Origin: a virus
Taxonomy: Duplodnaviria; Caudoviricetes
DNA: 64,000 nucleotides
Virus record (IMG/VR): IMGVR_UViG_3300023267_000001
Location: 1-64,000 of that record
Direction: 5' to 3' (one strand)
Part shown: positions 1 through 64,000 of the stretch, one piece after another
Position numbering within the stretch: position 1 is the stretch's first letter
How the letters are laid out: each line of letters starts with the position of its first letter
Program-made: the position numbers and the translations under genes
The notes under the pieces: generated by a model
Database searches by the model: none
Told to the model about the DNA's origin: nothing
What the model saw: only the letters and a program-made list of their open reading frames with translations

Positions 1-54
1 GAATTATTTTAATTTTGTTTTTTTTTGGGAGGGGAAGAGGGGGGGGGGGGGGAT

Positions 55-432
55 TTACACAGTTGGGATGCGCTGTTTTGTCTGTCGTCGGGATGCGATG
101 CGGTAAATTCGACTCTTGGGAATGTTGTTATAAATTCGGTATTCACGGATGAGATTTGACCCGCGTGGCTGGTGGAAGCGATACACGCGATAATCCAGAC
201 GCGGGAACACCTCGTACAAATCCATCACCGTTCCGACTGGAATATGCGGGCACAGCATCAATGCCCGCGCGGGAGAGTCGGCAAGGCAGATATGCGGCGG
301 TCGCCATTCACGCGGGAGCGACAGGCGGTTTATTTTAAGACCGGCCCTGCGGATTGAGGCGAGCCTTCGACGGGGTGACCAGTGAAATAGAACCCTTGGA
401 ATTTTCCTGCCACGCAGCCGAATCTTTCTCAC
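55..432 (-). CDS. ADP-ribosyltransferase-fold protein (Tpt1/KptA- or DarT-like)
   Basis: Motifs VLFHWS..LASIRRAGL, HICLADS and EYRIYNNIPKSRI follow the H / strand-2 / late-E pattern of ART-fold proteins. Confidence 0.5.
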   Translation of the reverse strand: MRKIRLRGRKIPRVLFHWSPRRRLASIRRAGLKINRLSLPREWRPPHICLADSPARALMLCPHIPVGTVMDLYEVFPRLDYRVYRFHQPRGSNLIREYRIYNNIPKSRIYRIASRRQTKQRIPTV

Positions 433-647
433 GGATTCCCATTCCCTTTCTCATCACCAAGAAGCTTATATTCCAGATATTTCCAGAACGCCACAACAGT
501 TTCAAACAGCGTGACGACACCGGCCAAAACCCACACCGATATAATCATCTTGTTCGCATCCTCCGGCGTCATCGCCGGGCTGCTGTAAGCCTTGAACAGA
601 TAATGCAGGCAGGCGATGTAGAAAAGGATTAGGGAGTAGGGTTTCAT
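429..647 (-). CDS. small membrane protein (2 predicted TM helices)
   Basis: Two hydrophobic segments; 4-bp overlaps with both neighbours. Confidence 0.6.
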   Translation of the reverse strand: MKPYSLILFYIACLHYLFKAYSSPAMTPEDANKMIISVWVLAGVVTLFETVVAFWKYLEYKLLGDEKGNGNP

Positions 648-814
648 TTGAATCCCTTGTTCATGGTTTCAATCGCAAGATTCTTGAACATTTCATACAG
701 CGCGTTGTAGCCATGCTTGGCGACTGCGGCCTTCACTTGGCGATGGCCTTTGGATTCGACTTTGGCGCGTTTAAGGGTCACGACTTTGGTTGTGAGTTGT
801 TGTTTGGGATTCAT
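644..814 (-). CDS. hypothetical protein, 56 aa (not in ORF track)
   Basis: Manual translation MNPKQQLTTKVVTLKRAKVESKGHRQVK...NKGFK*; AAATTATG start context; ATGA overlap with the 429-647 gene. Confidence 0.65.
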   Translation of the reverse strand: MNPKQQLTTKVVTLKRAKVESKGHRQVKAAVAKHGYNALYEMFKNLAIETMNKGFK

Positions 815-817
815 AAT

Positions 818-1141
818 TTACGCCGGATTAAAATACTTTGGGCTTCCAAGCCACTTTCCACCTTTCTGGATGGCGAACTGTTTGCAGTTGTGCCGCTCGT
901 AGTAGAACCCAAAACAGTTCTGCCGGTGGTCTAAAGTCTTGAAAGCTTTTTCCATTTCAGGCTCGGAGACTTCAACCCAGTCAGGTGGAATCATCGGCTC
1001 CATGCAGAATCGCAGGGTTTCAACTTTAATGGCTTGGGCAATCATAAATTCAAAAACGACCGGCCATGAATAGCCAGCAAAAGTCACGTTTACCAGCGCG
1101 CTGGCTGTTGATTGTGTCGCGCTGGATTCCGTGTCAGCCAT
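818..1141 (-). CDS. hypothetical protein
   Basis: 107-aa ORF packed 3 bp from the next gene in the same minus-strand operon. Confidence 0.55.
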   Translation of the reverse strand: MADTESSATQSTASALVNVTFAGYSWPVVFEFMIAQAIKVETLRFCMEPMIPPDWVEVSEPEMEKAFKTLDHRQNCFGFYYERHNCKQFAIQKGGKWLGSPKYFNPA

Positions 1142-1471
1142 CCTGCTGCCGGTCGTTAAAATTGGACGGGGATTTCACGATTCGTTCCAGCGCGTAAAGA
1201 GTGCGACTCAAACCGCATTTCTGTCTATCCCGAAATCAAGTTTGCGAGCCAGCCCGATTAGCGGAGTCCAGCCAGCAGATTCGCAACCGCTGTGCATCGG
1301 GCTTAACGATGCTCGCAATCACCGACGGAAATATTGCTTCTGCCTATGGCTGGTAAAATAAATAGGGCCGTGGCTTTCCATCCGACCCCTCGCTTACCCC
1401 GTTGTTCACACGGGGCGAAAATTGATTGATTGCGATGGCCTGTCTAGGTCGCCATTTATTCCCCCGCTGGG

Positions 1472-1530
1472 GCAACTCCACGCGACTCTTTCGAGTTTCT
1501 GCTTTCGCTTCGTCAGGCGTATTTAATTGC
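1472..1530 (-). ncRNA. candidate type I hammerhead ribozyme
   Basis: Minus strand reads GCAATT AAAT ACGC CTGACGA A GC GAAA GC A GAAA CTC GAAA GAG TC/ GCGT GG AGTTGC. It contains the CUGANGA core, GAAA, stem III ACTC/GAGT, a GUC cleavage triplet and a bulged stem I. Deviation: A/A at the base of a 2-bp stem II. Confidence 0.65.
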
Positions 1531-1628
1531 GGGGCCAGATGTCATTTTGCAACAGGCCTTGAATGACCAGCGCACTCAATCAACACCAAGAGAGTGCCAG
1601 ATGTGGCGCGGTGGTGTCAATTAGAATT

Positions 1629-1835
1629 TTAATCTGTGTATGGCAAATTTGAAACCACGGCAGGAATCTCATCATCGCGCCCAAGCCTCGCAAGCAGTTC
1701 GGACTTTCGCTTAAAGGATTTAAGCTTCCGCCGTGTTAGAATTTTATTAATTGGCCGGTGGCGGTTATCCCGGCATGTTTCGCACGAGCAAGCGAATCGC
1801 ATATGGTTTGGCATGTTTAAAAATGACACCGCCAT
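1629..1835 (-). CDS. small basic phage protein with CxCxxC motif and C-terminal YTD
   Basis: CSCETCR, a Lys/Arg-rich helix and a terminal PYTD, a pattern I recognise from small phage proteins. Confidence 0.55.
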   Translation of the reverse strand: MAVSFLNMPNHMRFACSCETCRDNRHRPINKILTRRKLKSFKRKSELLARLGRDDEIPAVVSNLPYTD

Positions 1836-1850
1836 CCACCTGCCGTTAAA

Positions 1851-2039
1851 TCAGAATTTCGCCGTAAGTTTTTTCATCCTGCTGACTTTTTTCTTCGGCG
1901 CATGGTTGGAGTGAATCGGATGCCGAAGGCACACATAGAAATCGGGGTTTATGTCGATGCCGCGCCGCCAGTTATACAACCGGCCCCGAATCAGGTCGCA
2001 CAGCGTCAGGCTGCATTGGTATGGTTTGTGTTTGAACAT
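1851..2039 (-). CDS. hypothetical protein
   Basis: 62-aa ORF between the HNH gene and the YTD gene, same strand. Confidence 0.35.
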   Translation of the reverse strand: MFKHKPYQCSLTLCDLIRGRLYNWRRGIDINPDFYVCLRHPIHSNHAPKKKVSRMKKLTAKF

Positions 2040-2883
2040 CGCCTAAATTTTTATTTTTTAGCTTCCGCCTGCTGGATTTGTGTTTGACTTGAAACCAACG
2101 CTCCATGGCTGAGTTTACGATTTTGAATCTATGGTTTGTTGAAATTCCGTCAATGCCTAATGTTTTTCTTTTGTGGCAGTTTGGGCACAAGCACTGGAGA
2201 TTTTCAAGATTATGAGAACCACCCCTTGAAAACGGCTCAATATGGTCTAGTTCAAAAAAATGCGGGATTTTGCTTTCAATGCGACACGACATGCAATGCC
2301 ACCCAAAGTTAAGCAGATTAAACCCAAACACCTTGTTAAGCAGAAAGATTCGACCAATCACCAAGCTGTTAACTTTGGCGTTGTGATTCTCCAGAAAGTA
2401 TCTGGCAAACACCCGCTCGCGCCTACCTTTGGAGTTTGTGGACTTGTCTCGCTTGTCCGATTTATAAATCTCATAAACTGCATCCCCGTATTCTTGCCGG
2501 ACTCGCTCAAGATAAGCCTTGTCCTCGCGGGACATTTTTCTTTTTTTAATCCTTGGCTGGGTTGCGTGAATTGGAGTTCCAAAAAGACCAACAGACCAAG
2601 AAACTTTCTGGCACAACTTGCAGTGTTTGCTGTGGCCTGATTTAGCCGAAACATTCAACCTAAACTCTGAAATTGGTTTTTTAATTTTGCACTTCTTACA
2701 GAAGCCGGTTGAGTCTGGATTGTTGAATTTTTTAAGAGCCAGCTCTCTTCTGGATTTATGTCTTCCGTTTACCGAAGCCTGAAAACAGGGCTTGCACCTT
2801 GCATAGGTTCCATCTCTGCCTTCTGGATTTTTATAGAACTCTTCAAGCGGCTTGAGAATCAAACAGGTGGTGCATTTCTTCAT
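1972..2883 (-). CDS. HNH endonuclease with two N-terminal CxxC..CxxC zinc-finger repeats
   Basis: KKCTTC..KPLEEF..RCKPC and FCKKC..KPISEF..HCKLC repeats; C-terminal ELDHIEPFSRGGSHNLENLQCLCPNCH. Confidence 0.9.
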   Translation of the reverse strand: MKKCTTCLILKPLEEFYKNPEGRDGTYARCKPCFQASVNGRHKSRRELALKKFNNPDSTGFCKKCKIKKPISEFRLNVSAKSGHSKHCKLCQKVSWSVGLFGTPIHATQPRIKKRKMSREDKAYLERVRQEYGDAVYEIYKSDKRDKSTNSKGRRERVFARYFLENHNAKVNSLVIGRIFLLNKVFGFNLLNFGWHCMSCRIESKIPHFFELDHIEPFSRGGSHNLENLQCLCPNCHKRKTLGIDGISTNHRFKIVNSAMERWFQVKHKSSRRKLKNKNLGDVQTQTIPMQPDAVRPDSGPVV

Positions 2884-3774
2884 GTTTAAAAATTAAACAA
2901 AACAACGCCCCTATGGTCAACTTAATAATTACTCTCTAGGATTCGATTTAAGACCCAAACAAAAGCGGGAGCAACCACACCTTATTTTTTATTTTTGGAT
3001 GCCCAAAATCGAGTTCTGGAGGCCAAGGGGTGTTAAAATTAGGCCGTCACCCATCAGTTAATTAACCACCATCAGCGCAGAACCATGATTTAGACGTGGC
3101 GCATGTATTAAATCATAAAATTAAACAGGAATCGAGATAACCGCCATAATGCTCATGGGCGGACACTGGCGGGTGGGGCCGGAACAGCCTCCCCGCCTTG
3201 TCTGTTTTGGGGTAATAATAGACTGACAATGTGTAATTATACTTAGTTGCTCTGATAGCGATTCATTGGGCTTTTGCATCACTTGTGGTATTTAGCCCAT
3301 GTTATCATTTAGTGAGCCTGTTTTCGACACCACAAGCCACAACCTGTAGTGTGCCAGTTGCGACTGAATGAGTGGCCCAAAAGTCGCCTTAACTCAAAAT
3401 CTGACCGCAAATCCCCTTGTTCTCAAAAAGCCAAGGTTGAAGAAATGTTAAAAACTGGGTAAGCCTTGCTCGTTAAACCGCCTCACAGAGCGTTTGTTTA
3501 TCCAGTTGTTAACCGGCTCGCAAGTCATAAAGAAAACGGTTTAAATCAGGCCACAGATAGACGCTTTACGCCTTGCGGAGATATTGCTTTTTGGCGTGAA
3601 CCTAGCGGCAATGGATAGCGGGGCTTATTAAGGGGGTTATCCGGCTAGGTGGTCAATTAAAATCTTTTACTAGTTTGTAAGTGGCTGATTTAATGCCATT
3701 TGCGTTCAAATAACTACTAATCAGGTAGTTTATCGTTTTTAGCCTAAAACACTGAAACTTAAACCCTTGTCAGG

Positions 3775-3972
3775 ATGCAGGTCACTAGCTATGGTAAGCC
3801 GATGACCGCCACGGCGCATCACCGAGTCTTTAACCGCCTTAGACGCTTGCTTGAACGCGAGCTAACCAAGGGCGAACGGCTTGCCGTCATCGTGGCGATG
3901 GACTTTGGTTATGCCATCCTGATTCAAGATGGCAGGCTTAAAACCATTTGCAGAATCACCCAAGCAAAATGA
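3775..3972 (+). CDS. hypothetical protein
   Basis: 65-aa ORF whose stop overlaps the ATG of the HNH gene (ATGA at 3969-3972). Confidence 0.5.
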   Translation: MQVTSYGKPMTATAHHRVFNRLRRLLERELTKGERLAVIVAMDFGYAILIQDGRLKTICRITQAK

Positions 3973-4505
3973 CACCCCGCCAGCGTCTCTACCGCGCCTA
4001 TCTCCTCACGTCGCATTGGTTCAAGCTGCGAACCGCCGTCCTTGAACGTGACGGCTATCAATGCACCCGCTGTCCGTGTCGCAAGCGTCTGCAAGTCCAT
4101 CACCTGCGATATGAGACGCGCTTTGAGGATGCCAAGCATAGTGACCTGATAACGCTTTGCCGCGCCTGCCATGAGCGGGAGCATGGCATTAGCAAGCGGC
4201 GTAAGAAGTTTAAGCGCGCCCCAAAGTGGAACAAGGCCGCAAGGGTTAAGCCTGTCCGGCCTGCCAAGCCTCACGTTGAAATAGTTGACTGGCGAACCTT
4301 GCAACTGGCGCGGACAAACCACCAGATAACGCGGCAGGAGTTTTTGAAGTTGTCCGCGCTTTATCCATCGCCGGTCTATGCCCATAACCACAACTATTCC
4401 CAGCCATTCACGCCCGGCATGTATGAGAAGAAAACAAACGGCAATTCCACCGGCTCAGCCTACAAAGGCAAGCACTGGCTAAACGGCAAATCATTTGAGG
4501 AGTAA
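3969..4505 (+). CDS. HNH endonuclease
   Basis: YL.TSHW..LR..VLERDGYQCTRC...LQVHHLRY...LITLCRACHEREH; start moved to ATG 3969. Confidence 0.9.
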   Translation: MTPRQRLYRAYLLTSHWFKLRTAVLERDGYQCTRCPCRKRLQVHHLRYETRFEDAKHSDLITLCRACHEREHGISKRRKKFKRAPKWNKAARVKPVRPAKPHVEIVDWRTLQLARTNHQITRQEFLKLSALYPSPVYAHNHNYSQPFTPGMYEKKTNGNSTGSAYKGKHWLNGKSFEE

Positions 4506-4512
4506 ACAAATC

Positions 4513-4544
4513 CTCCCCACCCCACTTTTCAGCAGGGCGGGGAG
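4513..4544. terminator. GC-rich hairpin between convergent genes, possible bidirectional terminator
   Basis: CTCCCC-ACCC...GGGC-GGGGAG inverted repeat; no strong U-tract. Confidence 0.4.
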
Positions 4545-4560
4545 TTGGATTGTGAGGGAT

Positions 4561-4743
4561 TTAGGCGAATGAATGATGCCAAGGGCAATCTTTAATTCGT
4601 TTTCGGTTAAGTGGAACGCCCCTTAGTGAGGCTGTTAACTTCTCAAACCTGCGGGCTGATTTGGCGTCTTTGAAGTCGCAGTAATGGCGGGTGACTTTCC
4701 CGCTGAAAGAATCGGTTTCAAACCACCAGACAACCCACTTCAT
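4561..4743 (-). CDS. hypothetical protein
   Basis: 60-aa ORF coupled by a 4-bp overlap to 4740-4952. Confidence 0.55.
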   Translation of the reverse strand: MKWVVWWFETDSFSGKVTRHYCDFKDAKSARRFEKLTASLRGVPLNRKRIKDCPWHHSFA

Positions 4744-4952
4744 AACGGCCTCCCCGTGGTAACTTTTCCGCCCAACATTTGAACGGACAATTCAAACGCG
4801 CTGAAACTGCTGGTTTGAATCTTCGCAAGCATGTTGCGGGCATTCCAAGGCAGGCGGGCGATACCAAAGGCGCAATCAGCAATAAGGTTCGCCGCAAAGC
4901 AATCGTGCCGGACAATCAAAGTTTCGTTTTCAAATAACGTGCTGGGGTTCAT
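4740..4952 (-). CDS. hypothetical protein
   Basis: 70-aa ORF in a minus-strand early mini-operon. Confidence 0.55.
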   Translation of the reverse strand: MNPSTLFENETLIVRHDCFAANLIADCAFGIARLPWNARNMLAKIQTSSFSAFELSVQMLGGKVTTGRPL

Positions 4953-5022
4953 ATTCTCGTTTTAATGTTTTGGTTTAAATTTGCTCGCAGGTTAGTCTCC
5001 TCCCCGCGAACGCCGGAGCGAA

Positions 5023-5292
5023 TCACCGAACCGGCAAAGCCGCAAAACGCTGTCTTGCGGCTGCATAAAACAGATTAAAGCGTTGGCGCATTTCTCCGCG
5101 AAACTGAGGATTAAACTTTGCCATTTTGGCCGCTTCCATTGAGGCCCAAGCGCGACGGTATCCAGCATGCCGCGCATTGGCGTCGGGATTTGACATTGTG
5201 GCTTTGGCGCACGATGAAAATACATCGTAATGGGAAACATCGGATGGAATGGACTCAATGGACTCTTTAAACATTTCAATGGTGGTTTTCAT
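5023..5292 (-). CDS. hypothetical protein
   Basis: 89-aa ORF, first gene of the leftward unit at a divergent promoter region. Confidence 0.55.
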   Translation of the reverse strand: MKTTIEMFKESIESIPSDVSHYDVFSSCAKATMSNPDANARHAGYRRAWASMEAAKMAKFNPQFRGEMRQRFNLFYAAARQRFAALPVR

Positions 5293-5372
5293 TTGATTCG
5301 CTTTTGTTAATCAGGGCTTGATTGCTCCTGACACCCATAGACTACACCAATCAATTTCACACGCAACAAAAT

Positions 5373-5415
5373 AATGTAAAATAATTCTTTACATTGTTTG
5401 GCAGGCTGGTAGAGT
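5373..5415 (+). promoter_or_regulatory. sigma70-like promoter overlapped by a palindromic operator candidate
   Basis: AATGTAAA-N7-TTTACATT (5373-5395); TTTACA-N16-TAGAGT ending 7 nt before ATG 5422, so possibly a leaderless mRNA. Confidence 0.5.
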
Positions 5416-5421
5416 GTGGGC

Positions 5422-5613
5422 ATGAAAGTCAATCATACCTACGCTTGGTCAATGTTTCTTGACGGCACAAATCACTTGCTGGCTAAATTCGAGTTCACCG
5501 GCTCAGTTAATCAGGCCAAGCGGCTCCGCAAAAGCATCGCCAAAACAAACAATGAAATTTACGCGAATGCTGGTGGTGTTTTCTTGACGGTGCGCAAATC
5601 CCTTCATGCCTAA
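5422..5613 (+). CDS. hypothetical early protein
   Basis: ORF-track ORF restarted at ATG 5422. Confidence 0.55.
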   Translation: MKVNHTYAWSMFLDGTNHLLAKFEFTGSVNQAKRLRKSIAKTNNEIYANAGGVFLTVRKSLHA

Positions 5614-5648
5614 CCACCCCACCCCGCAACCTTAAACAATAAAAATTT

Positions 5649-5924
5649 ATGAAGCAGATTGAAGCAACTCCGCAAAGGCCATTTTATAGCGTTGGATATG
5701 TTTACGAGCGATGCACCGGCACTTGTCATTCCTACAACTTTTGGGGCATGAAAATCCCACTTGAAAAGAAAATGCGCGGCAAGACAATGTCTGGCACGGA
5801 TGATGAGGAACTGGCTTTTGAAGCTGCAAATCAGCTATTAGCTTGCGCGGGTGTTTCTGAAACATTTGTCCATGTAACCACGGATTGCTACAACCACAAA
5901 GAAGCACTTCATTTAACCCGCTAA
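5649..5924 (+). CDS. hypothetical early protein
   Basis: 91 aa; AAATTTATG start context. Confidence 0.65.
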   Translation: MKQIEATPQRPFYSVGYVYERCTGTCHSYNFWGMKIPLEKKMRGKTMSGTDDEELAFEAANQLLACAGVSETFVHVTTDCYNHKEALHLTR

Positions 5925-5945
5925 ACAAATCGACACCCCAAAATT

Positions 5946-6281
5946 ATGAAAACTCAACTTGAACCGGAAAAACTTTATTGGGCGTTATTCAACAACTTTG
6001 AAATGCGTTTGTCTGGCGAATGCGTTAACGCCTGCCATCATCAGGGCGATTGCGAGGCTGATTGCAAAGCATGGGTTGACCGTGTGCGGGCGCAAATCGA
6101 GAGCGACAACTTTCCTAACAAGCCGACGCCTGACAAGATTCGTGATGAGCTTTCAGAATACGGTGCGTGGGATGATGAGGAGCTTAAAAACGATGAGGAA
6201 AACTTTATTCGGCTTATCTGGTGTGCGGCGGGAAACATCGCGGAAGAATCAGAACCTGATTGCAGCGAACCTGTAAAATGA
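5946..6281 (+). CDS. hypothetical acidic early protein
   Basis: 111 aa with CHHQGDC and EYGAWDDEEL..RLIWCAAG; AAATTATG start context. Confidence 0.7.
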   Translation: MKTQLEPEKLYWALFNNFEMRLSGECVNACHHQGDCEADCKAWVDRVRAQIESDNFPNKPTPDKIRDELSEYGAWDDEELKNDEENFIRLIWCAAGNIAEESEPDCSEPVK

Positions 6282-6540
6282 AACCCCGCACAGAACAAAT
6301 TGCAGCCGGGAAACTGTATCAGGTTTATCCAGACGGCACGGAAGATGTTAAATTTGAAGGCTCGCGCAATTATAAGACCGGCGCAATGCGTATCGGCAAA
6401 GTGATTTGGGAAGCCGCCTAAAGCCGCCCCCAGAGTTAAAGGAAATTATTATGAAATTCTAACTAAAACACTGGCGGCGAGCGTGACAGTTGCCGCTAGT
6501 CTTTCAGCGAGAATAACAAATCGGTTAGTAAATTAAAAAT

Positions 6541-6711
6541 ATGAACAAAAAAGTCAAACCATACAAAGCCAGATACTCTGACGATGAAATCTTAACATTC
6601 CCAGTCAAAGTCGTTAAAACACGTCGCGCATACGGACGCGAGGAGCTTTTGATTAAACCCGTCAAAGGCTCTGGTGAGAAATGGGTGACGGAAAACAAGG
6701 TTAAAAAATAA
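6541..6711 (+). CDS. small beta-rich phage protein, 56 aa (not in ORF track)
   Basis: Manual translation MNKKVKPYK...VKVVKTRRAYGREELLIKPVKGSGEKWVTENKVKK*. Confidence 0.65.
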   Translation: MNKKVKPYKARYSDDEILTFPVKVVKTRRAYGREELLIKPVKGSGEKWVTENKVKK

Positions 6712-6743
6712 CCCCCAATCCCAAATCGGGAGCGAAATTTAAA

Positions 6744-6830
6744 ATGAAAATCCTAACCCTAATCGGCAAAACACTAATCGTCCTGCTGTTCCTAGTCATG
6801 GCGGTTCTGTGGTATGTGTCGGAGAAATGA
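6744..6830 (+). CDS. 28-aa single-pass membrane peptide (not in ORF track)
   Basis: MKILTLIGKTLIVLLFLVMAVLWYVSEK*; fills the gap before ATG 6838. Confidence 0.5.
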   Translation: MKILTLIGKTLIVLLFLVMAVLWYVSEK

Positions 6831-6837
6831 GAAAATT

Positions 6838-7158
6838 ATGAACATAACTAGAGAAACTAAACGGGCTGATGGCTTAACGGTTGGGCAGGCAATGGATAAA
6901 GACGCGGCATTCTTGCGTTCTGTAGGATTGCCAGCCAAAGACGGACAGCCGACATTTGACGAACGCCGCGAGATTTTTAAGGAGGAAATCCGTGATGCCA
7001 TTCTTAAAACCTTGGATGATGTCTGTGAAAAACAATTCAGCATTGCAAACATTGGCTGGACGGACGCCGACCTTATGAGTCTTTTCCCAGTGATTGATTC
7101 ACATTCCATCAAATTGTTTGAACGCGCTCAAAACCCCAAAAACCAAATAACCCTATGA
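6838..7158 (+). CDS. hypothetical protein
   Basis: Start moved to AAATTATG at 6838; 4-bp overlap with the next gene. Confidence 0.6.
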   Translation: MNITRETKRADGLTVGQAMDKDAAFLRSVGLPAKDGQPTFDERREIFKEEIRDAILKTLDDVCEKQFSIANIGWTDADLMSLFPVIDSHSIKLFERAQNPKNQITL

Positions 7159-7475
7159 CCAACAACACATCAACCGATAAAGCAACGCCGCTGCCTTGGA
7201 GAGTTGAAAGCTATTCATTTGGGATAGACATTGTTGATTCAGGGGGAGTAATTTTGTTTGAAATTGAGGGCAACACTGAATCAAACAAAGCTCTCGCCGC
7301 CTTGATTGTCCGCGCCGTAAATTTGTTGGAGGCACATGAGACAGTGGTTGAATCGGCTGAAAACTTATCCGCAATAAACCCCCACAATGACAGGCTTGGT
7401 CGTTACGAAGAAGCTGCTGAAAAACTGGATACAGCCCTCGCCAATCTCGCCAAGCTGAAAAAGGAGATGGAATAA
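7155..7475 (+). CDS. phage protein of the TPxPW...A.LIV.AVN family
   Basis: ATPLPWRV...NKALAALIVRAVN, a common phage early-protein motif. Confidence 0.7.
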   Translation: MTNNTSTDKATPLPWRVESYSFGIDIVDSGGVILFEIEGNTESNKALAALIVRAVNLLEAHETVVESAENLSAINPHNDRLGRYEEAAEKLDTALANLAKLKKEME

Positions 7476-7477
7476 CC

Positions 7478-7795
7478 ATGAAACCTGAAAATGATAAGAC
7501 AACACCGCGTCCTTGGGTTGCGGGCGATACTGCGATATGGACAAGCACTGGAAAGTGCGTAATGCCATATCCAAATTACAAAAGTCACGATTTTATTGTT
7601 GAGACGGAGGCCAACGCCAATCTAATTGTCGAAGCAGTTAATCAATTCTCCGCGCTGAAAGAAGTGGCCGAGGCGGCTAAAGAATTAGTTGTTGCGATGG
7701 GCGATGCCAAGAAAGGGAGTCATCGCGTGAGATTTGAGCGTGTGCAAAAACTTAATGAATCACTCGCCAAACTCGAAACCATCCGAAAGGGATAA
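7478..7795 (+). CDS. second TPxPW...ANA.LIV.AVN family protein (tandem paralog)
   Basis: TTPRPWVA...EANANLIVEAVN. Confidence 0.7.
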   Translation: MKPENDKTTPRPWVAGDTAIWTSTGKCVMPYPNYKSHDFIVETEANANLIVEAVNQFSALKEVAEAAKELVVAMGDAKKGSHRVRFERVQKLNESLAKLETIRKG

Positions 7796-8132
7796 CTAGG
7801 CAAATTTTACCCATATGAACGACTCATTCTTAATCTGGCAATGGCAACGCTGCGAGGAATTGGCTGACAAGCTTGGTGTCAGGCTTCAATCCAACGGCTC
7901 GGAGCTGGTAATGTCCCAATGCATTGTTGCTGACAAATCCAAATAAAATTAACATGAAAACATCAAAACCATCCACAAGCCAACCAAGCCAGCGGGAAAA
8001 ATCGTTGAAGCGGCAAATCTGGCTGACGACGACTTTTTTCTGGAGGCCAAGCAAATCGCTCTCTACGGGAAAAAGCTATCCAGCAATCAACTTTTTATCG
8101 AACGTTTCCTTAATTCAAGCCGGAGGTTTAGT

Positions 8133-8531
8133 ATGAAAAGGAAACGCTCCTATTTTCCAGTTGAAATCAGCAACGAGGAAAAAAACTTCAATCATTGGAA
8201 GGCTTTGGTTTCAGAAGTTTTTATTAACGCGGTCTTGGCGCATGACAGCGACACGATTAAAGAACTGGCGGAAGCGGCCAAGTTTTTTAAGGGAAAAATC
8301 GGGGTGGCTGGTGTTGATTTTGAAGCTGACAACCCTGTTTGGCACAAACTGCTGAAAATAAAAAGCCAGCCACGAATGTTTCCAAGCCGCTTCACCATGC
8401 GCCAGATTGCGGAGCAGGTTTATTCAAAGGAAATGGTTCTGTATTATACAGCGGAAGGATTCTCTGCCTTGCGGGCACAATGTAAGAAAATTGGGATTCA
8501 CATTGTTCCAGAGAAACGGAAGCGGAAATAG
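8133..8531 (+). CDS. hypothetical protein, possible C-terminal DNA-binding helix
   Basis: 132 aa ending FSALRAQCKKIGIHIVPEKRKRK; lies just upstream of the transposase. Confidence 0.55.
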   Translation: MKRKRSYFPVEISNEEKNFNHWKALVSEVFINAVLAHDSDTIKELAEAAKFFKGKIGVAGVDFEADNPVWHKLLKIKSQPRMFPSRFTMRQIAEQVYSKEMVLYYTAEGFSALRAQCKKIGIHIVPEKRKRK

Positions 8532-8779
8532 TTTTTACTCTCTTGATGGTCTGCGCCGTGTCCGTGGTATCAATGGCGCATGGAGATGAAGATAATAAAA
8601 CAGCGCATCGGACGAACCCCCAAGCCAATGCGCTGAAAGAAAAACGGCTGGCAAAAGCCAGCCGAGTGTGGGGCAAAACAAACCAAATCAAGTCCCGTCA
8701 GTGTTACTAGCACTGGCGGGACAAAACCAAAGGCCACAACCCTTGGTGTGTATCTTGGAAGATACGGGCACACTCTAGG

Positions 8780-9754
8780 TTGCTGGCCGGAAAAGGTCAA
8801 GTGAACTGTCATTGCTGTGCATCCGATGAAATCAAGAAACAAGGTCGTTTCCAGAACAAAAACCGCCTAGTCCAGCGTTATCAATGTCTCCGCTGCGGCA
8901 AGACATTTAGCGAGTCACAACCACTTAACGGTCTTAGGGTGGACTTCAAGACCGCCTGCCAAGCCGTCCATCTTGCCTGTGAATCAATGGGCATCCGCGC
9001 GATTGAACGATTCACCGGACTTCACCGCGACACCGTGCTGGCGATTCTTGCCGAGGCCGGAGAAAAGGCGCAACGCTTCATGGATGAAAAGATTCGTGAC
9101 GTGAAAGCCTCATGGGTGGAAGTGGACGAGATTCATTCGTTCGTGTTCAAGAAAATCAATGATGCCGAGACACCAGAGCAAGGTGAGTTCTTCACATTCC
9201 TAAGCATTGATAGCTCCAGCAAGATGATTATCAATTCGCTGGTGGGCAAGCGCACCTCAGCGAATGCCGATGCGTTCCTGACTGATTTAAAGCATCGCAT
9301 GGGCATGCGCTTTCAGTTATCAACCGATGCTTGGCACGGATATTTTCGCGGTGGTGGTGCGGTTCGCCGTGTGTTCGGCCACGATGTTGACTACGCCACG
9401 GAGACAAAGGTTTTCAACAAGCAAGACCCGTCGCTTAAACCCACCTACCAGACGCCCTACGTTGTCGCCATAAAGCGTATCCAGCGCATAGGGAATCCAG
9501 ACATGGACTTGGCTACCACCACCCATGCCGAACGTTTAAACCTAAGCGTCCGCACGTTCTCAAAGCGATTCACGCGCAAGACCATTTGCTTCTCAAAGAA
9601 GCTGGAAAACCACAAGCTTGCCGTGTCACTCTTTGCTTGGCACTACAACTTTGCCCGCAAGCACAGCGCACACGGCAGGACACCGGCGATGGCCGCGAAT
9701 CTCACAAACCGGCCTTGGACGATTGCGGAGATGCTGGCGCACACGTCAGTTTGA
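8780..9754 (+). CDS. IS1-family single-ORF DDE transposase
   Basis: Zn ribbon CHCC..QRYQCLRC, HTH MGIRAIERFTGLHRDTV, catalytic EVDE / STD / ERLN, and the IS1-type tail FSKKLENH...HYNF.R.H...TPAMA. TTG start is adjacent to a hairpin at 8741-8779. Confidence 0.85.
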   Translation: MLAGKGQVNCHCCASDEIKKQGRFQNKNRLVQRYQCLRCGKTFSESQPLNGLRVDFKTACQAVHLACESMGIRAIERFTGLHRDTVLAILAEAGEKAQRFMDEKIRDVKASWVEVDEIHSFVFKKINDAETPEQGEFFTFLSIDSSSKMIINSLVGKRTSANADAFLTDLKHRMGMRFQLSTDAWHGYFRGGGAVRRVFGHDVDYATETKVFNKQDPSLKPTYQTPYVVAIKRIQRIGNPDMDLATTTHAERLNLSVRTFSKRFTRKTICFSKKLENHKLAVSLFAWHYNFARKHSAHGRTPAMAANLTNRPWTIAEMLAHTSV

Positions 9755-10417
9755 CCATCCAGTGCTATGCAAAATCCATCCAACAAACTTTATGGAGACA
9801 ATGCAGAACACCCCAAAAACAAACAACCACCAAGCCGCCAAAAGAGAGCAGCCTAGGCCGCCAACGGTAAGAGATTTTAACAACTCCATCCAAAGCCTGA
9901 AATTGGTGATTTCTTTTTTACGAGCCTCTATTTTTTCACGCATGCTTTCATCAGTTAGAAAATTTTCATTCACGGTTTCTCGCGGATCAATTTTAACCCG
10001 CTGCGGTTCTGGCTCTGGGCAGGTTTCAAGCGCAACCATATCAACCCCCAAAACCGTTGGCTGCTGGCAAACTGGACATTCAATGGTTTCACCCCTGCGC
10101 ATGGCGGCAAAGCTAATGGGTGCATTGCAGGCGTTGCATGGGAAAACCTTTTCAGCGTTGTTATCCGCGTCAATTTTCGCCTGCTTTTTGGCTTCGGATG
10201 AATAAACAAAGCTCAGGGTGATTGCCATTATGATTAACCATATCGGGGTTATTAAGTTCGTAATAATCTGGATGAAGCCGTTTAGAATCGGATAGGCAAC
10301 CATCTGAAAATCTGTCGGGTGAACATTGGGCTGGTTAATCTGAATAATCGTCGTGATGCAGCCATAGAGAAAGAACGCGGCGCAAAAAGCGGCAAACCAT
10401 TGGATTGTCTTTTTCAT
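9746..10417 (-). CDS. membrane protein with central zinc ribbon
   Basis: N- and C-terminal TM helices; CNAC..CPVC; start moved to MKKTIQWF. Confidence 0.65.
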   Translation of the reverse strand: MKKTIQWFAAFCAAFFLYGCITTIIQINQPNVHPTDFQMVAYPILNGFIQIITNLITPIWLIIMAITLSFVYSSEAKKQAKIDADNNAEKVFPCNACNAPISFAAMRRGETIECPVCQQPTVLGVDMVALETCPEPEPQRVKIDPRETVNENFLTDESMREKIEARKKEITNFRLWMELLKSLTVGGLGCSLLAAWWLFVFGVFCIVSIKFVGWILHSTGWSN

Positions 10418-10459
10418 TTTCCCTTCATTGGCGAAAGGAAAGGCGTGCAGCCATAGCAC

Positions 10460-10569
10460 CAACCAGAGGGTTGCAACACCCTATTGAAGAATGCACACAG
10501 CCACACGCCTGAGCAGGCGCGTGAACGTGGCAAGAGGCTTCAATAACGAAATGTTGCAATTTCTGGTTG
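10460..10569 (-). promoter_or_regulatory. rod-like hairpin leader RNA upstream of the membrane/Zn-ribbon gene
   Basis: Nested arms CAACCAGA/TCTGGTTG, TTGCAACA/TGTTGCAA, TATTGAAG/CTTCAATA, GCCAC/GTGGC. Confidence 0.55.
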
Positions 10570-10933
10570 CCCTTACCCTAACGCTAAATTTGAGCCATGA
10601 TTGAAAGTGAAATCAGGCCGCTGGTCAAGCCAGACAGCGCCAATTTTGGCGCGGTCAACTGTGTGAACTATTTGCAATTTGTGGTCATAATTGCTAATAT
10701 TTTTGAAATCATGAATTTGAAAAATACGCTTAAAATGCAGTATTTATCATTAAAGCTCGATGCAATGCGTGATTTAAAAAACTGTCAACAATTTTTATTA
10801 AAAGTTCTTGGCAATTTGTCTGCATGTGATATACATTCACTCCGTTGTGGGTGGGATTTGTTGCTTTGAACTAGTTTTTTCTAAAGTAGTTCACTGGTCT
10901 TCCGATTTCTAACCCATAAAAACCAAACAAAAC

Positions 10934-11110
10934 ATGACATCCGCAAAAGAATTTGACCAATGGTATGAAGCCGAAAAGAAAAACGGCTTGGTAGATATCA
11001 AATTCTACACAAAAGAGAATTTGGCAGGCACCACCGTTGAGGATTTCGCCAAAGAAGCTCTGGCAATAATCCGCAGTAAAAAAACCACCGTTTCGCCTAA
11101 GGGGTTCTAA
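10934..11110 (+). CDS. 58-aa protein coupled to the IrrE-like peptidase (not in ORF track)
   Basis: MTSAKEFDQWYEAEKKNGLVDIKFYTKENLAGTTVEDFAKEALAIIRSKKTTVSPKGF*; TAATG overlap with 11110. Confidence 0.75.
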   Translation: MTSAKEFDQWYEAEKKNGLVDIKFYTKENLAGTTVEDFAKEALAIIRSKKTTVSPKGF

Positions 11111-11733
11111 TGTCCCCGCAACCGATGTCGGTTGTCCCGCGATTTATTCAAATTTGCGGGAAAGTTCAAAAATCTTACGCCTCTTTTCATGGGCATCCCG
11201 TCCCCGTTGTTCCCGACGACTGGAAATCTGCCGTAGAAAAAAGTTTATCAACCACCAAATCGTATCCAATCACATTTGAGTGGTTCAAGCCCCAAGGTGA
11301 CATTATCAAGGGGACATTAGTAAGAAGCACTGGGTCGGCAAAAATCTGGATTTCGGAAAAGGAAACGGTGTGCTGGCAAAGGTTTATCGCCCTGAAGGAG
11401 TTGTCTCACCTTTTGATAGACGAGCCAAATCAGTATACAACCAAGCCAACGAATCTAATGGGCCAACTCATTCAGTCAGTCCCAATTTGGGCGATAAAAC
11501 GAGACGCTGACCAGTCAGAAGAAGCGTTTCTTTCTGAGAAGCTGGCGGTGATGTCCGCGATGGAGATGATTTTGCCATGGAAACACAGGGGTGTGGTTAC
11601 AGAAATGTTCACCAGGGGAAAGGATAACTTGGAAATTGCGAAACACTTTAAGGCTCCTCAAAACATGGTGTCCAATCTTCTTTCAATCACGTATTCTGGA
11701 TTATCGACTTACTGCAATATCAATTGCAGATAA
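11110..11733 (+). CDS. ImmA/IrrE-like metallopeptidase-fold protein (KELxH variant)
   Basis: AKIWIS..ETVCWQRFIALKELSHLLID followed by E.LA..SAMEMILP; K replaces the first H of HExxH. Confidence 0.7.
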   Translation: MSPQPMSVVPRFIQICGKVQKSYASFHGHPVPVVPDDWKSAVEKSLSTTKSYPITFEWFKPQGDIIKGTLVRSTGSAKIWISEKETVCWQRFIALKELSHLLIDEPNQYTTKPTNLMGQLIQSVPIWAIKRDADQSEEAFLSEKLAVMSAMEMILPWKHRGVVTEMFTRGKDNLEIAKHFKAPQNMVSNLLSITYSGLSTYCNINCR

Positions 11734-11860
11734 GTCCATGCAGCATCCGCTTTTTCAGTCTTGATTAAAAGTTAATCAAGACTGGGGGCAAAATGTTACA
11801 CTGGTGTAACTCTGCTTTGTCACGCTGCGTAACATTTTCCCACGGCTTGCCAATCAAGGA

Positions 11861-12037
11861 TTATTTTCCGACACCATCAGAGTTAGAAAAGCCAAGGATT
11901 TGAGACATCACGAAGATGGCAACAACCTTCTCTTTTGTTATAAACATTAACCAGCCATCTTGGATTTTAAATGTTTCTGATTTGATGTGGATGACTTTAA
12001 ATCCCTCGACGTTAAGGAACACTTGATAGTTATTCAT
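11861..12037 (-). CDS. small beta-rich protein, 58 aa (not in ORF track)
   Basis: Manual translation MNNYQVFLNVEGFKVIHIKSETFKIQDGWLMFITKEKVVAIFVMSQILGFSNSDGVGK*. Confidence 0.55.
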   Translation of the reverse strand: MNNYQVFLNVEGFKVIHIKSETFKIQDGWLMFITKEKVVAIFVMSQILGFSNSDGVGK

Positions 12038-12239
12038 AGGCCCACATCATCTGCCGTCTGTTGGCGGGCGCAATCATTTATTGCTGACACAATGTTCACA
12101 AATTACTTTAAAAGCCAGCAACAGTCTGGTGGGACATTACCTCGGAGCTTATTTCCATCATCAAAAACAGCAAGTTTCTCTACAACGCAAAGACAGTTGA
12201 GGCTGTCCATGCGTTTTTAACAGCTATGGAGCAGGGCAA

Positions 12240-12488
12240 ATGAACCCAATCAACGGCAGATTATCCATTCAACCCGTTCGTTTTGGGCTTTTCGAGCTTC
12301 GGGACGCCTCTGGAGTGTCTAGAGCGACATGCGGGGACGAAAACGCAGCCTTGGCCCTTCTAGAGGCCTACAACACTGCTTTAGAGGCTGATTCGGTCAG
12401 GCTCGACATCACCAAGTCGCTGCCTAAAGAAACCTATGGCGGCCAGTTTCACGGCGGCTATCTAAAAAATTTCAACCATCAAAAGTGA
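12240..12488 (+). CDS. hypothetical protein
   Basis: 82-aa ORF with GGAGCAGGG upstream. Confidence 0.5.
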   Translation: MNPINGRLSIQPVRFGLFELRDASGVSRATCGDENAALALLEAYNTALEADSVRLDITKSLPKETYGGQFHGGYLKNFNHQK

Positions 12489-12496
12489 GTTTTATG

Positions 12497-12525
12497 TTGA
12501 CGGAGAAAAACAACGGGGGTAGGGT
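12497..12525 (+). promoter_or_regulatory. sigma70-like promoter
   Basis: TTGACG-N17-TAGGGT. Confidence 0.55.
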
Positions 12526-12581
12526 TGCGGCACTCAAAGGCTTGCTAGCGCGAGACGATGAAGTTCTAAAAAGTTTACGGT

Positions 12582-12645
12582 GGTTCCGGTCATGGGGCAA
12601 TTTCCCCCGAAGTCTCGCCCGCGCTAGCATGACCGGAACCTTTTT
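12582..12645 (+). terminator. intrinsic terminator / attenuator
   Basis: Perfect 13-bp stem GGTTCCGGTCATG/CATGACCGGAACC followed by TTTTTGTT. Confidence 0.65.
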
Positions 12646-12981
12646 GTTCCATTTGAGCCTCTTTGCCACTGGCGTTAATGCTATGACCACGGGCAAAAAT
12701 CACGGCCTGTGGATAAATAAACAAACCGGCAGGCAGCAGGGAACAGCCCTGCCAACGTCGCCACGCTCTAATTGCGTAACTATGGCGGCAACTGTGAGTC
12801 ACGGCGGAGCAAATCGCCTAAGGTGTGTGGCTGGTAGCCAGTGAAACCGAAAGACTCCTCGAAAGCTACGAAGTGTGTCCGAAAGAAACAAATTTCAAGG
12901 CGAACAGTAAATCCGACTTGGGTTTACTGTCGTGCCAACGAGCGGAACCGAAGAAACAATCAATCCAATGCAGGGTATAAT

Positions 12982-13470
12982 ATGAGCCGATTCCAAGATT
13001 TAATGGGGCAGGCGTTAAGCCACTGGTTGCCAAATCAGCGCAGGTTTGAAAATTACCGTCCCGACTGGCTGTTCGGCATGGAGTTGGATTTTTACTTCCC
13101 TGATTTAAACATGGCGGTTGAGGTTCAAGGTAAACAGCACTATAAATTTACTCCCAAGTTTCACAAAACACGGGCTGATGGATACGCCCAAAGACAGCGC
13201 GATTCAAGAAAGAAAAACCTATGTAATGAACGCGGAGTTAGAATCCTAATCGCTAGAACTGGTGGTGGAACATGCTTCTGTGGGATGGAACAAAAACTGC
13301 GTGACCACCTTGGAATTTCAATCCCCAGAGTGACCCAAAGCATGCGCCAAGAATGGAAAATCCACTTGGCCATTTTACACAAAATATCGGTTGGTGAAGA
13401 TGTTTGCCGCAAAGAGTGGAAAAGCTCGCCAAAACTAATGGCCCTGCTTGCGAAGGGCTATCAAGCTTAA
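12982..13470 (+). CDS. PD-(D/E)XK (Vsr/DUF559-like) endonuclease
   Basis: ENYRPDWL.GMELDFYFPDLNMAVEVQGKQHY...QRQRD.RKK.LC.E.GV.IL; start moved to MSRFQD. Confidence 0.8.
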   Translation: MSRFQDLMGQALSHWLPNQRRFENYRPDWLFGMELDFYFPDLNMAVEVQGKQHYKFTPKFHKTRADGYAQRQRDSRKKNLCNERGVRILIARTGGGTCFCGMEQKLRDHLGISIPRVTQSMRQEWKIHLAILHKISVGEDVCRKEWKSSPKLMALLAKGYQA

Positions 13471-13486
13471 AAAAGACTACCAGCTT

Positions 13487-13708
13487 ATGAATATCAAATT
13501 TAACGGTGACGGACGAGACTACAAAGGCGGACTAGCCCATGATTCCGACTTGGTTCACGCCGATGGAGCGATTCAGGACTACACGCTATGCGGTTTAACA
13601 TTGGATGGCGACAGTGCAACTTGTGGAGACTGGAAAACCACCAGAGAGAAAATCACCTGCTCTCAATGTATCGACATCATCAAACACTGCAAGTCGATAA
13701 GGCTTTGA
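13487..13708 (+). CDS. small Cys/His-rich protein (possible zinc binder)
   Basis: VH...TLCG...ITCSQC. Confidence 0.6.
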   Translation: MNIKFNGDGRDYKGGLAHDSDLVHADGAIQDYTLCGLTLDGDSATCGDWKTTREKITCSQCIDIIKHCKSIRL

Positions 13709-13746
13709 AATTAAATCCTAACCCCACATTTGGGCATTAATAATTT

Positions 13747-13953
13747 ATGAAAATAAAACTGCAAACACTGATATACGCATGCCTGCCAACACTGTTGCTG
13801 ACCATGTATGGGCTGACCACCATTCACCAGAAGATTCCACCAACCCCAGAAGGCGCGGAATACACTTGGAGAGTTCCCTATGGGATTTTTGTGATTTGTG
13901 GGCTGGTCGCATTTTTTGCCTTCATTGGAGGTAAAATAGACTCTGATAAATAA
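13747..13953 (+). CDS. small membrane protein (2 TM)
   Basis: Two hydrophobic segments; TAATTTATG context. Confidence 0.65.
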   Translation: MKIKLQTLIYACLPTLLLTMYGLTTIHQKIPPTPEGAEYTWRVPYGIFVICGLVAFFAFIGGKIDSDK

Positions 13954-13957
13954 TTTT

Positions 13958-14266
13958 ATGAGACTGGCTAAAAAACACTGGCTGGTTTATCTGGCCTATC
14001 TGCCGGAGCGGATTATGAAAAGCCCGATTGATATTCCGGCTCAGACATCGCTTTGCAGCTTGATTGGAAAGGCGTTTATATCCACCCCACTTTTTATCGC
14101 GGTTGGATTGCCGGTGGCCACGGTCATTGCATGCGCCATTGGAGTCTTGTGCCTGCCCATGATAATATGGGATTGGAAGCTGAAATCGCGGTGGGATAAA
14201 AGTGTTATCAAGGCTTCAATTCTAGACTTCAAAAACAAGACCTGCACGAAGGTTGAGATTGAATGA
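13958..14266 (+). CDS. membrane protein
   Basis: Long hydrophobic segment FISTPLFIAVGLPVATVIACAIGVLCLPMIIW. Confidence 0.6.
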   Translation: MRLAKKHWLVYLAYLPERIMKSPIDIPAQTSLCSLIGKAFISTPLFIAVGLPVATVIACAIGVLCLPMIIWDWKLKSRWDKSVIKASILDFKNKTCTKVEIE

Positions 14267-14269
14267 TTT

Positions 14270-14533
14270 ATGAAGAAGCCCACCGACAAAGAAATCATGT
14301 CAGCCCTGATTAAACAGGTCACACTGGCGGCAAAAGGTGACAGCGAGCTTAACGTGGTCACAATAATCACCAAACCCATGTGGAGGGCATTCCTGCGGGC
14401 TTGTGGTGGCACTGATTTTGAAAAAGGCGCAACCGAGTGGTTGGGCATCGGTGCGACCTACCGCGTCTATGGCTCTAAAACCATTGTGGTTGATTCAAGG
14501 AACATGGCGTCGGTAAGCATGAGAAAGAAGTGA
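14270..14533 (+). CDS. hypothetical protein, paralog of 14967-15233
   Basis: Shared EIM.ALIKQV, VVT.ITKPMW.AFLRA.GG and RVYGS.TIVV. Confidence 0.75.
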   Translation: MKKPTDKEIMSALIKQVTLAAKGDSELNVVTIITKPMWRAFLRACGGTDFEKGATEWLGIGATYRVYGSKTIVVDSRNMASVSMRKK

Positions 14534-14536
14534 TTT

Positions 14537-14776
14537 ATGAAAATTGAAACCGGAGTGATGGTGATGAAAAACGGCAAGGCTTGGGGCATAACCCACGAGG
14601 ACGGGCATTCCACCAGCTACGGATGGATGGAGCCTGAATCGGCACCAATCAGCGACCCAAGATATTGCAACAAGCCAACCGATGTCACTTACAGAAACAG
14701 CCCTTATATCCAAGAGCTTTCGACCGCCAAAATCGTCAAAGTTGAGCGCACGACAACGGTTCGCATCATTGAATAA
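14537..14776 (+). CDS. hypothetical protein
   Basis: 79 aa; GATTTATG context. Confidence 0.65.
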   Translation: MKIETGVMVMKNGKAWGITHEDGHSTSYGWMEPESAPISDPRYCNKPTDVTYRNSPYIQELSTAKIVKVERTTTVRIIE

Positions 14777-14779
14777 TTT

Positions 14780-14962
14780 ATGAAAAAGCCTCAACCCCTA
14801 AACTTCATCGGCCTGACAGCCACAGAGCTTAAACAGCTTGCCCATTTCGTTGACTTGGTTGCCTCGGACACGCGGCCAAACTTGCGGACGATGGTTGACG
14901 CGATGAAGTTTTCACTACGTCTCAAACAAACAATTAAATCCGCCAAGACTGCGGGAAGATGA
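14780..14962 (+). CDS. hypothetical protein
   Basis: 60 aa; TAATTTATG context. Confidence 0.6.
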   Translation: MKKPQPLNFIGLTATELKQLAHFVDLVASDTRPNLRTMVDAMKFSLRLKQTIKSAKTAGR

Positions 14963-14966
14963 TTTT

Positions 14967-15233
14967 ATGAAGAAAATAAAAGATGAGGAAATAATGCACG
15001 CTTTAATCAAGCAGGTGTTGACCGCCGCGAACGGTGGTAATGAGCAGGGCGTTGTCACTGTGATTACAAAACCAATGTGGCAGGCGTTTTTAAGGGCGAC
15101 AGGTGGCAACCCTAAACAGAAGCCAACTAAAATGCTCGGTGTTGGAAACACTTTTAGGGTCTACGGCTCGCACACCATTGTTGTAGAAAGCACTCAAATG
15201 AAATCGTTCAGCTTTAAGGTTGAACCAGCTTGA
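14967..15233 (+). CDS. hypothetical protein, paralog of 14270-14533
   Basis: About 50 of 87 residues identical by manual alignment. Confidence 0.75.
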   Translation: MKKIKDEEIMHALIKQVLTAANGGNEQGVVTVITKPMWQAFLRATGGNPKQKPTKMLGVGNTFRVYGSHTIVVESTQMKSFSFKVEPA

Positions 15234-15241
15234 ATAACTTT

Positions 15242-15469
15242 ATGAAAACCTCCCAACACAATCCCACCAAAACAGGCCGTCGCGCGGCTGGCGAAGAGCC
15301 AACTGGTTATGACGTTCGCGGCGTCATGGCTGATTTGAAACAACTGCGGGCCAATCCCAGATTAAAAGGCTGGTCTTGGCGGAAGAAGATGATTCCAAAG
15401 CCAAAACACATTGCAGGAAGTTTTGAACACGAGGAAATCTACAACGAAATCAACCAACACAATTTATGA
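15242..15469 (+). CDS. hypothetical protein
   Basis: Start moved to CTTTATG at 15242; 4-bp overlap with the next gene. Confidence 0.55.
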   Translation: MKTSQHNPTKTGRRAAGEEPTGYDVRGVMADLKQLRANPRLKGWSWRKKMIPKPKHIAGSFEHEEIYNEINQHNL

Positions 15470-15717
15470 CCAAACCAAATGACGGCGGGCCAGCGTTTCC
15501 AATTCAAGCAGTTTGCACAGCAGATGGAAATCCGGTCGAATCCATGCAACCCGGCATGTCCCTGCGTGATTATTTCGCGGCGCAAGCCCTGATTGGAGTC
15601 ATGGCGTCCTACAACTCAAGCGGATATGACCCAAAGCATCCGAACATAGTTCCACAGGTCGCTGAAATTTCATTCATGCTGGCTGACGCGATGATTAAAC
15701 GCTCCAAATCCGTGTAA
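15466..15717 (+). CDS. phage protein of the GGPAFP...GMSLRDYFAA family
   Basis: DGGPAFP, GMSLRDYFAAQAL and ADAMIK.R motifs. Confidence 0.8.
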   Translation: MTKPNDGGPAFPIQAVCTADGNPVESMQPGMSLRDYFAAQALIGVMASYNSSGYDPKHPNIVPQVAEISFMLADAMIKRSKSV

Positions 15718-15737
15718 AATAAATCTTAACAAAAACC

Positions 15738-15766
15738 TTGACCAATTTTTACACTTTTGGTCTAAT
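15738..15766 (+). promoter_or_regulatory. sigma70-like promoter
   Basis: TTGACC-N17-TCTAAT; GTGTAAAA (15712) / TTTTACAC (15747) inverted half-sites. Confidence 0.55.
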
Positions 15767-15775
15767 AAATCAGTC

Positions 15776-16024
15776 ATGCAACTCAAAACACTTTTGGTCT
15801 ATCTGCCATCCGGTAAATTAAGCCACTCAAAGACCGGCAAGAAGGCGCGCAAATACCGGCTGTCATTGGGTGTCAAATCCAACGCGCTCGCCAAGCGAAT
15901 GGGCTGGGGCGAGAACAAGGGCGCAAGGATAACCCACCTTGAGAACGGCAGGAAACAATGGACGCCCAAGATTGACCAGCAGGTTTTGAAGGCGTTGCAC
16001 GAGATTGCGGAGTTTTTTAAATAA
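15776..16024 (+). CDS. XRE/Cro-like helix-turn-helix regulator
   Basis: ARKYRLSLGVKSNALAKRMGW...ITHLENGRK. Confidence 0.75.
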   Translation: MQLKTLLVYLPSGKLSHSKTGKKARKYRLSLGVKSNALAKRMGWGENKGARITHLENGRKQWTPKIDQQVLKALHEIAEFFK

Positions 16025-16045
16025 CCAACAACCAGATTAATTCAA

Positions 16046-16954
16046 ATGATTAGCTCTTATCCATCCATCTACAACCTTGGTCATGCCGCAATCGCCGATT
16101 TGCTCAAAGGCGAGGTCATAGTTGAGGAAAAAATCGACGGCTCTCAATTCAGCTTCTACAAAAACGAGGCTGGAGAGCTTCAATGCCGGTCAAAAGGTGC
16201 GCAGATTAACATGCTGGCACCGGAGGGCATGTTTGAAAAAGCTATTGAAACCGTCAAATCATTGGCTGACAAAATGCGGGCTGGTTACACCTATCGAGGT
16301 GAATACCTGCAAAAACCCAAACACAATGCGCTGGCGCATGACCGCGTCCCCGCCAAGCACATCATCTTGTTTGATGTCAATTCAGGCATTGAATCCTATC
16401 TAACTCCCGAAGAAAAAAAGGTGTGTGCCGATGAGCTTGGGCTGGAATTGGTGAAGCAGATTTTTTGCGGCAAGATTGACGATGTGCAACAGTTTCGGGC
16501 CTTGCTGGATAATGAATCCGTGCTTGGCGGTCAGAAAATCGAAGGTGTCGTCATCAAGCCGAAAAATTACGACTTGTTTGGAGGTGATAAGAAATGCCTG
16601 TTTGGTAAATTTGTATCCGAGGCTTTCCGTGAAGTTCACTCCAAAACTTGGGACGACGAACACAAGACTAAATCCAGCGGCGACATACTGGACATCCTTT
16701 CGGCCAAGTATGCGACTTGTGCCCGCTGGCAGAAAGCTGTCATTCACTTGAAAGAACGTGGGGTGCTGCAAAATGCCCCACAGGACATCGGCGAGCTAAT
16801 GAAGGAAGTGCCGGAGGATGTCAAAAAAGAATGCGAGTGGGACATCATGCAGGAGCTTTTTGCTTGGGCTTGGCCTCAATTACGCCGCCGCTTGAATCAC
16901 GGATTGCCTGAATGGTATAAGGAAGAATTGCTTAAAAAGCAGTTCGATAAATAA
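16046..16954 (+). CDS. ATP-dependent RNA ligase (Rnl2-like family)
   Basis: Nucleotidyltransferase motifs EEKIDGSQ (I), GEY (III), LFDV (IIIa), EGVVIK (IV), KFV (V). Confidence 0.85.
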   Translation: MISSYPSIYNLGHAAIADLLKGEVIVEEKIDGSQFSFYKNEAGELQCRSKGAQINMLAPEGMFEKAIETVKSLADKMRAGYTYRGEYLQKPKHNALAHDRVPAKHIILFDVNSGIESYLTPEEKKVCADELGLELVKQIFCGKIDDVQQFRALLDNESVLGGQKIEGVVIKPKNYDLFGGDKKCLFGKFVSEAFREVHSKTWDDEHKTKSSGDILDILSAKYATCARWQKAVIHLKERGVLQNAPQDIGELMKEVPEDVKKECEWDIMQELFAWAWPQLRRRLNHGLPEWYKEELLKKQFDK

Positions 16955-16983
16955 CCAAACCACCAACCATTTAAATTGAAATT

Positions 16984-17499
16984 ATGAAAAAGTTCTCAAA
17001 AATGACCAAGGCTCAAAAGCGTGTTGCGATTGCCAAGGATGTTATCAAGCAAATCGCGGCTCGTAACTTTAGGCCCAAGGGTGGAATTTATGTATCTCTA
17101 GCCAAGCCCGAGGCTGGCATGGGTGACTATGAAACCACCGCTGACAAAGCGTTTTTTAACGCCCGCAAGCGTAAGCCATGCGTCGTCTGTGCAAAGGGCG
17201 CAATGGTCTGCTCAACAATTCGCCTATTCAACAAATTCAGCGACAGTATCGCTGCCCTAGAGCCTAGTGTGGAGAATGTTTTGCGCCGCAATTTTGGGAA
17301 GCGCATGGGCGACATGATTGAATGCGCTTTCGAGCAATGGGATTTTGACGGATATGATGGTCACGAAAACAACCACATTCTCGGAAAGGATGCAGTAAAT
17401 CGTTCTTACGCTTTTGGTTTAAAGTATCGCTCCAATACCAAACGCATCATCGCCATCATGCGCAACATCATCGCTAACAAGGGGACTTTTAAGCCCTGA
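16984..17499 (+). CDS. hypothetical protein
   Basis: 171 aa with CVVCAKG; AAATTATG context. Confidence 0.7.
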   Translation: MKKFSKMTKAQKRVAIAKDVIKQIAARNFRPKGGIYVSLAKPEAGMGDYETTADKAFFNARKRKPCVVCAKGAMVCSTIRLFNKFSDSIAALEPSVENVLRRNFGKRMGDMIECAFEQWDFDGYDGHENNHILGKDAVNRSYAFGLKYRSNTKRIIAIMRNIIANKGTFKP

Positions 17500-17535
17500 A
17501 TTAAAAATCTGCCGGTTAAAAATTGAAATAAAAAT

Positions 17536-18477
17536 ATGGAAATCAAAAAAGCAACCCGTCAGGGCATCAAACCGTTAATCGGTGTCTATGGCGAATCTGG
17601 ATGTGGCAAAACAATGACCGCGCTTTTGCTGGCTCGCGGCATGGCTGGCCCAAATGGTAAAATCATTCTCATTGATAGCGAGTCTGGTCGAGGCTCCATG
17701 TATGCCGACGTGATTGAGGGTGGTTATGACGTGATTGAGTTGCGTGAACCGTTCAGTCCGGCACGCTACATTGAGGCCATCAAGGCGGTGGAGGATGCCA
17801 AGGCTGATGTTCTAGTGATTGATTCAGCCAGCCATGAGCACGAAGGCATTGGCGGCATCTTGGACATGGCAACCGAGAACGAGGTTCGCAGCGGGAAGGC
17901 TGGGCTTCATAACTGGAAAGTTCCAAAGATGGAGCATCAAAAGTTTATGCTCAAGATGCTGCAATCCACACTTCCAATCATCGTCTGTTTGCGGGCGAAG
18001 TATAAAACCCGCCAGAAAAAAGAGAACGGCAAGACGGTCATTGTGAAGGATGAGGTGACTTCGCCAATTCAGAGTGAGGATTTCATCTACGAAATGTCCT
18101 ACCATTTCGAGATTTTGCAAAATCACAACATCGTCACAACCAAGTCATCGCACCCAGACTTGCGCAAATGCTTTCCAGACGACAATTCAACTCCAGTCAC
18201 GATTGAGAACGGAAAAAGGCTGGCGGAATGGTGCAAGAGCGCAGGAACCCCCAAGGCGGCGACTTCTGCCACCAAATCTGAACTCGATGCCGCGAAGGGT
18301 GCGCTCTGGAACCTGCTCAAGTCCAAATGCAAAGATGTCGTCGCGCTACAACAATGGCTTGTAGATGAGCGCGTAATCGACCCCGACATGCAGCTTTCAG
18401 CCATGTCTGTCGGAGAACTGAAACAAGCCACCAAAATGGCCGAGGCTCGTCTGGCTGAAATTGAAAATAAAAGTTAA
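17536..18477 (+). CDS. AAA-family P-loop NTPase (Sak4/AAA_24-like, recombination)
   Basis: Walker A GESGCGKT; IIDSE; Walker B LVIDSASHE. Confidence 0.85.
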   Translation: MEIKKATRQGIKPLIGVYGESGCGKTMTALLLARGMAGPNGKIILIDSESGRGSMYADVIEGGYDVIELREPFSPARYIEAIKAVEDAKADVLVIDSASHEHEGIGGILDMATENEVRSGKAGLHNWKVPKMEHQKFMLKMLQSTLPIIVCLRAKYKTRQKKENGKTVIVKDEVTSPIQSEDFIYEMSYHFEILQNHNIVTTKSSHPDLRKCFPDDNSTPVTIENGKRLAEWCKSAGTPKAATSATKSELDAAKGALWNLLKSKCKDVVALQQWLVDERVIDPDMQLSAMSVGELKQATKMAEARLAEIENKS

Positions 18478-18479
18478 AA

Positions 18480-19139
18480 TTGAAAACAAACATTTACATT
18501 TTGGTTGATGAATTTGGAATGCCTAGATATGTGGGCCGAACTGTAGCTCGACCACAAACTAGGCTTGCCTCTCACCTTTGGGAGGCAAGAAGCCTGTCTA
18601 AAACCTATAAATCGAGATGGATTTTAAGTATGCTTGGGCGGGGTCTGTCTCCTAAAATTATAGTGATTCAAGTAGTAGTTGGGCTTGCCCATATAGAGGA
18701 GTGTATTTGGATAGCCGCATTTAAAAATGCGGGTGCGAGATTAACCAACTTAACAATCGGCGGCGAGGGTTCTGTTGGAAATATTCAAAGTGATGAATCC
18801 CGCCGCAAAAAAAGCTTAGCACTTAGGGGCATGGTTCGCTCGCTGGAATCAAGAATGAGGATGAGCGCAGCACGGAAAGGAATTCCAATCTCGCAAGCCC
18901 ACCGAGATAAAATCAGCCTAGCCAACTCTGGCAAGAAGCGAACTGAGGCCCAAAGAAAAATAATTTCGCTAAGGCTAACCGGAAGATTGGTTTCAAATAA
19001 AACTCGGCTCAAATTGAGTCTAGCAAAGATTGGAAAGCACCTTTCGAGGGCGACTCGAAATAAAATATCACGCGCAAAAACAGGAGTTAAATTAACACCA
19101 AGGCACAAACTTAATATAAAAATCGGGATGAATAATTAA
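18480..19139 (+). CDS. GIY-YIG homing endonuclease with NUMOD3 repeats
   Basis: NIYILVD..PRYVGRT..R...H; six S/T..R.K.S...G repeats at 17-aa spacing. Confidence 0.85.
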   Translation: MKTNIYILVDEFGMPRYVGRTVARPQTRLASHLWEARSLSKTYKSRWILSMLGRGLSPKIIVIQVVVGLAHIEECIWIAAFKNAGARLTNLTIGGEGSVGNIQSDESRRKKSLALRGMVRSLESRMRMSAARKGIPISQAHRDKISLANSGKKRTEAQRKIISLRLTGRLVSNKTRLKLSLAKIGKHLSRATRNKISRAKTGVKLTPRHKLNIKIGMNN

Positions 19140-20525
19140 ATGAAAGCTAAAATACTAAAAATCAAAAACATCGGCATGATTGCCGACGAAATCATTGAGT
19201 TGAATCTTCCATTGCTGGTGTTCTACGGCCAGATAAAACAAGGAAAGACCACCATCCTTAATTGTGTCAGATGGGTTTGTGGTGGTGAATTTCCATCTGA
19301 CATAATCAGCCACGGAAAAGACGAAGGCTCAATCGAAATTGAGTTCGATAGCGGTGTCATCAGTCGTTCGTTTTATCGCTCTGCTAAAGGCGGCGAGACG
19401 AAGGCGCGTCCAGTTGTTTTTGTGAAGGACGGAAAGCCCGTTGCCAGCCCTGTCACCGAAATCAAACGAATGCTGAACCCTTTTCTGCTGAATCAGGATT
19501 ACTTGGCTCAAATGAGCGAACTCGAACGCAAACGCTATTTCACCGACCTGTTTGGCGTGGACACCACCGACTTGGATAAAGAGCTTTTCAATCTGGAATC
19601 AGCAGCCAGCGGACTACGCTCTGAAATCAAAGGCTTTGGCGACATCGACCTGACGAAGTTTGAAACCGCTGATGTCACCGCGCTGAACACGGCTCGGACT
19701 GAAATCTTGAACAAGGCCAAGGCCGACCGCGAGAAACTTGAATCCGAACTCACGGCAATCAACTCAAAATTCGACGCCGATACCGAGGCATGGCGCAAAA
19801 CCGTGGATGAAATCAGCGGCAAGAATGCAACCGTTCAGCGCGGTGAGGAGTCGTTTGAGCGCGTGGCTGGTGAAATCAAGGAGCTTGAGGCAAAACTTGT
19901 CGAACTCAAGGCCAAGCAGGACGCCACAAAGAAATGGCTGGATGCCAATCCAAAGCAGCTTACGCCTGCCAAGCCCGCCGCACCTGATACCACCAAGCTC
20001 AAGGCTGACATTCTGGCCCTGCATTCACCTGACACGGCGGCAATCGACAAGCATCTTTCTGATGCCTCTGCCCAGAACGTGCGGGCCGAGCAGTATCAGA
20101 AGAATCTTGAGCGCGACAAGCAGCGCAAGGCCAAGCAAGCCGACCTTGAAGCCAAGGAGGGCACCATTCGAGACAAGCGCAAGGAGAAAATTGCCCGCCT
20201 GACCTCAATCAACGAGTCCTGCAAAATCGCTGGGTTGAAGTTCGGCGAAGATGGCTCCTTTGAATACGAAGGCACACAAGCGGGAATGCTTTCCACCAGC
20301 CAGATTATGAAATTGTCCAGCGAGCTATCCGCGCTTTATCCCGATGGATTTGGGCTAGAATTGCTTGACCGTGGCGAATCCCTTGGCAAGTCCATCTTCC
20401 TGTTCGTCGAACGTGCCAACTCGGAGAAGAAAACGATTCTTGCGACCGTGGTTGGTGAGAAGCCTGCCAATACGCCGGAAGATGTCGGCGTATTCGTTGT
20501 GGAGAATGGAGAAATCAAGAAGTGA
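19140..20525 (+). CDS. SMC/Rad50-like ABC ATPase with coiled coil
   Basis: GQIKQGKTT Walker A, long coiled coil, LSTSQ signature, LLDRGESL Walker B variant. Confidence 0.8.
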   Translation: MKAKILKIKNIGMIADEIIELNLPLLVFYGQIKQGKTTILNCVRWVCGGEFPSDIISHGKDEGSIEIEFDSGVISRSFYRSAKGGETKARPVVFVKDGKPVASPVTEIKRMLNPFLLNQDYLAQMSELERKRYFTDLFGVDTTDLDKELFNLESAASGLRSEIKGFGDIDLTKFETADVTALNTARTEILNKAKADREKLESELTAINSKFDADTEAWRKTVDEISGKNATVQRGEESFERVAGEIKELEAKLVELKAKQDATKKWLDANPKQLTPAKPAAPDTTKLKADILALHSPDTAAIDKHLSDASAQNVRAEQYQKNLERDKQRKAKQADLEAKEGTIRDKRKEKIARLTSINESCKIAGLKFGEDGSFEYEGTQAGMLSTSQIMKLSSELSALYPDGFGLELLDRGESLGKSIFLFVERANSEKKTILATVVGEKPANTPEDVGVFVVENGEIKK

Positions 20526-21553
20526 AATCTCCCTTCAAAAACTGCAAGGTGGTAGGCTCCAACATCTCGCCGGAGGTCTATCTGCGCCAAGAGCCTGATG
20601 TCGTGGCTGGTAATCCAAAGATGGTCATGGGCCGGTCATCGCTGATGAAGTTCTTGGCCTGCCCCCACAAGTGGCTTAAATCGGTTCAGGACGACTCGGA
20701 ATCACTCCGCTGGGGCAACGTGATTGACTGCGCATTGCTGACTCCTGAATCATTCCAGCGGCGTTTTGTGGTGGCTCCTGAAACCTATCCAGCGGCCAAG
20801 GGTGAGGAGAAGCCTTGGAACTTTAACGCCACCTATTGCAAAGGATGGCGGTCTGACCGTGAGAGCGAGGGTTTTTCAGTCATTAAATCATCCGACATGG
20901 CAGAGGCTAACGCGGCGGTCAAAGCGATGGAGGAAAACGATTTTGCTGTTGAACTGCTTAAAAGTTCAGGCAAGCAAACGATGCTGGTCGGCGAATATCA
21001 CGACGAGGCCACTGGAATTGTTGTCCCATTGAAAGCGTTGCTCGACTTTGAGCCAGTGAAAGAAATCGTTGACGGCTTTGATTTAAAGCCATCGCCATTT
21101 GCCCGCTATCTGGGTGACTTAAAAACCACGGAAAGCGCAGCTCCAAGGGCATTTGAGAAGTCGATTTACACCTACAACTACGATGCCCAAGCATGGCTGT
21201 CCTTGACGCTCTATAACGCAGCGACAGGTGAACGCCGCGACGGCTGGCAGTTCATCATCCAAGAGAACAGCGCACCATTTGAGACGCCTGACCGTCATCC
21301 GGCCATTTACGAAGGAGGCGAGTTCATGCAGACCGGCGAGGCCAAGGTTATGCGCGCGCTGAAACTCTATTGCCAGTGCTTAAAAACCGGCATATGGCCG
21401 AGCTACCCGCTTGGTTCACGGATGAAGATTGGCAATTCGGCATACGTCGCCAATCCAGAACCTTGGATGCTAAAACAAATCGTCGAAGGCATGGATGAAA
21501 TCGTGATTCCTAGCGAGCAGCCCAAAGCCGAAACCAACGACGTGATTCCATGA
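20522..21553 (+). CDS. RecE/exonuclease VIII-like PD-(D/E)XK exonuclease
   Basis: SS.L.KFL.CP..W, WGNVID.ALL.P, LKALLD, DLKTT, YxYDAQ..L, FIIQE..APF. Confidence 0.85.
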   Translation: MKSPFKNCKVVGSNISPEVYLRQEPDVVAGNPKMVMGRSSLMKFLACPHKWLKSVQDDSESLRWGNVIDCALLTPESFQRRFVVAPETYPAAKGEEKPWNFNATYCKGWRSDRESEGFSVIKSSDMAEANAAVKAMEENDFAVELLKSSGKQTMLVGEYHDEATGIVVPLKALLDFEPVKEIVDGFDLKPSPFARYLGDLKTTESAAPRAFEKSIYTYNYDAQAWLSLTLYNAATGERRDGWQFIIQENSAPFETPDRHPAIYEGGEFMQTGEAKVMRALKLYCQCLKTGIWPSYPLGSRMKIGNSAYVANPEPWMLKQIVEGMDEIVIPSEQPKAETNDVIP

Positions 21554-21593
21554 CCAAAACCAGCAAGCCGATTCTGGCGCAGGAGTGAAATTT

Positions 21594-21836
21594 ATGAAAA
21601 CAGCTAACGAATTAAGAAAAGAGTTTGTTCCAGCGTTTCCGATGGTTTGCGATGACCTTAGTAAAAATCAGGTTATCCATGTGGGACTTGAAGCACGTGA
21701 TTATTTCGCGGCAAGGTTCGCTTCCGCTGAAATTCAACGCATCGGAATGGATGGTTGCGACAAATTTTTAATCTGCGCAATGGCCTACGAAATCGCCGAC
21801 GCAATGATGGAGGCTAGGCAATTGGATACCAAATGA
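21594..21836 (+). CDS. PAFP...RDYFAA family protein
   Basis: VPAFP...GLEARDYFAA...AYEIADAMMEAR; homologous to 15466-15717. Confidence 0.7.
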   Translation: MKTANELRKEFVPAFPMVCDDLSKNQVIHVGLEARDYFAARFASAEIQRIGMDGCDKFLICAMAYEIADAMMEARQLDTK

Positions 21837-22111
21837 CCTCCAACTTCAACCTCCCCGATGGCATGACTGGACGCGAATCAAATTTCTTTCCGCCTTACAT
21901 GAAAACTTGCGAGGCGTGTTTTGGAAGCGGTGAAATACCTGCCGACGATATTCGCAAGCTGACGCTATGGGAGATGATTAAGGGTCTGTTTATTGAGACG
22001 TGGGATGAGTGTCCCGCATGCAAAGGTTATGGCGAGGTTGAAATGACCAATGAAGAAATTGAATCCGAACGCGCGAGCCATGAGGATGATGGGCGGGATT
22101 TGGAGACTTGA
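21833..22111 (+). CDS. DnaJ-type zinc-finger-like protein
   Basis: CEACFGSGE and CPACKGYGE. Confidence 0.7.
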   Translation: MTSNFNLPDGMTGRESNFFPPYMKTCEACFGSGEIPADDIRKLTLWEMIKGLFIETWDECPACKGYGEVEMTNEEIESERASHEDDGRDLET

Positions 22112-22116
22112 AATTT

Positions 22117-22494
22117 ATGAAAAACTCTGAAACAATCGAACTGAACCGATTCTTGGCTGAAAATGTCATGGGTTGGAAGCTGCGTAATTACGAAACCGGA
22201 AAGCTGGCAAAAACGCCGGAAGAATATGCTGACGCGGCCACAAATGATGGTTGGGCTTGGTATAGCGCAAGCCACCAGTCAGACAAAGAAGCGTGGGAGT
22301 GGCAACCGTCTGCTGATGCCGCTTGTGCTTTTAAAGTGTTGAAGGCTATTGCGAAACATCATGCGAACCCGATTCAAATATGGGAGCGCAGCGGTGTGTG
22401 GAGAGTTTCCCAAAGCCATCGGACTGATTATGAAGAAGCGGAAACACTTGAGCTGGCCATTTGTTATTATGCCAAAAACCTTTTCTCCAAATAA
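22117..22494 (+). CDS. phage ABA-sandwich-like domain protein
   Basis: ELNRFLAENVMGW...WQPS.D..CAF.VL...AET.ELAIC. Confidence 0.6.
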   Translation: MKNSETIELNRFLAENVMGWKLRNYETGKLAKTPEEYADAATNDGWAWYSASHQSDKEAWEWQPSADAACAFKVLKAIAKHHANPIQIWERSGVWRVSQSHRTDYEEAETLELAICYYAKNLFSK

Positions 22495-22496
22495 CC

Positions 22497-22877
22497 ATGC
22501 CAACAATCTCACACGCGGACTATTTAATGATGCAACGAAAGTTGCAGGGTGGTAGGAATGCGCTGGCTGACAGCCGTGAAGCTGGAGAGCAATCCACCGT
22601 CGAGAGCAAGCTGCACGAGCAAATAAAGGGTGAATGTAAACGTAGGTGCTGGCTGGCATTCCACGGGTCTATGGCACACAGGGCAATGCGAACTCTTGGG
22701 GAGCCAGATTTCACAATCGCCGCCAATGATGGCCGCGTGTTCTTTATCGAGGCCAAGACCAAGACTGGAAAGCTTTCGAGTGAACAGTTAGGTGTGGGGC
22801 ATTTGTTGAATGCGTTGAATCAGCGATATAAAGTAGTCCGCAGCATTCAAGAATTTATTGACTTTGTGGAATCCTAA
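22497..22877 (+). CDS. VRR-NUC domain nuclease
   Basis: ES.LH.QI...GEPDF...GRVFFIEAKTKTGKLSSEQ...VVRSIQEF. Confidence 0.85.
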   Translation: MPTISHADYLMMQRKLQGGRNALADSREAGEQSTVESKLHEQIKGECKRRCWLAFHGSMAHRAMRTLGEPDFTIAANDGRVFFIEAKTKTGKLSSEQLGVGHLLNALNQRYKVVRSIQEFIDFVES

Positions 22878-22891
22878 TTTATGCTCCTTGC

Positions 22892-23003
22892 ATGCGACAA
22901 TTTAAATTCATCTTCCCGTGCGCCGAAGGCCGAAAGGCTACTTCGCGGCCCTGCCGCAGTTGTCGCATACCGGCGCACGGGGATTCCTCAAAATGCGACA
23001 ATG
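22892..23003 (+). promoter_or_regulatory. structured switch-like leader of the HNH gene
   Basis: ATGCGACAAT at 22892 and 22993; complement GTTGTCGCAT at 22959 inside the 11-bp hairpin CCCGTGCGCCG/CGGCGCACGGG. Confidence 0.6.
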
Positions 23004-23495
23004 AAAACTGCTCTGGAAAGATTCTGGTCTAAGGTTGATAAAAACGGGCCGGTTCCAAGCCATGTTCCTGAATTGGGAAAGTGCTGGAACTGGACTGGAT
23101 GCAAAATTAAAAAAGGTTACGGACAATTCTCTAAAGGCTCCGGCAAGGTAATTGGTGCCCACAGATTTTCGTTTTTAATTCTCAACGGCAAGATTCCAGA
23201 TGGAAATCTAATTTGCCATCGTTGTGACAACCCATCTTGCGTTAATCCCGACCATCTTTTCGCTGGAACATATGCCGAAAACGCAAAAGATTGCTCAAAT
23301 AAAGGACGCGCCAAGGGAGGTACCGCAAGAGGAGTTAAACACCCAGTCAGTAAACTAAGCGAAGAGGTGGTTCGCTATATTAAAACCCATAAATGGAAAT
23401 ATGGCGAGAAAGTGATTTTTGCTAAAAAGATTGGAGTTAGCCAAAGCCAAGTAGTGGCAATAGCTAAAGGAATTTGGTGGAAACACATAAAATGA
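23001..23495 (+). CDS. HNH homing endonuclease
   Basis: [45 protein letters not shown]; start moved to MKTALERF. Confidence 0.9.
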
Positions 23496-23532
23496 AACAC
23501 TTCTGCCGCACATTTTGGCCGGAAAGGTTTAT

Positions 23533-23754
23533 ATGAAAATAATGTTATGTGATTCCAGAGCCGAAAGGCTCGCTGTCTTGTTGGCTGAAAGCACGACAAA
23601 TCATTGTTTTGTTATTGAAAGAGAAAGAACTCCAGAGCTTACCAAAGATGTTTTGGAAGCAATTACCAAAGAACTTTGCGCTGTTAAAGATGATGGTAAA
23701 CCCAATCAGCCTTTTTACATGGCATTACCGAAATACAAAAAGAGGAACAAATAA
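23533..23754 (+). CDS. hypothetical protein
   Basis: Start moved to ATG 23533. Confidence 0.5.
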   Translation: MKIMLCDSRAERLAVLLAESTTNHCFVIERERTPELTKDVLEAITKELCAVKDDGKPNQPFYMALPKYKKRNK

Positions 23755-23899
23755 CCTATGACCCAACCCGAAAGGAAAATGATATGAAGACATCAAAATA
23801 TAATTGGCCTTACAGCCACAACTAATGAAACAATGTGAAAATCCAGATGAATGTACATATTCAGACTGTCCAACAGCGTTCTGTGATAAGAATAACCCT

Positions 23900-24556
23900 A
23901 TGACCCCACCCGAAACTAAATTGCTGCCGTGTCCTTGGTGCAAAGCGAAACCCAACTGGAATGATGATTTTAAAGTTTATGACATCATTCATTCAGATAT
24001 TTGCCCGTTGCAATTTCATATCGAGTTCATTAGGCCATCGCAGGTAAATCAATGGAACACCCGCCAACCATCCCCCGAACTGGAAAGAGTTTCACTACCT
24101 TGCTGGCTTAAAAAGCAGCAAGAATATCTACATATTCAAACTACGAATGAATTAAGAACATCCGAACTGGAAAAGTTGAAAGAATATATCGGCCTGTGTC
24201 ACGAGCATGAACATGACCTGCGTAAGGAACTGGAAAAGTTGCAGGCTGATTGTGTGGCAGCGAAAGACTTATTGTTGCTGATTCATAATACAGAAAACTG
24301 CCCGCTCTGTTCTTGTGGTGAAATGGGTGAAAACTTTGATAACTGCCATTACACTCACGCCCTCTCCACCACTTCCGGTCAGCAGCTACTGGAAGAGTTG
24401 GCAGAGGCGAGGAAAGATAGGGAATGGCTCGACTTTGCTATACTTTATCCCAATAAATTTCTTAAACTAATGGAGACACGAGCGCATGGTGGATTCCCAG
24501 AACAAGAAAAGAAACAAGGTCGCCACGCCATTGACGAAGCCATAAAAAGCCAATGA
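23900..24556 (+). CDS. Lar-like zinc-ribbon protein with coiled-coil extension
   Basis: KLLPCPWC...H...CPL...WNTR matches the Lar-family pattern; additional CPLC; start uncertain. Confidence 0.55.
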   Translation: MTPPETKLLPCPWCKAKPNWNDDFKVYDIIHSDICPLQFHIEFIRPSQVNQWNTRQPSPELERVSLPCWLKKQQEYLHIQTTNELRTSELEKLKEYIGLCHEHEHDLRKELEKLQADCVAAKDLLLLIHNTENCPLCSCGEMGENFDNCHYTHALSTTSGQQLLEELAEARKDREWLDFAILYPNKFLKLMETRAHGGFPEQEKKQGRHAIDEAIKSQ

Positions 24557-24900
24557 AACCCCGCAAACCAAGAAATCGCCGGTTGCCAGAGGGTCGCAGG
24601 AATCGACAGTTAAAACGAGCCATTGGCCGGATTGACATCACGAAATGTGGTGCGCCAGCCGGTCATTCGCTTTACGATTTCCTGTTAGGTGAAGTGGAGG
24701 CATCAAAGATAGTTGATGTGGCTTTGAAGCAAGGTATTTCAGAACATCGCTGCGAGCTGCTGGGCGAACTTGAATTGCAGGCTCTTTACTCCGAAACCGT
24801 GAATGATTACAGCGGGCCTCCGGTGGCAAAGGTTTCGGAGCCGCAAGACCCAAATAAATTTGAGCCTAAAACAATTCAAGGCCCAAGCCTTTCGACCTGA
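24553..24900 (+). CDS. hypothetical protein (last gene of the plus-strand early/middle block)
   Basis: 115 aa; ATGA overlap. Confidence 0.5.
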   Translation: MKPRKPRNRRLPEGRRNRQLKRAIGRIDITKCGAPAGHSLYDFLLGEVEASKIVDVALKQGISEHRCELLGELELQALYSETVNDYSGPPVAKVSEPQDPNKFEPKTIQGPSLST

Positions 24901-24926
24901 GCCTTGGTGTTTTGGTGGATGGTAGA

Positions 24927-25133
24927 TTAAGCGGCTCCAGACTTTGCCAGAGCGTCGGCCAGATAGCCAGCAGCAGTTTTCTTTCCCCACTTTTCTGACA
25001 GCGCATCCCAGTCAGCGGCAGTCAGCGGGGCGGTCGCCTCTTTCTTGATGAGCAAAACGATGTCGGTCACAAGTTCGGCTCCAAGCGGAATGGCGGCTTG
25101 GATTAGGATAGACCAAAGCTGGGGAGGTATCAT
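24927..25133 (-). CDS. small protein of the lysis-like cassette
   Basis: Amphipathic N-terminus, then LTAADWDAL; directly downstream of the lipoprotein gene. Confidence 0.65.
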   Translation of the reverse strand: MIPPQLWSILIQAAIPLGAELVTDIVLLIKKEATAPLTAADWDALSEKWGKKTAAGYLADALAKSGAA

Positions 25134-25139
25134 AAGATT

Positions 25140-25571
25140 TTATCGGACGATTGGGGTTGACGGGACGAATTGAGCGATGAACAAGGTCAGGTCGGTTGCC
25201 GCACTGATTGCGCGCGTCTGGAAGTCCGGGGAGCCGATTGCCGAGCCATTGGTTCCAGCAGCTATCACAGCGGCATTGGCCGCGCACCAAGCATTGTAGG
25301 CTTGAAGGTATTGCCCGTGCTTCTGGCTGGCCTCCTGCCACGTTTTGTCAGATGCCACCCACGCGGACAACTGGGACTGGGTTGCGGTCGCTCCTAGGGC
25401 ATTCTTGGCGCGCGCAACCTCGTAGGAAGCGAGTCCTTGCATTGCTTTATCGACCGCATTGCCGACTGCATCCGTGGTTTTGTAAGCCACTGTTTCGACC
25501 TTGCAACTTGCACCACACAGGAACGTGGTTACAAAGGCTGTGATTAAAAGAAGTTGGGTTAGTTTTTTCAT
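25140..25571 (-). CDS. lipoprotein (spanin-like candidate)
   Basis: MKK + hydrophobic segment + GASC lipobox-like motif; helical mature part. Confidence 0.65.
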   Translation of the reverse strand: MKKLTQLLLITAFVTTFLCGASCKVETVAYKTTDAVGNAVDKAMQGLASYEVARAKNALGATATQSQLSAWVASDKTWQEASQKHGQYLQAYNAWCAANAAVIAAGTNGSAIGSPDFQTRAISAATDLTLFIAQFVPSTPIVR

Positions 25572-25577
25572 GGTGTT

Positions 25578-25709
25578 TCAGGATTTAACCAGCGCATTCA
25601 CCGCAAGCAGGATAACCGCCACTGGAATCAGCGGCCAAGCGGGTTTGGCGATGCCGACCACGGCAAGGATTAGGGCGATTACAGGGAGGATGGTATGGAT
25701 TGATTGCAT
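25578..25709 (-). CDS. 43-aa two-TM peptide, holin candidate (not in ORF track)
   Basis: MQSIHTILPVIALILAVVGIAKPAWPLIPVAVILLAVNALVKS*. Confidence 0.65.
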   Translation of the reverse strand: MQSIHTILPVIALILAVVGIAKPAWPLIPVAVILLAVNALVKS

Positions 25710-25714
25710 AATTT

Positions 25715-26170
25715 TCAGACCGCAGGTGGCTTCGTTTGTGGAACTTCCACCGGCTCAACCGTGGCTCCGGTGGAAACATCTTTCAATTCAACACTTGGCT
25801 TCGCCACGTTAGGCGGCGTCGGCGTAAGCTGCGGATTCACTTCGAGGGCTGTGTGTGCGAGCAATCGGCCAAAGATTCCGGTCTGCCACCCATCAGGCAC
25901 CAGTTTGCGAAGAACGCGGGCGAGAATAAGGATGGCCGCACCAAGACTGCCAATGGCCTCAATGAGCTTGGTGATTCCGCTTTCAAGCTGGGCCAGTTGG
26001 CCAGAAGCAGGCGGAACCGCGTTGGTGGTAAATTCGTTGTAAACGATTGGCTGCGCGTGGCAGAAAAGGATGGCTCCAAAAAGTAGGATGGTTGCGGTGA
26101 CGAATCCAGTAATCAGTCTCATAAAATAAATGCTACGCCTCTTATTCTGGCTTTCAAGGACTATTTTCAC
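25715..26170 (-). CDS. membrane protein, holin-like; alternative start at ATG 26122
   Basis: Signal/TM MRLITGFVTATILLFGAILFCHA, second TM GSLGAAILILARVL, Pro-rich tail. Confidence 0.55.
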   Translation of the reverse strand: MKIVLESQNKRRSIYFMRLITGFVTATILLFGAILFCHAQPIVYNEFTTNAVPPASGQLAQLESGITKLIEAIGSLGAAILILARVLRKLVPDGWQTGIFGRLLAHTALEVNPQLTPTPPNVAKPSVELKDVSTGATVEPVEVPQTKPPAV

Positions 26171-26595
26171 CCCATCGCCTTGACCACCGCCTGTTTCAAC
26201 TTCTCGGTATCAACGAATTTATCAATGACATCGTATTGCAAAGCCTTGGCCGCGCTCAAAAGCTCTTCGCTGAAATGTCCGGTGACAATGGTTACTGGCG
26301 TTAAGGGAGCAAGCTGGCGCACTTCGGACAGGGTTTCCACGCCGTTTCTGCCGACTGGAAATGCGAGGTCGAGGAAAATTCTGGTGAATGGTCGGGCACT
26401 TTTTACCAGTTCAATCGCCATGTCGCCGGATGTGGCGATTTCCGCCGAGCAACCGATGTCGTCTAATGCGCGTTTAAGAATCGTGGCGTCCTGTTTGTCA
26501 TCATCCACCACCAGAACACGACGCGGCAGCGTTCGCGGGATTGCACCCGTTAGGTTCCGCAAGCCTTCGCACAGTTCTAAAGTGATTTGAGTCAT
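26167..26595 (-). CDS. stand-alone CheY-like response-regulator receiver
   Basis: RVLVVDDD acidic pocket, FLDLAFP phospho-acceptor, VTG and DKFV conserved; no output domain. Confidence 0.9.
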   Translation of the reverse strand: MTQITLELCEGLRNLTGAIPRTLPRRVLVVDDDKQDATILKRALDDIGCSAEIATSGDMAIELVKSARPFTRIFLDLAFPVGRNGVETLSEVRQLAPLTPVTIVTGHFSEELLSAAKALQYDVIDKFVDTEKLKQAVVKAMG

Positions 26596-26921
26596 GTTCC
26601 AAACATCCTGTTCACAACCGCCACTATGATTGCAGCAATAACCACGCCTCCCAGCCAGAGGCAGGCTCGTTTGCCAGCGTTCGTTTTTTTAATCAAAGCC
26701 GCCTCGGACTGCCGCGACTGGCCGACGAAAATTACAAACTGTGCGTTTTGCCACCGGATGATGTATTCAAGCTTGCTGATTGCAAGCAGCACCGGCCTGT
26801 CGCGCTCGTCAAATTCTTCAAGCTGGCTCTGCGTCAAAACTCCCTCGATGTTCTGAGGAACGGCTTCAACTGGCTTTATAAACATCTGACTTTCGATTTC
26901 CGGCAGGAATTGTTCGGCCAT
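26592..26921 (-). CDS. C-terminally anchored membrane protein
   Basis: Helical body plus a single C-terminal TM CLWLGGVVIAAIIVAVV. Confidence 0.65.
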   Translation of the reverse strand: MAEQFLPEIESQMFIKPVEAVPQNIEGVLTQSQLEEFDERDRPVLLAISKLEYIIRWQNAQFVIFVGQSRQSEAALIKKTNAGKRACLWLGGVVIAAIIVAVVNRMFGT

Positions 26922-26925
26922 ATTT

Positions 26926-27375
26926 TCAAGGCGACGCAGAGTATTTGACCGCGTTGATTTTTATCATCTGCAACTTCCAGAATCTTTGGGCTTCCGTCGT
27001 CGGAAATGTCACCGAAGATTGAATCGACCAGTTAACGCCGAGGTCGGAGCTTGTCAAAACATTGAGCGTCGCAGATGGAATCTTCCAAACCTGAACCTCG
27101 CCACTAAACGGCGTGATGACCTGCTTTCCCTGCTTGTTGGTGCAAATCTGGGTGAAAGCGAAATAGTTGACACCGTCCTTGAGCCAGCCATCGCTGAACG
27201 CAAGGCTGTTGGACATCGAAAGATAGGGCGTAGCATAGTTTCCAGTTGCCGCGTTACCCTGCCAAACAGTCGTAGCCGAGCCGGGAACCTTGTTCGTGGC
27301 ATCCGGCCAAGTGAACAGGCTGTCAGCCTGTGAGGTAAGGCAGGCGGCTAATGCGATGGCGGCGGCGAGTTTCAA
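26926..27375 (-). CDS. secreted beta-sandwich protein with Verrucomicrobia-type C-terminal motif
   Basis: Signal peptide MKLAAAIALAACLTSQA; tail VLTSSDLGVNW...QRFWKL. Confidence 0.6.
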   Translation of the reverse strand: MKLAAAIALAACLTSQADSLFTWPDATNKVPGSATTVWQGNAATGNYATPYLSMSNSLAFSDGWLKDGVNYFAFTQICTNKQGKQVITPFSGEVQVWKIPSATLNVLTSSDLGVNWSIQSSVTFPTTEAQRFWKLQMIKINAVKYSASP

Positions 27376-27376
27376 T

Positions 27377-29428
27377 TTACCTTAGTGGCGTTATGGTCAT
27401 TGTCATGCCACTCGGAATCACAGTGATAGTCGAGCCGGGTGTTGCGCCTCCAGTGCAAAGTTGGAAGGCCACATCCGTCAATGCGTTTCCAGTTGTAAAT
27501 GTGCCATTAAGCATTACCTGCAAAGAAGTCGCCCCGCCGTTGTTCAGCTTGCCATACATATAATTTGCGCTTGGAGTCCCGCTGAAACCAATGACAGTTG
27601 TTCCAAAAGTTACCTGCGTGTCGTGAGAGCCATTCCCATTGTTGATATTGTAGGAGTCAACAATGTTGGCATTGGTAACAGCCACGGAGTTGCTTACCGC
27701 CCAACCGATGCCGTTGCCGCTGGCTGTCGCATAGCCGCTGATTTGAATCTGATATTTTGAATTTGCAGCCAGTCCTTGAATGATGCAGCCGGGAACATTC
27801 GTTAAAATGTTGGTTCCCCAGCTAAAACTTGGGGTTGAGAAATAGCCCACGCGATAACCAATGCAGTTTACGCTCGGATTGACCGCCGACTTTGTGACTT
27901 CATAAAACTGTGCGCGATTAGTCGCTTCAATACCCGCCAGCAAAGCGTTTGGATGTGTGGTGTCCGCATAATAGGCGTTGTTGCCTTGATATACAGAGTT
28001 GGAAGCCTGCCAGTCGTAAAAAGAATCAAAATTCGTGCGGACGCTATTGGATGAATAGGCCGAGTTCAGGTTAATCAAATCCGGTAATGAAATGGAGCTT
28101 GGAGAAAGCGGTATGGTTGCACCGTGGATATATTGGAATCCAAGATTACGCCCAATTTGAGTCAACTTAACTAGCTGGTTTTGCAGCACGAAGTTGAAAA
28201 TGTTGGTTACAAATGTTGGTGCGCCGTTCGTCCCACGGTGGACATAGGTAAAAGTGCGGTCGTTCTGCGAACCCGGCAGAAAAAGGCTTTTGCGAATGCC
28301 GGTGACCGACGGGCTGATGTTCGTCAAATAAATCAAAGGGTCGTTGGCGAAAGTATTCTGATAAAATGGAGGGTAATAAACGCGGCTTGTGCTGCCAGCA
28401 CCCCAAGAGCCTGCGAATTTTGCTGGATAATTTCGGACGGAAATCAACTTGTTCGGCGCGCCAACAATGCTGGCCGCAACATTCCCGCCGTAAGTGCCGC
28501 TGATGAAAATGTTGGTCTGCCAATCATTTCCACGATTCGGATTAGCGTATGTCACACCGCCTTGCACCACATAATAATCGTTGGTCGTGCCCCAGTTGTT
28601 TGTGCCCCAGAAAACAAGCCGGTTCGTCATGCCACCGACAAAAAACACCGAGTTGGTTCCGTTGGCGTTGTAGGTATTTCCATTGGCGAACGCCTGATAG
28701 CCTTCAAATTCGCTGCCCGCAATGTCAGCGTCGCCATAGTTCATGTAGCCCGCTCCGCTGACGCAAAGCGCGTTATCCAGCGGCACATTCCAGCCGGTTT
28801 TTTGCGCGATATAATTCGTCTCAAGCATCAGCCAGCTTTGATTCATAAAGGCTTGAGCCTCACCGGGCAAAAGCGTATATCCGTTTGTGAACCAGCCAAC
28901 GCCATTCACCTGTGCATTCGTAGTTCCGCCGCAAACAACCGCGCCATTGGTTAAAATCCCGTTTCCAAAGAAGCCGGGAAAATTCGTTACAAACCAGACA
29001 TCCAACGAGTCGCCCAACACCACGTTCCCGCCCGGTTGAATCAGGGAGGAAACCAACTGTGGGGTAAGTCCGTTTGGATTGGATGCAAAAATTGCATTGG
29101 TGGCACGAGAAGCAATTATCGCGCTTTGAACAGGGCCAACCACTTGACTTCCACTGATTCCAGTAATCCCGCTCCCATTCCCAAAAAAACTTCCAAAAAT
29201 CATCGTGGCATTCAACTGGTTCAGCAGCAAATCACCAAACCCATCACTGGTGATTCCACCATTGTCAAAATTTGCCTGACCGCCAAGCACGTTGTAGTTG
29301 GTGGCTATCTGGAGTCCGGCGCGGGCTACAATCGGGTCAGATGTGGTCGTCCAAGGCGATGGCTTTAGCTGCCCAAACGCAGAAACCACACACAAAAGAA
29401 GTGTTGAGATGATTGAAAATTTCTTCAT
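27377..29428 (-). CDS. spike/fibre-like protein with SGNH (GDSL) hydrolase domain and signal peptide
   Basis: MKKFSIISTLLLCVVSAFG-Q; VLGDSLD (block I), GSQND (III), DTTHPN (V); Asn/Gly/Thr-rich beta content. Confidence 0.6.
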   Translation of the reverse strand: MKKFSIISTLLLCVVSAFGQLKPSPWTTTSDPIVARAGLQIATNYNVLGGQANFDNGGITSDGFGDLLLNQLNATMIFGSFFGNGSGITGISGSQVVGPVQSAIIASRATNAIFASNPNGLTPQLVSSLIQPGGNVVLGDSLDVWFVTNFPGFFGNGILTNGAVVCGGTTNAQVNGVGWFTNGYTLLPGEAQAFMNQSWLMLETNYIAQKTGWNVPLDNALCVSGAGYMNYGDADIAGSEFEGYQAFANGNTYNANGTNSVFFVGGMTNRLVFWGTNNWGTTNDYYVVQGGVTYANPNRGNDWQTNIFISGTYGGNVAASIVGAPNKLISVRNYPAKFAGSWGAGSTSRVYYPPFYQNTFANDPLIYLTNISPSVTGIRKSLFLPGSQNDRTFTYVHRGTNGAPTFVTNIFNFVLQNQLVKLTQIGRNLGFQYIHGATIPLSPSSISLPDLINLNSAYSSNSVRTNFDSFYDWQASNSVYQGNNAYYADTTHPNALLAGIEATNRAQFYEVTKSAVNPSVNCIGYRVGYFSTPSFSWGTNILTNVPGCIIQGLAANSKYQIQISGYATASGNGIGWAVSNSVAVTNANIVDSYNINNGNGSHDTQVTFGTTVIGFSGTPSANYMYGKLNNGGATSLQVMLNGTFTTGNALTDVAFQLCTGGATPGSTITVIPSGMTMTITPLR

Positions 29429-29433
29429 AAAAA

Positions 29434-29610
29434 TTAGGCTGGGGCGACAGTTTGATACCACTGTTTCTGCGACACGCTCCAACGCCATTCGTTGTAAAGC
29501 TCCACCGCTGGGTCTTGGTAAAAGAAGGCGGCTAGGTTTTGATTGTCGGGGAGTAATCCGGCATCGTTTGGGTTTGTTACGTTTAGGGAGTAGGTTTGTT
29601 CGCAGCACAT
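29434..29610 (-). CDS. 58-aa paralog of the C-terminal module of 29651-30043 (not in ORF track)
   Basis: MCCEQTYSLNVTNPNDAGLLPDNQNLAAFFYQDPAVELYNEWRWSVSQKQWYQTVAPA*. Confidence 0.75.
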   Translation of the reverse strand: MCCEQTYSLNVTNPNDAGLLPDNQNLAAFFYQDPAVELYNEWRWSVSQKQWYQTVAPA

Positions 29611-29650
29611 CGTAAGAGCGGGCTGTGGGTTTGTGTTTTTAGTTCAATAG

Positions 29651-30043
29651 TTAGGCTGGAGAAATCAGTTGCACCCAAGCCCCTTGAGCCACCGACCAAT
29701 ACCAAAGGTTGTATGGAGCAGCGTCAGGGTCTTGATAGAAAATTGCGCCCAAGGACGGGTCATCAGGGACGATGGAGGCATCGTTGGGATTGTCCGCGTT
29801 GCTGATGATGACTTGCGCGATGGAGGTTCCGCCGCCGCCAGAAATCAAAATCCATCCATCAGGCGTTTGACTTGGGTTGGAATAAGTCGCTCCCGTTGAC
29901 TCAACAACGTAGAGAATTGAAATTGGCGTATTTTCATCTGGCACCCCCACGCCAATCTGGACGCCATTGCCGTTCTGTGGAGTCACGTAACCCGTGTCAT
30001 CGGTGAGTCCAGCCACGTAATTTCCGTATTGGTCAAATGCCAT
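29651..30043 (-). CDS. putative tail-associated structural protein
   Basis: Start moved to MAFDQYG; C-terminus NPNDASIVPDDPSLGAIFYQDP...WYWSVAQGAWVQLISPA. Confidence 0.6.
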   Translation of the reverse strand: MAFDQYGNYVAGLTDDTGYVTPQNGNGVQIGVGVPDENTPISILYVVESTGATYSNPSQTPDGWILISGGGGTSIAQVIISNADNPNDASIVPDDPSLGAIFYQDPDAAPYNLWYWSVAQGAWVQLISPA

Positions 30044-30095
30044 AATCATCCTCGCTTTGCGAAAGACAGTCCATTGGTCGCACAGTCTTAAAGCG

Positions 30096-30124
30096 TTGAC
30101 AAGACAAAAGTTTGGGGGTATCAA
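30096..30124 (+). promoter_or_regulatory. promoter candidate at the divergence point
   Basis: TTGACA-N17-TATCAA upstream of ATG 30145. Confidence 0.4.
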
Positions 30125-30144
30125 CTCTTTAACCGTTCACGCCA

Positions 30145-30363
30145 ATGGCAACCCGACAAGAAAAGCAGGCCCAACTGACCAACACTCATTCCAGTGCGCC
30201 CCAGTCCGTGATTCCAAAGATTCCAACCGTGCCGTTGCCCGCCAAGGTGGTTTCGGCCTTCCCCGACATGAAAAACTGGCAGAAGCAAACCGAGGAATCC
30301 AACGAGGAGTGGCGCAAGAAAACATCCATCGCCGTCCTTGGCTCAATTCCGACACCTTCATAA
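30145..30363 (+). CDS. small hypothetical protein
   Basis: 72 aa; first gene of the plus-strand block. Confidence 0.6.
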   Translation: MATRQEKQAQLTNTHSSAPQSVIPKIPTVPLPAKVVSAFPDMKNWQKQTEESNEEWRKKTSIAVLGSIPTPS

Positions 30364-30367
30364 AATT

Positions 30368-32509
30368 ATGGCAGCAGTCATCCCTAAATCCTATTTCGCG
30401 CCATATCAAAATCTGGCGGGTGAGACGCCCGTGCGTGAGATGTATTCCAGCCGACCAATCGTGGGCAATCGTGGGATTATTACCGGCTACACTAATCCAG
30501 TGAAACAACCAGGCAGTGGCACCACTGTTTCGCCGCTGCCTCCCGTTTATGACCCGACGCGCAATCGCTACGAGATTCCAAGCACGGGAACTCCGCGCTG
30601 GGACGGCTCTAAATTCGTGAATGAAATGGGACAAGCCTTCACTGGCACTTACGGCGGTCAGACTTACACCAACGGCCAGTCACAACAGCAGCTTGCCAAC
30701 AGCCCCAGTCGTTATGCCGCGTTGAGCGTCACCAAGAATGAGCCGGTGGCGAATATCACTGATACATTGCTGAACGGCTTCAAGCCGTCTGTCGGCATCA
30801 CGGATTTTTCATCCTTGCTTGACTCCACACGCAAAGCCTCTGGTGCGATTGACGCCGCCTATAACAAAGACCGTAATGCTTATGACATCCAGCCATTCGC
30901 TGACACGCTCAATTCGCTTAACACCAATTATGCCCGTGCTGGTGCTAATCTTAACAGCCGTTATTCCGACATCCTGCGTGATACCGCGTCCAATCAAAAT
31001 AACGTCCTGCGAACCGCCACTGATTTGCTCCCGCAGCAATACGACTCTCTGCGTCAAATCAACAACCAATACGCGGACACCACTGGAAACATCACCAGCG
31101 GTTTGCGTGACAACCTTGGCCGCACCGAGGCCGACCAGAACGCCTTGGTTGCCCGCGCCTATGGCATGTTGCCGGAACAATACAATGCCTTGCAGAGCAT
31201 CAATGATAATTTCGCCGCGACCGGCGGTGCGTTGAACGACCGTTATTCTGGACTTATTAACACCGCTAACACGCGGCAGGATGACATCATCAAACGCGCC
31301 AATGATTTGCTTGGTAACTACGACCAAGCGGCGAACAACATCGGTGATGCTCAAACAAAGTCTCTGGTTCAGGGGGTTTCTCGCTACAAACTTTCTGGTG
31401 GAACTCCGATGGGTTTGGGCGGTGGCGAGGAGAAGTTGCTGGCTGACGGCGTGGCGAATATCCGTCTGCCGCTCGAACGCGACAAAATTAACCAGCGTTA
31501 TTCACTGTTGCAGAATCTTGAGTTGCCTATCGCGCAACAGCAGGAGCAGGCTGGCATCGGCCAACTTCAGAATTTCTCATTGCCACTGGCGTCCAATATC
31601 GCCGACCGTAATTACAATACGCGCGCGCAGCTTAATTCCGCGCAGAATGACATCCTTCGTAACATGGAGTTGCCACTGGAACAGCAGCAGTCCCGCGACC
31701 GCGCAAGCCTGTTGCGTGATGTTGAGTTGCCGCTGGCTGACCAGATTTCACAACGCAACTACAACACGCAGGCCGGACTCAATTCCGCGCAGCAAAACTT
31801 GTTGCAGAACATCGCGCTCCCGCTTGCCACCCAGCAGGGCAACGCGCAGGTGCAGCAGTTGACTAATTTCACCGCGCCTCAAGCGCAGCAGGATTACACC
31901 AACGCGGCGACTACTGCGCAGACCATCCAGAATTTGAAGCTGCAAACGGCGGGAATGGATATTTCGGCGGCAATCAAATACTTGCAGGCGATGGCGGTTC
32001 CGATTCAGATTCAGCAGCAGATTCTTGCGTCTAATCAGGCGTTGCAATCCGGTGATATTTCCAACCTGTCTGCGCTTAACAATCTATACAGCGGAAGTCG
32101 CTATCAGGGCTTGCAAGACACGTTTGGTGTGAATACCACCGCCCCGTCTGTCACCACGTTTAACGCAGGCAGCTATCCGACTGGAACCACTGGTGGAAAT
32201 TCTCGATATGCCGCGTTGAATAATCCGACATCCACGGCTGCACCGGCTCCTGCTGCTCCTGAATCACAACTCCCGCAAGGCGCGTGGGCACAGACGTTGC
32301 AACCGGCTGGTGGAAATCTTTACCGCGACCCGAAAACAGGAAGTCTCTATCGCGTCGAGAATGGGAAGATTTATCCCTACAACGTGAGTTCGCGCACTAA
32401 CAACAGCGGTTATCAGCAAGTGAACAACGTGGACGCCCAAGTTGTTGACCCCGCGAGTCAGGACAATCAAAACGAGAACGACCCTGCGAGCCTTTCTTAC
32501 CGAGGATAA
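30368..32509 (+). CDS. putative DNA ejection/pilot protein, Gln/Asn/Ala-rich with internal repeats
   Basis: Helical low-complexity composition; repeats L..LELPL.QQ and RNYNT.A.LNSAQ; start moved to AAATTATG at 30368. Confidence 0.5.
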   Translation: MAAVIPKSYFAPYQNLAGETPVREMYSSRPIVGNRGIITGYTNPVKQPGSGTTVSPLPPVYDPTRNRYEIPSTGTPRWDGSKFVNEMGQAFTGTYGGQTYTNGQSQQQLANSPSRYAALSVTKNEPVANITDTLLNGFKPSVGITDFSSLLDSTRKASGAIDAAYNKDRNAYDIQPFADTLNSLNTNYARAGANLNSRYSDILRDTASNQNNVLRTATDLLPQQYDSLRQINNQYADTTGNITSGLRDNLGRTEADQNALVARAYGMLPEQYNALQSINDNFAATGGALNDRYSGLINTANTRQDDIIKRANDLLGNYDQAANNIGDAQTKSLVQGVSRYKLSGGTPMGLGGGEEKLLADGVANIRLPLERDKINQRYSLLQNLELPIAQQQEQAGIGQLQNFSLPLASNIADRNYNTRAQLNSAQNDILRNMELPLEQQQSRDRASLLRDVELPLADQISQRNYNTQAGLNSAQQNLLQNIALPLATQQGNAQVQQLTNFTAPQAQQDYTNAATTAQTIQNLKLQTAGMDISAAIKYLQAMAVPIQIQQQILASNQALQSGDISNLSALNNLYSGSRYQGLQDTFGVNTTAPSVTTFNAGSYPTGTTGGNSRYAALNNPTSTAAPAPAAPESQLPQGAWAQTLQPAGGNLYRDPKTGSLYRVENGKIYPYNVSSRTNNSGYQQVNNVDAQVVDPASQDNQNENDPASLSYRG

Positions 32510-32512
32510 TTT

Positions 32513-33622
32513 ATGCCTTTTGAACCCATAATTTCCAGTTCGTTCGACGGATTAGCGCAGCAACGTGCTGGTTACGCCAATCAGAATGCTAATGTCCAGC
32601 GTCAGAATCTTAACTCATTTGAGCGGGCCAACGAGGAGCGCAATAATTACTTTACCACCATCGCGGCGATGCGTCGCGCCGATGCCCAGCGTCAGGCTGA
32701 TGAGCAGGCGCAGCAGCAGGCTTTGAATTTCCGTCGTTATCAATTTGATGTCGGAGCCGGACTTGACCGCGAACAGCAAAACATCGACCGCCAGCGCATT
32801 GGTGCCAACAATGCTTTCAAAGCCGCCGAGGATAATCGCAAGATTGCCCTGAATGATGCCCGCGATAGCGAGATTGCCGCTGATGCTCTGGCCGCAGAAG
32901 GCCATTTCAATTCTCTAGATGAGTTGAATCAGGCGTTGCCAAATACCAATCCGATTGTAAAAGCCGCCATCTGGGAAAAGAACCGTCAAGCCCGTGAGCA
33001 GATTGGTCAGCAATACAATTTCACCTCCAACTTGGCGAAAGATGAGAATCAAAAATCTGTTTTGGGCAATTTGACTGAAACTCCTCCAAAATACGAAGCT
33101 CCGCCTTGGTATAACCAAGTCGAAAATAAAGTTCTTAGAATGTTGCCGCGTATAAATCCACTTACTGCGGCATACGACTATTTTAGCGGTGGGAAATTGG
33201 CTGACGCCGTTCCATTCCAATTAGAGCCAACACCAAATACAAGCTGGTTTGACGCCTTGCAAAAAAGAAAATCCAAGCTGGATACAACTTTGGCCCCGAT
33301 TGAGAAACAAGGGCTTGACCAAAACGGCGTCATTCTGGATTCAACCACTGGACGCTATAAGCCCACTTCCACGCCGCCTTGGTTGCGTTCGCAGGAAACC
33401 GCCAAACCCATTGGAGTCCTTACCCCCATCCAAGGTGGGCTGGTTGTGGATGAGATTGGAAATCAATTTGATAAATCTGGAAACATTGTGGTAAAAGTGA
33501 CGCCAGAACAGCGGGCAAACCAATTCAAGTCAGCAGAAGATGTGAAAGCTGCTGCTCTCAATGGCAGACTTGACCGCAAGATGGCTGAAATGATTCTAAA
33601 GCAGAAATTCGGGTTCGAGTAA
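32513..33622 (+). CDS. putative internal virion/ejection protein
   Basis: Gln/Arg/Ala coiled-coil N-terminus; lies between the pilot-like gene and the giant gene. Confidence 0.5.
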   Translation: MPFEPIISSSFDGLAQQRAGYANQNANVQRQNLNSFERANEERNNYFTTIAAMRRADAQRQADEQAQQQALNFRRYQFDVGAGLDREQQNIDRQRIGANNAFKAAEDNRKIALNDARDSEIAADALAAEGHFNSLDELNQALPNTNPIVKAAIWEKNRQAREQIGQQYNFTSNLAKDENQKSVLGNLTETPPKYEAPPWYNQVENKVLRMLPRINPLTAAYDYFSGGKLADAVPFQLEPTPNTSWFDALQKRKSKLDTTLAPIEKQGLDQNGVILDSTTGRYKPTSTPPWLRSQETAKPIGVLTPIQGGLVVDEIGNQFDKSGNIVVKVTPEQRANQFKSAEDVKAAALNGRLDRKMAEMILKQKFGFE

Positions 33623-33631
33623 AAACCCGCT

Positions 33632-36600
33632 ATGAAGGCGTCTGATTTTCTTGATTCAAATAACGATGCAGGCACAAGCCAAGCCTTGAGCGTGGCACCA
33701 AGCCTTACCACAACAAAAAAACGGTCGGCTGCAAACTTCTTGGATGGTGTTGAGGATGTTGAACCGCCGAAGCCAGCGGAGGCAGAAAGACCAATTCCTC
33801 AAATGCGGGAGTATCATCCCACTTTTGGTCAGCGGATTTCCGACACGCTTCACTCTCTACGCACGTCAGGCCCAGTAGAGGCCATCATGGGACAGACTGA
33901 GGACGAGCTTGCGGCCAATCCACCACTCGAATCAGCACCCCCTACAACCAAGAGTGGCGTCATGGGGATTTTTGAATCCACCAAGCCCCTGCTTGATGTT
34001 CCAGAGAATCCAAAAACGGCGATGGAAGGGCTTCATGCTTGGGCGGCGAATGTGGTCAATTCAGTTGCGTCCCCCGGTGGTATTGCCACGCTTCCGATGG
34101 GTGGGCCAGCCACGCCAATGCTCGTCAAAAAGGCGTTGGGCATTGTTTTTGGTGCCCAAGGCGCGCACATGACTTACGAGAGCGCACTTGATTTAGTCAA
34201 GAACGCGAAAGAAAACACTCCGGCTCAAAACGTGATGAATGTCGGAAACATTCTCATGGGTGGATTGATGGCTGCTGGTGGTGCTCATGCCATAAAGGGG
34301 GCAAAACCAAAACAAGCTGATGTTGCCACACCCGCAGAAATCGCACCCGAACCAATCATCAATCCAGACACGGGAAAGCCCGTCGAGCTGGATAAAACTT
34401 TCGAGCCGGTTAAAACTCAACCTGAAAACACAGATGCCAGCGAAATCCCAATCTCAAAGAGCATTCCTGAACCAGAAATTCGGACACCAGTGGGTCAAAC
34501 TCCACCACTTCGACAACAGCGGGAAATTGCCAAAGCGAGTGAAGAAATCCCGCCTGTCGTTGCGCCGGTTGAAAAAGTAACTCCAGAACCAACTGGTAAG
34601 GAATCCTTACAAGTTCAACCCGAACCTGAAATAATTCCAACCCGCGTCCAGTCCGTCGCCAAAATGCCGCTGGATGAGTTCTTTAAATTCGCACGAAACA
34701 CGGAAGGTGGCTTAACTGGCGAGGCTTACCGCGTTGGACAGGCAATCAAAACGCCCGAAGAATTGACCGCGCTTAAATCAGCGCAGGAAAAGTCGGCGCA
34801 AGATTCGCAGGCTTATCAAAAGGCTGGCGACTTCGACAAGGGCATGATTGAGGCGAATCGCGGCCAGTTTTTTCGTGAGGCTTACGAGGCCGCTACCGGA
34901 ACCGGAAGCGCGGGATTAGCTCTTGCAAAAGACCCCAGCTACAAGCCGCCGTTTCCAGTTGAGGTGCAGAAGGTGGATGAACCTGCCATTCCATCTACCC
35001 AAGAAGTGCCCGCGATTCAAAAGTCCCAAATCCAAAATGAACCCCAAACTAAAACCACTCTACCCGAAACCACCAGTGCGCCGTTAGCTAAAATTGACGG
35101 CAGTGAGCAAGGTCGTTTTATTTCCGACCTTAAAACCATAACACCGTCCTTAAAGGCTAAAACAAATCCAATTGGCACTGTGACATTGCAATTCCCGATT
35201 GAGGCTGAAAAAAACATTGGCAGCTTGTTGCGCGAATACGGCGTTAAAATCAGAAACAATGGATTTTCAAAAGATTTCAAGCTCGCTGAATGGGAGATTG
35301 AGCCGGGTGGCACAGCCAGAAAACTGCTTCCGCTGGAACAGCGGCTGGACGCTGCTATAAAGGGGGTGGCGGAAGGAGAAAAGTTTGCGTCCGAACTGGA
35401 ATCAGGCTCGCGTGAGGCAAGGCTGAGAAGCGAGGAAGAAAGGCTTCGCAAACTCGCGTCTGGAGAGCCATCGACAAGAACCAGTAAAATAATTGGCCTT
35501 GAGGATTCACTTACGGATGCGGAAAAACAGAGGTTGTTGGTGGCGGCAGCAAAACCAATTTCTGAATCCACAGGATTGCGAGAAATCTCAAAAGTCCGCG
35601 TAGGCTCCAGCCCGCAGCTTCACACCATCGTCCGCGAGCTTCCAAGAGCACAGGGCGACTTGCCAGCCGAGCGTTATTTCGAGGTTAAGAACGATAACAC
35701 AGGCGCGGTTCAAACCGTGGAGTCAGCGGATTTAACTCCGGTCAAAGAGCGGACTGGTGAAAAGGTTAAGGCTCCCAGTCTGGATGACCGTTTGCGCGCG
35801 GTAAAATTAGACCCGTCTGTTTTTCCTGATGCGAAGTCTAAAAAGAGCGCGTTGGAACGTGCTGAGGCGAAACTGGCCGAGTTGCAGGGCAAGCTCCGTG
35901 GCAAGACGTTCACCGGAATTACAGGCTTGGAGCCTGCGATTCTGGATGGCGCGTTGACGATTGCCCGCGCGACGTTAAGGGCGACCAACAGCGTGGTTAA
36001 AGCGGTTCAAGCTGCTCTGGAATGGGTGCGGACTAATCATGCCGATGCGAAATTTGATGAGAATGAGTTTAATTCAAAGCTGGCTTCCGAGCTTGAGCAG
36101 CAAGAAGCTCCAAAAGTCACCACGCAAGTCATGGGCAGCGAGAAGGAGATTGCCGGTCGTCCCACACTGACTCCCGATTCACGTCAAGCTTCCGTGGATT
36201 ACGCTGGTCAGGCTTTTAAAGACGCTGGCATTGACGCCGAACCAGTCACCATCTTGGATAAGCGTCGTGGCGACATGCCGGTGAAGCTGTGGAAATTTAA
36301 CACTGATTTTAATCTCAATGCAGAAGGCCGCAAGCTGATTTCCATACTTGAGAAAGATTTGGAAACCGCGAATGACCGTCCGGTTGACCTGAATGCGAAT
36401 CTTATCCGCAGCATCCAGTGGAATATCGAGAACGGCAATCTCGCCAAGATGGTTAATGGTCAGCGCGTGATGGACATCGACATTGCCCGTCGTCTTGACC
36501 AGTTAGCAACCTCTGAAACCAGTCGTCGCGGCGCGGCCCTCGGAGCTTTGGCTGGTCACTCCGTAGAACTGGAGAATATCGCGCATGACCCGCAGCTTTT

Positions 36601-39600
36601 CCTGTTGCAAGAGAAATACAAACGCTTTGGCGGCGAGCAATATGAGTCGTTCGTTACCAAAGTTGTGACCGAGTTGGGTAAAGAGCTTGATGAAAACAAA
36701 CTGAATGAGATTGCCGACGCGCATCCAAAACAGCGCGAGCTAATCACGCAGATTTTAAACGACGCCCGCAAGGATGAAGGTGGTCGCGTTTATCGCACGG
36801 TTCAAAGCCTTCTGAAGCCCAAGAATGCCAAGAAGGTTTCCGCTATGGAGAACGATGCCCGCATTCAAGAAGCGGTTAGCGACATTCTTGAGCAGGCTAA
36901 AAACAAAGGCATTGAGCCGGTCAAGCCACCGGGCAAAAGGTCGCTGACGCCCGTTGAGCAGTTGCTTCATCTCGTAGAGGAAAAGAACTCCAACCGCGTC
37001 AATGAGTTAATCATTGAATCCGTGCGTGAAGCCGAGCGCAACGCTGGTATAAAGGCGGCACTGGCTGAATTGCCGGAAGCCGAACGCGCTGGTGCTGAGG
37101 CGCGATTTAATGCTGGAGAGTTTCCAACTCCCGAACAGGTTGAGAAAGGCTTGCAGTTGCCAGAATACGCACACTGGAAGGTGCTGCGCGATAACCTGCT
37201 TGGATATTCACCTGTTTCTGAAAAGCTGGCGACCAAGGTTGTGCCAACGGTTACACATCTTGCCAAGGAGATTCTCGACACACCCAAATTTAATCAACCT
37301 GAAATACGAGAGCAGTTCATCCAAAAACTTGCGGATGAAAACATGATGTCGCCGGAGCAGGCGCAGCGCGTTGCTGCCGCTCTGGACGAAATCTACAAGA
37401 AGAACTTTGAGGAGGCTCGCAAGAAGGCTTTGGATGACGCCGTGAAGTCCATGAGTCCGGCGCAGAAAAAGGTCATCGCTCCGTTGAAGAAAAACACTTC
37501 GTTCTGGAGCAAGCTGGAAAAGCTGAATAATGCAGGCGGATTGGACACCGATGCGATGTTGAGTGTCGTCGCTGAAAACAACGGTTGGAAAACTCTGACG
37601 CCGGAAATCATAGCCAAGTTCAAGGGCTGGTCGGATGAGATTCAAAAGTTGCGCGAACTGACTCCGAAACAAAAGGAGGCTGTTGGTGATAATCCCGTGG
37701 ATATTCAGCGCGCACTAGTTGACCGCGAGGCTGAAACACTTGAACGCCGACTCGCTCTCAAGAAGCAGATTGAAACGATGTTTTCTAGGTTGACTCTGCC
37801 GCTCAATCTCAAGAACGCGCAGAATTACAGTCAGGCCGCTTCTGCCGCTGGTGAATTTGCGAGCGCGGCCTTGTTGTTAAAACTTGGATTCCCGACCCGC
37901 CAGATGGTTGACGTTACGACGCAGGCTTTGATTCACAATCCAACGCGCGCAATCGCGGAAGCATGGAAGCGCATCGAGCAGAATATCGCCGATGGAAAAC
38001 CCGCTGAGGCATGGGGTGAGTTTCACAACGCGCTGTCAGCCTCGCTCAAGACCCAGATGGACGCGGTTAAATCCAGCTTGGTAGCGGCCAAGGCCAACCT
38101 GACTGGAGTTTCTCAAGCGCGTAACATCGACAACTTGATTTCACGCATCGCCTTGTTTGAGCGCGCGACGCAAGCCGCTGCTGAATACTCGAAAAAAGGC
38201 GAGAATGTTAAGGCCGCTCTGCTGACACTTTTTACCCAAGTGCGCTGGGGGCGTCAGATTGCCGCTGCCTTTGATAATTTAAGCGGTGTTCCGGTCGAGA
38301 TGCAGGAACGCCGTCAACTGGTTGAAACATGGTTGCGCGAGAACGGAATGACCCGCGCCGAGGCCAAGGTCAAGGCTGATGACCTGATTGGTGACATCAA
38401 CACCGAATGGCAACTTGGTATCGCGCGCGCCAAACAGCTTGCCGACCAGTCAGATTATCAGCCAACCAAAACCGAGTTGGAATTAAACGGGCTGAACATC
38501 GCTAAAGCCCGTGCGATGCAGCGAATCAAGGATGCCGGATTGCCCGCTGACGCCTTCGCGGAAAAAATCAATGACTTGCGTGAGTTGACCGGCTGGAACA
38601 TCCAAGAAGATGGCGGCGTCGGTGGATTAGTCGCTGCGCCGATGCGCAAGCTGGTTGAATTGGGTGAAGGCTTTCCGCCTGCCGCCGTGTTCAGTGTGCC
38701 GTTTGGACGGTTCTCGAACGCCATCGCCATCAGCGCAAACCGAGCGGCATCCTTCACCCCGCTTGGATTCTTTCCCGACGCCTTTGGAGTTCACACCGAG
38801 GGAGCCAAGAAGAACGTAAAAAATGGTGACGCATCCAGCGGTTCCGCGTGGTATCGAACCGCTGCCGACCGCCGCCAGCGCAAGGTGGAAGCCCTTATAG
38901 GCACCACGTTGGGTGGTGCTGCCATTGCCTTGGTTGCGTCCGGTCTGGCTAAAGTCCAGTGGAAGGCACCTCAAGACAAGGAGGAGCGCGAATTATGGCT
39001 CAAGCAGGGCCACAAGGCGGGCACCGTTGAGTTTATGCAGCCGGACGGCTCGTTTATACCCGTCAGTCTCACCGTAGGCCCATTGCGGCCCTTGGCACCC
39101 TATCTGGTGGGCGCGGGCGCGGTGGCTACGATTGAGGAGCAGCGGGCTAAGCAGCAGGCCAAGCTGGATGCCGATGCAGACCGGCAAGGTTTGCCCAGAA
39201 CCAAGATTGCCCCGATTGGTTTGGCCGACTTGCTTTCAGTCGCGGCTCAAACCGCGTGGTCAACCCTGATTGGCGGACGCACGGCGCAGGGGCTTGTAGG
39301 CTCCGTGACGGATTATGGCATACCGAACCCGTCCAAGGCAGCGGCGGCGGCTTTAAGCCCTATTCTACCGCCTTTACCGGCCTATCAGGAAATAGCCCGC
39401 ATGATGGGCGTCCAGCTAGACCCCAAAATGGCTGGATTCTTCGATTTCTTGGTTCCATTGCCTACCAGTCCGGCAGCGGCCAAGAACATGCTTGGCGACC
39501 CTGTTGGCAACGACAACGATATTCAGCGCATCGTCCAGACGTTGAGCGGTGGAAGCTATCCGGCATTGGTTAATCCAAACGACATCAAATCACAGGCGGC

Positions 39601-40045
39601 TTATGGTCAGCTTCTCGAGACTGGCTATCGACCGCCGTCCATCAGTCCGAACAAGAGCTACGAGGTCAATGGGGTTGTTCGCACTTTGAACAACAGTGAG
39701 TTGTCTAAATACACCGAGCTTCGCGGGCAATACCTGAAAACTGCGCTGGCGGCGTTACCCGCTGGAGCCACCAAGGAGCAGGCATCTGCGGCTTACCGTC
39801 AGGCGAACGCGCAGGCTTTATCCGAGCTTGGCATTGATACCGTTCCGGCAGCACCAAGGGCAAGTCCAGCAAGTGTGACAGCCCCGCGCCGCAGCCGGTT
39901 GTCATTGGGCCGTCGCACGACTTCGACACCGAGAATCAGCATCAAGAAACTTCGCCGTGCGCGGGTCAGCCGCCCCCGCAGATTGCGTCTGCGTAGCTCG
40001 CGGGCCAGAACTTCACGGTTGCGGTTGCGTCGTAATACAAATTAA
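33632..40045 (+). CDS. giant (2137 aa) internal virion/ejection protein with Arg/Ser-rich C-tail
   Basis: Size, helical composition, Pro/Glu linker and position match the largest podovirus ejection protein; no catalytic motif recognised. Confidence 0.55.
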   Translation: MKASDFLDSNNDAGTSQALSVAPSLTTTKKRSAANFLDGVEDVEPPKPAEAERPIPQMREYHPTFGQRISDTLHSLRTSGPVEAIMGQTEDELAANPPLESAPPTTKSGVMGIFESTKPLLDVPENPKTAMEGLHAWAANVVNSVASPGGIATLPMGGPATPMLVKKALGIVFGAQGAHMTYESALDLVKNAKENTPAQNVMNVGNILMGGLMAAGGAHAIKGAKPKQADVATPAEIAPEPIINPDTGKPVELDKTFEPVKTQPENTDASEIPISKSIPEPEIRTPVGQTPPLRQQREIAKASEEIPPVVAPVEKVTPEPTGKESLQVQPEPEIIPTRVQSVAKMPLDEFFKFARNTEGGLTGEAYRVGQAIKTPEELTALKSAQEKSAQDSQAYQKAGDFDKGMIEANRGQFFREAYEAATGTGSAGLALAKDPSYKPPFPVEVQKVDEPAIPSTQEVPAIQKSQIQNEPQTKTTLPETTSAPLAKIDGSEQGRFISDLKTITPSLKAKTNPIGTVTLQFPIEAEKNIGSLLREYGVKIRNNGFSKDFKLAEWEIEPGGTARKLLPLEQRLDAAIKGVAEGEKFASELESGSREARLRSEEERLRKLASGEPSTRTSKIIGLEDSLTDAEKQRLLVAAAKPISESTGLREISKVRVGSSPQLHTIVRELPRAQGDLPAERYFEVKNDNTGAVQTVESADLTPVKERTGEKVKAPSLDDRLRAVKLDPSVFPDAKSKKSALERAEAKLAELQGKLRGKTFTGITGLEPAILDGALTIARATLRATNSVVKAVQAALEWVRTNHADAKFDENEFNSKLASELEQQEAPKVTTQVMGSEKEIAGRPTLTPDSRQASVDYAGQAFKDAGIDAEPVTILDKRRGDMPVKLWKFNTDFNLNAEGRKLISILEKDLETANDRPVDLNANLIRSIQWNIENGNLAKMVNGQRVMDIDIARRLDQLATSETSRRGAALGALAGHSVELENIAHDPQLFLLQEKYKRFGGEQYESFVTKVVTELGKELDENKLNEIADAHPKQRELITQILNDARKDEGGRVYRTVQSLLKPKNAKKVSAMENDARIQEAVSDILEQAKNKGIEPVKPPGKRSLTPVEQLLHLVEEKNSNRVNELIIESVREAERNAGIKAALAELPEAERAGAEARFNAGEFPTPEQVEKGLQLPEYAHWKVLRDNLLGYSPVSEKLATKVVPTVTHLAKEILDTPKFNQPEIREQFIQKLADENMMSPEQAQRVAAALDEIYKKNFEEARKKALDDAVKSMSPAQKKVIAPLKKNTSFWSKLEKLNNAGGLDTDAMLSVVAENNGWKTLTPEIIAKFKGWSDEIQKLRELTPKQKEAVGDNPVDIQRALVDREAETLERRLALKKQIETMFSRLTLPLNLKNAQNYSQAASAAGEFASAALLLKLGFPTRQMVDVTTQALIHNPTRAIAEAWKRIEQNIADGKPAEAWGEFHNALSASLKTQMDAVKSSLVAAKANLTGVSQARNIDNLISRIALFERATQAAAEYSKKGENVKAALLTLFTQVRWGRQIAAAFDNLSGVPVEMQERRQLVETWLRENGMTRAEAKVKADDLIGDINTEWQLGIARAKQLADQSDYQPTKTELELNGLNIAKARAMQRIKDAGLPADAFAEKINDLRELTGWNIQEDGGVGGLVAAPMRKLVELGEGFPPAAVFSVPFGRFSNAIAISANRAASFTPLGFFPDAFGVHTEGAKKNVKNGDASSGSAWYRTAADRRQRKVEALIGTTLGGAAIALVASGLAKVQWKAPQDKEERELWLKQGHKAGTVEFMQPDGSFIPVSLTVGPLRPLAPYLVGAGAVATIEEQRAKQQAKLDADADRQGLPRTKIAPIGLADLLSVAAQTAWSTLIGGRTAQGLVGSVTDYGIPNPSKAAAAALSPILPPLPAYQEIARMMGVQLDPKMAGFFDFLVPLPTSPAAAKNMLGDPVGNDNDIQRIVQTLSGGSYPALVNPNDIKSQAAYGQLLETGYRPPSISPNKSYEVNGVVRTLNNSELSKYTELRGQYLKTALAALPAGATKEQASAAYRQANAQALSELGIDTVPAAPRASPASVTAPRRSRLSLGRRTTSTPRISIKKLRRARVSRPRRLRLRSSRARTSRLRLRRNTN

Positions 40046-40088
40046 GCCTTGTCTTGACCGCGCCATTTGTGGCATTGTTGGTTCGTCA

Positions 40089-40517
40089 ATGAACCAAGAC
40101 GATACAGCCCCGACACGCGACAGCCTCAAGGCCATGTTCGGCCAGATGAAAGATTTCATCAAGCAGCATGGCAATGGAAGAATGCCGGTTCAGCGTCGGC
40201 ATAAGCTCAAGGAGGAGCAGACGACTCAGGCTCGGAAATGTTGCACGGGCTGCGGCAAGCTTTTCGACTTCGCGCTTATCAAGGCTGATGTTCTGCCGGA
40301 ACAAGCTCCGTGTCCTGATTGTAAATCAAAATTCGATGATGGCTGGTCGCTTCTGGTTGAGCGGCAATTTGGATTCAACAAAGTTGCAAGGCGCGTTTTT
40401 GTTAAGTTTCCAGTTGGACTATGTGAAGAAATGCGAGGTCAGATTGTGGCTGTTGAAGGGCCAACAATCGACATCGCGCTTGAAAAATTTAACGGCAAGG
40501 ACGCCAATGGCAACTAA
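40089..40517 (+). CDS. zinc-finger protein
   Basis: CCTGC...CPDC; start moved to ATG 40089. Confidence 0.6.
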   Translation: MNQDDTAPTRDSLKAMFGQMKDFIKQHGNGRMPVQRRHKLKEEQTTQARKCCTGCGKLFDFALIKADVLPEQAPCPDCKSKFDDGWSLLVERQFGFNKVARRVFVKFPVGLCEEMRGQIVAVEGPTIDIALEKFNGKDANGN

Positions 40518-40854
40518 CTTCGAGCCGCGCAAATTCCCACCATTTTTGTGCTTCGCACTAGCACGCGATGAGCGTGGTCGCGGCCTAACCATTCCTGAAA
40601 TCTCGCAACGCTCTGGCATACCCCAGCGCACGATTAACCGCATATCAAAGAAGCTGACTTGGGACAACGTGAAGTCCAAGGTGATTGACGATTTCCTGCG
40701 TGGTTGCAATTTTCAAGACGCCCGCAAGCAGACTGATTTCATGCGCAAAACCGCCCGCTCTGGAAACGCTTTCTCGCACCTTTCCAAGCTCCGTCGCAAG
40801 GGGTTTGAGGATTGCATCAGGAAGTTCAGGGAGAAGAATGGGGACGTAAAATGA
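40507..40854 (+). CDS. XRE-like HTH DNA-binding protein
   Basis: GLTIPEISQRSGIPQRTINRI; start moved to ATG 40507. Confidence 0.7.
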   Translation: MATNFEPRKFPPFLCFALARDERGRGLTIPEISQRSGIPQRTINRISKKLTWDNVKSKVIDDFLRGCNFQDARKQTDFMRKTARSGNAFSHLSKLRRKGFEDCIRKFREKNGDVK

Positions 40855-41387
40855 AAAGCTTTGATGATGTTCTAAACAAGCTCGAAGTTGAGGCTTGGAA
40901 AAGCCTAAGAGAGCAAGCCCCAAATATTGTATTTCAGCGTCAATATAAAGCGTTTGAAATTGGCAGAGGATTTAAAGAGCTTTCCAAAAACCAGCAGCGC
41001 GACTTTGATTTTTACTTGCTTAAAGCCAGTTCTGAAAAATGTCATCCGAATCATTTTTGCTCAAAGACTAAAATGGTCTATAAGCCAAAAACCTGCGAGG
41101 AGTGGTATTTAATGTGGGACACGCATGGATTTTCTGGAGGATTTGAATTGGAGCAGCCAAGAATATCGGATTGTGAAGGAATAAAACAGGCCAAGGAGTT
41201 TTTAAACCTGACTATAAAAATGTGGGTTGAGGATTTAATCAACCTTCCGACAGCATTTGATTTCGATGGATGCAAGAACGCATACCCAATGGCATGGGTC
41301 TGGAAATCTTTTTGCGCTCAGGCCAAAAAAGAATCTATTAAAATTGATGGGTTTTTAACCAAATTCCTAGCTGTTCGGCTTTGTTGA
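40851..41387 (+). CDS. hypothetical protein
   Basis: Start moved to ATG 40851 (ATGA overlap). Confidence 0.55.
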   Translation: MKSFDDVLNKLEVEAWKSLREQAPNIVFQRQYKAFEIGRGFKELSKNQQRDFDFYLLKASSEKCHPNHFCSKTKMVYKPKTCEEWYLMWDTHGFSGGFELEQPRISDCEGIKQAKEFLNLTIKMWVEDLINLPTAFDFDGCKNAYPMAWVWKSFCAQAKKESIKIDGFLTKFLAVRLC

Positions 41388-41388
41388 T

Positions 41389-43212
41389 TCACGCGGGTAG
41401 TGCCGCAACCTCCGCGTCCAGCTTATACCATTGCGTTTCGCCCCCAATCGCCGGAGTTCCGTCTGCATTCAAAATAGCGATTTCCAGATACAAATAATTC
41501 CCCACTTCCCAAGTGTCCCAATGCATGTTTAAAGACGGAATCAAATTCTGAGCCTCCATCTGCGCAGCAGTCAACGCCTCTGGACATTTAAGGACTACAT
41601 CAGGCTTAATTGTGTGCCACACCACGGAGCAGTAATCCCCATCGTTAGGGTCGGTTAATTGCTCCGAAGTTCCAACCCTCAAGCGCGCGATGCAGGGGTT
41701 GTCTTGAGGTGCGGTATATTGGCCGATAATCACCTTGCGCAAAATCTTGGAGACATCGAACAATCCAACGGGAAGGATTAGGCGAAGGATGCGAGCAAAG
41801 CCACGTTTTTCCCACACCGGATTCGTGATGTTATCCTCAACCGGCTGCGTTGTTTTCTGCGTTACAAATTCACGGAATAGAACTCCGTTCAACTGTTTCA
41901 GCGCGTAATCCACGTTTGAAGCCGCGACCAATAGTTGAAGCGTGTTGCAGTCAGCGGTGCCGGTCGGATTCGGGATATAGCAGCACAGCGAGCTAAATCC
42001 TGAATCCAGATAATATCCGGTCAAAAACTTGGTGTTGAAAACCATCGTCTGATTATTTGTGCAGGTTCCCGTCGAAGGCCAGCTTACAAAGATTTCATTC
42101 GTTATCGGTTTGAATGTGGCGACCATTGAATTACAGCAGTTCGCATTCACTTTGCGCGTTTTATCCGCGTAGATAAGCCCGCTGGCCTGTCGCAGCCATT
42201 CTGATGGCTCTGGTTTTGGCGCATACTGGTTGTAGGTGTAAAACGATTCTCGCGCTCCGTAATAAAGATTTTCGCCATCAGATACAAGAGAGTCAGGATA
42301 AACCAGACAACCCTTGAAGTTCTCCGGCTCGGTATAGACGCGCGCGAAAGACAGCGCGGTATTAGCCACGGCATCCACTGACACTGTGCTTCGCCAGATG
42401 GATTTCTGCGTGAAGATATAGAGGTATTGCGTCAACTCAATCGCGGCTAATATTTGCTCGCCGCCTCCAAGGTCTTGAAAGTTAGCCACGGAGTCAGGCG
42501 CGGGTGCCCAGCTTTTCGGCAACGCTAAATCGGAATAACGCACACGGCTGGGATGAGCTTCTCCTGACTCCACGGTGTTCATCAAAATCATCAATCCGCC
42601 GAACTGGATGACCACCTTTGCCTTGGTCAGATGAACGGTGTTCACCAAGTCTGGAATCGGAATGGCTGAACCCGCGCCTAAATCGTAGGAATAAACGCCA
42701 TCCTTGTTGTTGGAGAAAATGACGGTGTTATTGAGAAAATCACCGTGGAATTTAGAGCCACCAGCAATTCCGGTAAGCACGTCAGTCCACAATCCGGTGA
42801 CTTCGTTCAGGTAGGATATTTCTGATTCCGTGCAGGCAAACAGGGTGCGCTTGTTGTCGTTATCCGTGACTTGAAGCATGAAGCTGACTGGCTTGCGGAC
42901 GGGGACACCGCGATAATGGTAATCGAAATTTGTGTAAAAAAGGCAAAGCCATTGACCCCCAGACTCAACCACGCGGCCCCCATCTTCACAAATTAGTTGG
43001 TCGCGCGTTGGTGCGGTGTGCGTTACCACCTCGTAGCTGGCAAGAAACCGTTCAAACCCAGCCTCGTTAGTGAGTCGGCCATTTTCGTTGACCGGCCAGT
43101 TTTGTTTCTCGCGGAAACCGCCATCAGGAAGCTCGGTGGCGCGCGGGCGGGCGTCGAGCGGGCCGGTAAGCGGACTTAAACTTACCACTTGAAAACGTGA
43201 TTTAGAGGCCAT
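41389..43212 (-). CDS. putative tail nozzle / packaged-DNA stabilisation protein (tail tubular B-like)
   Basis: 607-aa beta-propeller-like pattern (SRVRYSD..P.SW, IYIFTQKSIW, GCL..PDSLV); position in the morphogenesis operon. Confidence 0.55.
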   Translation of the reverse strand: MASKSRFQVVSLSPLTGPLDARPRATELPDGGFREKQNWPVNENGRLTNEAGFERFLASYEVVTHTAPTRDQLICEDGGRVVESGGQWLCLFYTNFDYHYRGVPVRKPVSFMLQVTDNDNKRTLFACTESEISYLNEVTGLWTDVLTGIAGGSKFHGDFLNNTVIFSNNKDGVYSYDLGAGSAIPIPDLVNTVHLTKAKVVIQFGGLMILMNTVESGEAHPSRVRYSDLALPKSWAPAPDSVANFQDLGGGEQILAAIELTQYLYIFTQKSIWRSTVSVDAVANTALSFARVYTEPENFKGCLVYPDSLVSDGENLYYGARESFYTYNQYAPKPEPSEWLRQASGLIYADKTRKVNANCCNSMVATFKPITNEIFVSWPSTGTCTNNQTMVFNTKFLTGYYLDSGFSSLCCYIPNPTGTADCNTLQLLVAASNVDYALKQLNGVLFREFVTQKTTQPVEDNITNPVWEKRGFARILRLILPVGLFDVSKILRKVIIGQYTAPQDNPCIARLRVGTSEQLTDPNDGDYCSVVWHTIKPDVVLKCPEALTAAQMEAQNLIPSLNMHWDTWEVGNYLYLEIAILNADGTPAIGGETQWYKLDAEVAALPA

Positions 43213-43253
43213 TTCCGCTACAATAGCGGGACATTCTCATTTATTCAACCCCA

Positions 43254-44177
43254 TTACTGCATCGGAATGTTGAACTTCTGCTGGAGCCAAGCGACATCGC
43301 GCGTGAACATGCCCTTGTTTTTTAGCTTTTCTGACTCAACCAACCGCCAGTCTTTGCGGATGTCCTCTTGGGCAAGGTTCATCTCAGAGCAGCGCGGCAT
43401 GGCGGCAATCATGCGCGTTTGCATGTCCTCTGGAAAGATGGTGTTTATGAGAAATAATTTATTATACAGCAGGGTTTGTAGGCCGTTGTGGAAGGGCAGC
43501 TTTTCGCCGTCACGGAAGCGATGCCAGACTACAAAGTTTTTAATCAGGCGGACATCCGAGCCAGTGAGGTAAAACTTGAGGGCCATCAACTGCTCCTCAA
43601 CACCCCAAGTTTTAAGGTGATTCATTCCAACGATTACTGGAAATCTTTCACGCGGCGAAACGTAGCAGGCTCCCATAGGCGACGACAACTCAACGCCGTC
43701 ATCCTGCTCTTTGGCCCAGACAGCTTCGAGAACCTGCATCCGGTTATGATTTGGGTCTTTTCCGATGAACTGTAAGTCTGCGCCGTAATAGACACCGGAC
43801 GGATTTCCGAAAGGTTTTATGGTGGGTGCAAAACCCTTGCAGACACCACATAGCAATGAGTCTGGGAACTTCTCAATTCCAGCCATTACATGCTCCAGCC
43901 AGCCGTGGGTGAACCGGCAATGACTGTCACACATAACCATGTAGTCGCCGGTTGCGATTTGCGCCCCAATGTGGCGGGACGCACCGCTGCCGATACGGTA
44001 AAGGTTGCGATGAACCTTGACGTTTAAGTGCGGTGGGAATATCAGCGTCGCCGCGCTGCAATCATCGACCGCGACAATCTCCACTTCTTCGCCAGCAGTC
44101 CCCCGAATTGACATGGCGGTGGCAACAGCTTCGACCTGTTGGTTTACGGACGGGAATACAACGGAGATTTTAATCAT
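43254..44177 (-). CDS. GT-A glycosyltransferase resembling polypeptide GalNAc-transferases (GT2/GT27-like)
   Basis: ISVVFPS, VDDCS, MCDSHCRF..GWLE (DxH), WGVEEQLMALKFYLTG...VVWHRFR. Confidence 0.8.
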   Translation of the reverse strand: MIKISVVFPSVNQQVEAVATAMSIRGTAGEEVEIVAVDDCSAATLIFPPHLNVKVHRNLYRIGSGASRHIGAQIATGDYMVMCDSHCRFTHGWLEHVMAGIEKFPDSLLCGVCKGFAPTIKPFGNPSGVYYGADLQFIGKDPNHNRMQVLEAVWAKEQDDGVELSSPMGACYVSPRERFPVIVGMNHLKTWGVEEQLMALKFYLTGSDVRLIKNFVVWHRFRDGEKLPFHNGLQTLLYNKLFLINTIFPEDMQTRMIAAMPRCSEMNLAQEDIRKDWRLVESEKLKNKGMFTRDVAWLQQKFNIPMQ

Positions 44178-44929
44178 AACTTTTTCAAAACCGCAGTCGG
44201 GCTTGCGAACGGAAAGAACTCGGTCGCCATGCACGGAAATTTCTCGTGACGTTGGAGCTTTAACCATGAATCCACCAAGCCTTTATATCCATAAAAATTC
44301 TCTTTGTAAATTAACTGCTCCTTGGTGGCGTAAGAAAAATGGTCAAACACAAGGCCCAATCTAGCTGATTCGTCAGCAGACATAAATGAACCCTTGTTAC
44401 CATTTAAGCTTGGAGGTTCGTGAACTACTCCGACCATACCCGGCCTAAATCTCCAGAAGCGCAGCCAAGAATTATTGCGGTCTGATTCAGGGTCAACGTA
44501 AATATCCTTGCCGTAGAAATAACGGCACTTGAGATACATGCGCGCAATGGACTGCTCCAAAAATATGTCATGGATTTTGCGAAGCTGTTTGGCGGTGTAA
44601 ATCTCGTCGGAGTCAATCTGACCAAGCAAGCAGGGCTGCTGAATGTTGTTTATGGCTATCTGACACATTTCGTCTTTACCACCAGACCACCACTGACGAT
44701 TAAAAACTTTAACGCGAGGGTGGTTGGAGATGGAGTTTAAAAATTCTGTTGTTCCGTCTTTGCTCAGGCGAGGTTCTTGTTTTTGACACCATTTTGTCGA
44801 GCCAGTGTTGGCAGCGGCCCCATGTGAAACATACCAAAAAAAATCCAATCCAGATTCCTCAAATATGGGAAGCTGCATTTTTATGTATGGCATGGAATCC
44901 AATGCCAGAGTGTAAAATACAACTTTCAA
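44174..44929 (-). CDS. GT2-like glycosyltransferase
   Basis: SKDGTTEFL, GQIDSDEIY (DxD), VHEPP, FDHFSY. Confidence 0.75.
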   Translation of the reverse strand: MKVVFYTLALDSMPYIKMQLPIFEESGLDFFWYVSHGAAANTGSTKWCQKQEPRLSKDGTTEFLNSISNHPRVKVFNRQWWSGGKDEMCQIAINNIQQPCLLGQIDSDEIYTAKQLRKIHDIFLEQSIARMYLKCRYFYGKDIYVDPESDRNNSWLRFWRFRPGMVGVVHEPPSLNGNKGSFMSADESARLGLVFDHFSYATKEQLIYKENFYGYKGLVDSWLKLQRHEKFPCMATEFFPFASPTAVLKKL

Positions 44930-45615
44930 ATCATTCCTCTGGATTTTAATTCAGCCATCTCGTCGTCAGTGATTTTCTGCAAATAAAAGCATTCGTCATC
45001 AAAATTAACCGGCCTCTGACGGTCGTAGCCAAATGAGAACTGTTTGAACTTGTTTGGATATGCGGCCATCAACCGAACGTATTTAGCTTCCGGCAAATTC
45101 TGATGCGTCTCCTTGCCGCACGATAGATAAAGCCTGCAAAATTCAAGGATGAAGGAATGTTTAACAAGGAACAATGATTGCGCGGCTGGCATCACTTTCA
45201 ACTTCCCAAAGATGCAACCGGCGTCACCGATTTCTTCATACATTTTGTCAAGACATGGGCCGAACCAAAGGCAATCCTGCTCTTTGAAAATAAAGTCTTT
45301 TTCCTCATTGTAGGCAATCATTGCCAAAATCAGTATGGAAGCCGACCAGCCGCATATCTCATGGTTTTTAAAAGGTGGCTCGATACCAATCAGACCATGA
45401 ACGTGACCAAGATTGCCTTTGATTGGAATCAAATTAACCATCGGCTGCGAAGGATTTAGCGTGCATCCTCCAACACCCAAAACATGGATTGCAGCAGGGT
45501 TTGAATACTGCAATGTGTTTCTCAGCCAAGTGTTAAAAAACCACTGTGCTTGGACTTCGCCAGCGGGCTTGTAGAAGAAGCCAGAGCCGATGACATACTG
45601 GTTATCGTGATTCAT
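44926..45615 (-). CDS. putative GT-A glycosyltransferase
   Basis: GWSASIL..AMIAY...FIFKEQDCLWFG resembles a DxD-region strand; cluster context; start moved to ATG 45615. Confidence 0.5.
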   Translation of the reverse strand: MNHDNQYVIGSGFFYKPAGEVQAQWFFNTWLRNTLQYSNPAAIHVLGVGGCTLNPSQPMVNLIPIKGNLGHVHGLIGIEPPFKNHEICGWSASILILAMIAYNEEKDFIFKEQDCLWFGPCLDKMYEEIGDAGCIFGKLKVMPAAQSLFLVKHSFILEFCRLYLSCGKETHQNLPEAKYVRLMAAYPNKFKQFSFGYDRQRPVNFDDECFYLQKITDDEMAELKSRGMI

Positions 45616-45619
45616 AATT

Positions 45620-46429
45620 TTATTCCCAATCAATCTCCGGCGTTTCCGGTGCTTTAACTGCACCAACCAGCCACGCAACAAACGGCATCGCCTGCGTCAT
45701 TCTGCCGGGGAAGTGAATCACACACGGGCGTGAACCGCTCTTTAAAACCACAGGCGCATCATCGCGACTCTTGGTGAAATCGTATTCGTTAAACGGCGTG
45801 TTCGAGAAATGGTTGAAAACCCGCTGCTCAAAGTCCACGCGCAATGGAAATGCGTGTTCGACGTAGGCAACCTGCCACATGTGCTGGTCGTTGCTGTATA
45901 AAGGTGGATGACTGCTGGCAATCCTGTCCTCTTTTACGAGCTTGGACAACGCCACCATGCGCGCGTAAGCCACGTTAAACGATTCACGGTTTGCCATCCA
46001 TGCGCCAGCATTGATGTAATCGAATCCAGAGGCATGTTTTCCGAATCGTGCCGCCCAAGCTGGGTCGATGTGGTGGGCGCACATCGACGAGCCTGAAATC
46101 AGCATCGGCCAGCCAATCGCGTTGAACTCGTCGCAGATGGATTGCAGCGACCTAACAAATATGCAGTCGCGCGCATCGACGTAGAGGATGAATTTCACCG
46201 ATTCCGGCAGGGAATCAATCTTGGGCTTCAACCGAGTCAGCTTCATCTCGAAACTGTTGTCGATTTCGATGGTGTTGTATTCGTAGCGCTCACCACGCAT
46301 GAAGGAAATCAGGTTGATGCCCTGCGTCTTGGCCGATTGTTGCATGAATCCAGCGGTGGATGGAACGTCTTGCTTGCGTTCGTATGCAAGAATGCTGACC
46401 ACGGAGGTATTTTCGGGGGTTGCAATCAT
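45620..46429 (-). CDS. PLOD-type (procollagen galactosyl/glucosyltransferase-like) GT domain
   Basis: ILYVDARDCIF, YINAGAWMA, NDQHMW, LRVDFEQRVF, VIHFPG. Confidence 0.7.
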   Translation of the reverse strand: MIATPENTSVVSILAYERKQDVPSTAGFMQQSAKTQGINLISFMRGERYEYNTIEIDNSFEMKLTRLKPKIDSLPESVKFILYVDARDCIFVRSLQSICDEFNAIGWPMLISGSSMCAHHIDPAWAARFGKHASGFDYINAGAWMANRESFNVAYARMVALSKLVKEDRIASSHPPLYSNDQHMWQVAYVEHAFPLRVDFEQRVFNHFSNTPFNEYDFTKSRDDAPVVLKSGSRPCVIHFPGRMTQAMPFVAWLVGAVKAPETPEIDWE

Positions 46430-47022
46430 TTTTTTGGTAGCCAACTTCCTGACCAATGGTGAATCGCGTAACTATCCTGATGCGCCAATCGTTCATGTGC
46501 TGGCGAGTCATGCAGGAACGGGTAAAAGAACTCTGTCGGCAGAATCGTAACGCCTTCTCGTGGCGCGCGCGTAGCGATATAGACTCCAAATGCCGCGTCT
46601 TGAGTCTTTAGCGCATCTTCATTCTCAATCTGCCAACGAATCCAAGGATGGCCTGCTGACGCCCCTAGGATTGCATTACAGACGCGGCCAACATCTTTCT
46701 CAAACATGATTTTGTCCTGCAATGCGCAGAACGCACTCAAGTCCAGAAGCGTGTCGAATGGTTTTAAAACCTCCACATCAGAATCGAGATACACGCCCCC
46801 AAATTTATCCAGAGCGTGAAGCCTGACAATGTTTGAAAGGCTGGCAAAATTCTGACAGTCGGACATCAGCGCGTTGTAATCCAGCCCAAGGTCGGCGATG
46901 TTGTTTTCATTCCAGTAGAAAATCTCCCAATCTTGATGATGCTTGAGCGCGGTTTTGCGACATCGTTCAGAGGGGGCATCGAGCGAACCGAAATGCACAA
47001 AATGTAGGTTTTTTGGAATCAT
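46426..47022 (-). CDS. GT32 (OCH1/DxD sugar-binding) glycosyltransferase
   Basis: IPKNLHFVHFG, SNIVRLHAL.KFGGVYLDSDVE, NAILGA..GHPWI, YAIHHWSGSW. Confidence 0.9.
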   Translation of the reverse strand: MIPKNLHFVHFGSLDAPSERCRKTALKHHQDWEIFYWNENNIADLGLDYNALMSDCQNFASLSNIVRLHALDKFGGVYLDSDVEVLKPFDTLLDLSAFCALQDKIMFEKDVGRVCNAILGASAGHPWIRWQIENEDALKTQDAAFGVYIATRAPREGVTILPTEFFYPFLHDSPAHERLAHQDSYAIHHWSGSWLPKK

Positions 47023-47591
47023 TAGATTTTACGCAGGCAGAACGACGGGAACTCCTCTTCGCTGACGGCCACGAGTTTCCAGTCAGTTTCTTTGCAGAAT
47101 TGGGCGACTGCTTTTTGGACTCCCCAACCGTATTTAACAGCCGTCGGATGGTCATCGCAGAAGTCGTGGCCCATTATTGACGCCGAGGGGGACATAACTC
47201 TTGACCACGCCCGAAGGTCGGCTAGAACGGAATCGTAATCGTGCGCGGCATCTAAAAAAACACCGTCAAACGTCACCCTGTTTTCAAAAGCCATTTCAGC
47301 GGCCCCAAGCGAATCCATTCTCATTATGGCATATCTGCCGCCATGCCTGTGGCCTTGGATATTTTCCAGTGTTTCAAGATAGTTCGCCTCGTGGTCAACT
47401 GACGGGTCGGCAAGCGGGTCATTGTAATCATCGCGCTTTCTCCAGCTATCTACGAGCCAGACATGATTCAAGTTTGGCAGGCTTAAAATCTCGTTTGAGA
47501 AATATCCGCGCCAAACTCCGACTTCTGCGATGCTGGAGCCTTTGGGCAAACTCGCAATCATTTCAATCCGCGTCTTGAATTTTTGAATCAT
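47022..47591 (-). CDS. class I SAM methyltransferase (Methyltransf_24-like)
   Basis: AEVGVWRGYFS, FDGVFLDAAHDY..V..DL, GHDF, GV.KAV. Confidence 0.9.
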   Translation of the reverse strand: MIQKFKTRIEMIASLPKGSSIAEVGVWRGYFSNEILSLPNLNHVWLVDSWRKRDDYNDPLADPSVDHEANYLETLENIQGHRHGGRYAIMRMDSLGAAEMAFENRVTFDGVFLDAAHDYDSVLADLRAWSRVMSPSASIMGHDFCDDHPTAVKYGWGVQKAVAQFCKETDWKLVAVSEEEFPSFCLRKI

Positions 47592-48124
47592 AACTTTTGA
47601 AACGCGATGAAGCTGTCGGCAGAGTCGAATTTGGGCATTAGGTTTCTAATTCCATCGGCCTGCAATTCCTTAATCGCTTTCGTCCCACCTTCAAACATAG
47701 GGTTTCCATTGTCGTGAAAGCTGAAAATACCACCATTAACCAAAGCTGGAAAGAATTTATCAAACACGGCAATCGTGTCATCGTAGGTGTGAGAATGGTC
47801 AACAAAAATAAAACTCAGCCCCGTCTCCTGTTTCAACTCCGTCTTGTTGAAATCCTCGTTCAGAATATCAACCTGTCCAGCGTGTCCGTGTCGCACGAGA
47901 TTGGCGAACAGCGTATCGCACTGACCTTGCTCGATGCAGATAAGCCGCTTGTCAGACCGCAGGACGGAGCAGATTACCAATGCGCTTAAACCGTTCAGCG
48001 AACCGATTTCAAGCGCGTGGCCGTCAAGGTGCGCCGTGGCTAGAACGCAGCGTTGGATGGCCTGACGTTCACCCTCGGTTAAATAACCAAGGACTTCTGG
48101 AAATTTGCCGGAGGAGTTTTTCAT
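47588..48124 (-). CDS. class I SAM methyltransferase (Methyltransf_24-like)
   Basis: LEIGSLNGLS, FIFVDHSHTY, L.NGG..SFHD. Confidence 0.9.
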   Translation of the reverse strand: MKNSSGKFPEVLGYLTEGERQAIQRCVLATAHLDGHALEIGSLNGLSALVICSVLRSDKRLICIEQGQCDTLFANLVRHGHAGQVDILNEDFNKTELKQETGLSFIFVDHSHTYDDTIAVFDKFFPALVNGGIFSFHDNGNPMFEGGTKAIKELQADGIRNLMPKFDSADSFIAFQKL

Positions 48125-48504
48125 ACAATAAACCTCCAGACTGCCCAGATGGTTACGATATGCCAGACGTTATCGACCACAATCATGCTCCACGGCGCAC
48201 ATGGGCCGGTGCGAAATTTGTGTTGTCCGATTAAATCCATCCACCAAGAAATGATGTTGGTGCGGTCTTGGATAAAGTGAGTCCAGAAAAGAATTTGCCA
48301 AGTCCATGCCGCGTTGCCAGTCCATAATGGAGTCAACCAATTATCCCATCCAGCAAACAGGCAAACAGTGATTGACCATATCAATGCATGAACACAACAA
48401 TGAAATGAGCTTTTCTTTTTGTTAAGGGCTTGCCAATCATTTTGAAGCAGGTAGTCGCCGACAAGGTGGCCGATGATGGCGAGCGTTAGGGTGTTTTGAT
48501 TCAT
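48121..48504 (-). CDS. DUF3307-like membrane protein
   Basis: HLVGDYLLQ..WQA..K, H...H, HF.QD, DN.WH. Confidence 0.8.
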   Translation of the reverse strand: MNQNTLTLAIIGHLVGDYLLQNDWQALNKKKSSFHCCVHALIWSITVCLFAGWDNWLTPLWTGNAAWTWQILFWTHFIQDRTNIISWWMDLIGQHKFRTGPCAPWSMIVVDNVWHIVTIWAVWRFIV

Positions 48505-48953
48505 TTTGTCAGGCGGAATCTGGCAGATTCCAGTTCATCTTTGGCTTCTCCGATTACGCGCCAATGGCCATAAATGGCGGGTCGTTTTCCATCACCATCA
48601 ATGTCGCGCGCGATGTCTCGGAATCCGGCCAAGGAAAGAAACGAGGCGAGAGATTGTTCTGTCCAAAAACTTAAATGCCCATGACCCAATAAAATATCTC
48701 TGGCATGGTCTGGCTCCAGTCGGTCAACAACAGGGCAGGAAATATGCAGCAATCCTCCAGATTTAAGGATTCTCCTTGCCTCAATAAGAAACCTGAAAAA
48801 GTCTTGGGGCGCACAGTGTTCCCCGCAGTGTTCAAGAAGAACCTCTTGCACTGATTCAGATTCGTATGGCAGCGGCTTTGTTATGTCAACCTCAGCGTCG
48901 TGGTTATTCCAGCCTTCAAGCTGATTGCCTCCAGAGCCGAATTGAATTTTCAT
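48501..48953 (-). CDS. class I SAM methyltransferase (type 11-like)
   Basis: IQFGSGGNQLEGWNNHD, LPY.SESV..V..EH..EH, RILKSGGLL.I..P. Confidence 0.85.
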   Translation of the reverse strand: MKIQFGSGGNQLEGWNNHDAEVDITKPLPYESESVQEVLLEHCGEHCAPQDFFRFLIEARRILKSGGLLHISCPVVDRLEPDHARDILLGHGHLSFWTEQSLASFLSLAGFRDIARDIDGDGKRPAIYGHWRVIGEAKDELESARFRLTK

Positions 48954-48986
48954 AATTCAGAGAGTGCCAAAAGTGGCGTTGTCTTG

Positions 48987-49694
48987 TCAACCAACTTTAT
49001 GAAAAATCTCCGCGTATGGAAAAGTTAAAACCCAAGGCTTCCAGTCTGGAACCTCGTTTCGCATTTTCATAATCGCCTCAACCATGCGCGTATTTTCAGG
49101 AGATTGACGCGGAAGATTACAGCGCGCGTCGGGAACCACACCGGCAAAACGGATGATGTTCGCGGCCAGATTCCGCTTCATAAATCCGGCAGGCTGGATG
49201 CGCTTTTCAAACTCGCCGTCGTTTCCGTAAGTGCCGACGAATCTTTCATCGTGACCACCGATTTCCCAGAACGCTTTTTTGGTCAGGAACCAAGAATTTT
49301 TGTGCGGAGGATTCGGTTTCATGTCGGGGTATTGCATTCGGCTGAAAGTATAAACCGCCTTTGGGTCGAAGTTTCCATAAACCAGATACTCCATTGTTTC
49401 CACGGGAACAACATGGTCGATGTCCGTCATTAAAAGCCAGTCTCCAGAAGCCTTGGCAGCAGCGAGGTTTCGGCAGAATTGCCAGTTCCAAAGCGCGTCG
49501 ATTCCGGTTCTGAAAAAACGCGATTTCAGATTTAGACTGGGGACGACAAGCGGATGCTTCGGCGAACAATCGTCGGTCACAATGAGTTCAAGCTTTGAGC
49601 GGATGTCCTCTGGATAGCCGATTATGACCTTTAGCTGATGCTCGAGCATCAGTGGATTATCGTAAAACGGAAAAGTTAAAGTGAGCCGGTTCAT
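48987..49694 (-). CDS. GT2 glycosyltransferase
   Basis: LT.PFYDNP.ML, IVTDDCSP, CRNLAA, LMTDIDH, GGHDERF.G.YG.D.EF; start moved to 49694. Confidence 0.85.
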   Translation of the reverse strand: MNRLTLTFPFYDNPLMLEHQLKVIIGYPEDIRSKLELIVTDDCSPKHPLVVPSLNLKSRFFRTGIDALWNWQFCRNLAAAKASGDWLLMTDIDHVVPVETMEYLVYGNFDPKAVYTFSRMQYPDMKPNPPHKNSWFLTKKAFWEIGGHDERFVGTYGNDGEFEKRIQPAGFMKRNLAANIIRFAGVVPDARCNLPRQSPENTRMVEAIMKMRNEVPDWKPWVLTFPYAEIFHKVG

Positions 49695-50668
49695 AAAAAG
49701 GGAATGGATTCCAGAATGAAACCGCAAGCCCCTCTGTGTCCTCCACCGCCATGTTTTTTAGCTATGGCAGAAAGGTCTATGCCGGTGTTATGTCGCGCAT
49801 GATAGAGTGAAAAAATGTAGCGCGCGCCATCGTAATAAAAACCCATTAAAGCATCGTGGCCTGTCTTTGGCACATCTTTTGAGCTAAACGTCAAGCTGTT
49901 GAACCTGATTGAATTTAGGCATAGAAATTTCAATCCTTCCCATTCAACTAAAAAGCTTCGCTCCATTGCGCCCCTGTCAATACTGCGCTGGTATTCTTGC
50001 AGCAATGCGCCATCGTCAAGCATGGCCGCAACAGTGCTTGGGATGGAACCCCCGTCCTTCGGAAAGGATAGCAAGTCTCCTTCTTTGACTTGATTATATT
50101 GAAGCATACACCGCCAAGTTTCAGCGTTTAGCTCACGACTTCGCAGCCCAAACTGGAATGTTTCGGCATTGTGGTCGCGTTTGTCCCAGATGTCGTATTC
50201 ACCAGCGAGACGCACGGCGTATGGCTCCAAAACATCTCGGTTTATGAATTGCTCTTTTGTTGGCAGTGTCAGAAAAAATTGTTCATTGCGAGCGTTCTGA
50301 GCATTGTGCTGGTCAATGGAAAAGTATTGCCAAGCCAAGCGGCACGCCGCCACCCCGTCGATACGATAGCCCAAGATGTCAGTGGGATGCGTTTCTATGC
50401 TAGTTTTGTGGTGGTCAATCCAGATAACTCGATTAAGCAAAAATCCTGTTCCGTAAACTTTGTTTTTTGAAAAATCATCAAATCCAAAAACACGGTCAAC
50501 TGGCAAGTCGAGGACATAAACCATGCCTGATTCTGGAAATTTTAGGGGCTTGTCTTTGTAATCCCACCCAATGTATTCAACATCGCTTGTGCCAAGAAAA
50601 TGCTTTGAGACTTCGCGGCAGAAGATTCCATCGAAGTCAGCGGAGTGGTAAATGACAGTTGTTTTCAT
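49691..50668 (-). CDS. DHH/DHHA1 family phosphoesterase
   Basis: YHSADFDG, VLDL, WIDHH, EYDIW, GGGGHRGACGF. Confidence 0.9.
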   Translation of the reverse strand: MKTTVIYHSADFDGIFCREVSKHFLGTSDVEYIGWDYKDKPLKFPESGMVYVLDLPVDRVFGFDDFSKNKVYGTGFLLNRVIWIDHHKTSIETHPTDILGYRIDGVAACRLAWQYFSIDQHNAQNARNEQFFLTLPTKEQFINRDVLEPYAVRLAGEYDIWDKRDHNAETFQFGLRSRELNAETWRCMLQYNQVKEGDLLSFPKDGGSIPSTVAAMLDDGALLQEYQRSIDRGAMERSFLVEWEGLKFLCLNSIRFNSLTFSSKDVPKTGHDALMGFYYDGARYIFSLYHARHNTGIDLSAIAKKHGGGGHRGACGFILESIPFL

Positions 50669-50671
50669 AAT

Positions 50672-53014
50672 TTAAATGCAGTTGTTTTCTGTAAAGTGTA
50701 AATCAGGCAGGTTTTTAGCAGCCCAATCCTTGAAAATCTTGCCGTTGTGCAAATTCGCTGGCGATGTGTGGACATACCCGCTCTTGGCCCAAGCTGACTC
50801 GTGAGAGATGTGAAAAATATAACCCTTGGGACACTCCGCTGGGAAAATATGTTTCAAGAAACTGGCCCTGTCTGACTTTATTCCGTGGTAAAGCCGGATT
50901 AGCGCAGTCATCATAACGTCCCAGTTTGCGGCGGCTAGAATTGGCTCCCCCAACTCATCCCAATGTTTCACCAGCCATGACTTTTTGAAAACAAAAAGGT
51001 CGCGACCAAAGTGGGGTTGCGCGTTTTTTGCCATCTCGACCGGATTCAATGCGCGGGTTGCGACTGCATGTTTAATCTCAACCCTTTGGCTCGAACAGGC
51101 ATCATAAACCGACCCGTAAAAACGAATCATTTCAGGTAAGTCGAGGTGTAGGATATTGTCGTCATTCGTAAAAAAAATTAAATCGTTGTCGTCAGCCTGC
51201 TCCATCGCCATCTTGAGCAAATCTTTCAAATATGGCAATGCGCGCGGCTCACCAATCTCCCGTGCGTCACGCGGATATTTCCACATGTGAACCGGCAACA
51301 CTTTTCCCGTGGCGTAGATGGCATCCCAAGAGTCGTTGCAAGCCCTCTTCCTGTTCGCGGTGTCGATGTTGGTTTCCTCGTGGCGTTCGGTGATGTGGAA
51401 CAGGCGCACGGATGGGGCGGGCTTGATTGGTGTTTTCCCAATCGGGTTTGCCGCGCCATCCCCAAGACTTTTGTGCCACTTATCCGCTGCAATTATTTTA
51501 CCAATGCCTTCAAAAACTCGCTGCTTCGTGGCTTCCGCGTAGGTAATTCGCTCAAAGCAGTTGCAACGCAACATGCTGCCAGCCCAAGGCTGGGGATTCA
51601 CCAACGCCACCACGGGCACGCTAGACGCAGCGGCAAGGTGTAATAGTGCGGTGTCGATACTCACAAGTCCGATGGCGTTATCCATCAGCCCAATGATGTC
51701 ATAAATCTTTTCAGCGCGAACCTTGTCTAAATCAACCACGTTTAAAGATTCGCCGAACGCCTTCTTGATTTCTTCAAGCAGGGCAACTCCACCTGAAAAC
51801 GGCGAACTGACTCCAGACGTGACTTGAACCAATAGCATTGGTTTGTCTGTGGATAACTTGGTGACAAGCTGCGCCTCGCGGTGGGCATCTCGCCGGTCAA
51901 AAACCAAATCCAGCGACGGGTCTTTGAAGCGGTGTTCAAATCCGAGCATTTTCCACGACTGGACATTATAGCTCGCGCATGTTTTCTCTGGCGTATAATT
52001 CTTTCCGTAGATTTGAGCCTGCAACACTATGGGGAACTTTGGACGAGCAATATCCATCGCGGTCAATACGCGGCTGTAATCAATGTCCACGATTTCAGGA
52101 ATGACGTAGCTGACGCCTTCAAGGACGGATGCGAACTCACGGGACACCATCAGGTGAGGCTTGGCGTAGTTTTCAGCGATGTGCTTGCAAATTGGAAGGA
52201 TGTTCACGATGTCTCCAAAGCGGCCCAACTCGACGATGCACACCGGCCATTTATGATTCTTCTTCTGGTTATACGCATCCATAAAATCCTGCATCATCTT
52301 CTTCGGGTCGTGTTCCAGAAACGGCTTCAAAATAATGTCGCCAGTTTTCTCCGAACCAACGCGAATCCTGCGGCGCAAATCTTCGGCAATGCGGTCATGC
52401 GCGGTTTGAAATCCTTTTTTGTCCTCGCCCATGCCGGAGACGTGGTGCGAACCGTTTCCCCAAGAATAGAAGAATGAGATTTCATTATCCACCAGATTGA
52501 AAACGCGGCCAGATAGTTGCGATGTCAGCCTGCCGACAAAATTCCTGTCCTCGCCAACGGTGAACTTATCGGAATATTTTCCAACTTTTTCCCACGCTTT
52601 TTTCGTGAATGCGAAACACGGCATCTGACCACCGACAATCTTGGATATTTTGAACTGCTCGCAAAAAAATTGCTTGTCGAGATGGACCCAGTTATGACCA
52701 CCTTCAAATCCTGCGGCAAAGTTGCGCAGGTGGTTTTCGCCAAAAATATCGTCATCGTCATAAGTCACGATATGCGTTCCATCCGCGTGCTCAACAGCGA
52801 TATTGCGCGCGGCTCCAAGCGAGATTGGCCGCTCTTTCAGATTGATTATTTTGACGTTCTGAAAGTCGCCGTAAAGCGTTTGCTGTGGGCAGGTATTCAG
52901 GATTAAAAGCTGCGACTTGCCATCGTATTTCTGGTTTAGGAAACAGGCGATGGCTTGTTCGAGGAATTTAACTCTCCCAAAAGTGACGCAGGCTGCGGTT
53001 ATGAATGGATTCAT
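50672..53014 (-). CDS. three-domain glycosyltransferase (GT2 + GT9-like GT-B + GT-A-like)
   Basis: CVTFGR..LEQAI..F..Q, YDDDD, GEDRNF; then LGRFGDIVNILP and VSIDTALLHLAAA; then FFTNDD. Confidence 0.8.
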   Translation of the reverse strand: MNPFITAACVTFGRVKFLEQAIACFLNQKYDGKSQLLILNTCPQQTLYGDFQNVKIINLKERPISLGAARNIAVEHADGTHIVTYDDDDIFGENHLRNFAAGFEGGHNWVHLDKQFFCEQFKISKIVGGQMPCFAFTKKAWEKVGKYSDKFTVGEDRNFVGRLTSQLSGRVFNLVDNEISFFYSWGNGSHHVSGMGEDKKGFQTAHDRIAEDLRRRIRVGSEKTGDIILKPFLEHDPKKMMQDFMDAYNQKKNHKWPVCIVELGRFGDIVNILPICKHIAENYAKPHLMVSREFASVLEGVSYVIPEIVDIDYSRVLTAMDIARPKFPIVLQAQIYGKNYTPEKTCASYNVQSWKMLGFEHRFKDPSLDLVFDRRDAHREAQLVTKLSTDKPMLLVQVTSGVSSPFSGGVALLEEIKKAFGESLNVVDLDKVRAEKIYDIIGLMDNAIGLVSIDTALLHLAAASSVPVVALVNPQPWAGSMLRCNCFERITYAEATKQRVFEGIGKIIAADKWHKSLGDGAANPIGKTPIKPAPSVRLFHITERHEETNIDTANRKRACNDSWDAIYATGKVLPVHMWKYPRDAREIGEPRALPYLKDLLKMAMEQADDNDLIFFTNDDNILHLDLPEMIRFYGSVYDACSSQRVEIKHAVATRALNPVEMAKNAQPHFGRDLFVFKKSWLVKHWDELGEPILAAANWDVMMTALIRLYHGIKSDRASFLKHIFPAECPKGYIFHISHESAWAKSGYVHTSPANLHNGKIFKDWAAKNLPDLHFTENNCI

Positions 53015-53067
53015 GCTCGTCCACAGACCATGCCACATTTGGCGGTGTCTAGTCCAGATAATTTATC

Positions 53068-56000
53068 TCAAGAGGACGAGATATTCAGCGACCAAGAACC
53101 AATGGCCCCCGTGTCAGACGAAGAAACATCTTGAACCCACAGAAGCCAGACACCATTCGGATTTTTCCCGATGAATGCAGCCAATGTGAGATTCGGAGTT
53201 CCAGACGGACATGGCAGCGGGAAGGCTGAAAACACTCCGAGTTGCGACGGTTTGAAAGTTCCGCTGACCATTGTGGAGCCAGATATTGAGCTACCAGACG
53301 CGTCGTCCAGAACCAGATTGATTCCAGTCACAGGCACGTTGCCGCCCACGTTGCGTAACACGTTTACCAGTGTTCCATCGGGAGCCATCAAAATTATCGA
53401 AACGTCGTTAGGTCGCTGGTGCTGATAGCCATTGATTGCCAGCGTGACCTTCGTAATCAGGCCAGTTAGCCCACTGACGCAGGCAACGCTCGGATAAGGC
53501 GTTGCCTTGCCAATGTCGTTAATCGTGATTCCATTCGCGCTGATGTCAACGCAGGTGCAACTAATCGCGGCGTCTGCCGCAGCTTTGGCCGCTGCTAATG
53601 CTTGCGTCTGGGCGTCCAGCAGGCTCACCAAGCTCGTATAGTTCGCTGTCTTAGTCACAGACTGGCCGGTTTTACCAATGGGGCAATTCGCGGTGTAGGA
53701 TTCCGTCGCGGTGTAGGCGTTGATGCACTGAATCGCAGCTTGGGCGGCGGCAAGCGCGGAGTTGTAAGCCTTGGTGTCAGCGTCGGCCTGAGAGATTAAA
53801 CTGGTTGCCGTGGCTGATTTGCACAGTTCTGGCGTGGCTGCGAATGCCAGTCCACCAAAGCTGTAAGCTGTCAGCGTGGTCGTCGACTTGTCATAAACCA
53901 GTTTGAAATACTTGTAGTTAATCGGGTCAAACGTTCCACAGGACGCGATTTGAATCTGTGACGGCCTTGTGATGTCGCCGTTCACATCTGCTGCGAATCC
54001 GCGATTGGATGTGAAGTAAATCTTCGTCCAGTTGACGGCATCATTTGAACCATAGAGCGAAAGCGCAAACTGGTTCGGAGTCGCAATCATCGTGAACGTG
54101 AAGCAGATGATGTTCAGAATAGGTGGCGTGGTGAAATCAAAGTAGGTGCCATCAGAAACCTCAACTTTCACATTCGGGCCAACAGCATCGTTGTCAGCCG
54201 TGACTTGAGTTCCACCACTTGGGCATGTCGCACAAGCCGTCTGGCTGCTGCTGTAGTTCGTTGGCGGCGTGTAGCCACCGGCCTCAATACTTGGCAGCGG
54301 GCTTGGGTCAGGCAACTGGACGCCGGGGGGCGTGTCGAGGCAACCAGAGCCATAGCAGTTGTAACCAGCGGCATAACCATATGTTGCCGGACTTCCGCCG
54401 AACATCTGGAATCCAGAGATAAAGACGTTGAATCCACTGGTCGCCAGTGAAACATTCAGGCGGTAATACGAGAATGCCTGCGTGTTGTTGATTTGAAACC
54501 GCGTCGGCGGCTGGATGCAAGTTGCGTCAGGCCAAGGATAATTCGTCTGGGTGTCCAGTGTAACAAAATTAACGCCGTCATTTGAGCCTTGGAACGTCCA
54601 AGTTTTAGGCCCAAGACTGCAACTGGTCGGGCTTGCGTCATAATCCACGCCCACAAACTCATAGGCGGTGACAAGCTGCGGGGTTTCAAATTTATACTGT
54701 AACCATGCAGGCATCACCGCGCTTTCCCAATAGCTTTGGTGTGGGTCAAACGGGCCAGCGTTAGGAATGCCGCAGAAGGCTTTCCAAGGCTCCATTGAAA
54801 GATTTGGGTCACCATCATGCGAGGGTACATGCGAGCTTGCAGAGGCCACTCCAGACGGCGTGGTGTCGCTCGTCATCGGCGGTATCAGCGCAACCACTCC
54901 GGTTCCGATTGGCACATAGGCTGAACCAATGCCGCAGGCAGGCGGGATGTAGGTTTCGTTCTCGGTTGAAAAGTCGTCAAACAGCAGAGTTTCAATGTTG
55001 GTGGCGTCATCGAATGAAACCGAGTCGAGCAACAATCCTGCGGCGGGAGCAGCAGCGGGAGTTGCGGTCTGCTGAAACCGAATCCAGACATTGACGTTAT
55101 CTGGTGCGACGAATGAGAACGACTGCGGTGTGAATCCCTGCTGATAGTTGTTAATCGTGAATGACTGATTCAGATAATCTACTTGTGAGCCAGTGGTGTT
55201 CTGCGTGGGAACAATCGCGCAGGCTGAAATCGTGTTGAGCAGAATCGCCGCCTGCATGTCGGCCATGTTCATGTGGTCAACATAGACTGGCGCGGTGTTC
55301 GCAATGGTGGCAATCAGGTAGTATGGGCTGTCCGGCGACTGGCCGGTGGTGCGATAGATGTTGATTGCCGTCGCAGATGGATTCGCCGTGGTCTGGACTG
55401 AAATGGTGGCGGTGTCGCCGGTCGGTGTCGCCGATGAAACAGGGCTTCCAATGGTTTCACCATACGCATTGGTGTAGGTGTAAACGTATTTATACGTGGG
55501 TGTGTCGCCCAACGGCGCGCCGGATTCATTCACGGTCAGCGCGGGAGCGATTGATGGATTGGTGAGGCCATCGTTGTTGCGGCCAAAAATCCGCATATTC
55601 ACCGTGTTTGGAGAACCATTGTATCTTTGGTTTCCAGCCAGATTCAAAGACAGGCGATAGTTGTGGCCGGACTGCAACGCAAATGAGTTTTTGGACTCGA
55701 ACTGACCATTGTGCGGCGAGGAGGAGCCAGCGAGGTCAACGTAGAGGCTGTTGTTTGGCAGGAAATCCAATAATCCATTACCAATCAAATCCACGTTTCC
55801 GCCGTAAACATTCCAGTTTTTGAAAGCGCAGTAATCAAGCTGGCCTGTGGCGACGTAGGTATCACCGGCAGGGGTGCAGTTGCCCGCGCAGAGATAGCCC
55901 TTCATGCCGTTGAAAATCTCAATGGCTTCGGCGGCAACAGCGTTGTAGGAGTTTAAGAAGAATCCACCGGATGAGAAAGCCTCCAACAGCGAGAATGGAG

Positions 56001-56835
56001 TTCCGGCAGCGCGAACGCCCAAGCAGATGACGACGCCGCCAGAGGACTTGAACACACTCAATGCGTTCAAGGTATCAGTGGCATCCGTGGCGATATTGGA
56101 GGTGTCCTCGCCGTCGCTGATGATGACCAAAACTTTCTGGTCGAGTCCGGCTGCGTCCAATGAGGCGATGGCCGCATTGACGGCAACTTTGTAGCCGGTC
56201 AACTGCGCTGCGCTGGCGATTGAGTCCACCGCTGTAACCACTGAATTAACATTGGAGGTGATGGCGGCAAGAGGGGTGTATGCCGAATCATCGAACATTG
56301 ACAGGCCAACCACATCCTTGGTCGCGTTGACCTGACTGATAAACCGTCGGGCCGCAGCTTTGGCAAAGTCAATGCGTTGCGGATAGGCACCGCTAAACGC
56401 CTGCGTCATGGACTTGCTGATGTCCACCAAAACCATGAAGCCGACCTTTACTTGGTCACAGCAGTTGACGCCACCCAGCACGGAAAGGCTCGCGTTGGCT
56501 GTCATAATGCCATAGGTGGCGGTAATCGTGGTGACACCATCATCTAAAGCCGTCGCATTGCCGCTGGAAGCCCCCACCACGGCGACATTGGAGTTGGAAG
56601 TGGTGAACACCGCGCTCGATGTCACATCGCGCTCACGGCCATTGCTGACGACGTAGGCCTTGAACTGGATGCTGCCAAGCAAGCAAGACAGCGCGGACTC
56701 CGGCTTGATGATAAGCTGGGAGGAAATCCCACAGATGCCGGGATTCAGCAGGGCAAAGGCTGGGTCATCACAGCGTGCGTCAACTGGCGGCGGCGTATTC
56801 GCGCAATTCGCACTGGTTATTCTTCCAAAGTTCAT
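53068..56835 (-). CDS. multi-domain tail/receptor-binding protein (Ig-like, vWA, sugar-binding, discoidin x2, DUF5977-like, P-domain)
   Basis: FTTSNSNVA.V..GNATA..G.TTITATY; VDISKSM..SDGED (MIDAS); PKTWTFQGSNDG..F..LD; H.RPND..I.L.APDG..NG.W.L.V.D. Confidence 0.75.
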   Translation of the reverse strand: MNFGRITSANCANTPPPVDARCDDPAFALLNPGICGISSQLIIKPESALSCLLGSIQFKAYVVSNGRERDVTSSAVFTTSNSNVAVVGASSGNATALDDGVTTITATYGIMTANASLSVLGGVNCCDQVKVGFMVLVDISKSMTQAFSGAYPQRIDFAKAAARRFISQVNATKDVVGLSMFDDSAYTPLAAITSNVNSVVTAVDSIASAAQLTGYKVAVNAAIASLDAAGLDQKVLVIISDGEDTSNIATDATDTLNALSVFKSSGGVVICLGVRAAGTPFSLLEAFSSGGFFLNSYNAVAAEAIEIFNGMKGYLCAGNCTPAGDTYVATGQLDYCAFKNWNVYGGNVDLIGNGLLDFLPNNSLYVDLAGSSSPHNGQFESKNSFALQSGHNYRLSLNLAGNQRYNGSPNTVNMRIFGRNNDGLTNPSIAPALTVNESGAPLGDTPTYKYVYTYTNAYGETIGSPVSSATPTGDTATISVQTTANPSATAINIYRTTGQSPDSPYYLIATIANTAPVYVDHMNMADMQAAILLNTISACAIVPTQNTTGSQVDYLNQSFTINNYQQGFTPQSFSFVAPDNVNVWIRFQQTATPAAAPAAGLLLDSVSFDDATNIETLLFDDFSTENETYIPPACGIGSAYVPIGTGVVALIPPMTSDTTPSGVASASSHVPSHDGDPNLSMEPWKAFCGIPNAGPFDPHQSYWESAVMPAWLQYKFETPQLVTAYEFVGVDYDASPTSCSLGPKTWTFQGSNDGVNFVTLDTQTNYPWPDATCIQPPTRFQINNTQAFSYYRLNVSLATSGFNVFISGFQMFGGSPATYGYAAGYNCYGSGCLDTPPGVQLPDPSPLPSIEAGGYTPPTNYSSSQTACATCPSGGTQVTADNDAVGPNVKVEVSDGTYFDFTTPPILNIICFTFTMIATPNQFALSLYGSNDAVNWTKIYFTSNRGFAADVNGDITRPSQIQIASCGTFDPINYKYFKLVYDKSTTTLTAYSFGGLAFAATPELCKSATATSLISQADADTKAYNSALAAAQAAIQCINAYTATESYTANCPIGKTGQSVTKTANYTSLVSLLDAQTQALAAAKAAADAAISCTCVDISANGITINDIGKATPYPSVACVSGLTGLITKVTLAINGYQHQRPNDVSIILMAPDGTLVNVLRNVGGNVPVTGINLVLDDASGSSISGSTMVSGTFKPSQLGVFSAFPLPCPSGTPNLTLAAFIGKNPNGVWLLWVQDVSSSDTGAIGSWSLNISSS

Positions 56836-58832
56836 ACGTTGATTGTATATGGGCCACAGAAGCCCGTGCGCGCGCGATTCTGGGCCGTGCCTTGGGCGAG
56901 CGAATTAGCGTAGTTGAGGGCTTGATTATTGGCATCGCTCACGGATGTAAGCGAGGTGACGCTTCCCGCCGCGACATTGACCGTCACCGTGGACAGGCAT
57001 TGATTTCCAAGCGAGCCAAAAACATACGAGCGGATTGCGATTTGCGGCGTGTTCTCAAAGAATATGGTCTGGCCGTTGCACACGAGTTCGGTTTGAGCCT
57101 GCGTCTTGGCCGAGTTGAGAGCCTTTGAATTGGCATCGGACTGCGACAAATCAGAGCTAAACGTGTGTTGCGACACGGTTTTAGTGACCGGCGTTCCAGT
57201 TTGACCGGACGGGCAGCTTGCGGTGTAAGATTGTTCGGCGTTCCAGAACGTGCAGACAAGCAGGGCTTGGGCTTGGGCCTGCGCAGATGCCAAAGCCTGC
57301 GCGTCGGCGTCAGCCTGCGAGATTACAGAGGTGAACTGACCGGCAGGGATGTTGACCGTTTGCGGGATTCCATCCGGCGTCGGAGAGCCTTGGCAGACCG
57401 CCGTGAAGCTCTGTGGCGTGTTGAGATAGGTTGTCTGGCCACCGGAGCAATTCAACTGCGCCAAGGCTTGCTGCTGCGCCTGCTGTAATGCGCGGGCGTC
57501 CGCGTCTGATTGCGATGTCGAACTGGCCACCAGTCCGTCTTGAATCGTGATGGTGACAGAATTTCCAGTCTGACCAGCAGGACAATTAGCCGTGAATGTC
57601 TGCTTCGAGTTGTAATACAGCGCGCCGGAAGCAGCCGGATTGGACTGACGGGCGAAGCTGGGTTCGTTGTTGTCGCGGATTCGCGTTTCCTCGCGGCATT
57701 CGTGAATCATGGTCGCCAGAGTGTCGGCGTATTCCGCCTGCGCGCCTGCCGCTGATTCAGGGTCTTTGTCGAAATATTGAAAATGGTCGCGGCGAACAAA
57801 GGCGCGGATGGCCTTAGCTAGATTCGGGTCATCATCAATCGGGTCGGCATCAGCCCATGTGCGCTTGATGCCATCCCACTTCACAATAACTGTTTCGGTG
57901 CTTTGGATGAATGGAGCGATGTAAATCTTGCCGCGTTCCGTTGCCCACAATCCATATTGTGAGCGAAACCTCTTGTCTGTGTCAGCCTGTGGATAATGAT
58001 AACCCAATGGCAAAATTGGCAGTCCCGCAGGCACGTTGGCATCAGTCGGAGTCGGCGGCTTTAAATCAAAGAAGCTCCACCAGTTGAGGCACCCCCTGAT
58101 TTCAAGCGAGCGCTTCCAATACTTTTGGACGTAAGCGGGTTCCGTCTGGCGATACTGGATTTCTGAACACCAATCATCGGTTTGCGTCGTGACATCCAGC
58201 GGATTGAACTGACGCACGTTGACGCCGATGGTTGCACCACCTGATTCCACTTCGGGAATGTTGAAGGGCGTGACAGCAACAAAAACATTGGTGCCAATCA
58301 GCGTGTTGATTTGCTGAATCTGGCTGGTTTCACAATCGGAAAGATAGACGTTGCGCGAGAAGGTTTTAATCTTGGACTCGGCGTCAGTATAGGTGACATC
58401 CACCTTGAAATACTGTTTGACCGGAGTGCCGCATTTTGAACCTTGGCCGGTGATTTCGACCACGTATAAATCTGAACTCGGAATCGCGCCGATTGAAACA
58501 GGCAGAATGGCGGCGTCGAGAATGTCAGCGGCGATTGCGGTTGTCAGGACGATTGTTCCAGTGGGAGGTGGCGCGGGAGTCGCATTGATTACGGAAACTT
58601 TTTTGATGTGCCCGCGAGGTGCGTCGAAAGTCGTTATGCCGCAGTTGTAGAACGTGGCGCACTGGGGGAAGATGGAGGTGTTGTCTTGGCGCGCGCAGTC
58701 CACGTAGGATTGAATGTCGATGATGGCGGCGAGAAACGCGGCGTCGTGAGCCAACACAAGCGAAGATGCTTCGCCAGTTGGAAAAATAATCTTCCGCGCC
58801 TCGCTTTTAAGATTTCCCCACGTGGTCGCCAT
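56832..58832 (-). CDS. putative head-tail adaptor-like structural protein with four DUF5977-like repeats
   Basis: N-terminus TWGNLKSEAR..I; C-terminal repeats N..Q.FTA.C..G..G..VT.T....F.S..SQ.DA...A. Confidence 0.6.
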   Translation of the reverse strand: MATTWGNLKSEARKIIFPTGEASSLVLAHDAAFLAAIIDIQSYVDCARQDNTSIFPQCATFYNCGITTFDAPRGHIKKVSVINATPAPPPTGTIVLTTAIAADILDAAILPVSIGAIPSSDLYVVEITGQGSKCGTPVKQYFKVDVTYTDAESKIKTFSRNVYLSDCETSQIQQINTLIGTNVFVAVTPFNIPEVESGGATIGVNVRQFNPLDVTTQTDDWCSEIQYRQTEPAYVQKYWKRSLEIRGCLNWWSFFDLKPPTPTDANVPAGLPILPLGYHYPQADTDKRFRSQYGLWATERGKIYIAPFIQSTETVIVKWDGIKRTWADADPIDDDPNLAKAIRAFVRRDHFQYFDKDPESAAGAQAEYADTLATMIHECREETRIRDNNEPSFARQSNPAASGALYYNSKQTFTANCPAGQTGNSVTITIQDGLVASSTSQSDADARALQQAQQQALAQLNCSGGQTTYLNTPQSFTAVCQGSPTPDGIPQTVNIPAGQFTSVISQADADAQALASAQAQAQALLVCTFWNAEQSYTASCPSGQTGTPVTKTVSQHTFSSDLSQSDANSKALNSAKTQAQTELVCNGQTIFFENTPQIAIRSYVFGSLGNQCLSTVTVNVAAGSVTSLTSVSDANNQALNYANSLAQGTAQNRARTGFCGPYTINV

Positions 58833-59284
58833 TACGTTACAGTCGCTTTCTTAGTGGGTTGACCGGCTGGGGGGCGAAATGGGGAGATTTCTGCAAGCGT
58901 GTTAGCGGCAGGCTGAACTGGACTTGCGGACTGAACTTGATTTTCAGTGGCAACCGCAACCGCTGGCTTTTTGTGGCCGAGTGACGGGAGGACTCGAAGC
59001 CTCTCTGGTTGCGATAAAGGCGCGTAGGTTTTCCCGTTCTCGTTTTTTTTTATGGCATTGTATTCTTCCTCGCCCACTTCAATGATTCCTCCACGACGCT
59101 TCTCAATCGCGGATTTCAAGACGGCAATGAGTTCATCATCCCTTCCTTCTTCAAGACGGATGACGCCTTGGTTGGAGGAGTTCGCCTCAAATGGAACCGG
59201 CGCGTTCTTGAAGAAGAAGGGATTTGAAACTAATTCTTTTTGAAAATAGCGAACTTTACTCATTTGCTGTGACATTAAATCCAT
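58832..59284 (-). CDS. hypothetical virion-associated protein
   Basis: Directly downstream of the capsid gene; Pro/Ala-rich tail. Confidence 0.5.
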   Translation of the reverse strand: MDLMSQQMSKVRYFQKELVSNPFFFKNAPVPFEANSSNQGVIRLEEGRDDELIAVLKSAIEKRRGGIIEVGEEEYNAIKKNENGKTYAPLSQPERLRVLPSLGHKKPAVAVATENQVQSASPVQPAANTLAEISPFRPPAGQPTKKATVT

Positions 59285-59302
59285 TCAGTTTTGTTTGCAA
59301 TG

Positions 59303-59336
59303 AAAAACAGCGCACCCAACTAAGAGTGCGCTGTTT
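59303..59336 (-). terminator. intrinsic terminator after the major capsid gene
   Basis: AAACAGCGCAC/GTGCGCTGTTT 11-bp stem with a T-run on the minus strand. Confidence 0.8.
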
Positions 59337-59354
59337 AACCCCAACACCGAAAAC

Positions 59355-61073
59355 TTAGTGGTAGGTCGTGGTGGTCGTGGTTCCAGAACCGCCATACTGA
59401 GCGCCATTGTCCACTATCGAGATTTCATCCGAAGTCCAGTTTTCCAAAATTAGTGAACTTTTTGGACACTCAACAACCACCGTGTAAGTCATCGAGTTCA
59501 ACGTCTGTTGGCGCGTCGGAACTTTCATCACACACGCGAAATCAGGATTCGCAGCGGCAAGCGTTTTCAAGTCGCCCGTGTTCTGCACCACGCGATTGGT
59601 GGCGATGATGCCCGGATAGATACCGGCGAAGTCCAGCACCCACAACACGCGGGCGATGTCGCCCTGTTGCTTCTGGTTCGCAGCCGAAACGTAATCGTCA
59701 AAGAAATAATGCGTGACGATGTTCATCTTGATATTCGGCCATTGCAGCGGATAGCTGCGGTAGGCGAAACCGAATTCCGCTTCCTTCGTCTGCAACGCAG
59801 TCGGTGTGTTGTATTCACGCACCGGATTGTTGATGTCCAGCGTCATGCGCAGAGTGTTGTTCGTCTTGCCCTGATAATACAGAATCATGGCTTGGTTGAT
59901 GGCCTCGGCGGTCACGGAATCCGTGAAGATGTCGATGACACCGAATTTGCCGTTGTTTCCCTGACGGACGCGCATGATGTCATACAGCGCGCGGAACAGC
60001 GCGGGCAGGTTCAATCCACCGCCCTGCAAGTCAACCACGCGGTCGCATTGGGCCAACTGCTCGTAGATGCCAACCACGTTGGCGCGACGGCCTTGGCAGG
60101 TTCCACCATCGACACCGAGGCCGAACGCGGAGCCATCGTAGGCGTCGATTTCTTCCAAGCTGTTATATGCGGCCAACGTCTGATTCGGCAGCGGCTTGGA
60201 GAAAAACATGTTGTGGACGACCTGTTTCTGGAAGTCGCGGCCCAACTGTTTGTTGCGCTGGATGTCGTCGAGGTCGCCGAACTCCGCGTAGAGCGGGTTG
60301 TTTTCGAGGAGCAGCTTGCGCCACTTGTCGTAGTTCGAGGATTTGCACAACGAATTGCGCGTGGTTTCAAACCAGAACTCGGTGTTTTTCCAGTTGATGT
60401 AGGCTGGGCCTTCCGCGCAGAACTTCTCGTAGTCGTTCACGTTGTTCGTGCCGACCGTCATAATGCCGTTCACGGGGCTGGTCAATTTGTCAGCAGGCAG
60501 GAACGAGCCGGTGTTCTGCGAGGAGAGCGTCAGGTCGCCGGTGCCGTCGCCGTTATCCACGGCGGAAACCACCGACCATGCGGTAACAGACTTGGTGCCC
60601 GCGTTGGTCTTGCTGTCGATATAAACACGACGGCCAACTGGGAACAGGCGAACATCCATCGGGATGTTCGCGCTGGAAACAATTTCAACCACCCAGTTTG
60701 AGCCGGATGAGCGGCCATTGCCGACCAGCCAGTATTCGTTGTTGATGGGGCTGTATTGGCGGGCGAGGACGAAAGGCATGATTTCGATGGTGCCGCCACC
60801 GGAATTGCGGGTTTGCACACGCTTCTGCATGTTTACCTTGTTCGCCATGAAAAAGTCATACATGCCGTTCTGCTGCGCTTCGCACATCTTGATTTCCATG
60901 TCGTGATGGAGCAGTGCGTTCATCACCTTGTAATTGCCACCAGTCTGGTAGGTGGCGGTGAGGTCGCCGGTTTGCAGCGGGACGGCTTGGCAAAGAGTTA
61001 CCGTGCCGCATTGCTTGATGTTGGTCGAAATGGACGGAGCGCATTTCGAGAAGGACGTTGCATTAAGTGCCAT
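59355..61073 (-). CDS. major capsid protein (probable HK97 fold with insertion domain), C-terminal Thr6 tail
   Basis: 572 aa; follows the scaffold-like gene and precedes a strong terminator; terminal TYTVVVECPKSSLILEN strand; ends GGSGTTTTTTYH. Confidence 0.7.
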   Translation of the reverse strand: MALNATSFSKCAPSISTNIKQCGTVTLCQAVPLQTGDLTATYQTGGNYKVMNALLHHDMEIKMCEAQQNGMYDFFMANKVNMQKRVQTRNSGGGTIEIMPFVLARQYSPINNEYWLVGNGRSSGSNWVVEIVSSANIPMDVRLFPVGRRVYIDSKTNAGTKSVTAWSVVSAVDNGDGTGDLTLSSQNTGSFLPADKLTSPVNGIMTVGTNNVNDYEKFCAEGPAYINWKNTEFWFETTRNSLCKSSNYDKWRKLLLENNPLYAEFGDLDDIQRNKQLGRDFQKQVVHNMFFSKPLPNQTLAAYNSLEEIDAYDGSAFGLGVDGGTCQGRRANVVGIYEQLAQCDRVVDLQGGGLNLPALFRALYDIMRVRQGNNGKFGVIDIFTDSVTAEAINQAMILYYQGKTNNTLRMTLDINNPVREYNTPTALQTKEAEFGFAYRSYPLQWPNIKMNIVTHYFFDDYVSAANQKQQGDIARVLWVLDFAGIYPGIIATNRVVQNTGDLKTLAAANPDFACVMKVPTRQQTLNSMTYTVVVECPKSSLILENWTSDEISIVDNGAQYGGSGTTTTTTYH

Positions 61074-61228
61074 AAGTTTTTAGTTATTACTATGTGGCGT
61101 AAATCATGGCATATCCTGTCAAATAAAATCTTGGGTTTTTCAATATATTTTCGACAACGCCAGAAATGGCACTCTTGTAAGAGTGTTAAATCCACGGCAT
61201 TACATGGATTTAAAATGTGATTGTTCAC

Positions 61229-61268
61229 TAAAACAAAAATGGCTATTCCCCATATTTGAGGAATAGCC
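61229..61268 (-). terminator. intrinsic terminator after the scaffold-like gene
   Basis: GGCTATTCC/GGAATAGCC stem followed on the minus strand by ATTTTTGTTTT. Confidence 0.7.
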
Positions 61269-61287
61269 TTGAAAAAAACAGGTGTTT

Positions 61288-62628
61288 TTAGCCGTTAATG
61301 AAGTCGTTCAGGAATTTATCTTCCGGTTTTTCGACGCCATTTCCACCCTTTGCGGGCGGTGTCAGCACGGGTGCGGCGGCGGCAGGGGTGCGCGGTTTGA
61401 ATGTCTCCTCCTCGATTTCTTCCGGCTCGTCCTGCTGGACAGGCTTGCGCTCAAAGCTCAATCCACGCGCCTTGGCCTGCGCCTCAAACTTCTCGCGCTC
61501 CTGCTTGATTTGCTGCTTGGCTGTGACCAGCGCGCGGTGCACAAGCAATCGCTGGATGTCTCCAGCCTCGAACGTCCAGTATTTCTCACGCTCATCCGGC
61601 TTCAAGCGTGAATACTTGTCTGCCGCCATAAACGGTCGGCCATCGGCATCACGCTGTTCGTCAATCGGCTTAGCAAGCATCTTCCGTTGTTGTGCGAAAA
61701 CAAAGTTGCTCACCGTTTGATGCAGCGGGTTAGTATCGTCATACGGAGTCAGGTTGTTGAACAGTTTGAAGTTTTCTTCCACCAGACGTTCGGCGAGGTC
61801 GGCGGAATCAATGACGATTTTCGCCACCACGGGTTCGGTTGCCATCAGCTTCTTGCCAACCTCGGCGTCGATTGAGCCATCGGCTTTCAGCAGGTTCTCA
61901 AACCCATCTTCTGAAAGATTGGAGAAGAACTCCTTTGCGCCTTCCGTGCGGATGGCTTCGATGGCGCCCGCGCTCTGGCGCAACTTCTCGTGCTGGTCAA
62001 GGCGTTCAAATTTCTCGTTCGTCTCCGACTTGAACTTGTTGATTTTCTCATCAGCGCGGATGTCGGCCACGGCGTCGGTGTAATGCTCGTCATCCCAATC
62101 CAGACCGGCCTCAATGCCCTTTTTGAAGTCGGCGTGTTCTTCGGCGTCCTCATCGAAGTTCTTGCCGGGATTTTCCTTTTCCCAGCTCTCGGCGTATTCA
62201 GCGAGCTTGGTCAGGGACTTCTCATACTTTTCCGCCAGCCCGCCATATTTGTTCGGGTTCAACTGCTCCATGCGTTTAAGCGTGTTGATGCGCTTCTGCT
62301 CGTCGGCAGGCAGTTTTGATTCAGCAGGCTTGGCCGGTTCGGGTTCAGTTTTTTCAACCGCCTTGGAAAATCCACGCGCAGCCGCCTCGGTGATTTGTTC
62401 AGCGGTCAACGGAGCCGGTGTGGGTGCGGTTTTTTTCTTGGCCTGCTTTGCTGGCTTCTTGGGTTCAGTTTTTTCAGCCTCTTGATTTTCAATCTCGCCG
62501 TTTTCAGGTGCAACGGCGTCAGGTTTCTTTTGGGGCTTGGGTTCGGTTTCGCGGCCAAGAAATTCGTTTGTGAACGATTCAATAGCCTTTTCATCTGCTG
62601 GCGGTGCGTTTTCGGCTTCGGTTTTCAT
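61288..62628 (-). CDS. putative scaffolding protein
   Basis: Acidic, charged, helical 446 aa between the portal region and the capsid gene. Confidence 0.55.
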   Translation of the reverse strand: MKTEAENAPPADEKAIESFTNEFLGRETEPKPQKKPDAVAPENGEIENQEAEKTEPKKPAKQAKKKTAPTPAPLTAEQITEAAARGFSKAVEKTEPEPAKPAESKLPADEQKRINTLKRMEQLNPNKYGGLAEKYEKSLTKLAEYAESWEKENPGKNFDEDAEEHADFKKGIEAGLDWDDEHYTDAVADIRADEKINKFKSETNEKFERLDQHEKLRQSAGAIEAIRTEGAKEFFSNLSEDGFENLLKADGSIDAEVGKKLMATEPVVAKIVIDSADLAERLVEENFKLFNNLTPYDDTNPLHQTVSNFVFAQQRKMLAKPIDEQRDADGRPFMAADKYSRLKPDEREKYWTFEAGDIQRLLVHRALVTAKQQIKQEREKFEAQAKARGLSFERKPVQQDEPEEIEEETFKPRTPAAAAPVLTPPAKGGNGVEKPEDKFLNDFING

Positions 62629-62927
62629 GTGTTGTTGGGGGTTACTGTTTTGGTCACTACAAAATCAAACGACTTGGATTCCTTCATCTCACGCAACACC
62701 TCAAGCGTGGTCTGGTATCGCAAAGCCTGTTTTAATTCGGCCTCGGATGATTCTTTCTTTGCCTCAAAAGTCTTGGCCTCCAGTGCTAGTTTTATAGCCT
62801 CAACGGAGTGCTTGGTCTGCTTTCCGAGGATGGCTTCTTCCAACAGCTTGAAGCCGGATTCTTTGAAAATCTGGTGGACGGCTTTTACATTGCCGACCTC
62901 GTAGGGTGTCTCCGTGACGGTAATCAT
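62625..62927 (-). CDS. small hypothetical protein after the portal
   Basis: 100 aa; 4-bp overlaps on both sides. Confidence 0.65.
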   Translation of the reverse strand: MITVTETPYEVGNVKAVHQIFKESGFKLLEEAILGKQTKHSVEAIKLALEAKTFEAKKESSEAELKQALRYQTTLEVLREMKESKSFDFVVTKTVTPNNT

Positions 62928-64000
62928 TGTGGCAACGGTTGTGCAGGGGGCTGTGCAACGGGCTGAACCGGCTGTGGCATCGCGCCCTTGAGCATGGTTT
63001 CAATCTGAACCACAAGCTGACCAAGCTGCTGAATTTGCTGCTCTTGCTTCACAAGTTCGGCGGCGACCGGCTTGGCGACTTTTTCCTCAACCATCGCCAT
63101 GATGCCCTTGGTCAATTCTTGAATCATTGGAGCAACCTGACTCTGGGTGTCTGGCTGTGCTGGAGGCGCGACCTGCGGTGCTGGCTGGGCCGCCGGAGCC
63201 TCTTGTTGCGGCATTGGCTGTCCGGTGTCGGGGTGAACCTCGCCATCGCCTGCGGGCTTCTGTAGCTCCGTGCCAAGTTTGAAATCCCTGTCGGCTCCGC
63301 CAATCTTTGCCGCCTGCTCGATAAGCTTGATGATTTTGTCGGCTCCAATGCGGGCAGACAACTCTGGATGCGAGGAGATGACGCCAATCGCGGTGAACAT
63401 CATCTGCGCGGTCTGCTGGTCGGTGTCCGGCTCGTCGTCGCCACCAATGCGCGCGAAGTCCTGCAAGTCAATCTTGCCCTTGTCGCCCTTGATTTGAATC
63501 TTGCCGCCTGACTTGCCGGAAATCTCGAATCCTAATTCTTTCAAGACTTTTTCGACATCGGGGATGTCCTCGGAAACTTCGGCCTCAAAACCGGCGTCCA
63601 TGTAGGCAAGCGCGGCGGTGAAAATCTGAATCTTCCAAGCGTCGGTTCCGGCGTCAATGGAGGAGCCGATGTAGTTCAACTGCTGGTCGGAATACTGGCT
63701 GACTGTCTTGATTTCTTCCGCCGACTGATAATGCTTGGCAGTCGCCCCGACTTCCTGCGCGGTGAATTGCAACACGCGCTCCATCAGGTCAAGCACGGTG
63801 CCCATCATCTGCATCATGTCTTGAATCGTGCGGTAGGTAAGCTGGACGGGCACGAAGGCGTCCTTCATGTTCAATCCGGCACGGCTCGACTTCTGGGAGT
63901 CAAACGGCAGCAGGTTCATGCTGCGGTAGCGATTTTCGCCAAGATTTAGTAGGGCATCTACGTCCGTCTTGTTGACGATGTTGGTGTCGTAGAAAATGAA
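62924..64000 (-). CDS. portal protein, C-terminal part (5' end outside the window)
   Basis: Frame is open to base 64000 (FIFYDTNIVNK...); helical body and Gln/Pro-rich tail; portal-small-scaffold-capsid synteny. Confidence 0.6.
   Translation of the reverse strand, partial: FIFYDTNIVNKTDVDALLNLGENRYRSMNLLPFDSQKSSRAGLNMKDAFVPVQLTYRTIQDMMQMMGTVLDLMERVLQFTAQEVGATAKHYQSAEEIKTVSQYSDQQLNYIGSSIDAGTDAWKIQIFTAALAYMDAGFEAEVSEDIPDVEKVLKELGFEISGKSGGKIQIKGDKGKIDLQDFARIGGDDEPDTDQQTAQMMFTAIGVISSHPELSARIGADKIIKLIEQAAKIGGADRDFKLGTELQKPAGDGEVHPDTGQPMPQQEAPAAQPAPQVAPPAQPDTQSQVAPMIQELTKGIMAMVEEKVAKPVAAELVKQEQQIQQLGQLVVQIETMLKGAMPQPVQPVAQPPAQPLPQ

Follow-up and report, generated by a model that had tools for sequence, protein, structure and literature searches.

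The locus and its hammerhead motif

The window is the whole stretch of DNA analysed here, 64,000 nucleotides from a virus of the Caudoviricetes (positions 1 to 64,000 of IMG/VR record IMGVR_UViG_3300023267_000001). All open reading frames from 2883 down to 55 lie on one strand, the minus strand, and this is also the strand of a structured RNA that we call the scaffold, into which a hammerhead motif is inserted (Table 1). A gene for an HNH endonuclease lies 400 nt upstream of the scaffold on the same strand. An HNH gene adjoins the scaffold also in Arthrobacter phage Constance and at locus L154. The window contains no tRNA genes, and its genome has a single copy of the scaffold. No relatives of the 107-residue protein encoded downstream were found in the search of related loci.

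A promoter-like site is present at 1653-1626, just upstream of the scaffold, in a scan that performs at chance level. Two strong hairpins follow the scaffold, and the region containing them (1425-1340) folds with an energy of -29 kcal/mol (z = -2.16). The hairpin at 1389-1355 was not flagged in a scan for consensus terminators; from its predicted fold, the second hairpin together with AUUUAUUUU is probably an intrinsic terminator that a simple consensus scan misses. The distance from the predicted cleavage site to the ATG at 1141 is about 340 nt, the two strong hairpins included. The last part of it, about 210 nt between the terminator-like hairpin and ATG 1141 (1142-1354, minus strand), is without a convincing open reading frame.

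Table 1. Features of the hammerhead, the scaffold and the adjoining sequence in the window, in minus-strand order.
Feature	Position	Strand	Remarks
303-aa ORF, HNH endonuclease domain and N-terminal Lar-like/endonuclease VII-like zinc region	1972-2883	-	
Closing helix, 5' strand, UUGAUUGAGUGCG	1571-1583	-	Pairs with 1434-1422 at 12 of 13 positions; in MFE fold
Helix Pa, 5' strand, GUCAUU	1562-1567	-	Pairs with 1546-1541
Helix P0, 5' strand, GGCCUGU, within Pa loop	1552-1558	-	Pairs with 1443-1437
Helix Pa, 3' strand, AAUGAC	1541-1546	-	Partner 1567-1562
Joiner AUCUGG	1535-1540	-	Invariant or nearly so in alignments; also served as search anchor
Helix b, 5' strand, CCCCGC, distal continuation of stem I	1529-1534	-	Pairs with 1467-1462
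Internal loop c, AAUUAAAU, between helix b and stem I	1521-1528	-	A/U-rich; length variable in family
Hammerhead stem I, 5' strand, ACGC	1517-1520	-	Partner 1483-1480
Hammerhead core C3-A9, CUGACGA, N7 = C	1510-1516	-	Direct reading
Stem II: A10.1, G-C and C-G pairs, GAAA loop, A11.1	1500-1509	-	Direct reading
Core G12 A13 A14	1497-1499	-	Direct reading; invariant in a family alignment
Stem III: A15.1-CUC, GAAA loop, GAG-U16.1	1485-1496	-	Direct reading
Predicted scissile bond, C17 (1484) / G1.1 (1483)	1483-1484	-	From hammerhead numbering
Stem I, 3' strand, GCGU	1480-1483	-	CGU is also the start of scaffold joiner CGYGGA
GGA joiner and helix f, 5' strand, GUUGCC	1471-1479	-	f is 1476-1471/1453-1448
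Helix b, 3' strand, GCGGGG, between the two f strands	1462-1467	-	Partner 1534-1529
A-rich joiner GAAUAAAU and helix f, 3' strand, GGCGAC	1448-1461	-	Joiner served as search anchor
CUAG joiner and helix P0, 3' strand, ACAGGCC	1437-1447	-	P0 pairing
Closing helix, 3' strand, CGCAAUCAAUCAA	1422-1434	-	Partner 1583-1571
Two strong hairpins, 1417-1396 and 1389-1364, the second followed by U-run AUUUAUUUU	1355-1417	-	From fold

The minus strand from 1520 to 1480 reads ACGC-CUGACGA-A-GC-GAAA-GC-A-GAAA-CUC-GAAA-GAG-U-C-GCGU in the window, and by direct reading every position of the hammerhead core is matched. The residues of the C3-G8 tertiary pair are C1516 and G1511, A1496 stands opposite U1485 as the A15.1-U16.1 pair, and the GUC triplet ends at 1484. 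A preliminary description of this DNA had already reported the motif, and its coordinates for the core, stems, GUC and tetraloops are as we read them. At 10.1/11.1, A1509 opposes A1500 in place of the G10.1-C11.1 pair. Since an active natural hammerhead mispaired here is documented (PMC3088659), we count A.A as a variant state that does not disqualify the motif. In the window, loop II is GAAA and the internal loop of stem I (1528-1521) is A/U-rich. In hammerheads a tertiary contact of loop II with stem I allows fast cleavage at physiological Mg2+; no covarying loop-loop pairing was seen on inspection of the family sequences.

The minimum free energy (MFE) fold of 1535-1465 recovers the three-way junction, with an ordinary energy (z = -1.04). 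A descriptor loose enough to accept the motif gives one match in the window, against 0.0067 per dinucleotide shuffle. This is suggestive, but such a match rate is unconvincing by itself across a scan of many thousands of windows, and the case for a hammerhead therefore rests on comparison.

Covariance models from Rfam 15 gave no match to any family anywhere in the window at the gathering score. The hammerhead models, which the preliminary description had proposed as a check, gave none on the 401 nt from 1300 to 1700 even at E <= 10. They also gave none at the gathering score in 14 homologous loci, and none at E <= 1 in nine further loci including that of Constance. The Constance copy is missed despite having a canonical G10.1-C11.1 stem II, and the absent match in the window consequently says little. 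It is concluded, from the members scanned, that the Rfam hammerhead models overlook the whole lineage. When the window and 23 related loci are taken together, only tRNA models match, plus a single match to the tmRNA model in L196, which does not overlap the scaffold. The scaffold RNA itself matches no Rfam 15 family at the gathering threshold in these 24 sequences.

A doubly pseudoknotted RNA around the ribozyme

The scaffold is an RNA of about 115 nt, which in the window spans 1583-1422 on the minus strand when the hammerhead and the closing helix are included. We assembled 136 distinct members, 102 with a hammerhead and 34 without. All four helices (Pa, P0, b and f) covary across these 136. 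Helix Pa is 96.8% paired, compared with 70% when its partners are shuffled; helix b is 99.8% paired, with all six pairs changed on both sides; and helix f is 98.4% paired. The shuffled-partner values for Pa, b and f are 70-76%. P0 has at least six contiguous pairs in 133 of the 136 members and is represented by 117 distinct sequences, and the closing helix reaches at least 9 bp in 41 of the 136.

The 5' strand of P0 falls in the loop of Pa, so that Pa and P0 cross to form a first pseudoknot. In the same way, the 3' strand of b falls between the two strands of f, so that b and f form a second. The joiners AUCUGG, CGYGGA, GAAUAAMUG and CUAG are conserved. In the scaffold helices G-U pairs exceed A-C by 30 to 3, which identifies the minus strand as the RNA strand. 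The MFE fold of the whole element from a single sequence is free of pseudoknots, and is thus uninformative for the scaffold.

The order of the helices fits neither of the known ribozyme folds considered (HDV-like and twister-like). The scaffold was also considered as a mimic of tRNA or its T-arm, as a relative of Y RNA and as a put-type antiterminator, with no support in anything tested. Neither the scaffold nor a hammerhead set in it was described in anything found by full-text literature searches.

In the 34 hammerhead-less members, helix b and CGYGGA are separated by 2-6 nt or by a simple hairpin, from which it follows that the ribozyme is an optional insert. These members retain CG[UC]GGA at the site of the stem I 3' strand, and the stem I 3' strand of the hammerhead is formed from the scaffold's own conserved CGY. 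Stem I thus joins this optional insert to the first loop of the 3' pseudoknot. The preliminary description had extended stem I beyond the internal loop by a further helix, GCAATT/AGTTGC. In the window, GCAAUU (1530-1525) is indeed complementary to AGUUGC (1477-1472), but it is fully paired only there (1 of 102 members), and over the family 46% of cells are paired. We reject the extension, because it is not conserved and because its bases belong in the family to helices b and f.

The scaffold is present, unannotated, in several cultured phages in GenBank. The window element itself gave no match to GenBank phages with megablast and blastn; the cultured phages were found with a hammerhead-less relative as query. 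In Microcystis phage Mwe-JY26 the scaffold lies inside a tRNA array, and in Mycobacterium phage Gaia it begins directly 3' of tRNA-Ser. It is carried by Arthrobacter phages Constance and Karkharias, and in Constance the copy has a hammerhead and is found close to the right end, next to a gene for an HNH endonuclease. The scaffold is also found in prophages of M. abscessus, and 15 prokaryote assemblies, whose labels cover at least nine phyla, contain copies bearing a hammerhead.

Some individual loci have further features. At L322 there are tandem hammerhead-bearing scaffolds about 90 nt apart (2582-2667 and 2754-2843, minus strand), with stem II sequences that differ. A hairpin repeat of about 20 nt (AATTCGCCCGATGGGCAACGA and a variant) occurs on both sides of the scaffold at L131 (4234-4484, minus strand), L136, L154 and L169, and a GCC-GAAA-GGC hairpin similar to the L131 repeat is found upstream of the scaffold in L058 and L196.

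A tRNA gene lies within 500 nt of 36 of the 136 members, in all 36 cases on the same strand, which also supports the assigned RNA strand. These comprise 17 of the 34 members without a hammerhead and 19 of the 102 with one. In about 16 of 60 loci the next large ORF on the same strand encodes a terminase large subunit, as identified with Pfam, and several unrelated terminase families are represented; an in-house HMM iteration under-counted these, giving 12 as against about 16. At one locus the downstream protein is a TROVE (Ro60-like) protein instead of a terminase. Clustering of the neighbouring ORFs by BLAST gave no protein family in more than 6 of 134 loci, and so no dedicated partner at that sensitivity. 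The hammerhead is present in 11 of the 12 copies linked to a terminase large subunit by the in-house HMM, compared with 19 of the 36 tRNA-adjacent copies, a comparison that is correlative and confounded both by relatedness and by differing search patterns. The higher frequency of the hammerhead in operon contexts hints at a role in the separation or stabilisation of transcripts.

Conservation of the hammerhead and the stem II variant

The exact 33-nt core of the hammerhead occurs also in a second viral contig. There, about 100 conserved bases form an island between unrelated flanks. The island lies within a tRNA array and has the same strand as the tRNAs. Homologues were sought in viral contigs using search patterns that freed first the stems, then stem II and then the entire core. 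Most were found via patterns that fix parts of the motif, and the core is sampled without bias only in the flank-anchored sample, whose anchors are scaffold sequences that lie beyond the ribozyme. This sample consists of 78 distinct inserts of hammerhead size, and 75 of them contain CUGANGA. The three exceptions are one with a 1-base insertion, one with CUGAUUA, and one with UUGAUAA, which is that of Mycobacterium phage Gaia. The Gaia core has U3 with A8 in place of C3-G8, a covariation that is known in natural hammerheads and was earlier found to be active in vitro (PMC3088659, section 8).

Position 17 was allowed to be any base in the 104 distinct ribozymes that were parsed, and is C in 78, A in 22, U in 4 and G in none. 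This bears out the scissile bond between 1484 and 1483 that had been put forward in the preliminary description. All four bases occur at N7 in the same 104 sequences, which include 49 distinct sequences of stem III, 77 of stem II and 43 of stem I.

A gap-poor alignment of 12 sequences is 95.1% paired and has 11 pairs changed on both sides, which was reached in none of 500 shuffles. A covariance model was built from this alignment and then used to align 100 distinct sequences. These are 95.4% paired, compared with at most 44% in controls with slid partners, and all three stems covary, stem II included. The number of compensatory cells is 336, against 80 expected from shuffles; the preliminary description had named an absence of covariation in homologues as evidence against a ribozyme. 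The pair A15.1-U16.1 is kept in 100 of the 100 sequences, and the stem I pair 1.1/2.1 is G-C in 52, C-G in 35 and A-U in 13. The stem III helix is 99% paired in the family alignment. The original assignment, to a type I hammerhead on the minus strand, is upheld by the invariant core, the covarying stems and the 30 to 3 excess of G-U over A-C. The motif stands above chance because it is conserved and covaries in more than 100 distinct homologues, and to judge from these alignments the copy at 1520-1480 is a full member of a real and conserved hammerhead lineage.

The pair at 10.1/11.1 is where the lineage varies: in the 78 flank-selected inserts it is G-C in 36 (46%), A.A in 29 (37%), U.U in 9 (12%) and something else in 4, and in the 100-sequence alignment it is non-standard in 54 of 93 scored cells. 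The exact 10-mer stem II, AGCGAAAGCA, recurs in 12 distinct scaffolds. A stem II of 2 bp is common in hammerheads, and 10.1/11.1 is their most conserved stem pair; a natural U.U mispair at this position exists and is active, U.U being the best-tolerated mispair (PMC3088659). The pipeline of that survey discarded matches mispaired at 10.1/11.1 unless they had been tested (PMC3088659), and for this reason mispaired variants were under-sampled. On these counts, the stem II of the window is a common state of the lineage that was under-sampled by earlier surveys, and not a defect of this copy. In minimal constructs the A.A mismatch is expected to cost activity. The 'variant core' of the preliminary description is therefore accurate as regards the A.A and the 2-bp stem II, but the catalytic core is canonical and the variant is a common state of the lineage (about 37%).

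The natural U10.1-U11.1 hammerheads of Perreault et al. (2011) likewise combine a canonical core with a short stem II that is mispaired at its base, and 9 of the 78 members of the lineage have the same U.U. The window is unlike them in having A.A, which is not given as a natural state in PMC3088659.

The identical A-GC-GAAA-GC-A stem II was also observed in type III hammerheads, at L142 (584-642, minus strand), L161, L163, L171 and L187. A Shine-Dalgarno sequence and ATG follow shortly after them, and their setting is unrelated to the scaffold. Other type I hammerheads with the same or a covarying short stem II were seen in three groups of loci (L155 and L185; L003-L006 and L176; L007). Their flanking structures are different and likewise pair across the ribozyme, and it may be that the arrangement of a hammerhead in a loop is not unique to the scaffold.

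Proposed cleavage and its possible role

Taking the comparisons together, it is likely that the sequence at 1520-1480 is a genuine type I hammerhead, carried as an optional module in a doubly pseudoknotted scaffold, rather than a free-standing signal for mRNA processing. The minus-strand RNA would fold such that helix b and stem I hold the three-way junction, and the 2'-OH of C1484 would attack the phosphate between 1484 and 1483 by the standard hammerhead chemistry, with G12 as the base and G8 as the acid. The 5' piece would be about 100 nt long, would end in a 2',3'-cyclic phosphate, and would contain Pa, the 5' strands of P0 and b, and the body of the hammerhead. The 3' piece, of about 62 nt, would have a 5'-OH, start with GCGUGGA (the NCGUGGA joiner), and contain f and the 3' strands of b and P0. 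Because helices b and P0 and the closing helix all span the cut, the pieces should stay together, giving a nicked, two-chain knotted RNA. We infer cleavage itself from the conservation of residues that matter only for catalysis. A cut that leaves both pieces base-paired has no obvious purpose, and this counts against the explanation that we prefer.

A possible but on balance doubtful reading, which we put forward tentatively, is that the hammerhead is a built-in maturation or control step of a new class of phage RNA. Cleavage would then depend on the knot having folded correctly, or on the binding of a partner or ligand, and the scaffold would be an undescribed class of functional RNA. The suggestion of coupling to knot folding comes from the use of the CGYGGA strand by stem I, which is stacked on helix b. 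If it is true, a single-chain precursor would become a knotted RNA of two chains, both beginning with the NCGUGG motif, and possible roles for the scaffold would be in transcription of late operons or tRNA operons, in RNA stability or in packaging. No evidence was found for a link to packaging.

The preliminary description had proposed that cleavage of a polycistronic minus-strand transcript leaves a 5'-OH on the mRNA for the genes at 55-1141. All the ORFs from 2883 to 55 do share the strand of the ribozyme, division of long transcripts into smaller mRNAs has been proposed for prophage hammerheads that flank genes (PMC3088659), and the higher frequency of the hammerhead upstream of terminase genes than beside tRNA genes (11/12 and 19/36) fits such a role. 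The proposal is nevertheless unsupported as stated. The cut lies inside the closed RNA 1583-1422, whose halves would be kept paired by b, P0 and the closing helix; cleavage would put a nick in this RNA and not just shorten the leader of an mRNA. The roughly 340 nt that lead to ATG 1141 include two strong hairpins, one of them with a U-run. Scaffolds with a hammerhead also occur among tRNA genes with no downstream ORF, and the promoter-like sequence at 1653-1626, found in a scan at chance level, suggests a separate small transcription unit. We therefore consider the mRNA-processing proposal unlikely.

If cleavage would release nothing, the pieces staying paired, then the three-way junction could be an architectural module of the scaffold that does not cleave at all. 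The frequency of non-standard pairs at 10.1/11.1 (54 of 93 scored cells), at what is the most conserved stem pair of hammerheads (PMC3088659), could be taken in the same sense. However, all the catalytic positions have been kept while the stems diverged completely. The absence of G from position 17 in 104 sequences is relevant only to cleavage, and C3-G8 has changed jointly to U3-A8 in Gaia. The scaffold needs no three-way junction at this site, since some members have a plain hairpin or a few nucleotides there instead. A module that does not cleave is on this evidence even more improbable than processing of mRNA. Finally, a chance resemblance in an intergenic region, which would be compatible with the single-sequence z of -1.04, the missing Rfam match and the expectation of about 0.007 loose look-alikes per window over many windows, has negligible probability given the compensatory changes in every helix among over 100 distinct homologues from unrelated phage contigs and the position of the core 33-mer in a conservation island with unrelated flanks, and on the strength of these comparisons we regard it as already refuted.

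The hammerhead that we propose at 1520-1480 shares with the type I hammerheads of bacteria, prophages and phages a three-way junction, an open stem I, CUGANGA, GAAA, A15.1-U16.1 and a position 17 other than G, as well as the 2-bp stem II, the phage setting and, in a relative, U3-A8 (Perreault et al., 2011; PMC3088659). It differs from them in that its lineage is missed by the Rfam 15 models and in the A.A of the window, more than half of the lineage being non-standard. It is also unlike the known type I hammerheads that flank genes, since the ribozyme is internal to a pseudoknotted RNA and its stem I is continued by a helix of that RNA.

The scaffold resembles the large or ornate RNAs GOLLD and ROOL, which phages carry beside tRNA genes, as well as the stable RNAs encoded in the T4 tRNA cluster and the packaging RNA of phi29. 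As with these, it is a discrete and highly structured phage non-coding RNA, often set in tRNA arrays (36 of 136, same strand) or near packaging genes (about 16 of 60). It has no match to any of them in Rfam, through which the comparison was made. It is much smaller than GOLLD or ROOL, and its architecture is that of two pairs of crossing helices with joiners AUCUGG, CGYGGA and GAAUAAMUG. What we describe is a known class of ribozyme in a new structural setting, and the scaffold is a more novel object than the hammerhead.

The hammerhead class is well known, and one more hammerhead alone would be routine. The phage lineage described here contains more than 100 distinct sequences that are invisible to the Rfam models, those of the cultured phages Constance and Gaia among them. 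In this lineage the most conserved stem pair of hammerheads, 10.1/11.1, is non-standard more often than it is standard, with frequent A.A, which was filtered out in earlier searches. The ribozyme sits as an optional insert in a conserved, doubly pseudoknotted RNA of about 115 nt, which occurs in widely differing phages, among tRNA genes or ahead of packaging genes. The existence of cultured hosts makes both cleavage and the function of the scaffold directly testable.

Follow-up and report, generated by a model that had tools for sequence, protein, structure and literature searches.

An uncultured phage with a complete 76-kb genome carries an island of glycan genes within the operon that builds its particle, and this island probably O-glycosylates virion proteins in the cytoplasm, with a poly-threonine tail on the capsid protein as the acceptor. 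The island occupies positions 43254–53014 on the minus strand of the window (the whole 64,000-nt stretch of DNA analyzed). With gene starts refined, it consists of 12 tightly coupled genes, g1 to g12, that are joined by seven 4-bp overlaps (ATGA/TTGA), one 1-bp overlap, and three gaps of 3, 4, and 33 bp. The near-continuous arrangement described in the initial annotation was thus borne out, as was its inventory of seven glycosyltransferase (GT) genes, three SAM methyltransferases, one DHH phosphoesterase, and one DUF3307-like membrane protein, which Pfam, PHROGs, Atlas models, and motifs all support. The estimate of about nine GT domains is reduced to eight supported domains in the seven genes; the ninth module, at the C terminus of g12, matches no GT assignment. 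Similarly, 12 genes are indeed coupled, but "twelve-gene system" is an overcount because the DHH and DUF3307 genes are located elsewhere or missing in relatives. The island is the largest phage set of sugar-adding and sugar-methylating enzymes that our comparison could find.

Two virion genes flank the run, and the late operon to which it belongs begins at the portal gene. Upstream (53068–56835, minus strand) lies the gene of a 1255-aa adhesin-like tail protein with Big_2, vWA, discoidin, and P-domain matches in Pfam. This protein matches phrog_17517 (tail protein, E 9e-24), in agreement with the earlier placement, and adjoins the island in most relatives. Downstream (41389–43212, minus strand), the final gene of the operon, earlier called a nozzle gene, encodes a 607-aa protein that matches virion structural family phrog_3287 (E 3e-27) and gave no PDB sequence match; its identity as a nozzle is putative. 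No promoter or terminator signals above chance were found inside the operon, and a hydropathy scan revealed no convincing membrane segments in the GT genes. The absence of nucleotide-sugar synthesis, flippase, and polymerase genes, previously noted for the run, held for the whole genome when assessed by Pfam, PHROGs, and hydropathy; the Pfam scan covered all ORFs of at least 230 aa save the 723- and 369-aa ORFs, which were assessed by PHROGs only.

The central gene of the island is g1 (43254–44177, minus strand), whose product is a 307-aa soluble GT-A enzyme that is GT27-like, with a Pfam match to GT2 (E 8e-13). When g1 was compared to 177,635 PDB sequences, the top 14 matches were all polypeptide GalNAc-transferases (ppGalNAc-Ts; best E 2.8e-9, residues 52–245). 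Solely ppGalNAc-Ts were matched down to E 0.007, and the first match outside GT27 appeared at E 0.008. The alignment extends over the catalytic domain with its DxH, WGxEx, and HxFR motifs, and g1 retains the DxH...H metal triad of the animal enzymes while lacking the lectin domain and the membrane anchor that true GT27 enzymes possess. Residues D84, H86, W191, G192, E195, and H219 are invariant in eight g1 homologs. The g1 family comprises at least 571 clusters at E ≤ 1e-30, and D-[SAGT]-H was found in 137 of the 149 best representatives. Judging from its sequence, we propose that g1 is the initiating O-glycosyltransferase for poly-Thr tracts.

The proposed acceptor is the major capsid protein (59355–61073, minus strand), which is 572 aa long and ends in GGSG-T6-YH. 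It is an HK97-fold phage capsid: Foldseek matched it to the VP1 capsid (E 5e-10) and the phicrAss001 capsid (E 1e-7), and VIA Z values were 9.8 and 9.7. The tail (residues 563–572) is disordered in the model. The T6 tract is the sole S/T run of five or more residues in the 24,653-residue proteome, with a chance expectation of ~1e-3 at a Thr frequency of 0.058.

The initial annotation had suggested examining the co-occurrence of the cassette and acceptor tails across phages, and g1 was found to track the capsid T run. All 13 related records with a g1 homolog have a T5–T9 or ST-rich run past the capsid core, which becomes a linker in capsids with an extra C-terminal domain, while four outgroup genomes (95–100% complete) have neither g1 nor a capsid T run. 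In every relative with a g1 homolog that is complete enough to judge, a T5–T9 run follows the capsid core, and across ~20 informative relatives, the presence of g1 coincides with that of the capsid tail. Since this co-occurrence lies inside one capsid clade, it represents one or few evolutionary events and hence no independent replication. In G017 and G019, g1 stands alone beside the homolog of the 607-aa protein, and the capsids nonetheless carry T5 and T8 runs, respectively. The core of the island in relatives is usually g1 and the large g12, with g1 constant and g12 nearly constant; the remainder is hypervariable, ranging from 1.2 to 11 kb. The other genes are exchanged among close relatives, and related phages therefore probably differ in the glycans that they display. 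Islands of relatives add SDR nucleotide-sugar epimerase/dehydratases, a stand-alone GT9 gene, GT34 and TOD1-like genes, FkbM-type methyltransferases, and, in G001, an HNH endonuclease gene; neither Wzx, Wzy, nor a priming transferase was found in them. The earlier idea that only host sugars are used fits the phage studied here, whose genome has no nucleotide-sugar genes, but not two relatives that bring their own epimerase/dehydratase.

Poly-Thr ORFs were also found near g1 in six of nine independent g1-family lineages, in five of them directly upstream of g1. The tracts include a run of ~60 T (L007), runs of 22, 8, and ~50 T (L008), a T6 tail (L014–16), ST-rich tracts (L019), and a 29-T run spanning the terminal-repeat junction (G053). 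The other three lineages, including G051 (98% complete), have no such tract. Among control loci, which share generic GT2 N-terminal similarity only, such a run was present in 1 of 31. Some of these poly-Thr proteins look fiber-like, showing an RCC1 propeller, a CBM of sialidase-like type, or similarity to tail-fiber J. The adjacency of g1-family and poly-Thr genes in unrelated phages provides further support for virion glycosylation.

The remaining genes of the run, all on the minus strand, encode additional GTs, the methyltransferases, and two probable passengers. The product of g2 (44174–44929; its TTG start overlaps the g3 stop) is a glycosyltransferase of 251 aa that has a GT-A fold and belongs to a GT2-like viral family. 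It has neither a Pfam nor a PDB sequence match; the Atlas model aligns (TM 0.93) with a viral cluster, 29% of whose members contain PF00535. The residues D106-x-D108-E109 are invariant, and 9 of 13 relatives have a g2 homolog in their islands. The 229-aa GT-A-fold protein encoded by g3 (44926–45615) belongs to another viral family and likewise has no Pfam or PDB sequence match. Its invariant E112-Q113-D114 and Atlas structure neighbors (Nucleotid_trans, GT8, GT2, and GT34 clusters, TM 0.64–0.69) make it a probable glycosyltransferase by model comparison. The initial assignments to GT2, GT32, GT27-like, and GT9-like families were retained, while that of g4 (45620–46429; 269 aa) as a PLOD/LH3-like GT is weak: PF25342 GT_PLOD was matched at E 2.4e-5 and 24.1 bits, under the 27-bit cut-off, and no PDB match was significant. 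A g4 homolog is present in the G002 island. The 198-aa product of g5 (46426–47022) is a GT32-type glycosyltransferase (PF04488 Gly_transf_sug, E 4e-12) with DSD as its DXD motif at residue 80, and g10 (48987–49694) encodes a 235-aa GT2 enzyme (PF00535, E 2e-5; PF10111, E 1e-5) with DID at residue 91.

Two of the SAM methyltransferases, g6 (47022–47591; PF13578, E 5e-11) and g7 (47588–48124; PF13578, E 1.5e-14, with a weak O-methyltransferase match, PF01596), are of the Methyltransf_24 (TylF/CmcI) type. As g6 also weakly matches the rhamnosyl O-methyltransferase RMNT_CmcI, we propose that it is a sugar O-methyltransferase. The third, g9 (48501–48953; 150 aa), is a Methyltransf_11 protein (PF08241, E 4e-5) with a 62% identical homolog in the G001 island. 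The 127-aa DUF3307 membrane protein g8 (48121–48504; PF11750, E 1e-7; phrog_2470, E 2e-13) is an inconstant member and probably a passenger: the sole homolog found in relatives adjoins the portal gene in G019, and none was found in G001, G002, G004, G013, or G016. The 325-aa DHH/DHHA1 phosphoesterase g11 (49691–50668), which matches phrog_4771 over its full length (E 2e-20) and contains DFDG (DxD), DHH, and GGGH motifs, is a probable passenger as well; its homologs lie 25 to 30 kb away from the islands in G004 and G016 and adjoin g1 in G013.

The largest gene, g12 (50672–53014), encodes a 780-aa protein of three modules. The N-terminal module (residues 1–245) is a GT2 GT-A domain, as seen from Pfam (E 1e-8) and from an AF2 model with Z 18–19.5 to GT2 enzymes. 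The middle module (255–513) is GT9-like with a GT-B fold; in the AF2 model, it matched WaaF (1psw, Z 16.3, 238 residues aligned), 3tov (Z 16.2), and the protein heptosyltransferase TibC (Z 13.8), while its sequence statistics are weak (Pfam GT9, E 4e-4; PDB profile, E 0.12). The third module (~540–780) contains an invariant TNDDN motif, exists as its own gene in G002, and has homologs in 47 stand-alone proteins, none with a Pfam match.

We read the gene content, folds, motifs, synteny, and co-occurrence as pointing to the following acceptor, order of steps, donors, and biological role. The enzyme g1 would put the first sugar on the six-Thr tail at the capsid C terminus, which is the most likely decorated site and probably lies outside the shell; ~400–500 capsid subunits would then yield an equal number of glycan chains. 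The chain would be lengthened by g12 together with g2, g3, g4, g5, and g10 using host nucleotide sugars, with the GT9-like domain of g12 hinting at ADP-heptose as one donor, and the three SAM methyltransferases would O-methylate its sugars. This scheme assumes a single glycan on which all seven GTs work, and sequence statistics are weak or missing for g4 as well as for the GT9 domain and the third module of g12. Assembly would occur late in infection, since the genes are translationally coupled and share a strand-continuous operon with portal, capsid, and tail genes; we infer this timing solely from operon position. Shielding of virions or mimicry of host glycans is speculation.

Virion glycosylation is favored over both surface conversion and DNA modification by the GT27-like nature of g1, the capsid poly-Thr tail, and their coincidence. 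The main acceptor could still be another virion or phage protein, the 607-aa or 1255-aa one being candidates, or the GTs could be independent enzymes that share a permissive insertion site, which we regard as possible but rather unlikely. The gene of the 607-aa protein directly follows g1, or is one short ORF off, in 11 of 14 genomes examined, while the capsid gene is 15 kb away; passengers with no relation to glycans can enter the island (DHH, DUF3307, and the HNH endonuclease of G001); and poly-Thr proteins of other lineages look like fibers rather than capsids. However, S/T runs in both flanking proteins are four residues long at most, and the capsid T run tracks g1 clade-wide, including where g1 stands alone.

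Conversion of the host surface, in which the enzymes remodel LPS, capsule, or another envelope glycan, e.g., against superinfection or to keep released virions from sticking to debris, appears improbable. The genome yielded no gene for a priming phosphoglycosyltransferase, flippase, polymerase, ligase, or ABC exporter, and in the hydropathy scan, all ORFs had at most three hydrophobic, membrane-like segments. The integrase is also absent, which excludes lysogenic conversion and, together with the lack of lipid-carrier machinery, argues against surface conversion. The combination of GT2, GT9, and GT32 enzymes with sugar O-methyltransferases is typical for LPS and capsule loci, and PHROGs annotate a GT2 of L008, an unrelated locus, as Gtr-like. 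The DUF3307 membrane protein inside the run could be taken in the same sense, but its gene is unlinked to the island in relatives, and the island itself sits in the late structural operon. The classic role of phage GTs is glucosylation of hydroxymethyl-pyrimidines, and the GTs and methyltransferases could accordingly build a glycan on modified DNA bases to evade restriction. Reports describe a diversity of DNA glycans (Pyle 2024, as cited in PMC12619734), and PHROGs label the family matching g6 as "DNA methyltransferase." Nevertheless, we consider DNA hypermodification highly improbable. A thymidylate-synthase-like hydroxymethylase was not found in the complete genome, although positive controls worked, and the lack of a hydroxymethyl-pyrimidine enzyme argues against DNA modification. 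In addition, g6, g7, and g9 have no DPPY-type DNA methylase motif, the actual DNA methylase of the genome lies elsewhere (68927–69694), the island is located in the morphogenesis operon rather than the replication module, and g1 resembles peptide-directed enzymes.

Among 50,697 GenBank phage records, no matches were found to g1, g2, g3, or the capsid protein, and for g12, two uncultured phages gave the only match, a 13% GT2 stretch. With GT9 heptosyltransferases including TibC (1psw, 2h1f, 3tov, and 4rap), the middle domain of g12 shares the GT-B fold (Z 13.6–16.3), and it is colinear with WaaC in the N-terminal G-D...LP and C-terminal DT..HLAAA...P motifs; unlike these enzymes, it is fused between two other modules. 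Eukaryotic GT27 enzymes (6s22, 2d7i, 1xhb, and 2ffu) have in common with g1 the GT-A domain, DxH, the Gal/GalNAc-T motif, and the downstream His ligand. They prefer Thr-rich, Pro-flanked mucin-like tracts, the type of tract that adjoins g1 homologs in phages. In contrast to them, g1 has only 307 aa, no ricin-type lectin domain, signal anchor, or Golgi context, and its identity to them is low (E 2.8e-9), with Pfam placing it in GT2.

In the capsid glycosylation of the chlorovirus PBCV-1 (A064R, A061L, and A111/114R), the virus-encoded GTs are mostly soluble and cytoplasmic, some of them with three domains, and SAM methyltransferases add O-methyl groups to the capsid glycan's terminal sugars, with glycan differences between variants mapping to these genes (PMC9614988). 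Virus-encoded soluble GTs, a three-module enzyme, and SAM methyltransferases are likewise present in our island, a likeness for which we claim no homology; PBCV-1 differs in being a eukaryotic virus with N-linked glycans, a double-jelly-roll capsid, and scattered genes that are expressed early. In mycobacteriophages, C termini of capsid and tail-tube proteins carry glycans (Freeman 2023, as cited in PMC12619734, PMC12363180, and PMC11256854). As far as these citing papers describe them, Che8, Corndog, and Myrna resemble our phage in encoding soluble GTs among structural genes without lipid-carrier machinery. No sequence relationship between the two systems was detected, and they belong to different phage lineages, our capsid being closest to phicrAss001 and VP1. 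In our phage, glycosylation is predicted, with a GT27-like initiator and a run purely of Thr residues as the proposed acceptor. Corndog has an O-methyltransferase gene and three GT genes, located between those for the portal and the protease (PMC4351075); compared to these four genes, our island has 10 glycan genes with eight to nine GT domains, and the Corndog O-methyltransferase is paralleled by three methyltransferases.

The source record comprises 76,042 bp and is rated complete by CheckV; the window covers its first 64 kb. On the minus strand, a late operon extends between about 65.7 and 41.4 kb, divergent from the large terminase gene (65732–67261). The operon opens with a 118-aa ORF, a 798-aa portal-sized protein, a 100-aa ORF, a 446-aa ORF, and the 572-aa capsid protein, followed by a 150-aa ORF, a 666-aa DUF5977-repeat protein, a 1255-aa adhesin-like tail protein, the 12-gene run (g1 to g12, 43254–53014), and a 607-aa virion structural protein, for which PDB sequence/profile searches gave no significant match. 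The initial annotation described the genes of the run as tightly coupled, and this was borne out. With gene starts settled from the DNA itself, seven junctions are 4-bp overlaps (ATGA or TTGA), one is a 1-bp overlap, and the remaining three leave 3, 4, or 33 bp between genes. Over positions 40800–60000, a simple scan revealed no promoter- or terminator-like sites above the shuffled expectation; therefore, there is no sign that the run forms a separate transcription unit. Between g1 and the gene for the 607-aa structural protein, a spacer of 41 bp contains an inverted repeat with an 8-bp stem (43213–43231), which is probably not a terminator, given that the coding strand shows no T-run after it. 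A gene on the opposite strand (33632–40045), convergent with the operon end, encodes a 2137-aa protein that has no match in Pfam or PHROG and is conserved in relatives at 33 to 37% identity; a role as internal or ejection protein is possible. In the early region, a 324-aa ORF (8780–9754) has a short match to an IS1 DDE transposase domain (E 3e-6).

All seven glycosyltransferase (GT) genes that had been proposed in the run (g1 to g5, g10, and g12) were recovered; of the approximately nine GT domains ascribed to them, eight are supported and the ninth is possible. Pfam assigned GT2 to g1, g10, and the N terminus of g12, a GT32-type DXD domain to g5, and, slightly below the cutoff, PLOD-GT to g4, which had no significant match in PDB sequence/profile searches. 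The products of g2 and g3 matched neither Pfam families nor PDB sequences; their Atlas models are GT-A folds, their families are large, almost purely viral, and unnamed, and their acidic motifs (D-x-D-E in g2 and E-Q-D in g3) are invariant among relatives. The three SAM methyltransferases were likewise found by Pfam (Methyltransf_24 for g6 and g7, Methyltransf_11 for g9), as was the DUF3307 protein (g8). The DHH phosphoesterase (g11, DHH/DHHA1) matches phrog_4771 (E 2e-20) and shows DFDG, DHH, and GGGH motifs in its translation; PDB sequence/profile searches with it returned nothing significant.

The g12 product (50672–53014) is modular. The mean pLDDT of its model is 70.5, rising to about 90 in the N domain, where residues 1–208 match GT2 enzymes at Z 18 to 19.5. 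Residues 255–513 adopt a GT-B fold that aligns with WaaF (Z 16.3, 238 residues, rmsd 3.3), 3tov (Z 16.2), the protein heptosyltransferase TibC (Z 13.8), and WaaC (Z 13.6). Motif matches in this domain are colinear with WaaC (E 0.12), and the Pfam GT9 match has E 4e-4. By its model, the middle domain is predicted to be GT9-like, with the CAZy GT9 fold and heptosyltransferase-type N- and C-terminal motifs; ADP-heptose is a putative donor. The last module (about 540–780) carries an invariant TNDDN motif and is a separate gene in one relative. None of its 47 stand-alone homologues is named or belongs to a Pfam family; there was no significant PDB sequence/profile match, and hhalign revealed no relationship to the g2 and g3 families. 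When the whole of g12 was compared with 50,697 GenBank phage records by tblastn, the sole match was a GT2 stretch of 104 residues, found in two uncultured phages.

The gene that closes the run, g1 (43254–44177), encodes the proposed initiating enzyme. In a search against all PDB sequences, its 14 best matches are all animal polypeptide GalNAc-transferases (family GT27), the best at E 2.8e-9 over residues 52–245; the first enzyme of another family appears only at E 0.008. The DxH element of GT27 is present as C-D84-S-H86-C, aligned on L-D-A-H-C of 6s22; WGVEE aligns on WGGEN of the Gal/GalNAc-T motif, and WHRFR on GHVFR/GHIYR, which holds the His of the Mn triad. Residues D84, H86, W191, G192, E195, H219, F221, and R222 are invariant in eight close homologues. 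The protein is 307 aa long, ends with the catalytic domain, and has no hydrophobic segment. Since it has neither the ricin-type lectin domain nor the type II membrane anchor, we refer to it as GT27-like and not as a GT27 member.

When 1.84 billion representatives were searched with a profile, at least 571 clusters (50% identity) fell into the g1 family at E≤1e-30, mostly of 300 to 330 aa and matching end to end, and D-[SAGT]-H occurs in 137 of the 149 best representatives. NCBIfam gave nothing more than weak GT2-type matches to g1. Relatives of g1, g2, and g3 were not detected by tblastn in the 50,697 GenBank phage records at E≤1e-3, the island DNA had no megablast match among GenBank phages, and a first single-query search of viral contigs with g1 returned no related loci. 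A scan of genome contigs with one protein yielded merely generic N-terminal GT2 matches (Streptomyces and others) and was left out of the argument.

The model of the 572-aa protein resembles the capsid proteins of Vibrio phage VP1 (Foldseek E 5e-10) and phicrAss001 (E 1e-7); VIA gave Z 9.8 (238 residues, rmsd 5.2) and Z 9.7, followed by other HK97-fold capsids and encapsulins. On this predicted fold, the protein is the major capsid protein. It has no significant PDB sequence/profile match and no tblastn match among GenBank phages. Its C terminus reads GGSG-TTTTTT-YH, in a tail that is disordered in the model. The T6 tract is the sole Ser/Thr run of five or more residues in the predicted proteome (24,653 residues), the chance expectation of such a run being about 1e-3 with Thr at 5.8%. 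From IMG/VR, we retrieved 60 capsid genes related to this one, and 50 of the records were examined for members of the g1 family. The co-occurrence of cassette and acceptor that the initial annotation had named as a check was found: 13 records contain a g1 homologue of full length, and each of them has a T5–T9 or ST-rich run directly after the conserved end of the capsid core (...ECP..NL.{I/L}EN...). One record, 59% complete, has the tail with no g1 detected, and the four outgroup genomes (capsid identity ≤41%, 95 to 100% complete) have neither g1 nor a T-run. The pattern within the capsid clade may reflect one or a few evolutionary events.

Five related capsids carry an extra DUF5977-like C-terminal domain of about 70 aa, and in all five a T4–T9 run forms the linker; three of them have g1 on the same record and are counted among the 13. 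Capsid proteins of relatives, 644 to 716 aa long, in which poly-Thr tethers an extra domain are encoded at loci L125, L130, L135, and L139. This domain is similar to the DUF5977 repeats of the 666-aa protein (56832–58832; blastp E 1e-12), whose gene lies two genes downstream of the capsid gene in the window. A capsid protein 48% identical to that studied here, ending in ...NATTTTPA, is encoded on a 6-kb contig binned in an uncultured Rhodoferax MAG (L187, CAZZLB010000185.1). This is a weak hint of a betaproteobacterial host; assignment to Rhodoferax was dropped, since one 6-kb contig with a related capsid gene is too weak a lead.

Clustering of g1 homologues at 50% identity gave nine lineages, including unrelated phages. 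In five lineages outside the capsid clade, a poly-Thr tract is encoded immediately upstream of g1. At locus L007, the upstream gene (8069–9991) encodes a Cys-rich protein of 640 aa with an unbroken stretch of about 60 Thr; g1 is followed there by a homologue of the N-terminal GT2 domain of g12, encoded as a stand-alone gene, and then by an RCC1-propeller protein with T7SSTTT. At L008, the product of the upstream gene (8414–9700) is 428 aa long, contains Thr runs of 22, 8, and about 50 residues, and has weak tail-fiber similarity. Loci L014–L016 have a 160-aa upstream protein with T6 at its end, and L019 has ST-rich proteins, one with a sialidase-like carbohydrate-binding module. In G053, a complete 45.5-kb phage, a small ORF with about 29 Thr spans the terminal-repeat junction (L188:1–135 with L013:1–140) and ends TAA-ATG against the start of the g1 homologue. 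The three lineages with no poly-Thr tract are represented by one 98%-complete genome and two fragments. In contrast, among 31 comparison loci with generic N-terminal GT2 similarity only, one has a poly-Thr run. This adjacency across lineages, set against the 31 loci, is the strongest argument that the g1 family may act on poly-Thr tracts of phage proteins. With poly-Thr neighbors in six of the nine lineages, transfer of GalNAc from UDP-GalNAc to Ser/Thr of peptides is a putative activity of g1.

In relatives, the island usually lies between the homologues of the adhesin and the 607-aa protein, and g1 is directly upstream of the latter, or one short ORF off, in 11 of 14 genomes. Two genomes (G017 and G019) are arranged differently, with g1 after terminase-side genes; their islands consist of g1 and a small ORF (1.2 kb), and their capsids keep T5 and T8 runs. 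The island of G016 is g12-x-g2-x-g1 (4.8 kb), and islands elsewhere among relatives span 7 to 11 kb. Of 13 relatives, 11 have all of g12 or its first two modules, 9 have g2, and 4 have g3. Pfam searches with 37 additional genes from the islands of relatives revealed further methyltransferases (Methyltransf_11, FkbM type, and Methyltransf_24), a strong stand-alone GT9 (E 3e-16), and GT34, GT21, TOD1/MUCI70-like, and DUF5672 families; export and lipid-carrier genes were not among the 37. The closest relative, G001, whose capsid is 80% identical, has an epimerase where g4 would be and lacks g8, g10, and g11. Since island content varies between relatives while g1 stays, the island behaves as a glycan locus that is hypervariable except for its fixed initiator. 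Within the closest relative's island lies a gene for an HNH endonuclease (HNH_3, E 5e-8; L002:4233–4790), which suggests that mobile elements insert preferentially into the island.

The run does contain 12 genes, but g8 and g11 are probably passengers in it. Homologues of the DHH gene (55% identical) lie about 25 to 30 kb from the islands in G004 and G016 and adjoin g1 in G013. The sole DUF3307 homologue in relatives adjoins the portal gene in G019; five other relatives have none. Because these homologues are mostly away from the islands or absent, we do not count g8 and g11 in the pathway; a DHH enzyme serving it, e.g., by clearing nucleotide by-products, was dropped given the distances in G004 and G016. 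The DHH gene moves among close relatives (49691–50668 here; G004:60403–61254; G016:38007–38966; L180:17891–18805).

If the island served host-surface conversion, it would be expected to come with membrane machinery and a temperate lifestyle. Pfam was run on all genome ORFs of at least 230 aa, except for the 723-aa and 369-aa ORFs, which were scanned by PHROGs only. In agreement with the initial annotation, these scans detected no nucleotide-sugar enzyme, flippase, or polymerase in the genome, nor a priming transferase or ligase. Against surface conversion, priming transferase, flippase/polymerase, and GtrA/GtrC genes were absent from the island, the rest of the genome, and the 37 island genes of relatives; no ORF has more than three hydrophobic, membrane-like segments, and the GTs look soluble. 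Tyrosine integrase (PF00589) was not found either, with positive controls detected in 14 of 14 cases. DNA hypermodification, a second alternative, would need an attachment point such as a 5-hydroxymethyl-pyrimidine, and the corresponding thymidylate-synthase-fold enzyme (PF00303) was not found in the complete 76-kb record (controls positive in 10 of 14). The (D/N/S)PP(Y/F) motif of DNA amino-methylases is absent from g6, g7, and g9, and the N6/N4 DNA methylase of the genome (68927–69694) lies outside the island.

A third reading has the island acting on another virion acceptor or being a non-unitary collection of enzymes. Set beside these rivals, cytoplasmic O-glycosylation of the capsid threonine tail is the best-supported interpretation of the comparative sequence data. 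Assembly of a glycan on virion proteins, as initially proposed, is backed by comparative genomics; its methylation, acceptor, donors, timing, and order of steps are what we infer. In the proposed O-glycosylation of the tail, g1 would start the chain on the capsid threonines, g12 and the other GTs would lengthen it from nucleotide sugars supplied by the host, and methyl groups would be added by g6, g7, and g9; the products would be made alongside the structural proteins. Reliance on host sugars alone fits this genome, which has no nucleotide-sugar enzyme, but not the group as a whole, since the islands of G001 and G004 carry an SDR nucleotide-sugar epimerase/dehydratase.

More tentatively, and with rather less than even confidence, we propose that phages other than actinobacteriophages have their own mucin-type-like O-glycosylation. 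Encoded poly-threonine "tags" on capsid, fiber, or small decoration proteins would be recognized by a large GT27-like family, whose small, soluble enzymes form at least 571 clusters at 50% identity, and hypervariable GT/methyltransferase islands would build lineage-specific methylated glycans there. If so, virion "glycotypes" would be a widespread, fast-diversifying layer of phage surface biology, and animal mucin-initiating enzymes would have close mechanistic counterparts, possibly relatives, in the virosphere. For the island studied here, if the proposed O-glycosylation is right, virion glycosylation would extend to an unrelated group of uncultured phages with capsids closest to those of phicrAss001 and VP1, a poly-threonine tag plus a GT27-like initiator would constitute a simple, testable code, and close relatives would bear different glycans, since their extending enzymes are swapped. 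This would matter for phage encounters with mucus, biofilm matrices, grazers, and immune systems, as well as for interpreting virion proteomics and for producing phage particles coated with glycans, or tagged proteins, by bacterial engineering. The island also offers a compact source of at least eight uncharacterized GT domains and three sugar methyltransferases.

To our knowledge, virion glycosylation has been proven experimentally in mycobacteriophages only, where it alters antibody recognition. Our literature searches returned no description of a phage GT27-like enzyme or of poly-threonine glycosylation tags. PBCV-1, a chlorovirus in which soluble three-domain GTs and methyltransferases build an O-methylated capsid glycan, is a functional parallel to the present island (PMC9614988). 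The closest known system is that of mycobacteriophages. Corndog carries an O-methyltransferase, two GTs, and a GlcNAc-transferase–like gene between its portal and protease genes, and capsid modification was suspected by the authors (PMC4351075); according to later papers quoting Freeman 2023, glycans are located on the C termini of mycobacteriophage capsid and tail-tube proteins. The two systems share phage GTs, with or without an O-methyltransferase, in or beside the structural operon and the absence of lipid-carrier machinery; as a putative C-terminal acceptor, the present phage has the conserved, acceptor-like T6 capsid tail. They differ in that tblastn of g1, g2, g3, and g12 found no homology to Che8 or Corndog (50,697 records, expected to include mycobacteriophages), and the present island is two to three times larger, with a GT27-like initiator and a homopolymeric Thr acceptor. 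By analogy, the island would work like a mycobacteriophage-type system to which it is unrelated in sequence, and its size, its variability, and its tag-plus-initiator logic are what make it notable.

Follow-up and report, generated by a model that had tools for sequence, protein, structure and literature searches.

An uncultured tailed phage encoding a ppGalNAc-T-like glycosyltransferase and a poly-threonine capsid tail probably sugar-coats its own shell

The stretch of DNA analyzed here (the window, 64 kb) is part of the 76-kb genome of an uncultured tailed phage with about 120 genes, in which no tRNA genes were found. A scan of genome contigs yielded only six MAG contigs, and these come from mixed phyla, so that the host cannot be named. 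The head module has a conserved gene order, namely, terminase, a 798-aa protein, a 446-aa protein, and the capsid protein (Table 1); the large terminase gene was recognized at positions 65732 to 67261 of the genome by a match to phrog_2 (4.2e-13), and the portal candidate had no family match. The hairpin of the putative intrinsic terminator that follows the capsid gene has a predicted RNA fold of -26.7 kcal/mol (z-score, -4.9), with none of 200 shuffles being equally stable. A terminator of this strength is only suggestive of a gene for the most abundant virion protein.

Table 1. Positions of the features discussed, numbered within the window
Feature	Positions	Strand	Basis or content
Major capsid protein gene, HK97 fold, 572 aa	59355..61073, stop codon included	(-)	ORF and AF2 model
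C-terminal tail GGSGTTTTTTYH, proposed O-glycan acceptor	59358..59393	(-)	ORF translation
Putative intrinsic terminator	59305..59336	(-)	13-bp hairpin plus U-rich run, immediately past the capsid stop codon
788-aa protein with N-terminal GT2 domain and weak GT9-like segment	50672..53038	(-)	Pfam matches
Variable part of the cassette	44174..50668	(-)	GTs (PLOD-GT-like, DXD sugar-binding GT, GT2)
GT27-like (ppGalNAc-T-like) GT-A glycosyltransferase, 307 aa, proposed priming enzyme	43254..44177	(-)	Sequence, profile, fold

The 572-aa protein had been taken in an earlier note to be the capsid, and both its predicted structure and the location of its gene bear this out. Its AlphaFold model (pLDDT of 69, with a better-modeled core at about residues 100 to 560) matches HK97-fold capsids, namely, those of Vibrio phage VP1 (5.8e-14) and phicrAss001 (4e-12 to 1e-10), with the P1 capsid protein also among the matches; every match listed at E ≤ 6e-4 is to a capsid or an encapsulin shell. 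Judged by this model and by its place in the head module, the protein is an HK97-fold major capsid protein. It belongs to no Pfam, PHROG, or NCBIfam family, and a tblastn search against 50,697 deposited phage genomes found nothing. More than 277 homologs were recovered from metagenomes, where they are carried by contigs of about 75 to 83 kb.

The capsid ORF finishes in ...AQYGGSGTTTTTTYH followed by TAA; beyond the final strand of the core and a conserved Tyr come a short Gly/Ser linker, six Thr residues, and a terminal Tyr-His. The six-Thr run reported earlier is encoded by mixed codons (ACC ACG ACC ACC ACG ACC, positions 59364 to 59381), and residues 563 to 572 of the tail have pLDDT values below 50, i.e., they are predicted to be disordered. 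A six-frame scan of all stop-to-stop frames of at least 80 aa in the window detected no second run of four or more Thr residues. The Ser/Thr-rich tail is kept in 105 of the 107 short-form homologs listed (51 to 79% identity): 87 have T≥4 within their last 25 residues, 18 have mixed Ser/Thr tracts, and 2 have neither. Across loci, the tract codons comprise 129 for Thr and 15 for Ser, with the Thr codons divided among ACG (58), ACC (53), ACT (9), and ACA (9), and this synonymous variation argues for selection on the amino acids and not on the DNA. The mixture of codons and their synonymous variation also led us to reject a slippery or repeat element in the DNA as the origin of the run. In this lineage, Thr runs at the capsid C terminus are 5 to 9 residues long. 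We infer that this terminus faces the capsid exterior.

The 307-aa glycosyltransferase (GT), whose gene was called as starting at position 44177, bears the motifs cited for it in the earlier note; they could be aligned with those of a solved ppGalNAc-T, DSHC..GWLE with DAHCE..GWLE and the WG.E-type motif WGVEE...VWHRFR with WGGEN...VGHVFR. The protein matches PF00535 at 7.8e-13, and its phmmer matches in the PDB are all ppGalNAc-Ts. The best 14 matches in profile searches are likewise ppGalNAc-Ts (1.4e-24 to 2.6e-20), with chondroitin synthase at only 1.9e-10 and the structure of GalT1 (5hea) a weak match at 6.2e-8. Its structural model (pLDDT of 92) gave the same picture: all 30 of the Foldseek matches listed are ppGalNAc-Ts (TMq, 0.66 to 0.76), to which the sequence identity is 17 to 20%. 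Among 14 GT sequences, D38 D39, D84-x-H86, W191 G192, and H219 are invariant and E195 is nearly so; the metal ligands (DxH and a downstream His) are retained together with the WG.E motif, and they align with the equivalent residues of GT27. By sequence, profile, and fold, the enzyme is thus GT27-like, with a predicted transferase activity. Its 307 aa cover only the catalytic domain of chains that are otherwise of 470 to 630 aa; the ricin-type lectin domain is absent, and an N-terminal membrane anchor is not obvious. A tblastn search of the same 50,697 phage genomes found no match to it, and, at E ≤ 1e-30, the GT27-like family as a whole numbers at least 774 clusters (50% identity). Searches of the literature for GT27 or ppGalNAc-T enzymes in phages, or for Thr-rich phage proteins associated with GTs, turned up nothing relevant.

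This gene belongs to a cassette (positions 43254 to 53038) that codes for several GT domains and three methyltransferases. The latter are SAM methyltransferases of the variable part, which also codes for a DUF3307 protein and a DHH-like phosphoesterase and whose genes are patchy among relatives. The 788-aa protein matches PF00535 (1.2e-8; residues 18 to 115) and PF01075 (3.7e-4). All cassette genes are on the same strand, with most neighbors overlapping by 1 to 4 nt or separated by short gaps, and no sugar-nucleotide synthesis enzyme is recognizable in the cassette. The capsid and GT27-like genes share a strand in the late structural region.

We then compared the distribution of tail and GT among relatives. 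The expectation that capsid homologs from relatives without the GT27-like gene would be tail-less was borne out in 10 of 10 such contigs of known state, and the tail, rather than occurring regardless of the cassette, tracks the GT27-like gene in all 28 related contigs whose state is known: 18 have the two together, and 10 lack both. In a phylogenetic profile of the approximately 120 genes, only the GT27-like and 788-aa GT2 genes track the tail, being present in 7/7 tail-bearing whole contigs and 0/8 tail-less ones. Forty-seven further fragmentary contigs gave just five GT matches, all on tail-bearing contigs; the contig of the tail-less homolog P0106 stops 5.7 kb past the capsid gene, which is too short to reveal its GT state, and that of P0014 is 6 kb long. 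One nested lineage (G011) is without the tail, the GT27-like gene, and the 788-aa protein together: its syntenic cassette slot is only about 2.7 kb, with no PF00535 match, and its capsid ends in ...ATYLPQ versus ...TYPGTLTTTTTTTAPQ in relatives, as though the tract had been deleted. G011 (L023) clusters with the main body of tail-bearing contigs (support, 95) and not with the L030-L038 clade, which bears the tail as well; the AU test rejects one single tail-bearing clade (p = 0.032). Within the capsid family, there are two independent contrasts, both of them concordant (sign test, p = 0.5); much of the 28/28 concordance is therefore attributable to shared ancestry. This scarcity of contrasts would suit an explanation in which the cassette modifies a nonvirion target (host envelope, polysaccharide, or DNA) and co-occurs with the tail through shared ancestry only, as would the facts that GT2 enzymes are mostly polysaccharide enzymes and that the DUF3307 protein may be membrane embedded. 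However, the cassette lies among late structural genes on their strand, the GT27-like enzyme has no obvious N-terminal anchor, and phages that lack this capsid family repeatedly have poly-Thr genes immediately next to GT27-like ones; we regard such a target as very improbable.

In these other phage lineages, GT27-like genes have immediate neighbors whose Thr tracts reach 78 residues. In the 204-kb phage G079, a 428-aa protein with T22, T8, and T48 tracts ends 52 nt before the GT27-like gene; in L163, a frame with T8 followed by S and T47 ends 13 nt before it; in G083, an ORF with T29 ends at its start codon; in L182, the gene just upstream has a T6(PT)6 C-terminal tail; and in L169, eight Thr tracts lie 2 kb upstream. 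Of 10 independent GT27-like loci, 5 have tracts with T≥6, whereas of 30 control segments of 20 kb from genomes without the GT, 1 does (Fisher test, p = 0.002); this control set is small and made up of related phages. No Thr tract was found near distant GT27-like homologs with 22 to 25% identity (L174, L178, L179, and L184). Nine loci (L154, L156, L158, L159, L164, L165, L167, L168, and L171) were rejected as independent lineages because they carry the 607-aa structural gene of the window; in three of these (L164, L167, and L168), Ser/Thr tracts near the GT are in or beside the GT2 homolog and not in a clear substrate gene.

The profile leaves room for a different division of labor, in that the 788-aa protein is no less perfect a match to the tail's distribution than the GT27-like gene, so that the latter is not singled out as the primer. 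The tail might be glycosylated with the 788-aa protein or another cassette GT as the primer, the GT27-like enzyme acting later on a glycopeptide or glycan, and the GT2 domain of the 788-aa protein indeed adjoins the GT27-like gene in L154, L156, L163, L169, and L171. However, G079 and G083 pair poly-Thr with GT27-like genes and have no detectable 788-aa homolog in their fetched flanks, which makes the GT27-like enzyme the common denominator, and the nearest characterized relatives of this enzyme are all peptide priming. We therefore consider another primer quite unlikely.

The tract itself could instead be an unmodified spacer or linker, a relic of or landing pad for decoration domains such as DUF5977, with the cassette directed at other targets (e.g., DUF5977 fiber-like proteins or the 1255-aa tail protein). 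Of 13 longer homologs, 12 retain the tract simply as a connection from the capsid core to a DUF5977 domain appended at the C terminus, and the tracts of the other lineages are inter-domain linkers of fiber-like proteins. In G009, moreover, the GT is present with only a T3 capsid tail, and a long T9 tract occurs in the neighboring DUF5977 protein, a pattern which implies that the capsid need not be the sole or main acceptor. Yet a pure spacer predicts neither the joint loss of tract and GTs in G011 nor the strong bias toward Thr over Ser codons, and it would leave the GT27-like enzyme without a mucin-like acceptor, given that the window has no other Thr run. On this evidence, an unmodified spacer appears unlikely.

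Cytoplasmic O-glycosylation of the capsid tail is, in our view, the best reading of the locus and a reasonably likely one; the phage probably sugar-coats its own shell. Both premises of the earlier note, the HK97-fold capsid and a GT that is GT27-like by sequence, profile, and fold, hold; glycosylation of the tail itself is inferred. Under this proposal, the capsid protein and the soluble, lectin-less GT27-like enzyme would both be made in the host cytoplasm late in infection. The enzyme, by means of its DxH and His metal site and a UDP-sugar, would place the first sugar on the hydroxyls of the tail Thr residues. Elongation and methylation of the glycan would then fall to the conserved 788-aa GT2 protein and to the GTs and methyltransferases that vary between lineages. 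Each capsid would in this way display several hundred glycosylated tails on its exterior, and candidate roles for such a coat include shielding, colloidal stability, and adhesion.

Most of what is documented so far on phage-encoded virion glycosylation comes from mycobacteriophages, in which the modification changes recognition by antibodies. According to summaries of that work, mycobacteriophages attach glycans to proteins of the capsid and tail tube by means of their own GTs (Freeman et al. 2023, Cell Host Microbe, via PMC12363180 and PMC11600133). As far as these summaries go, the system of Che8, Corndog, and Myrna is the closest precedent, with a phage GT operon and O-methyltransferase and a modified major capsid protein, whose counterpart here would be the capsid with its Thr tail. 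Che8 gp108 combines GT2 with Methyltransf_24, the Pfam family of two of the methyltransferases in the window's cassette, and Che8's capsid protein and its tail-tube protein each finish with a short tail containing Ser/Thr (..NKTGS and ..YSDGS). In contrast to the window, these tails are without a poly-Thr run, and the phage lineage and capsid family differ; the essential Che8 GT gp110 is GT25-like (PF01755) and not GT27-like, and no homology to Che8 gp110 or Corndog gp38 emerged for the window's GT27-like enzyme, given its lack of tblastn matches in the deposited phage genomes. Further, unlike Che8, with its modified capsid and tail tube, no second virion protein of the window has a run of at least four Thr residues.

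The eukaryotic ppGalNAc-Ts (CAZy GT27), which start mucin-type O-glycans, share with the window's GT the GT-A domain, the DxH and downstream His, and the WG.E (Gal/GalNAc-T) motif. Unlike them, the phage enzyme has no ricin-type lectin domain, obvious membrane anchor, or secretory pathway and would act in the bacterial cytoplasm. The acceptor logic, built on clustered Thr, is alike, and in many homolog tails Pro follows the run; in mucin-like stretches, it is Thr/Ser clusters on which ppGalNAc-Ts act (PMC3417536). Two further systems resemble the proposal in part. In bacterial serine-rich repeat adhesins, a cassette of several GTs (GtfA/GtfB, GalT1, and others) glycosylates long Ser/Thr-rich tracts within the cytoplasm, much as is proposed here; in them, a GT-B enzyme pair primes, and the targets are Ser rich and secreted. 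Chloroviruses and giant viruses decorate their own structural proteins with virus-encoded GTs without the host secretory pathway (PMC4691112); they differ in being eukaryotic viruses with another capsid fold and another linkage type.

Uncultured phages, the finding suggests, have a second version of virion glycosylation with a mechanism of its own, in which the proposed acceptor is simple and portable (5 to 9 Thr residues at the capsid C terminus) and the proposed primer resembles the mucin-initiating enzymes of eukaryotes. That GT27-like enzymes and poly-Thr tracts form a widespread phage-encoded system of cytoplasmic mucin-type O-glycosylation, acting on capsids here and on fiber-like or decoration proteins elsewhere, including the 204-kb jumbo phage, is a possibility to which we give slightly less than an even chance. 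If true, this would give prokaryotic viruses their first counterpart of the combination of ppGalNAc-T and mucin domain thought to be typical of animals and some protists, and such a widespread system would bear on the origin of GT27. If confirmed, the pair would provide a minimal tag and enzyme for the cytoplasmic O-glycosylation of proteins or phage capsids in bacteria, the evolutionary relation of phage and bacterial GT-A enzymes to GT27 would become directly testable, and glycan coats on phage particles would be commoner than thought.

The 572-aa protein matched no family in Pfam, PHROGs, or NCBIfam and had no relative among deposited phages. Its metagenomic homologs number >277, many of them on contigs of 75 to 83 kb. 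The AlphaFold model, for which 46 homologs were used (pLDDT 69), has a well-predicted core, with a disordered N-arm and disordered residues 563 to 572, and matched HK97-fold capsid proteins (VP1, 5.8 × 10−14; phicrAss001, 4 × 10−12 to 1 × 10−10), the further matches being other capsid and encapsulin shell entries. The window covers bases 1 to 64000 of the full virus record (76,042 bp), in which the large terminase gene lies just past the window end, and the gene order terminase, 798-aa protein, 446-aa protein, and capsid is conserved among relatives. We accept this protein as the major capsid protein. Its Thr tail is the only run of at least 4 Thr in the window (six frames, stop-to-stop frames of at least 80 aa), and directly 3′ of the stop codon lies a 13-bp hairpin with a U-rich tail (−26.7 kcal/mol, z = −4.9).

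Features of the window discussed here or lying in its other modules
Feature	Position	Strand	Remarks
Replication and recombination module	16046-21553	+	RNA ligase-like, Sak4-like or phrog_1366, and exonuclease VIII-like proteins
743-aa ORF	27377-29608	-	No PHROG match
723-aa ORF	30338-32509	+	No PHROG match
2137-aa ORF	33632-40045	+	No PHROG match; only 34-39% identity to its counterparts in three relatives
607-aa virion structural protein	41389-43212	-	phrog_3287
GT27-like gene	43254-44177	-	Called as 307 aa
1255-aa tail protein	53068-56835	-	vWA, Big_2, F5/8 type C (galactose-binding-like), and proprotein-convertase P domains
666-aa protein	56832-58832	-	Four DUF5977 domains
Capsid ORF	59355-61073	-	572 aa, C terminus ...AQYGGSGTTTTTTYH, then TAA
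Six Thr codons of capsid tail	59364-59381	-	ACC and ACG mixed

Among the 107 short-form capsid homologs listed (51 to 79% identity), 87 have at least 4 successive Thr in the final 25 residues and 18 have S/T tracts of mixed composition, leaving just 2 (P0014 and P0106) that lack an S/T-rich tail. Longer homologs (13 of 120, among them P0027, P0030, and P0047) carry an additional 60 to 85 residues with a C-terminal DUF5977 domain, and in 12 of these 13 the Thr tract is the linker between this domain and the capsid core. Distant capsid clades (36 to 48% identity) end in ..YPYSDLY-like or ..DGSYYV-like tails lacking the tract. Across loci, the tract is encoded by ACG (58), ACC (53), ACT (9), and ACA (9), with ~10% Ser codons; it is therefore the residues that are under selection. 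DUF5977, a probable module for surface decoration or adhesion, also occurs in the 666-aa protein encoded downstream of the capsid gene and was weakly matched in the 1255-aa tail protein.

Searches of the PDB with the GT27-like enzyme (phmmer) recovered only polypeptide GalNAc-transferases (ppGalNAc-Ts; best, 1.1 × 10−9), and a profile of 14 homologs recovered ppGalNAc-T10, T3, T4, T2, T9, T1, and T12 in nearly full-length alignments of the query (1.4 × 10−24 to 2.6 × 10−20), the best match outside GT27 being chondroitin synthase (1.9 × 10−10). The predicted structure (pLDDT 92) gave ppGalNAc-Ts as all 30 Foldseek matches listed (TMq 0.66 to 0.76). Its invariant residues, among them D38 D39, D84-x-H86, R88, W93, W191 G192, and H219, align to the GT27 residues that bind UDP and Mn2+. 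The enzyme lacks the lectin domain and any obvious membrane anchor, strand 1 of the fold beginning at its very first residues, and none of the curated bacterial families came near its cut-off. In the ESM Atlas it falls among tailed-phage and bacterial clusters with PF00535, often plus PF02709, and an exhaustive profile search placed 774 clusters (50% identity) in the family at E ≤ 1 × 10−30. Thus, the capsid identity, the six-Thr tail with mixed codons, and the ppGalNAc-T-like enzyme proposed in the earlier note are all borne out.

The cassette containing this gene is flanked by the genes for the 607-aa virion structural protein and the 1255-aa tail protein. Cassette and flanking genes share the strand of the capsid gene, and neighbors mostly overlap by 1 to 4 nt or have short gaps between them. 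It additionally encodes two 251-aa proteins of no known family, a PLOD-GT-like protein, a DXD sugar-binding GT, two Methyltransf_24 proteins, a DUF3307 protein, a Methyltransf_11 protein, a GT2, a DHH-like protein, and a 788-aa protein combining an N-terminal GT2 domain with a weak GT9-like segment. The domain architecture of the 1255-aa tail protein is adhesin-like.

We then checked 15 whole related contigs for every gene of the genome. Only the GT27-like gene and the 788-aa GT2 gene were present in all 7 tail-bearing and none of the 8 tail-less contigs; the remaining cassette genes were patchy. With whole-contig searches added, 28 contigs were of known state: 18 have both tail and GT27-like gene and 10, which are 88 to 100% complete, have neither. 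The refuting case named in the earlier note, a tail that is there whether or not the cassette is, thus did not arise. On a capsid-core tree made with the tail excluded, the tail and GT traits each need two changes. Locus L023 (contig G011) joined the main tail-bearing set (support, 95) and not the L030-L038 clade, which likewise bears the tail, and a single tail-bearing clade was rejected (AU test, P = 0.032). In G011, the tract, GT27-like gene, and 788-aa gene are all absent, no PF00535 match was obtained, and only ~2.7 kb occupies the position of its relatives' 10-kb cassette. Its capsid ends in ...ATYLPQ versus ...TYPGTLTTTTTTTAPQ in relatives, a pattern that fits a clean excision of the tract accompanying loss of the GT genes. 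Within the capsid family, the evidence is concordant but thin, consisting of two independent contrasts that agree in direction (sign test, P = 0.5).

We regard the adjacency of enzyme and tract in phages lacking the window's capsid family as the strongest evidence for a functional connection of the enzyme family to poly-Thr tracts. A scan of IMG/VR recovered 51 GT27-like loci, with 16 contigs lacking the window's capsid family; 9 of these were left out as nonindependent because they share the 607-aa structural gene with the window. In the complete 204-kb phage G079, the gene for a 428-aa FN3-like protein with T22, T8, and T48 tracts stops 52 nt short of the GT27-like gene. This protein (L203:1135-2421) comprises an FN3-like domain at the N terminus, ~78 Thr, and a globular domain at the C terminus, and the enzyme (L203, 2473 onward) bears a Cys-rich N-terminal extension (CVDCG). 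At L163, a 640-aa protein with T8 followed by S and T47 ends 13 nt before the GT, and the next genes encode a protein homologous to the GT2 domain of the 788-aa protein and an RCC1-like protein with a T7 tract. In G083, a complete 45.5-kb genome (L221/L222; 29-nt terminal repeat), the end of a T29 ORF coincides with the GT start codon. This ORF differs in frame from a ~175-aa ORF ending just upstream and may represent either its own small gene or an extension of the ~175-aa protein reached by frameshifting, as in T7 10A/10B. Other examples include eight Thr tracts in a 519-aa protein 2 kb upstream of the GT (L169), a 193-aa protein just upstream with a T6(PT)6 C terminus (L182), and a 17-residue S/T tail on a 162-aa protein 5.8 kb away (L175). 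Runs of at least 6 Thr occurred at 5 of 10 such loci, compared with 1 of 30 control stretches (20 kb each) from genomes without the GT (Fisher P = 0.002; the controls are few and mutually related). Loci with GTs of only 22 to 25% identity mostly lack tracts.

We consider it fairly probable that the capsid tail is an O-glycan acceptor, which the GT27-like enzyme would prime in the cytoplasm and the conserved GT2 and variable cassette enzymes would then extend. The earlier claim of tail O-glycosylation is partly supported: the tail itself is confirmed, and its sequence and conservation, the capsid and enzyme folds, and the co-occurrence and adjacency of tract and enzyme gene were observed; we infer the modification, its site, sugar, and function, and the enzyme order. 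The C-terminal domain fusions of homologs and the C-terminal display on the HK97-fold capsid of T7 suggest that the capsid C terminus lies on the exterior. In contig G009, the capsid tail is only T3 and the adjacent DUF5977 protein has T9 and STTTTSTT, suggesting that acceptors can move.

In the literature searched, neither GT27-like enzymes nor poly-Thr acceptors were reported for phages. Two studies (PMC12363180 and PMC11600133, both citing Freeman 2023) describe mycobacteriophages Che8, Corndog, and Myrna as using GTs of their own to glycosylate capsid and tail-tube proteins, and Cluster O phages, such as Corndog, as having an O-methyltransferase gene upstream of the GT genes. Che8 gp108 combines GT2 and Methyltransf_24, both likewise represented in the window's cassette. 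However, the Che8 tails (..NKTGS and ..YSDGS) lack a Thr run, and its essential gp110 is GT25-like, unlike the proposed GT27-like priming enzyme. Thus, systems of this kind are known, but this phage would differ in the family of its priming enzyme and the design of its acceptor.
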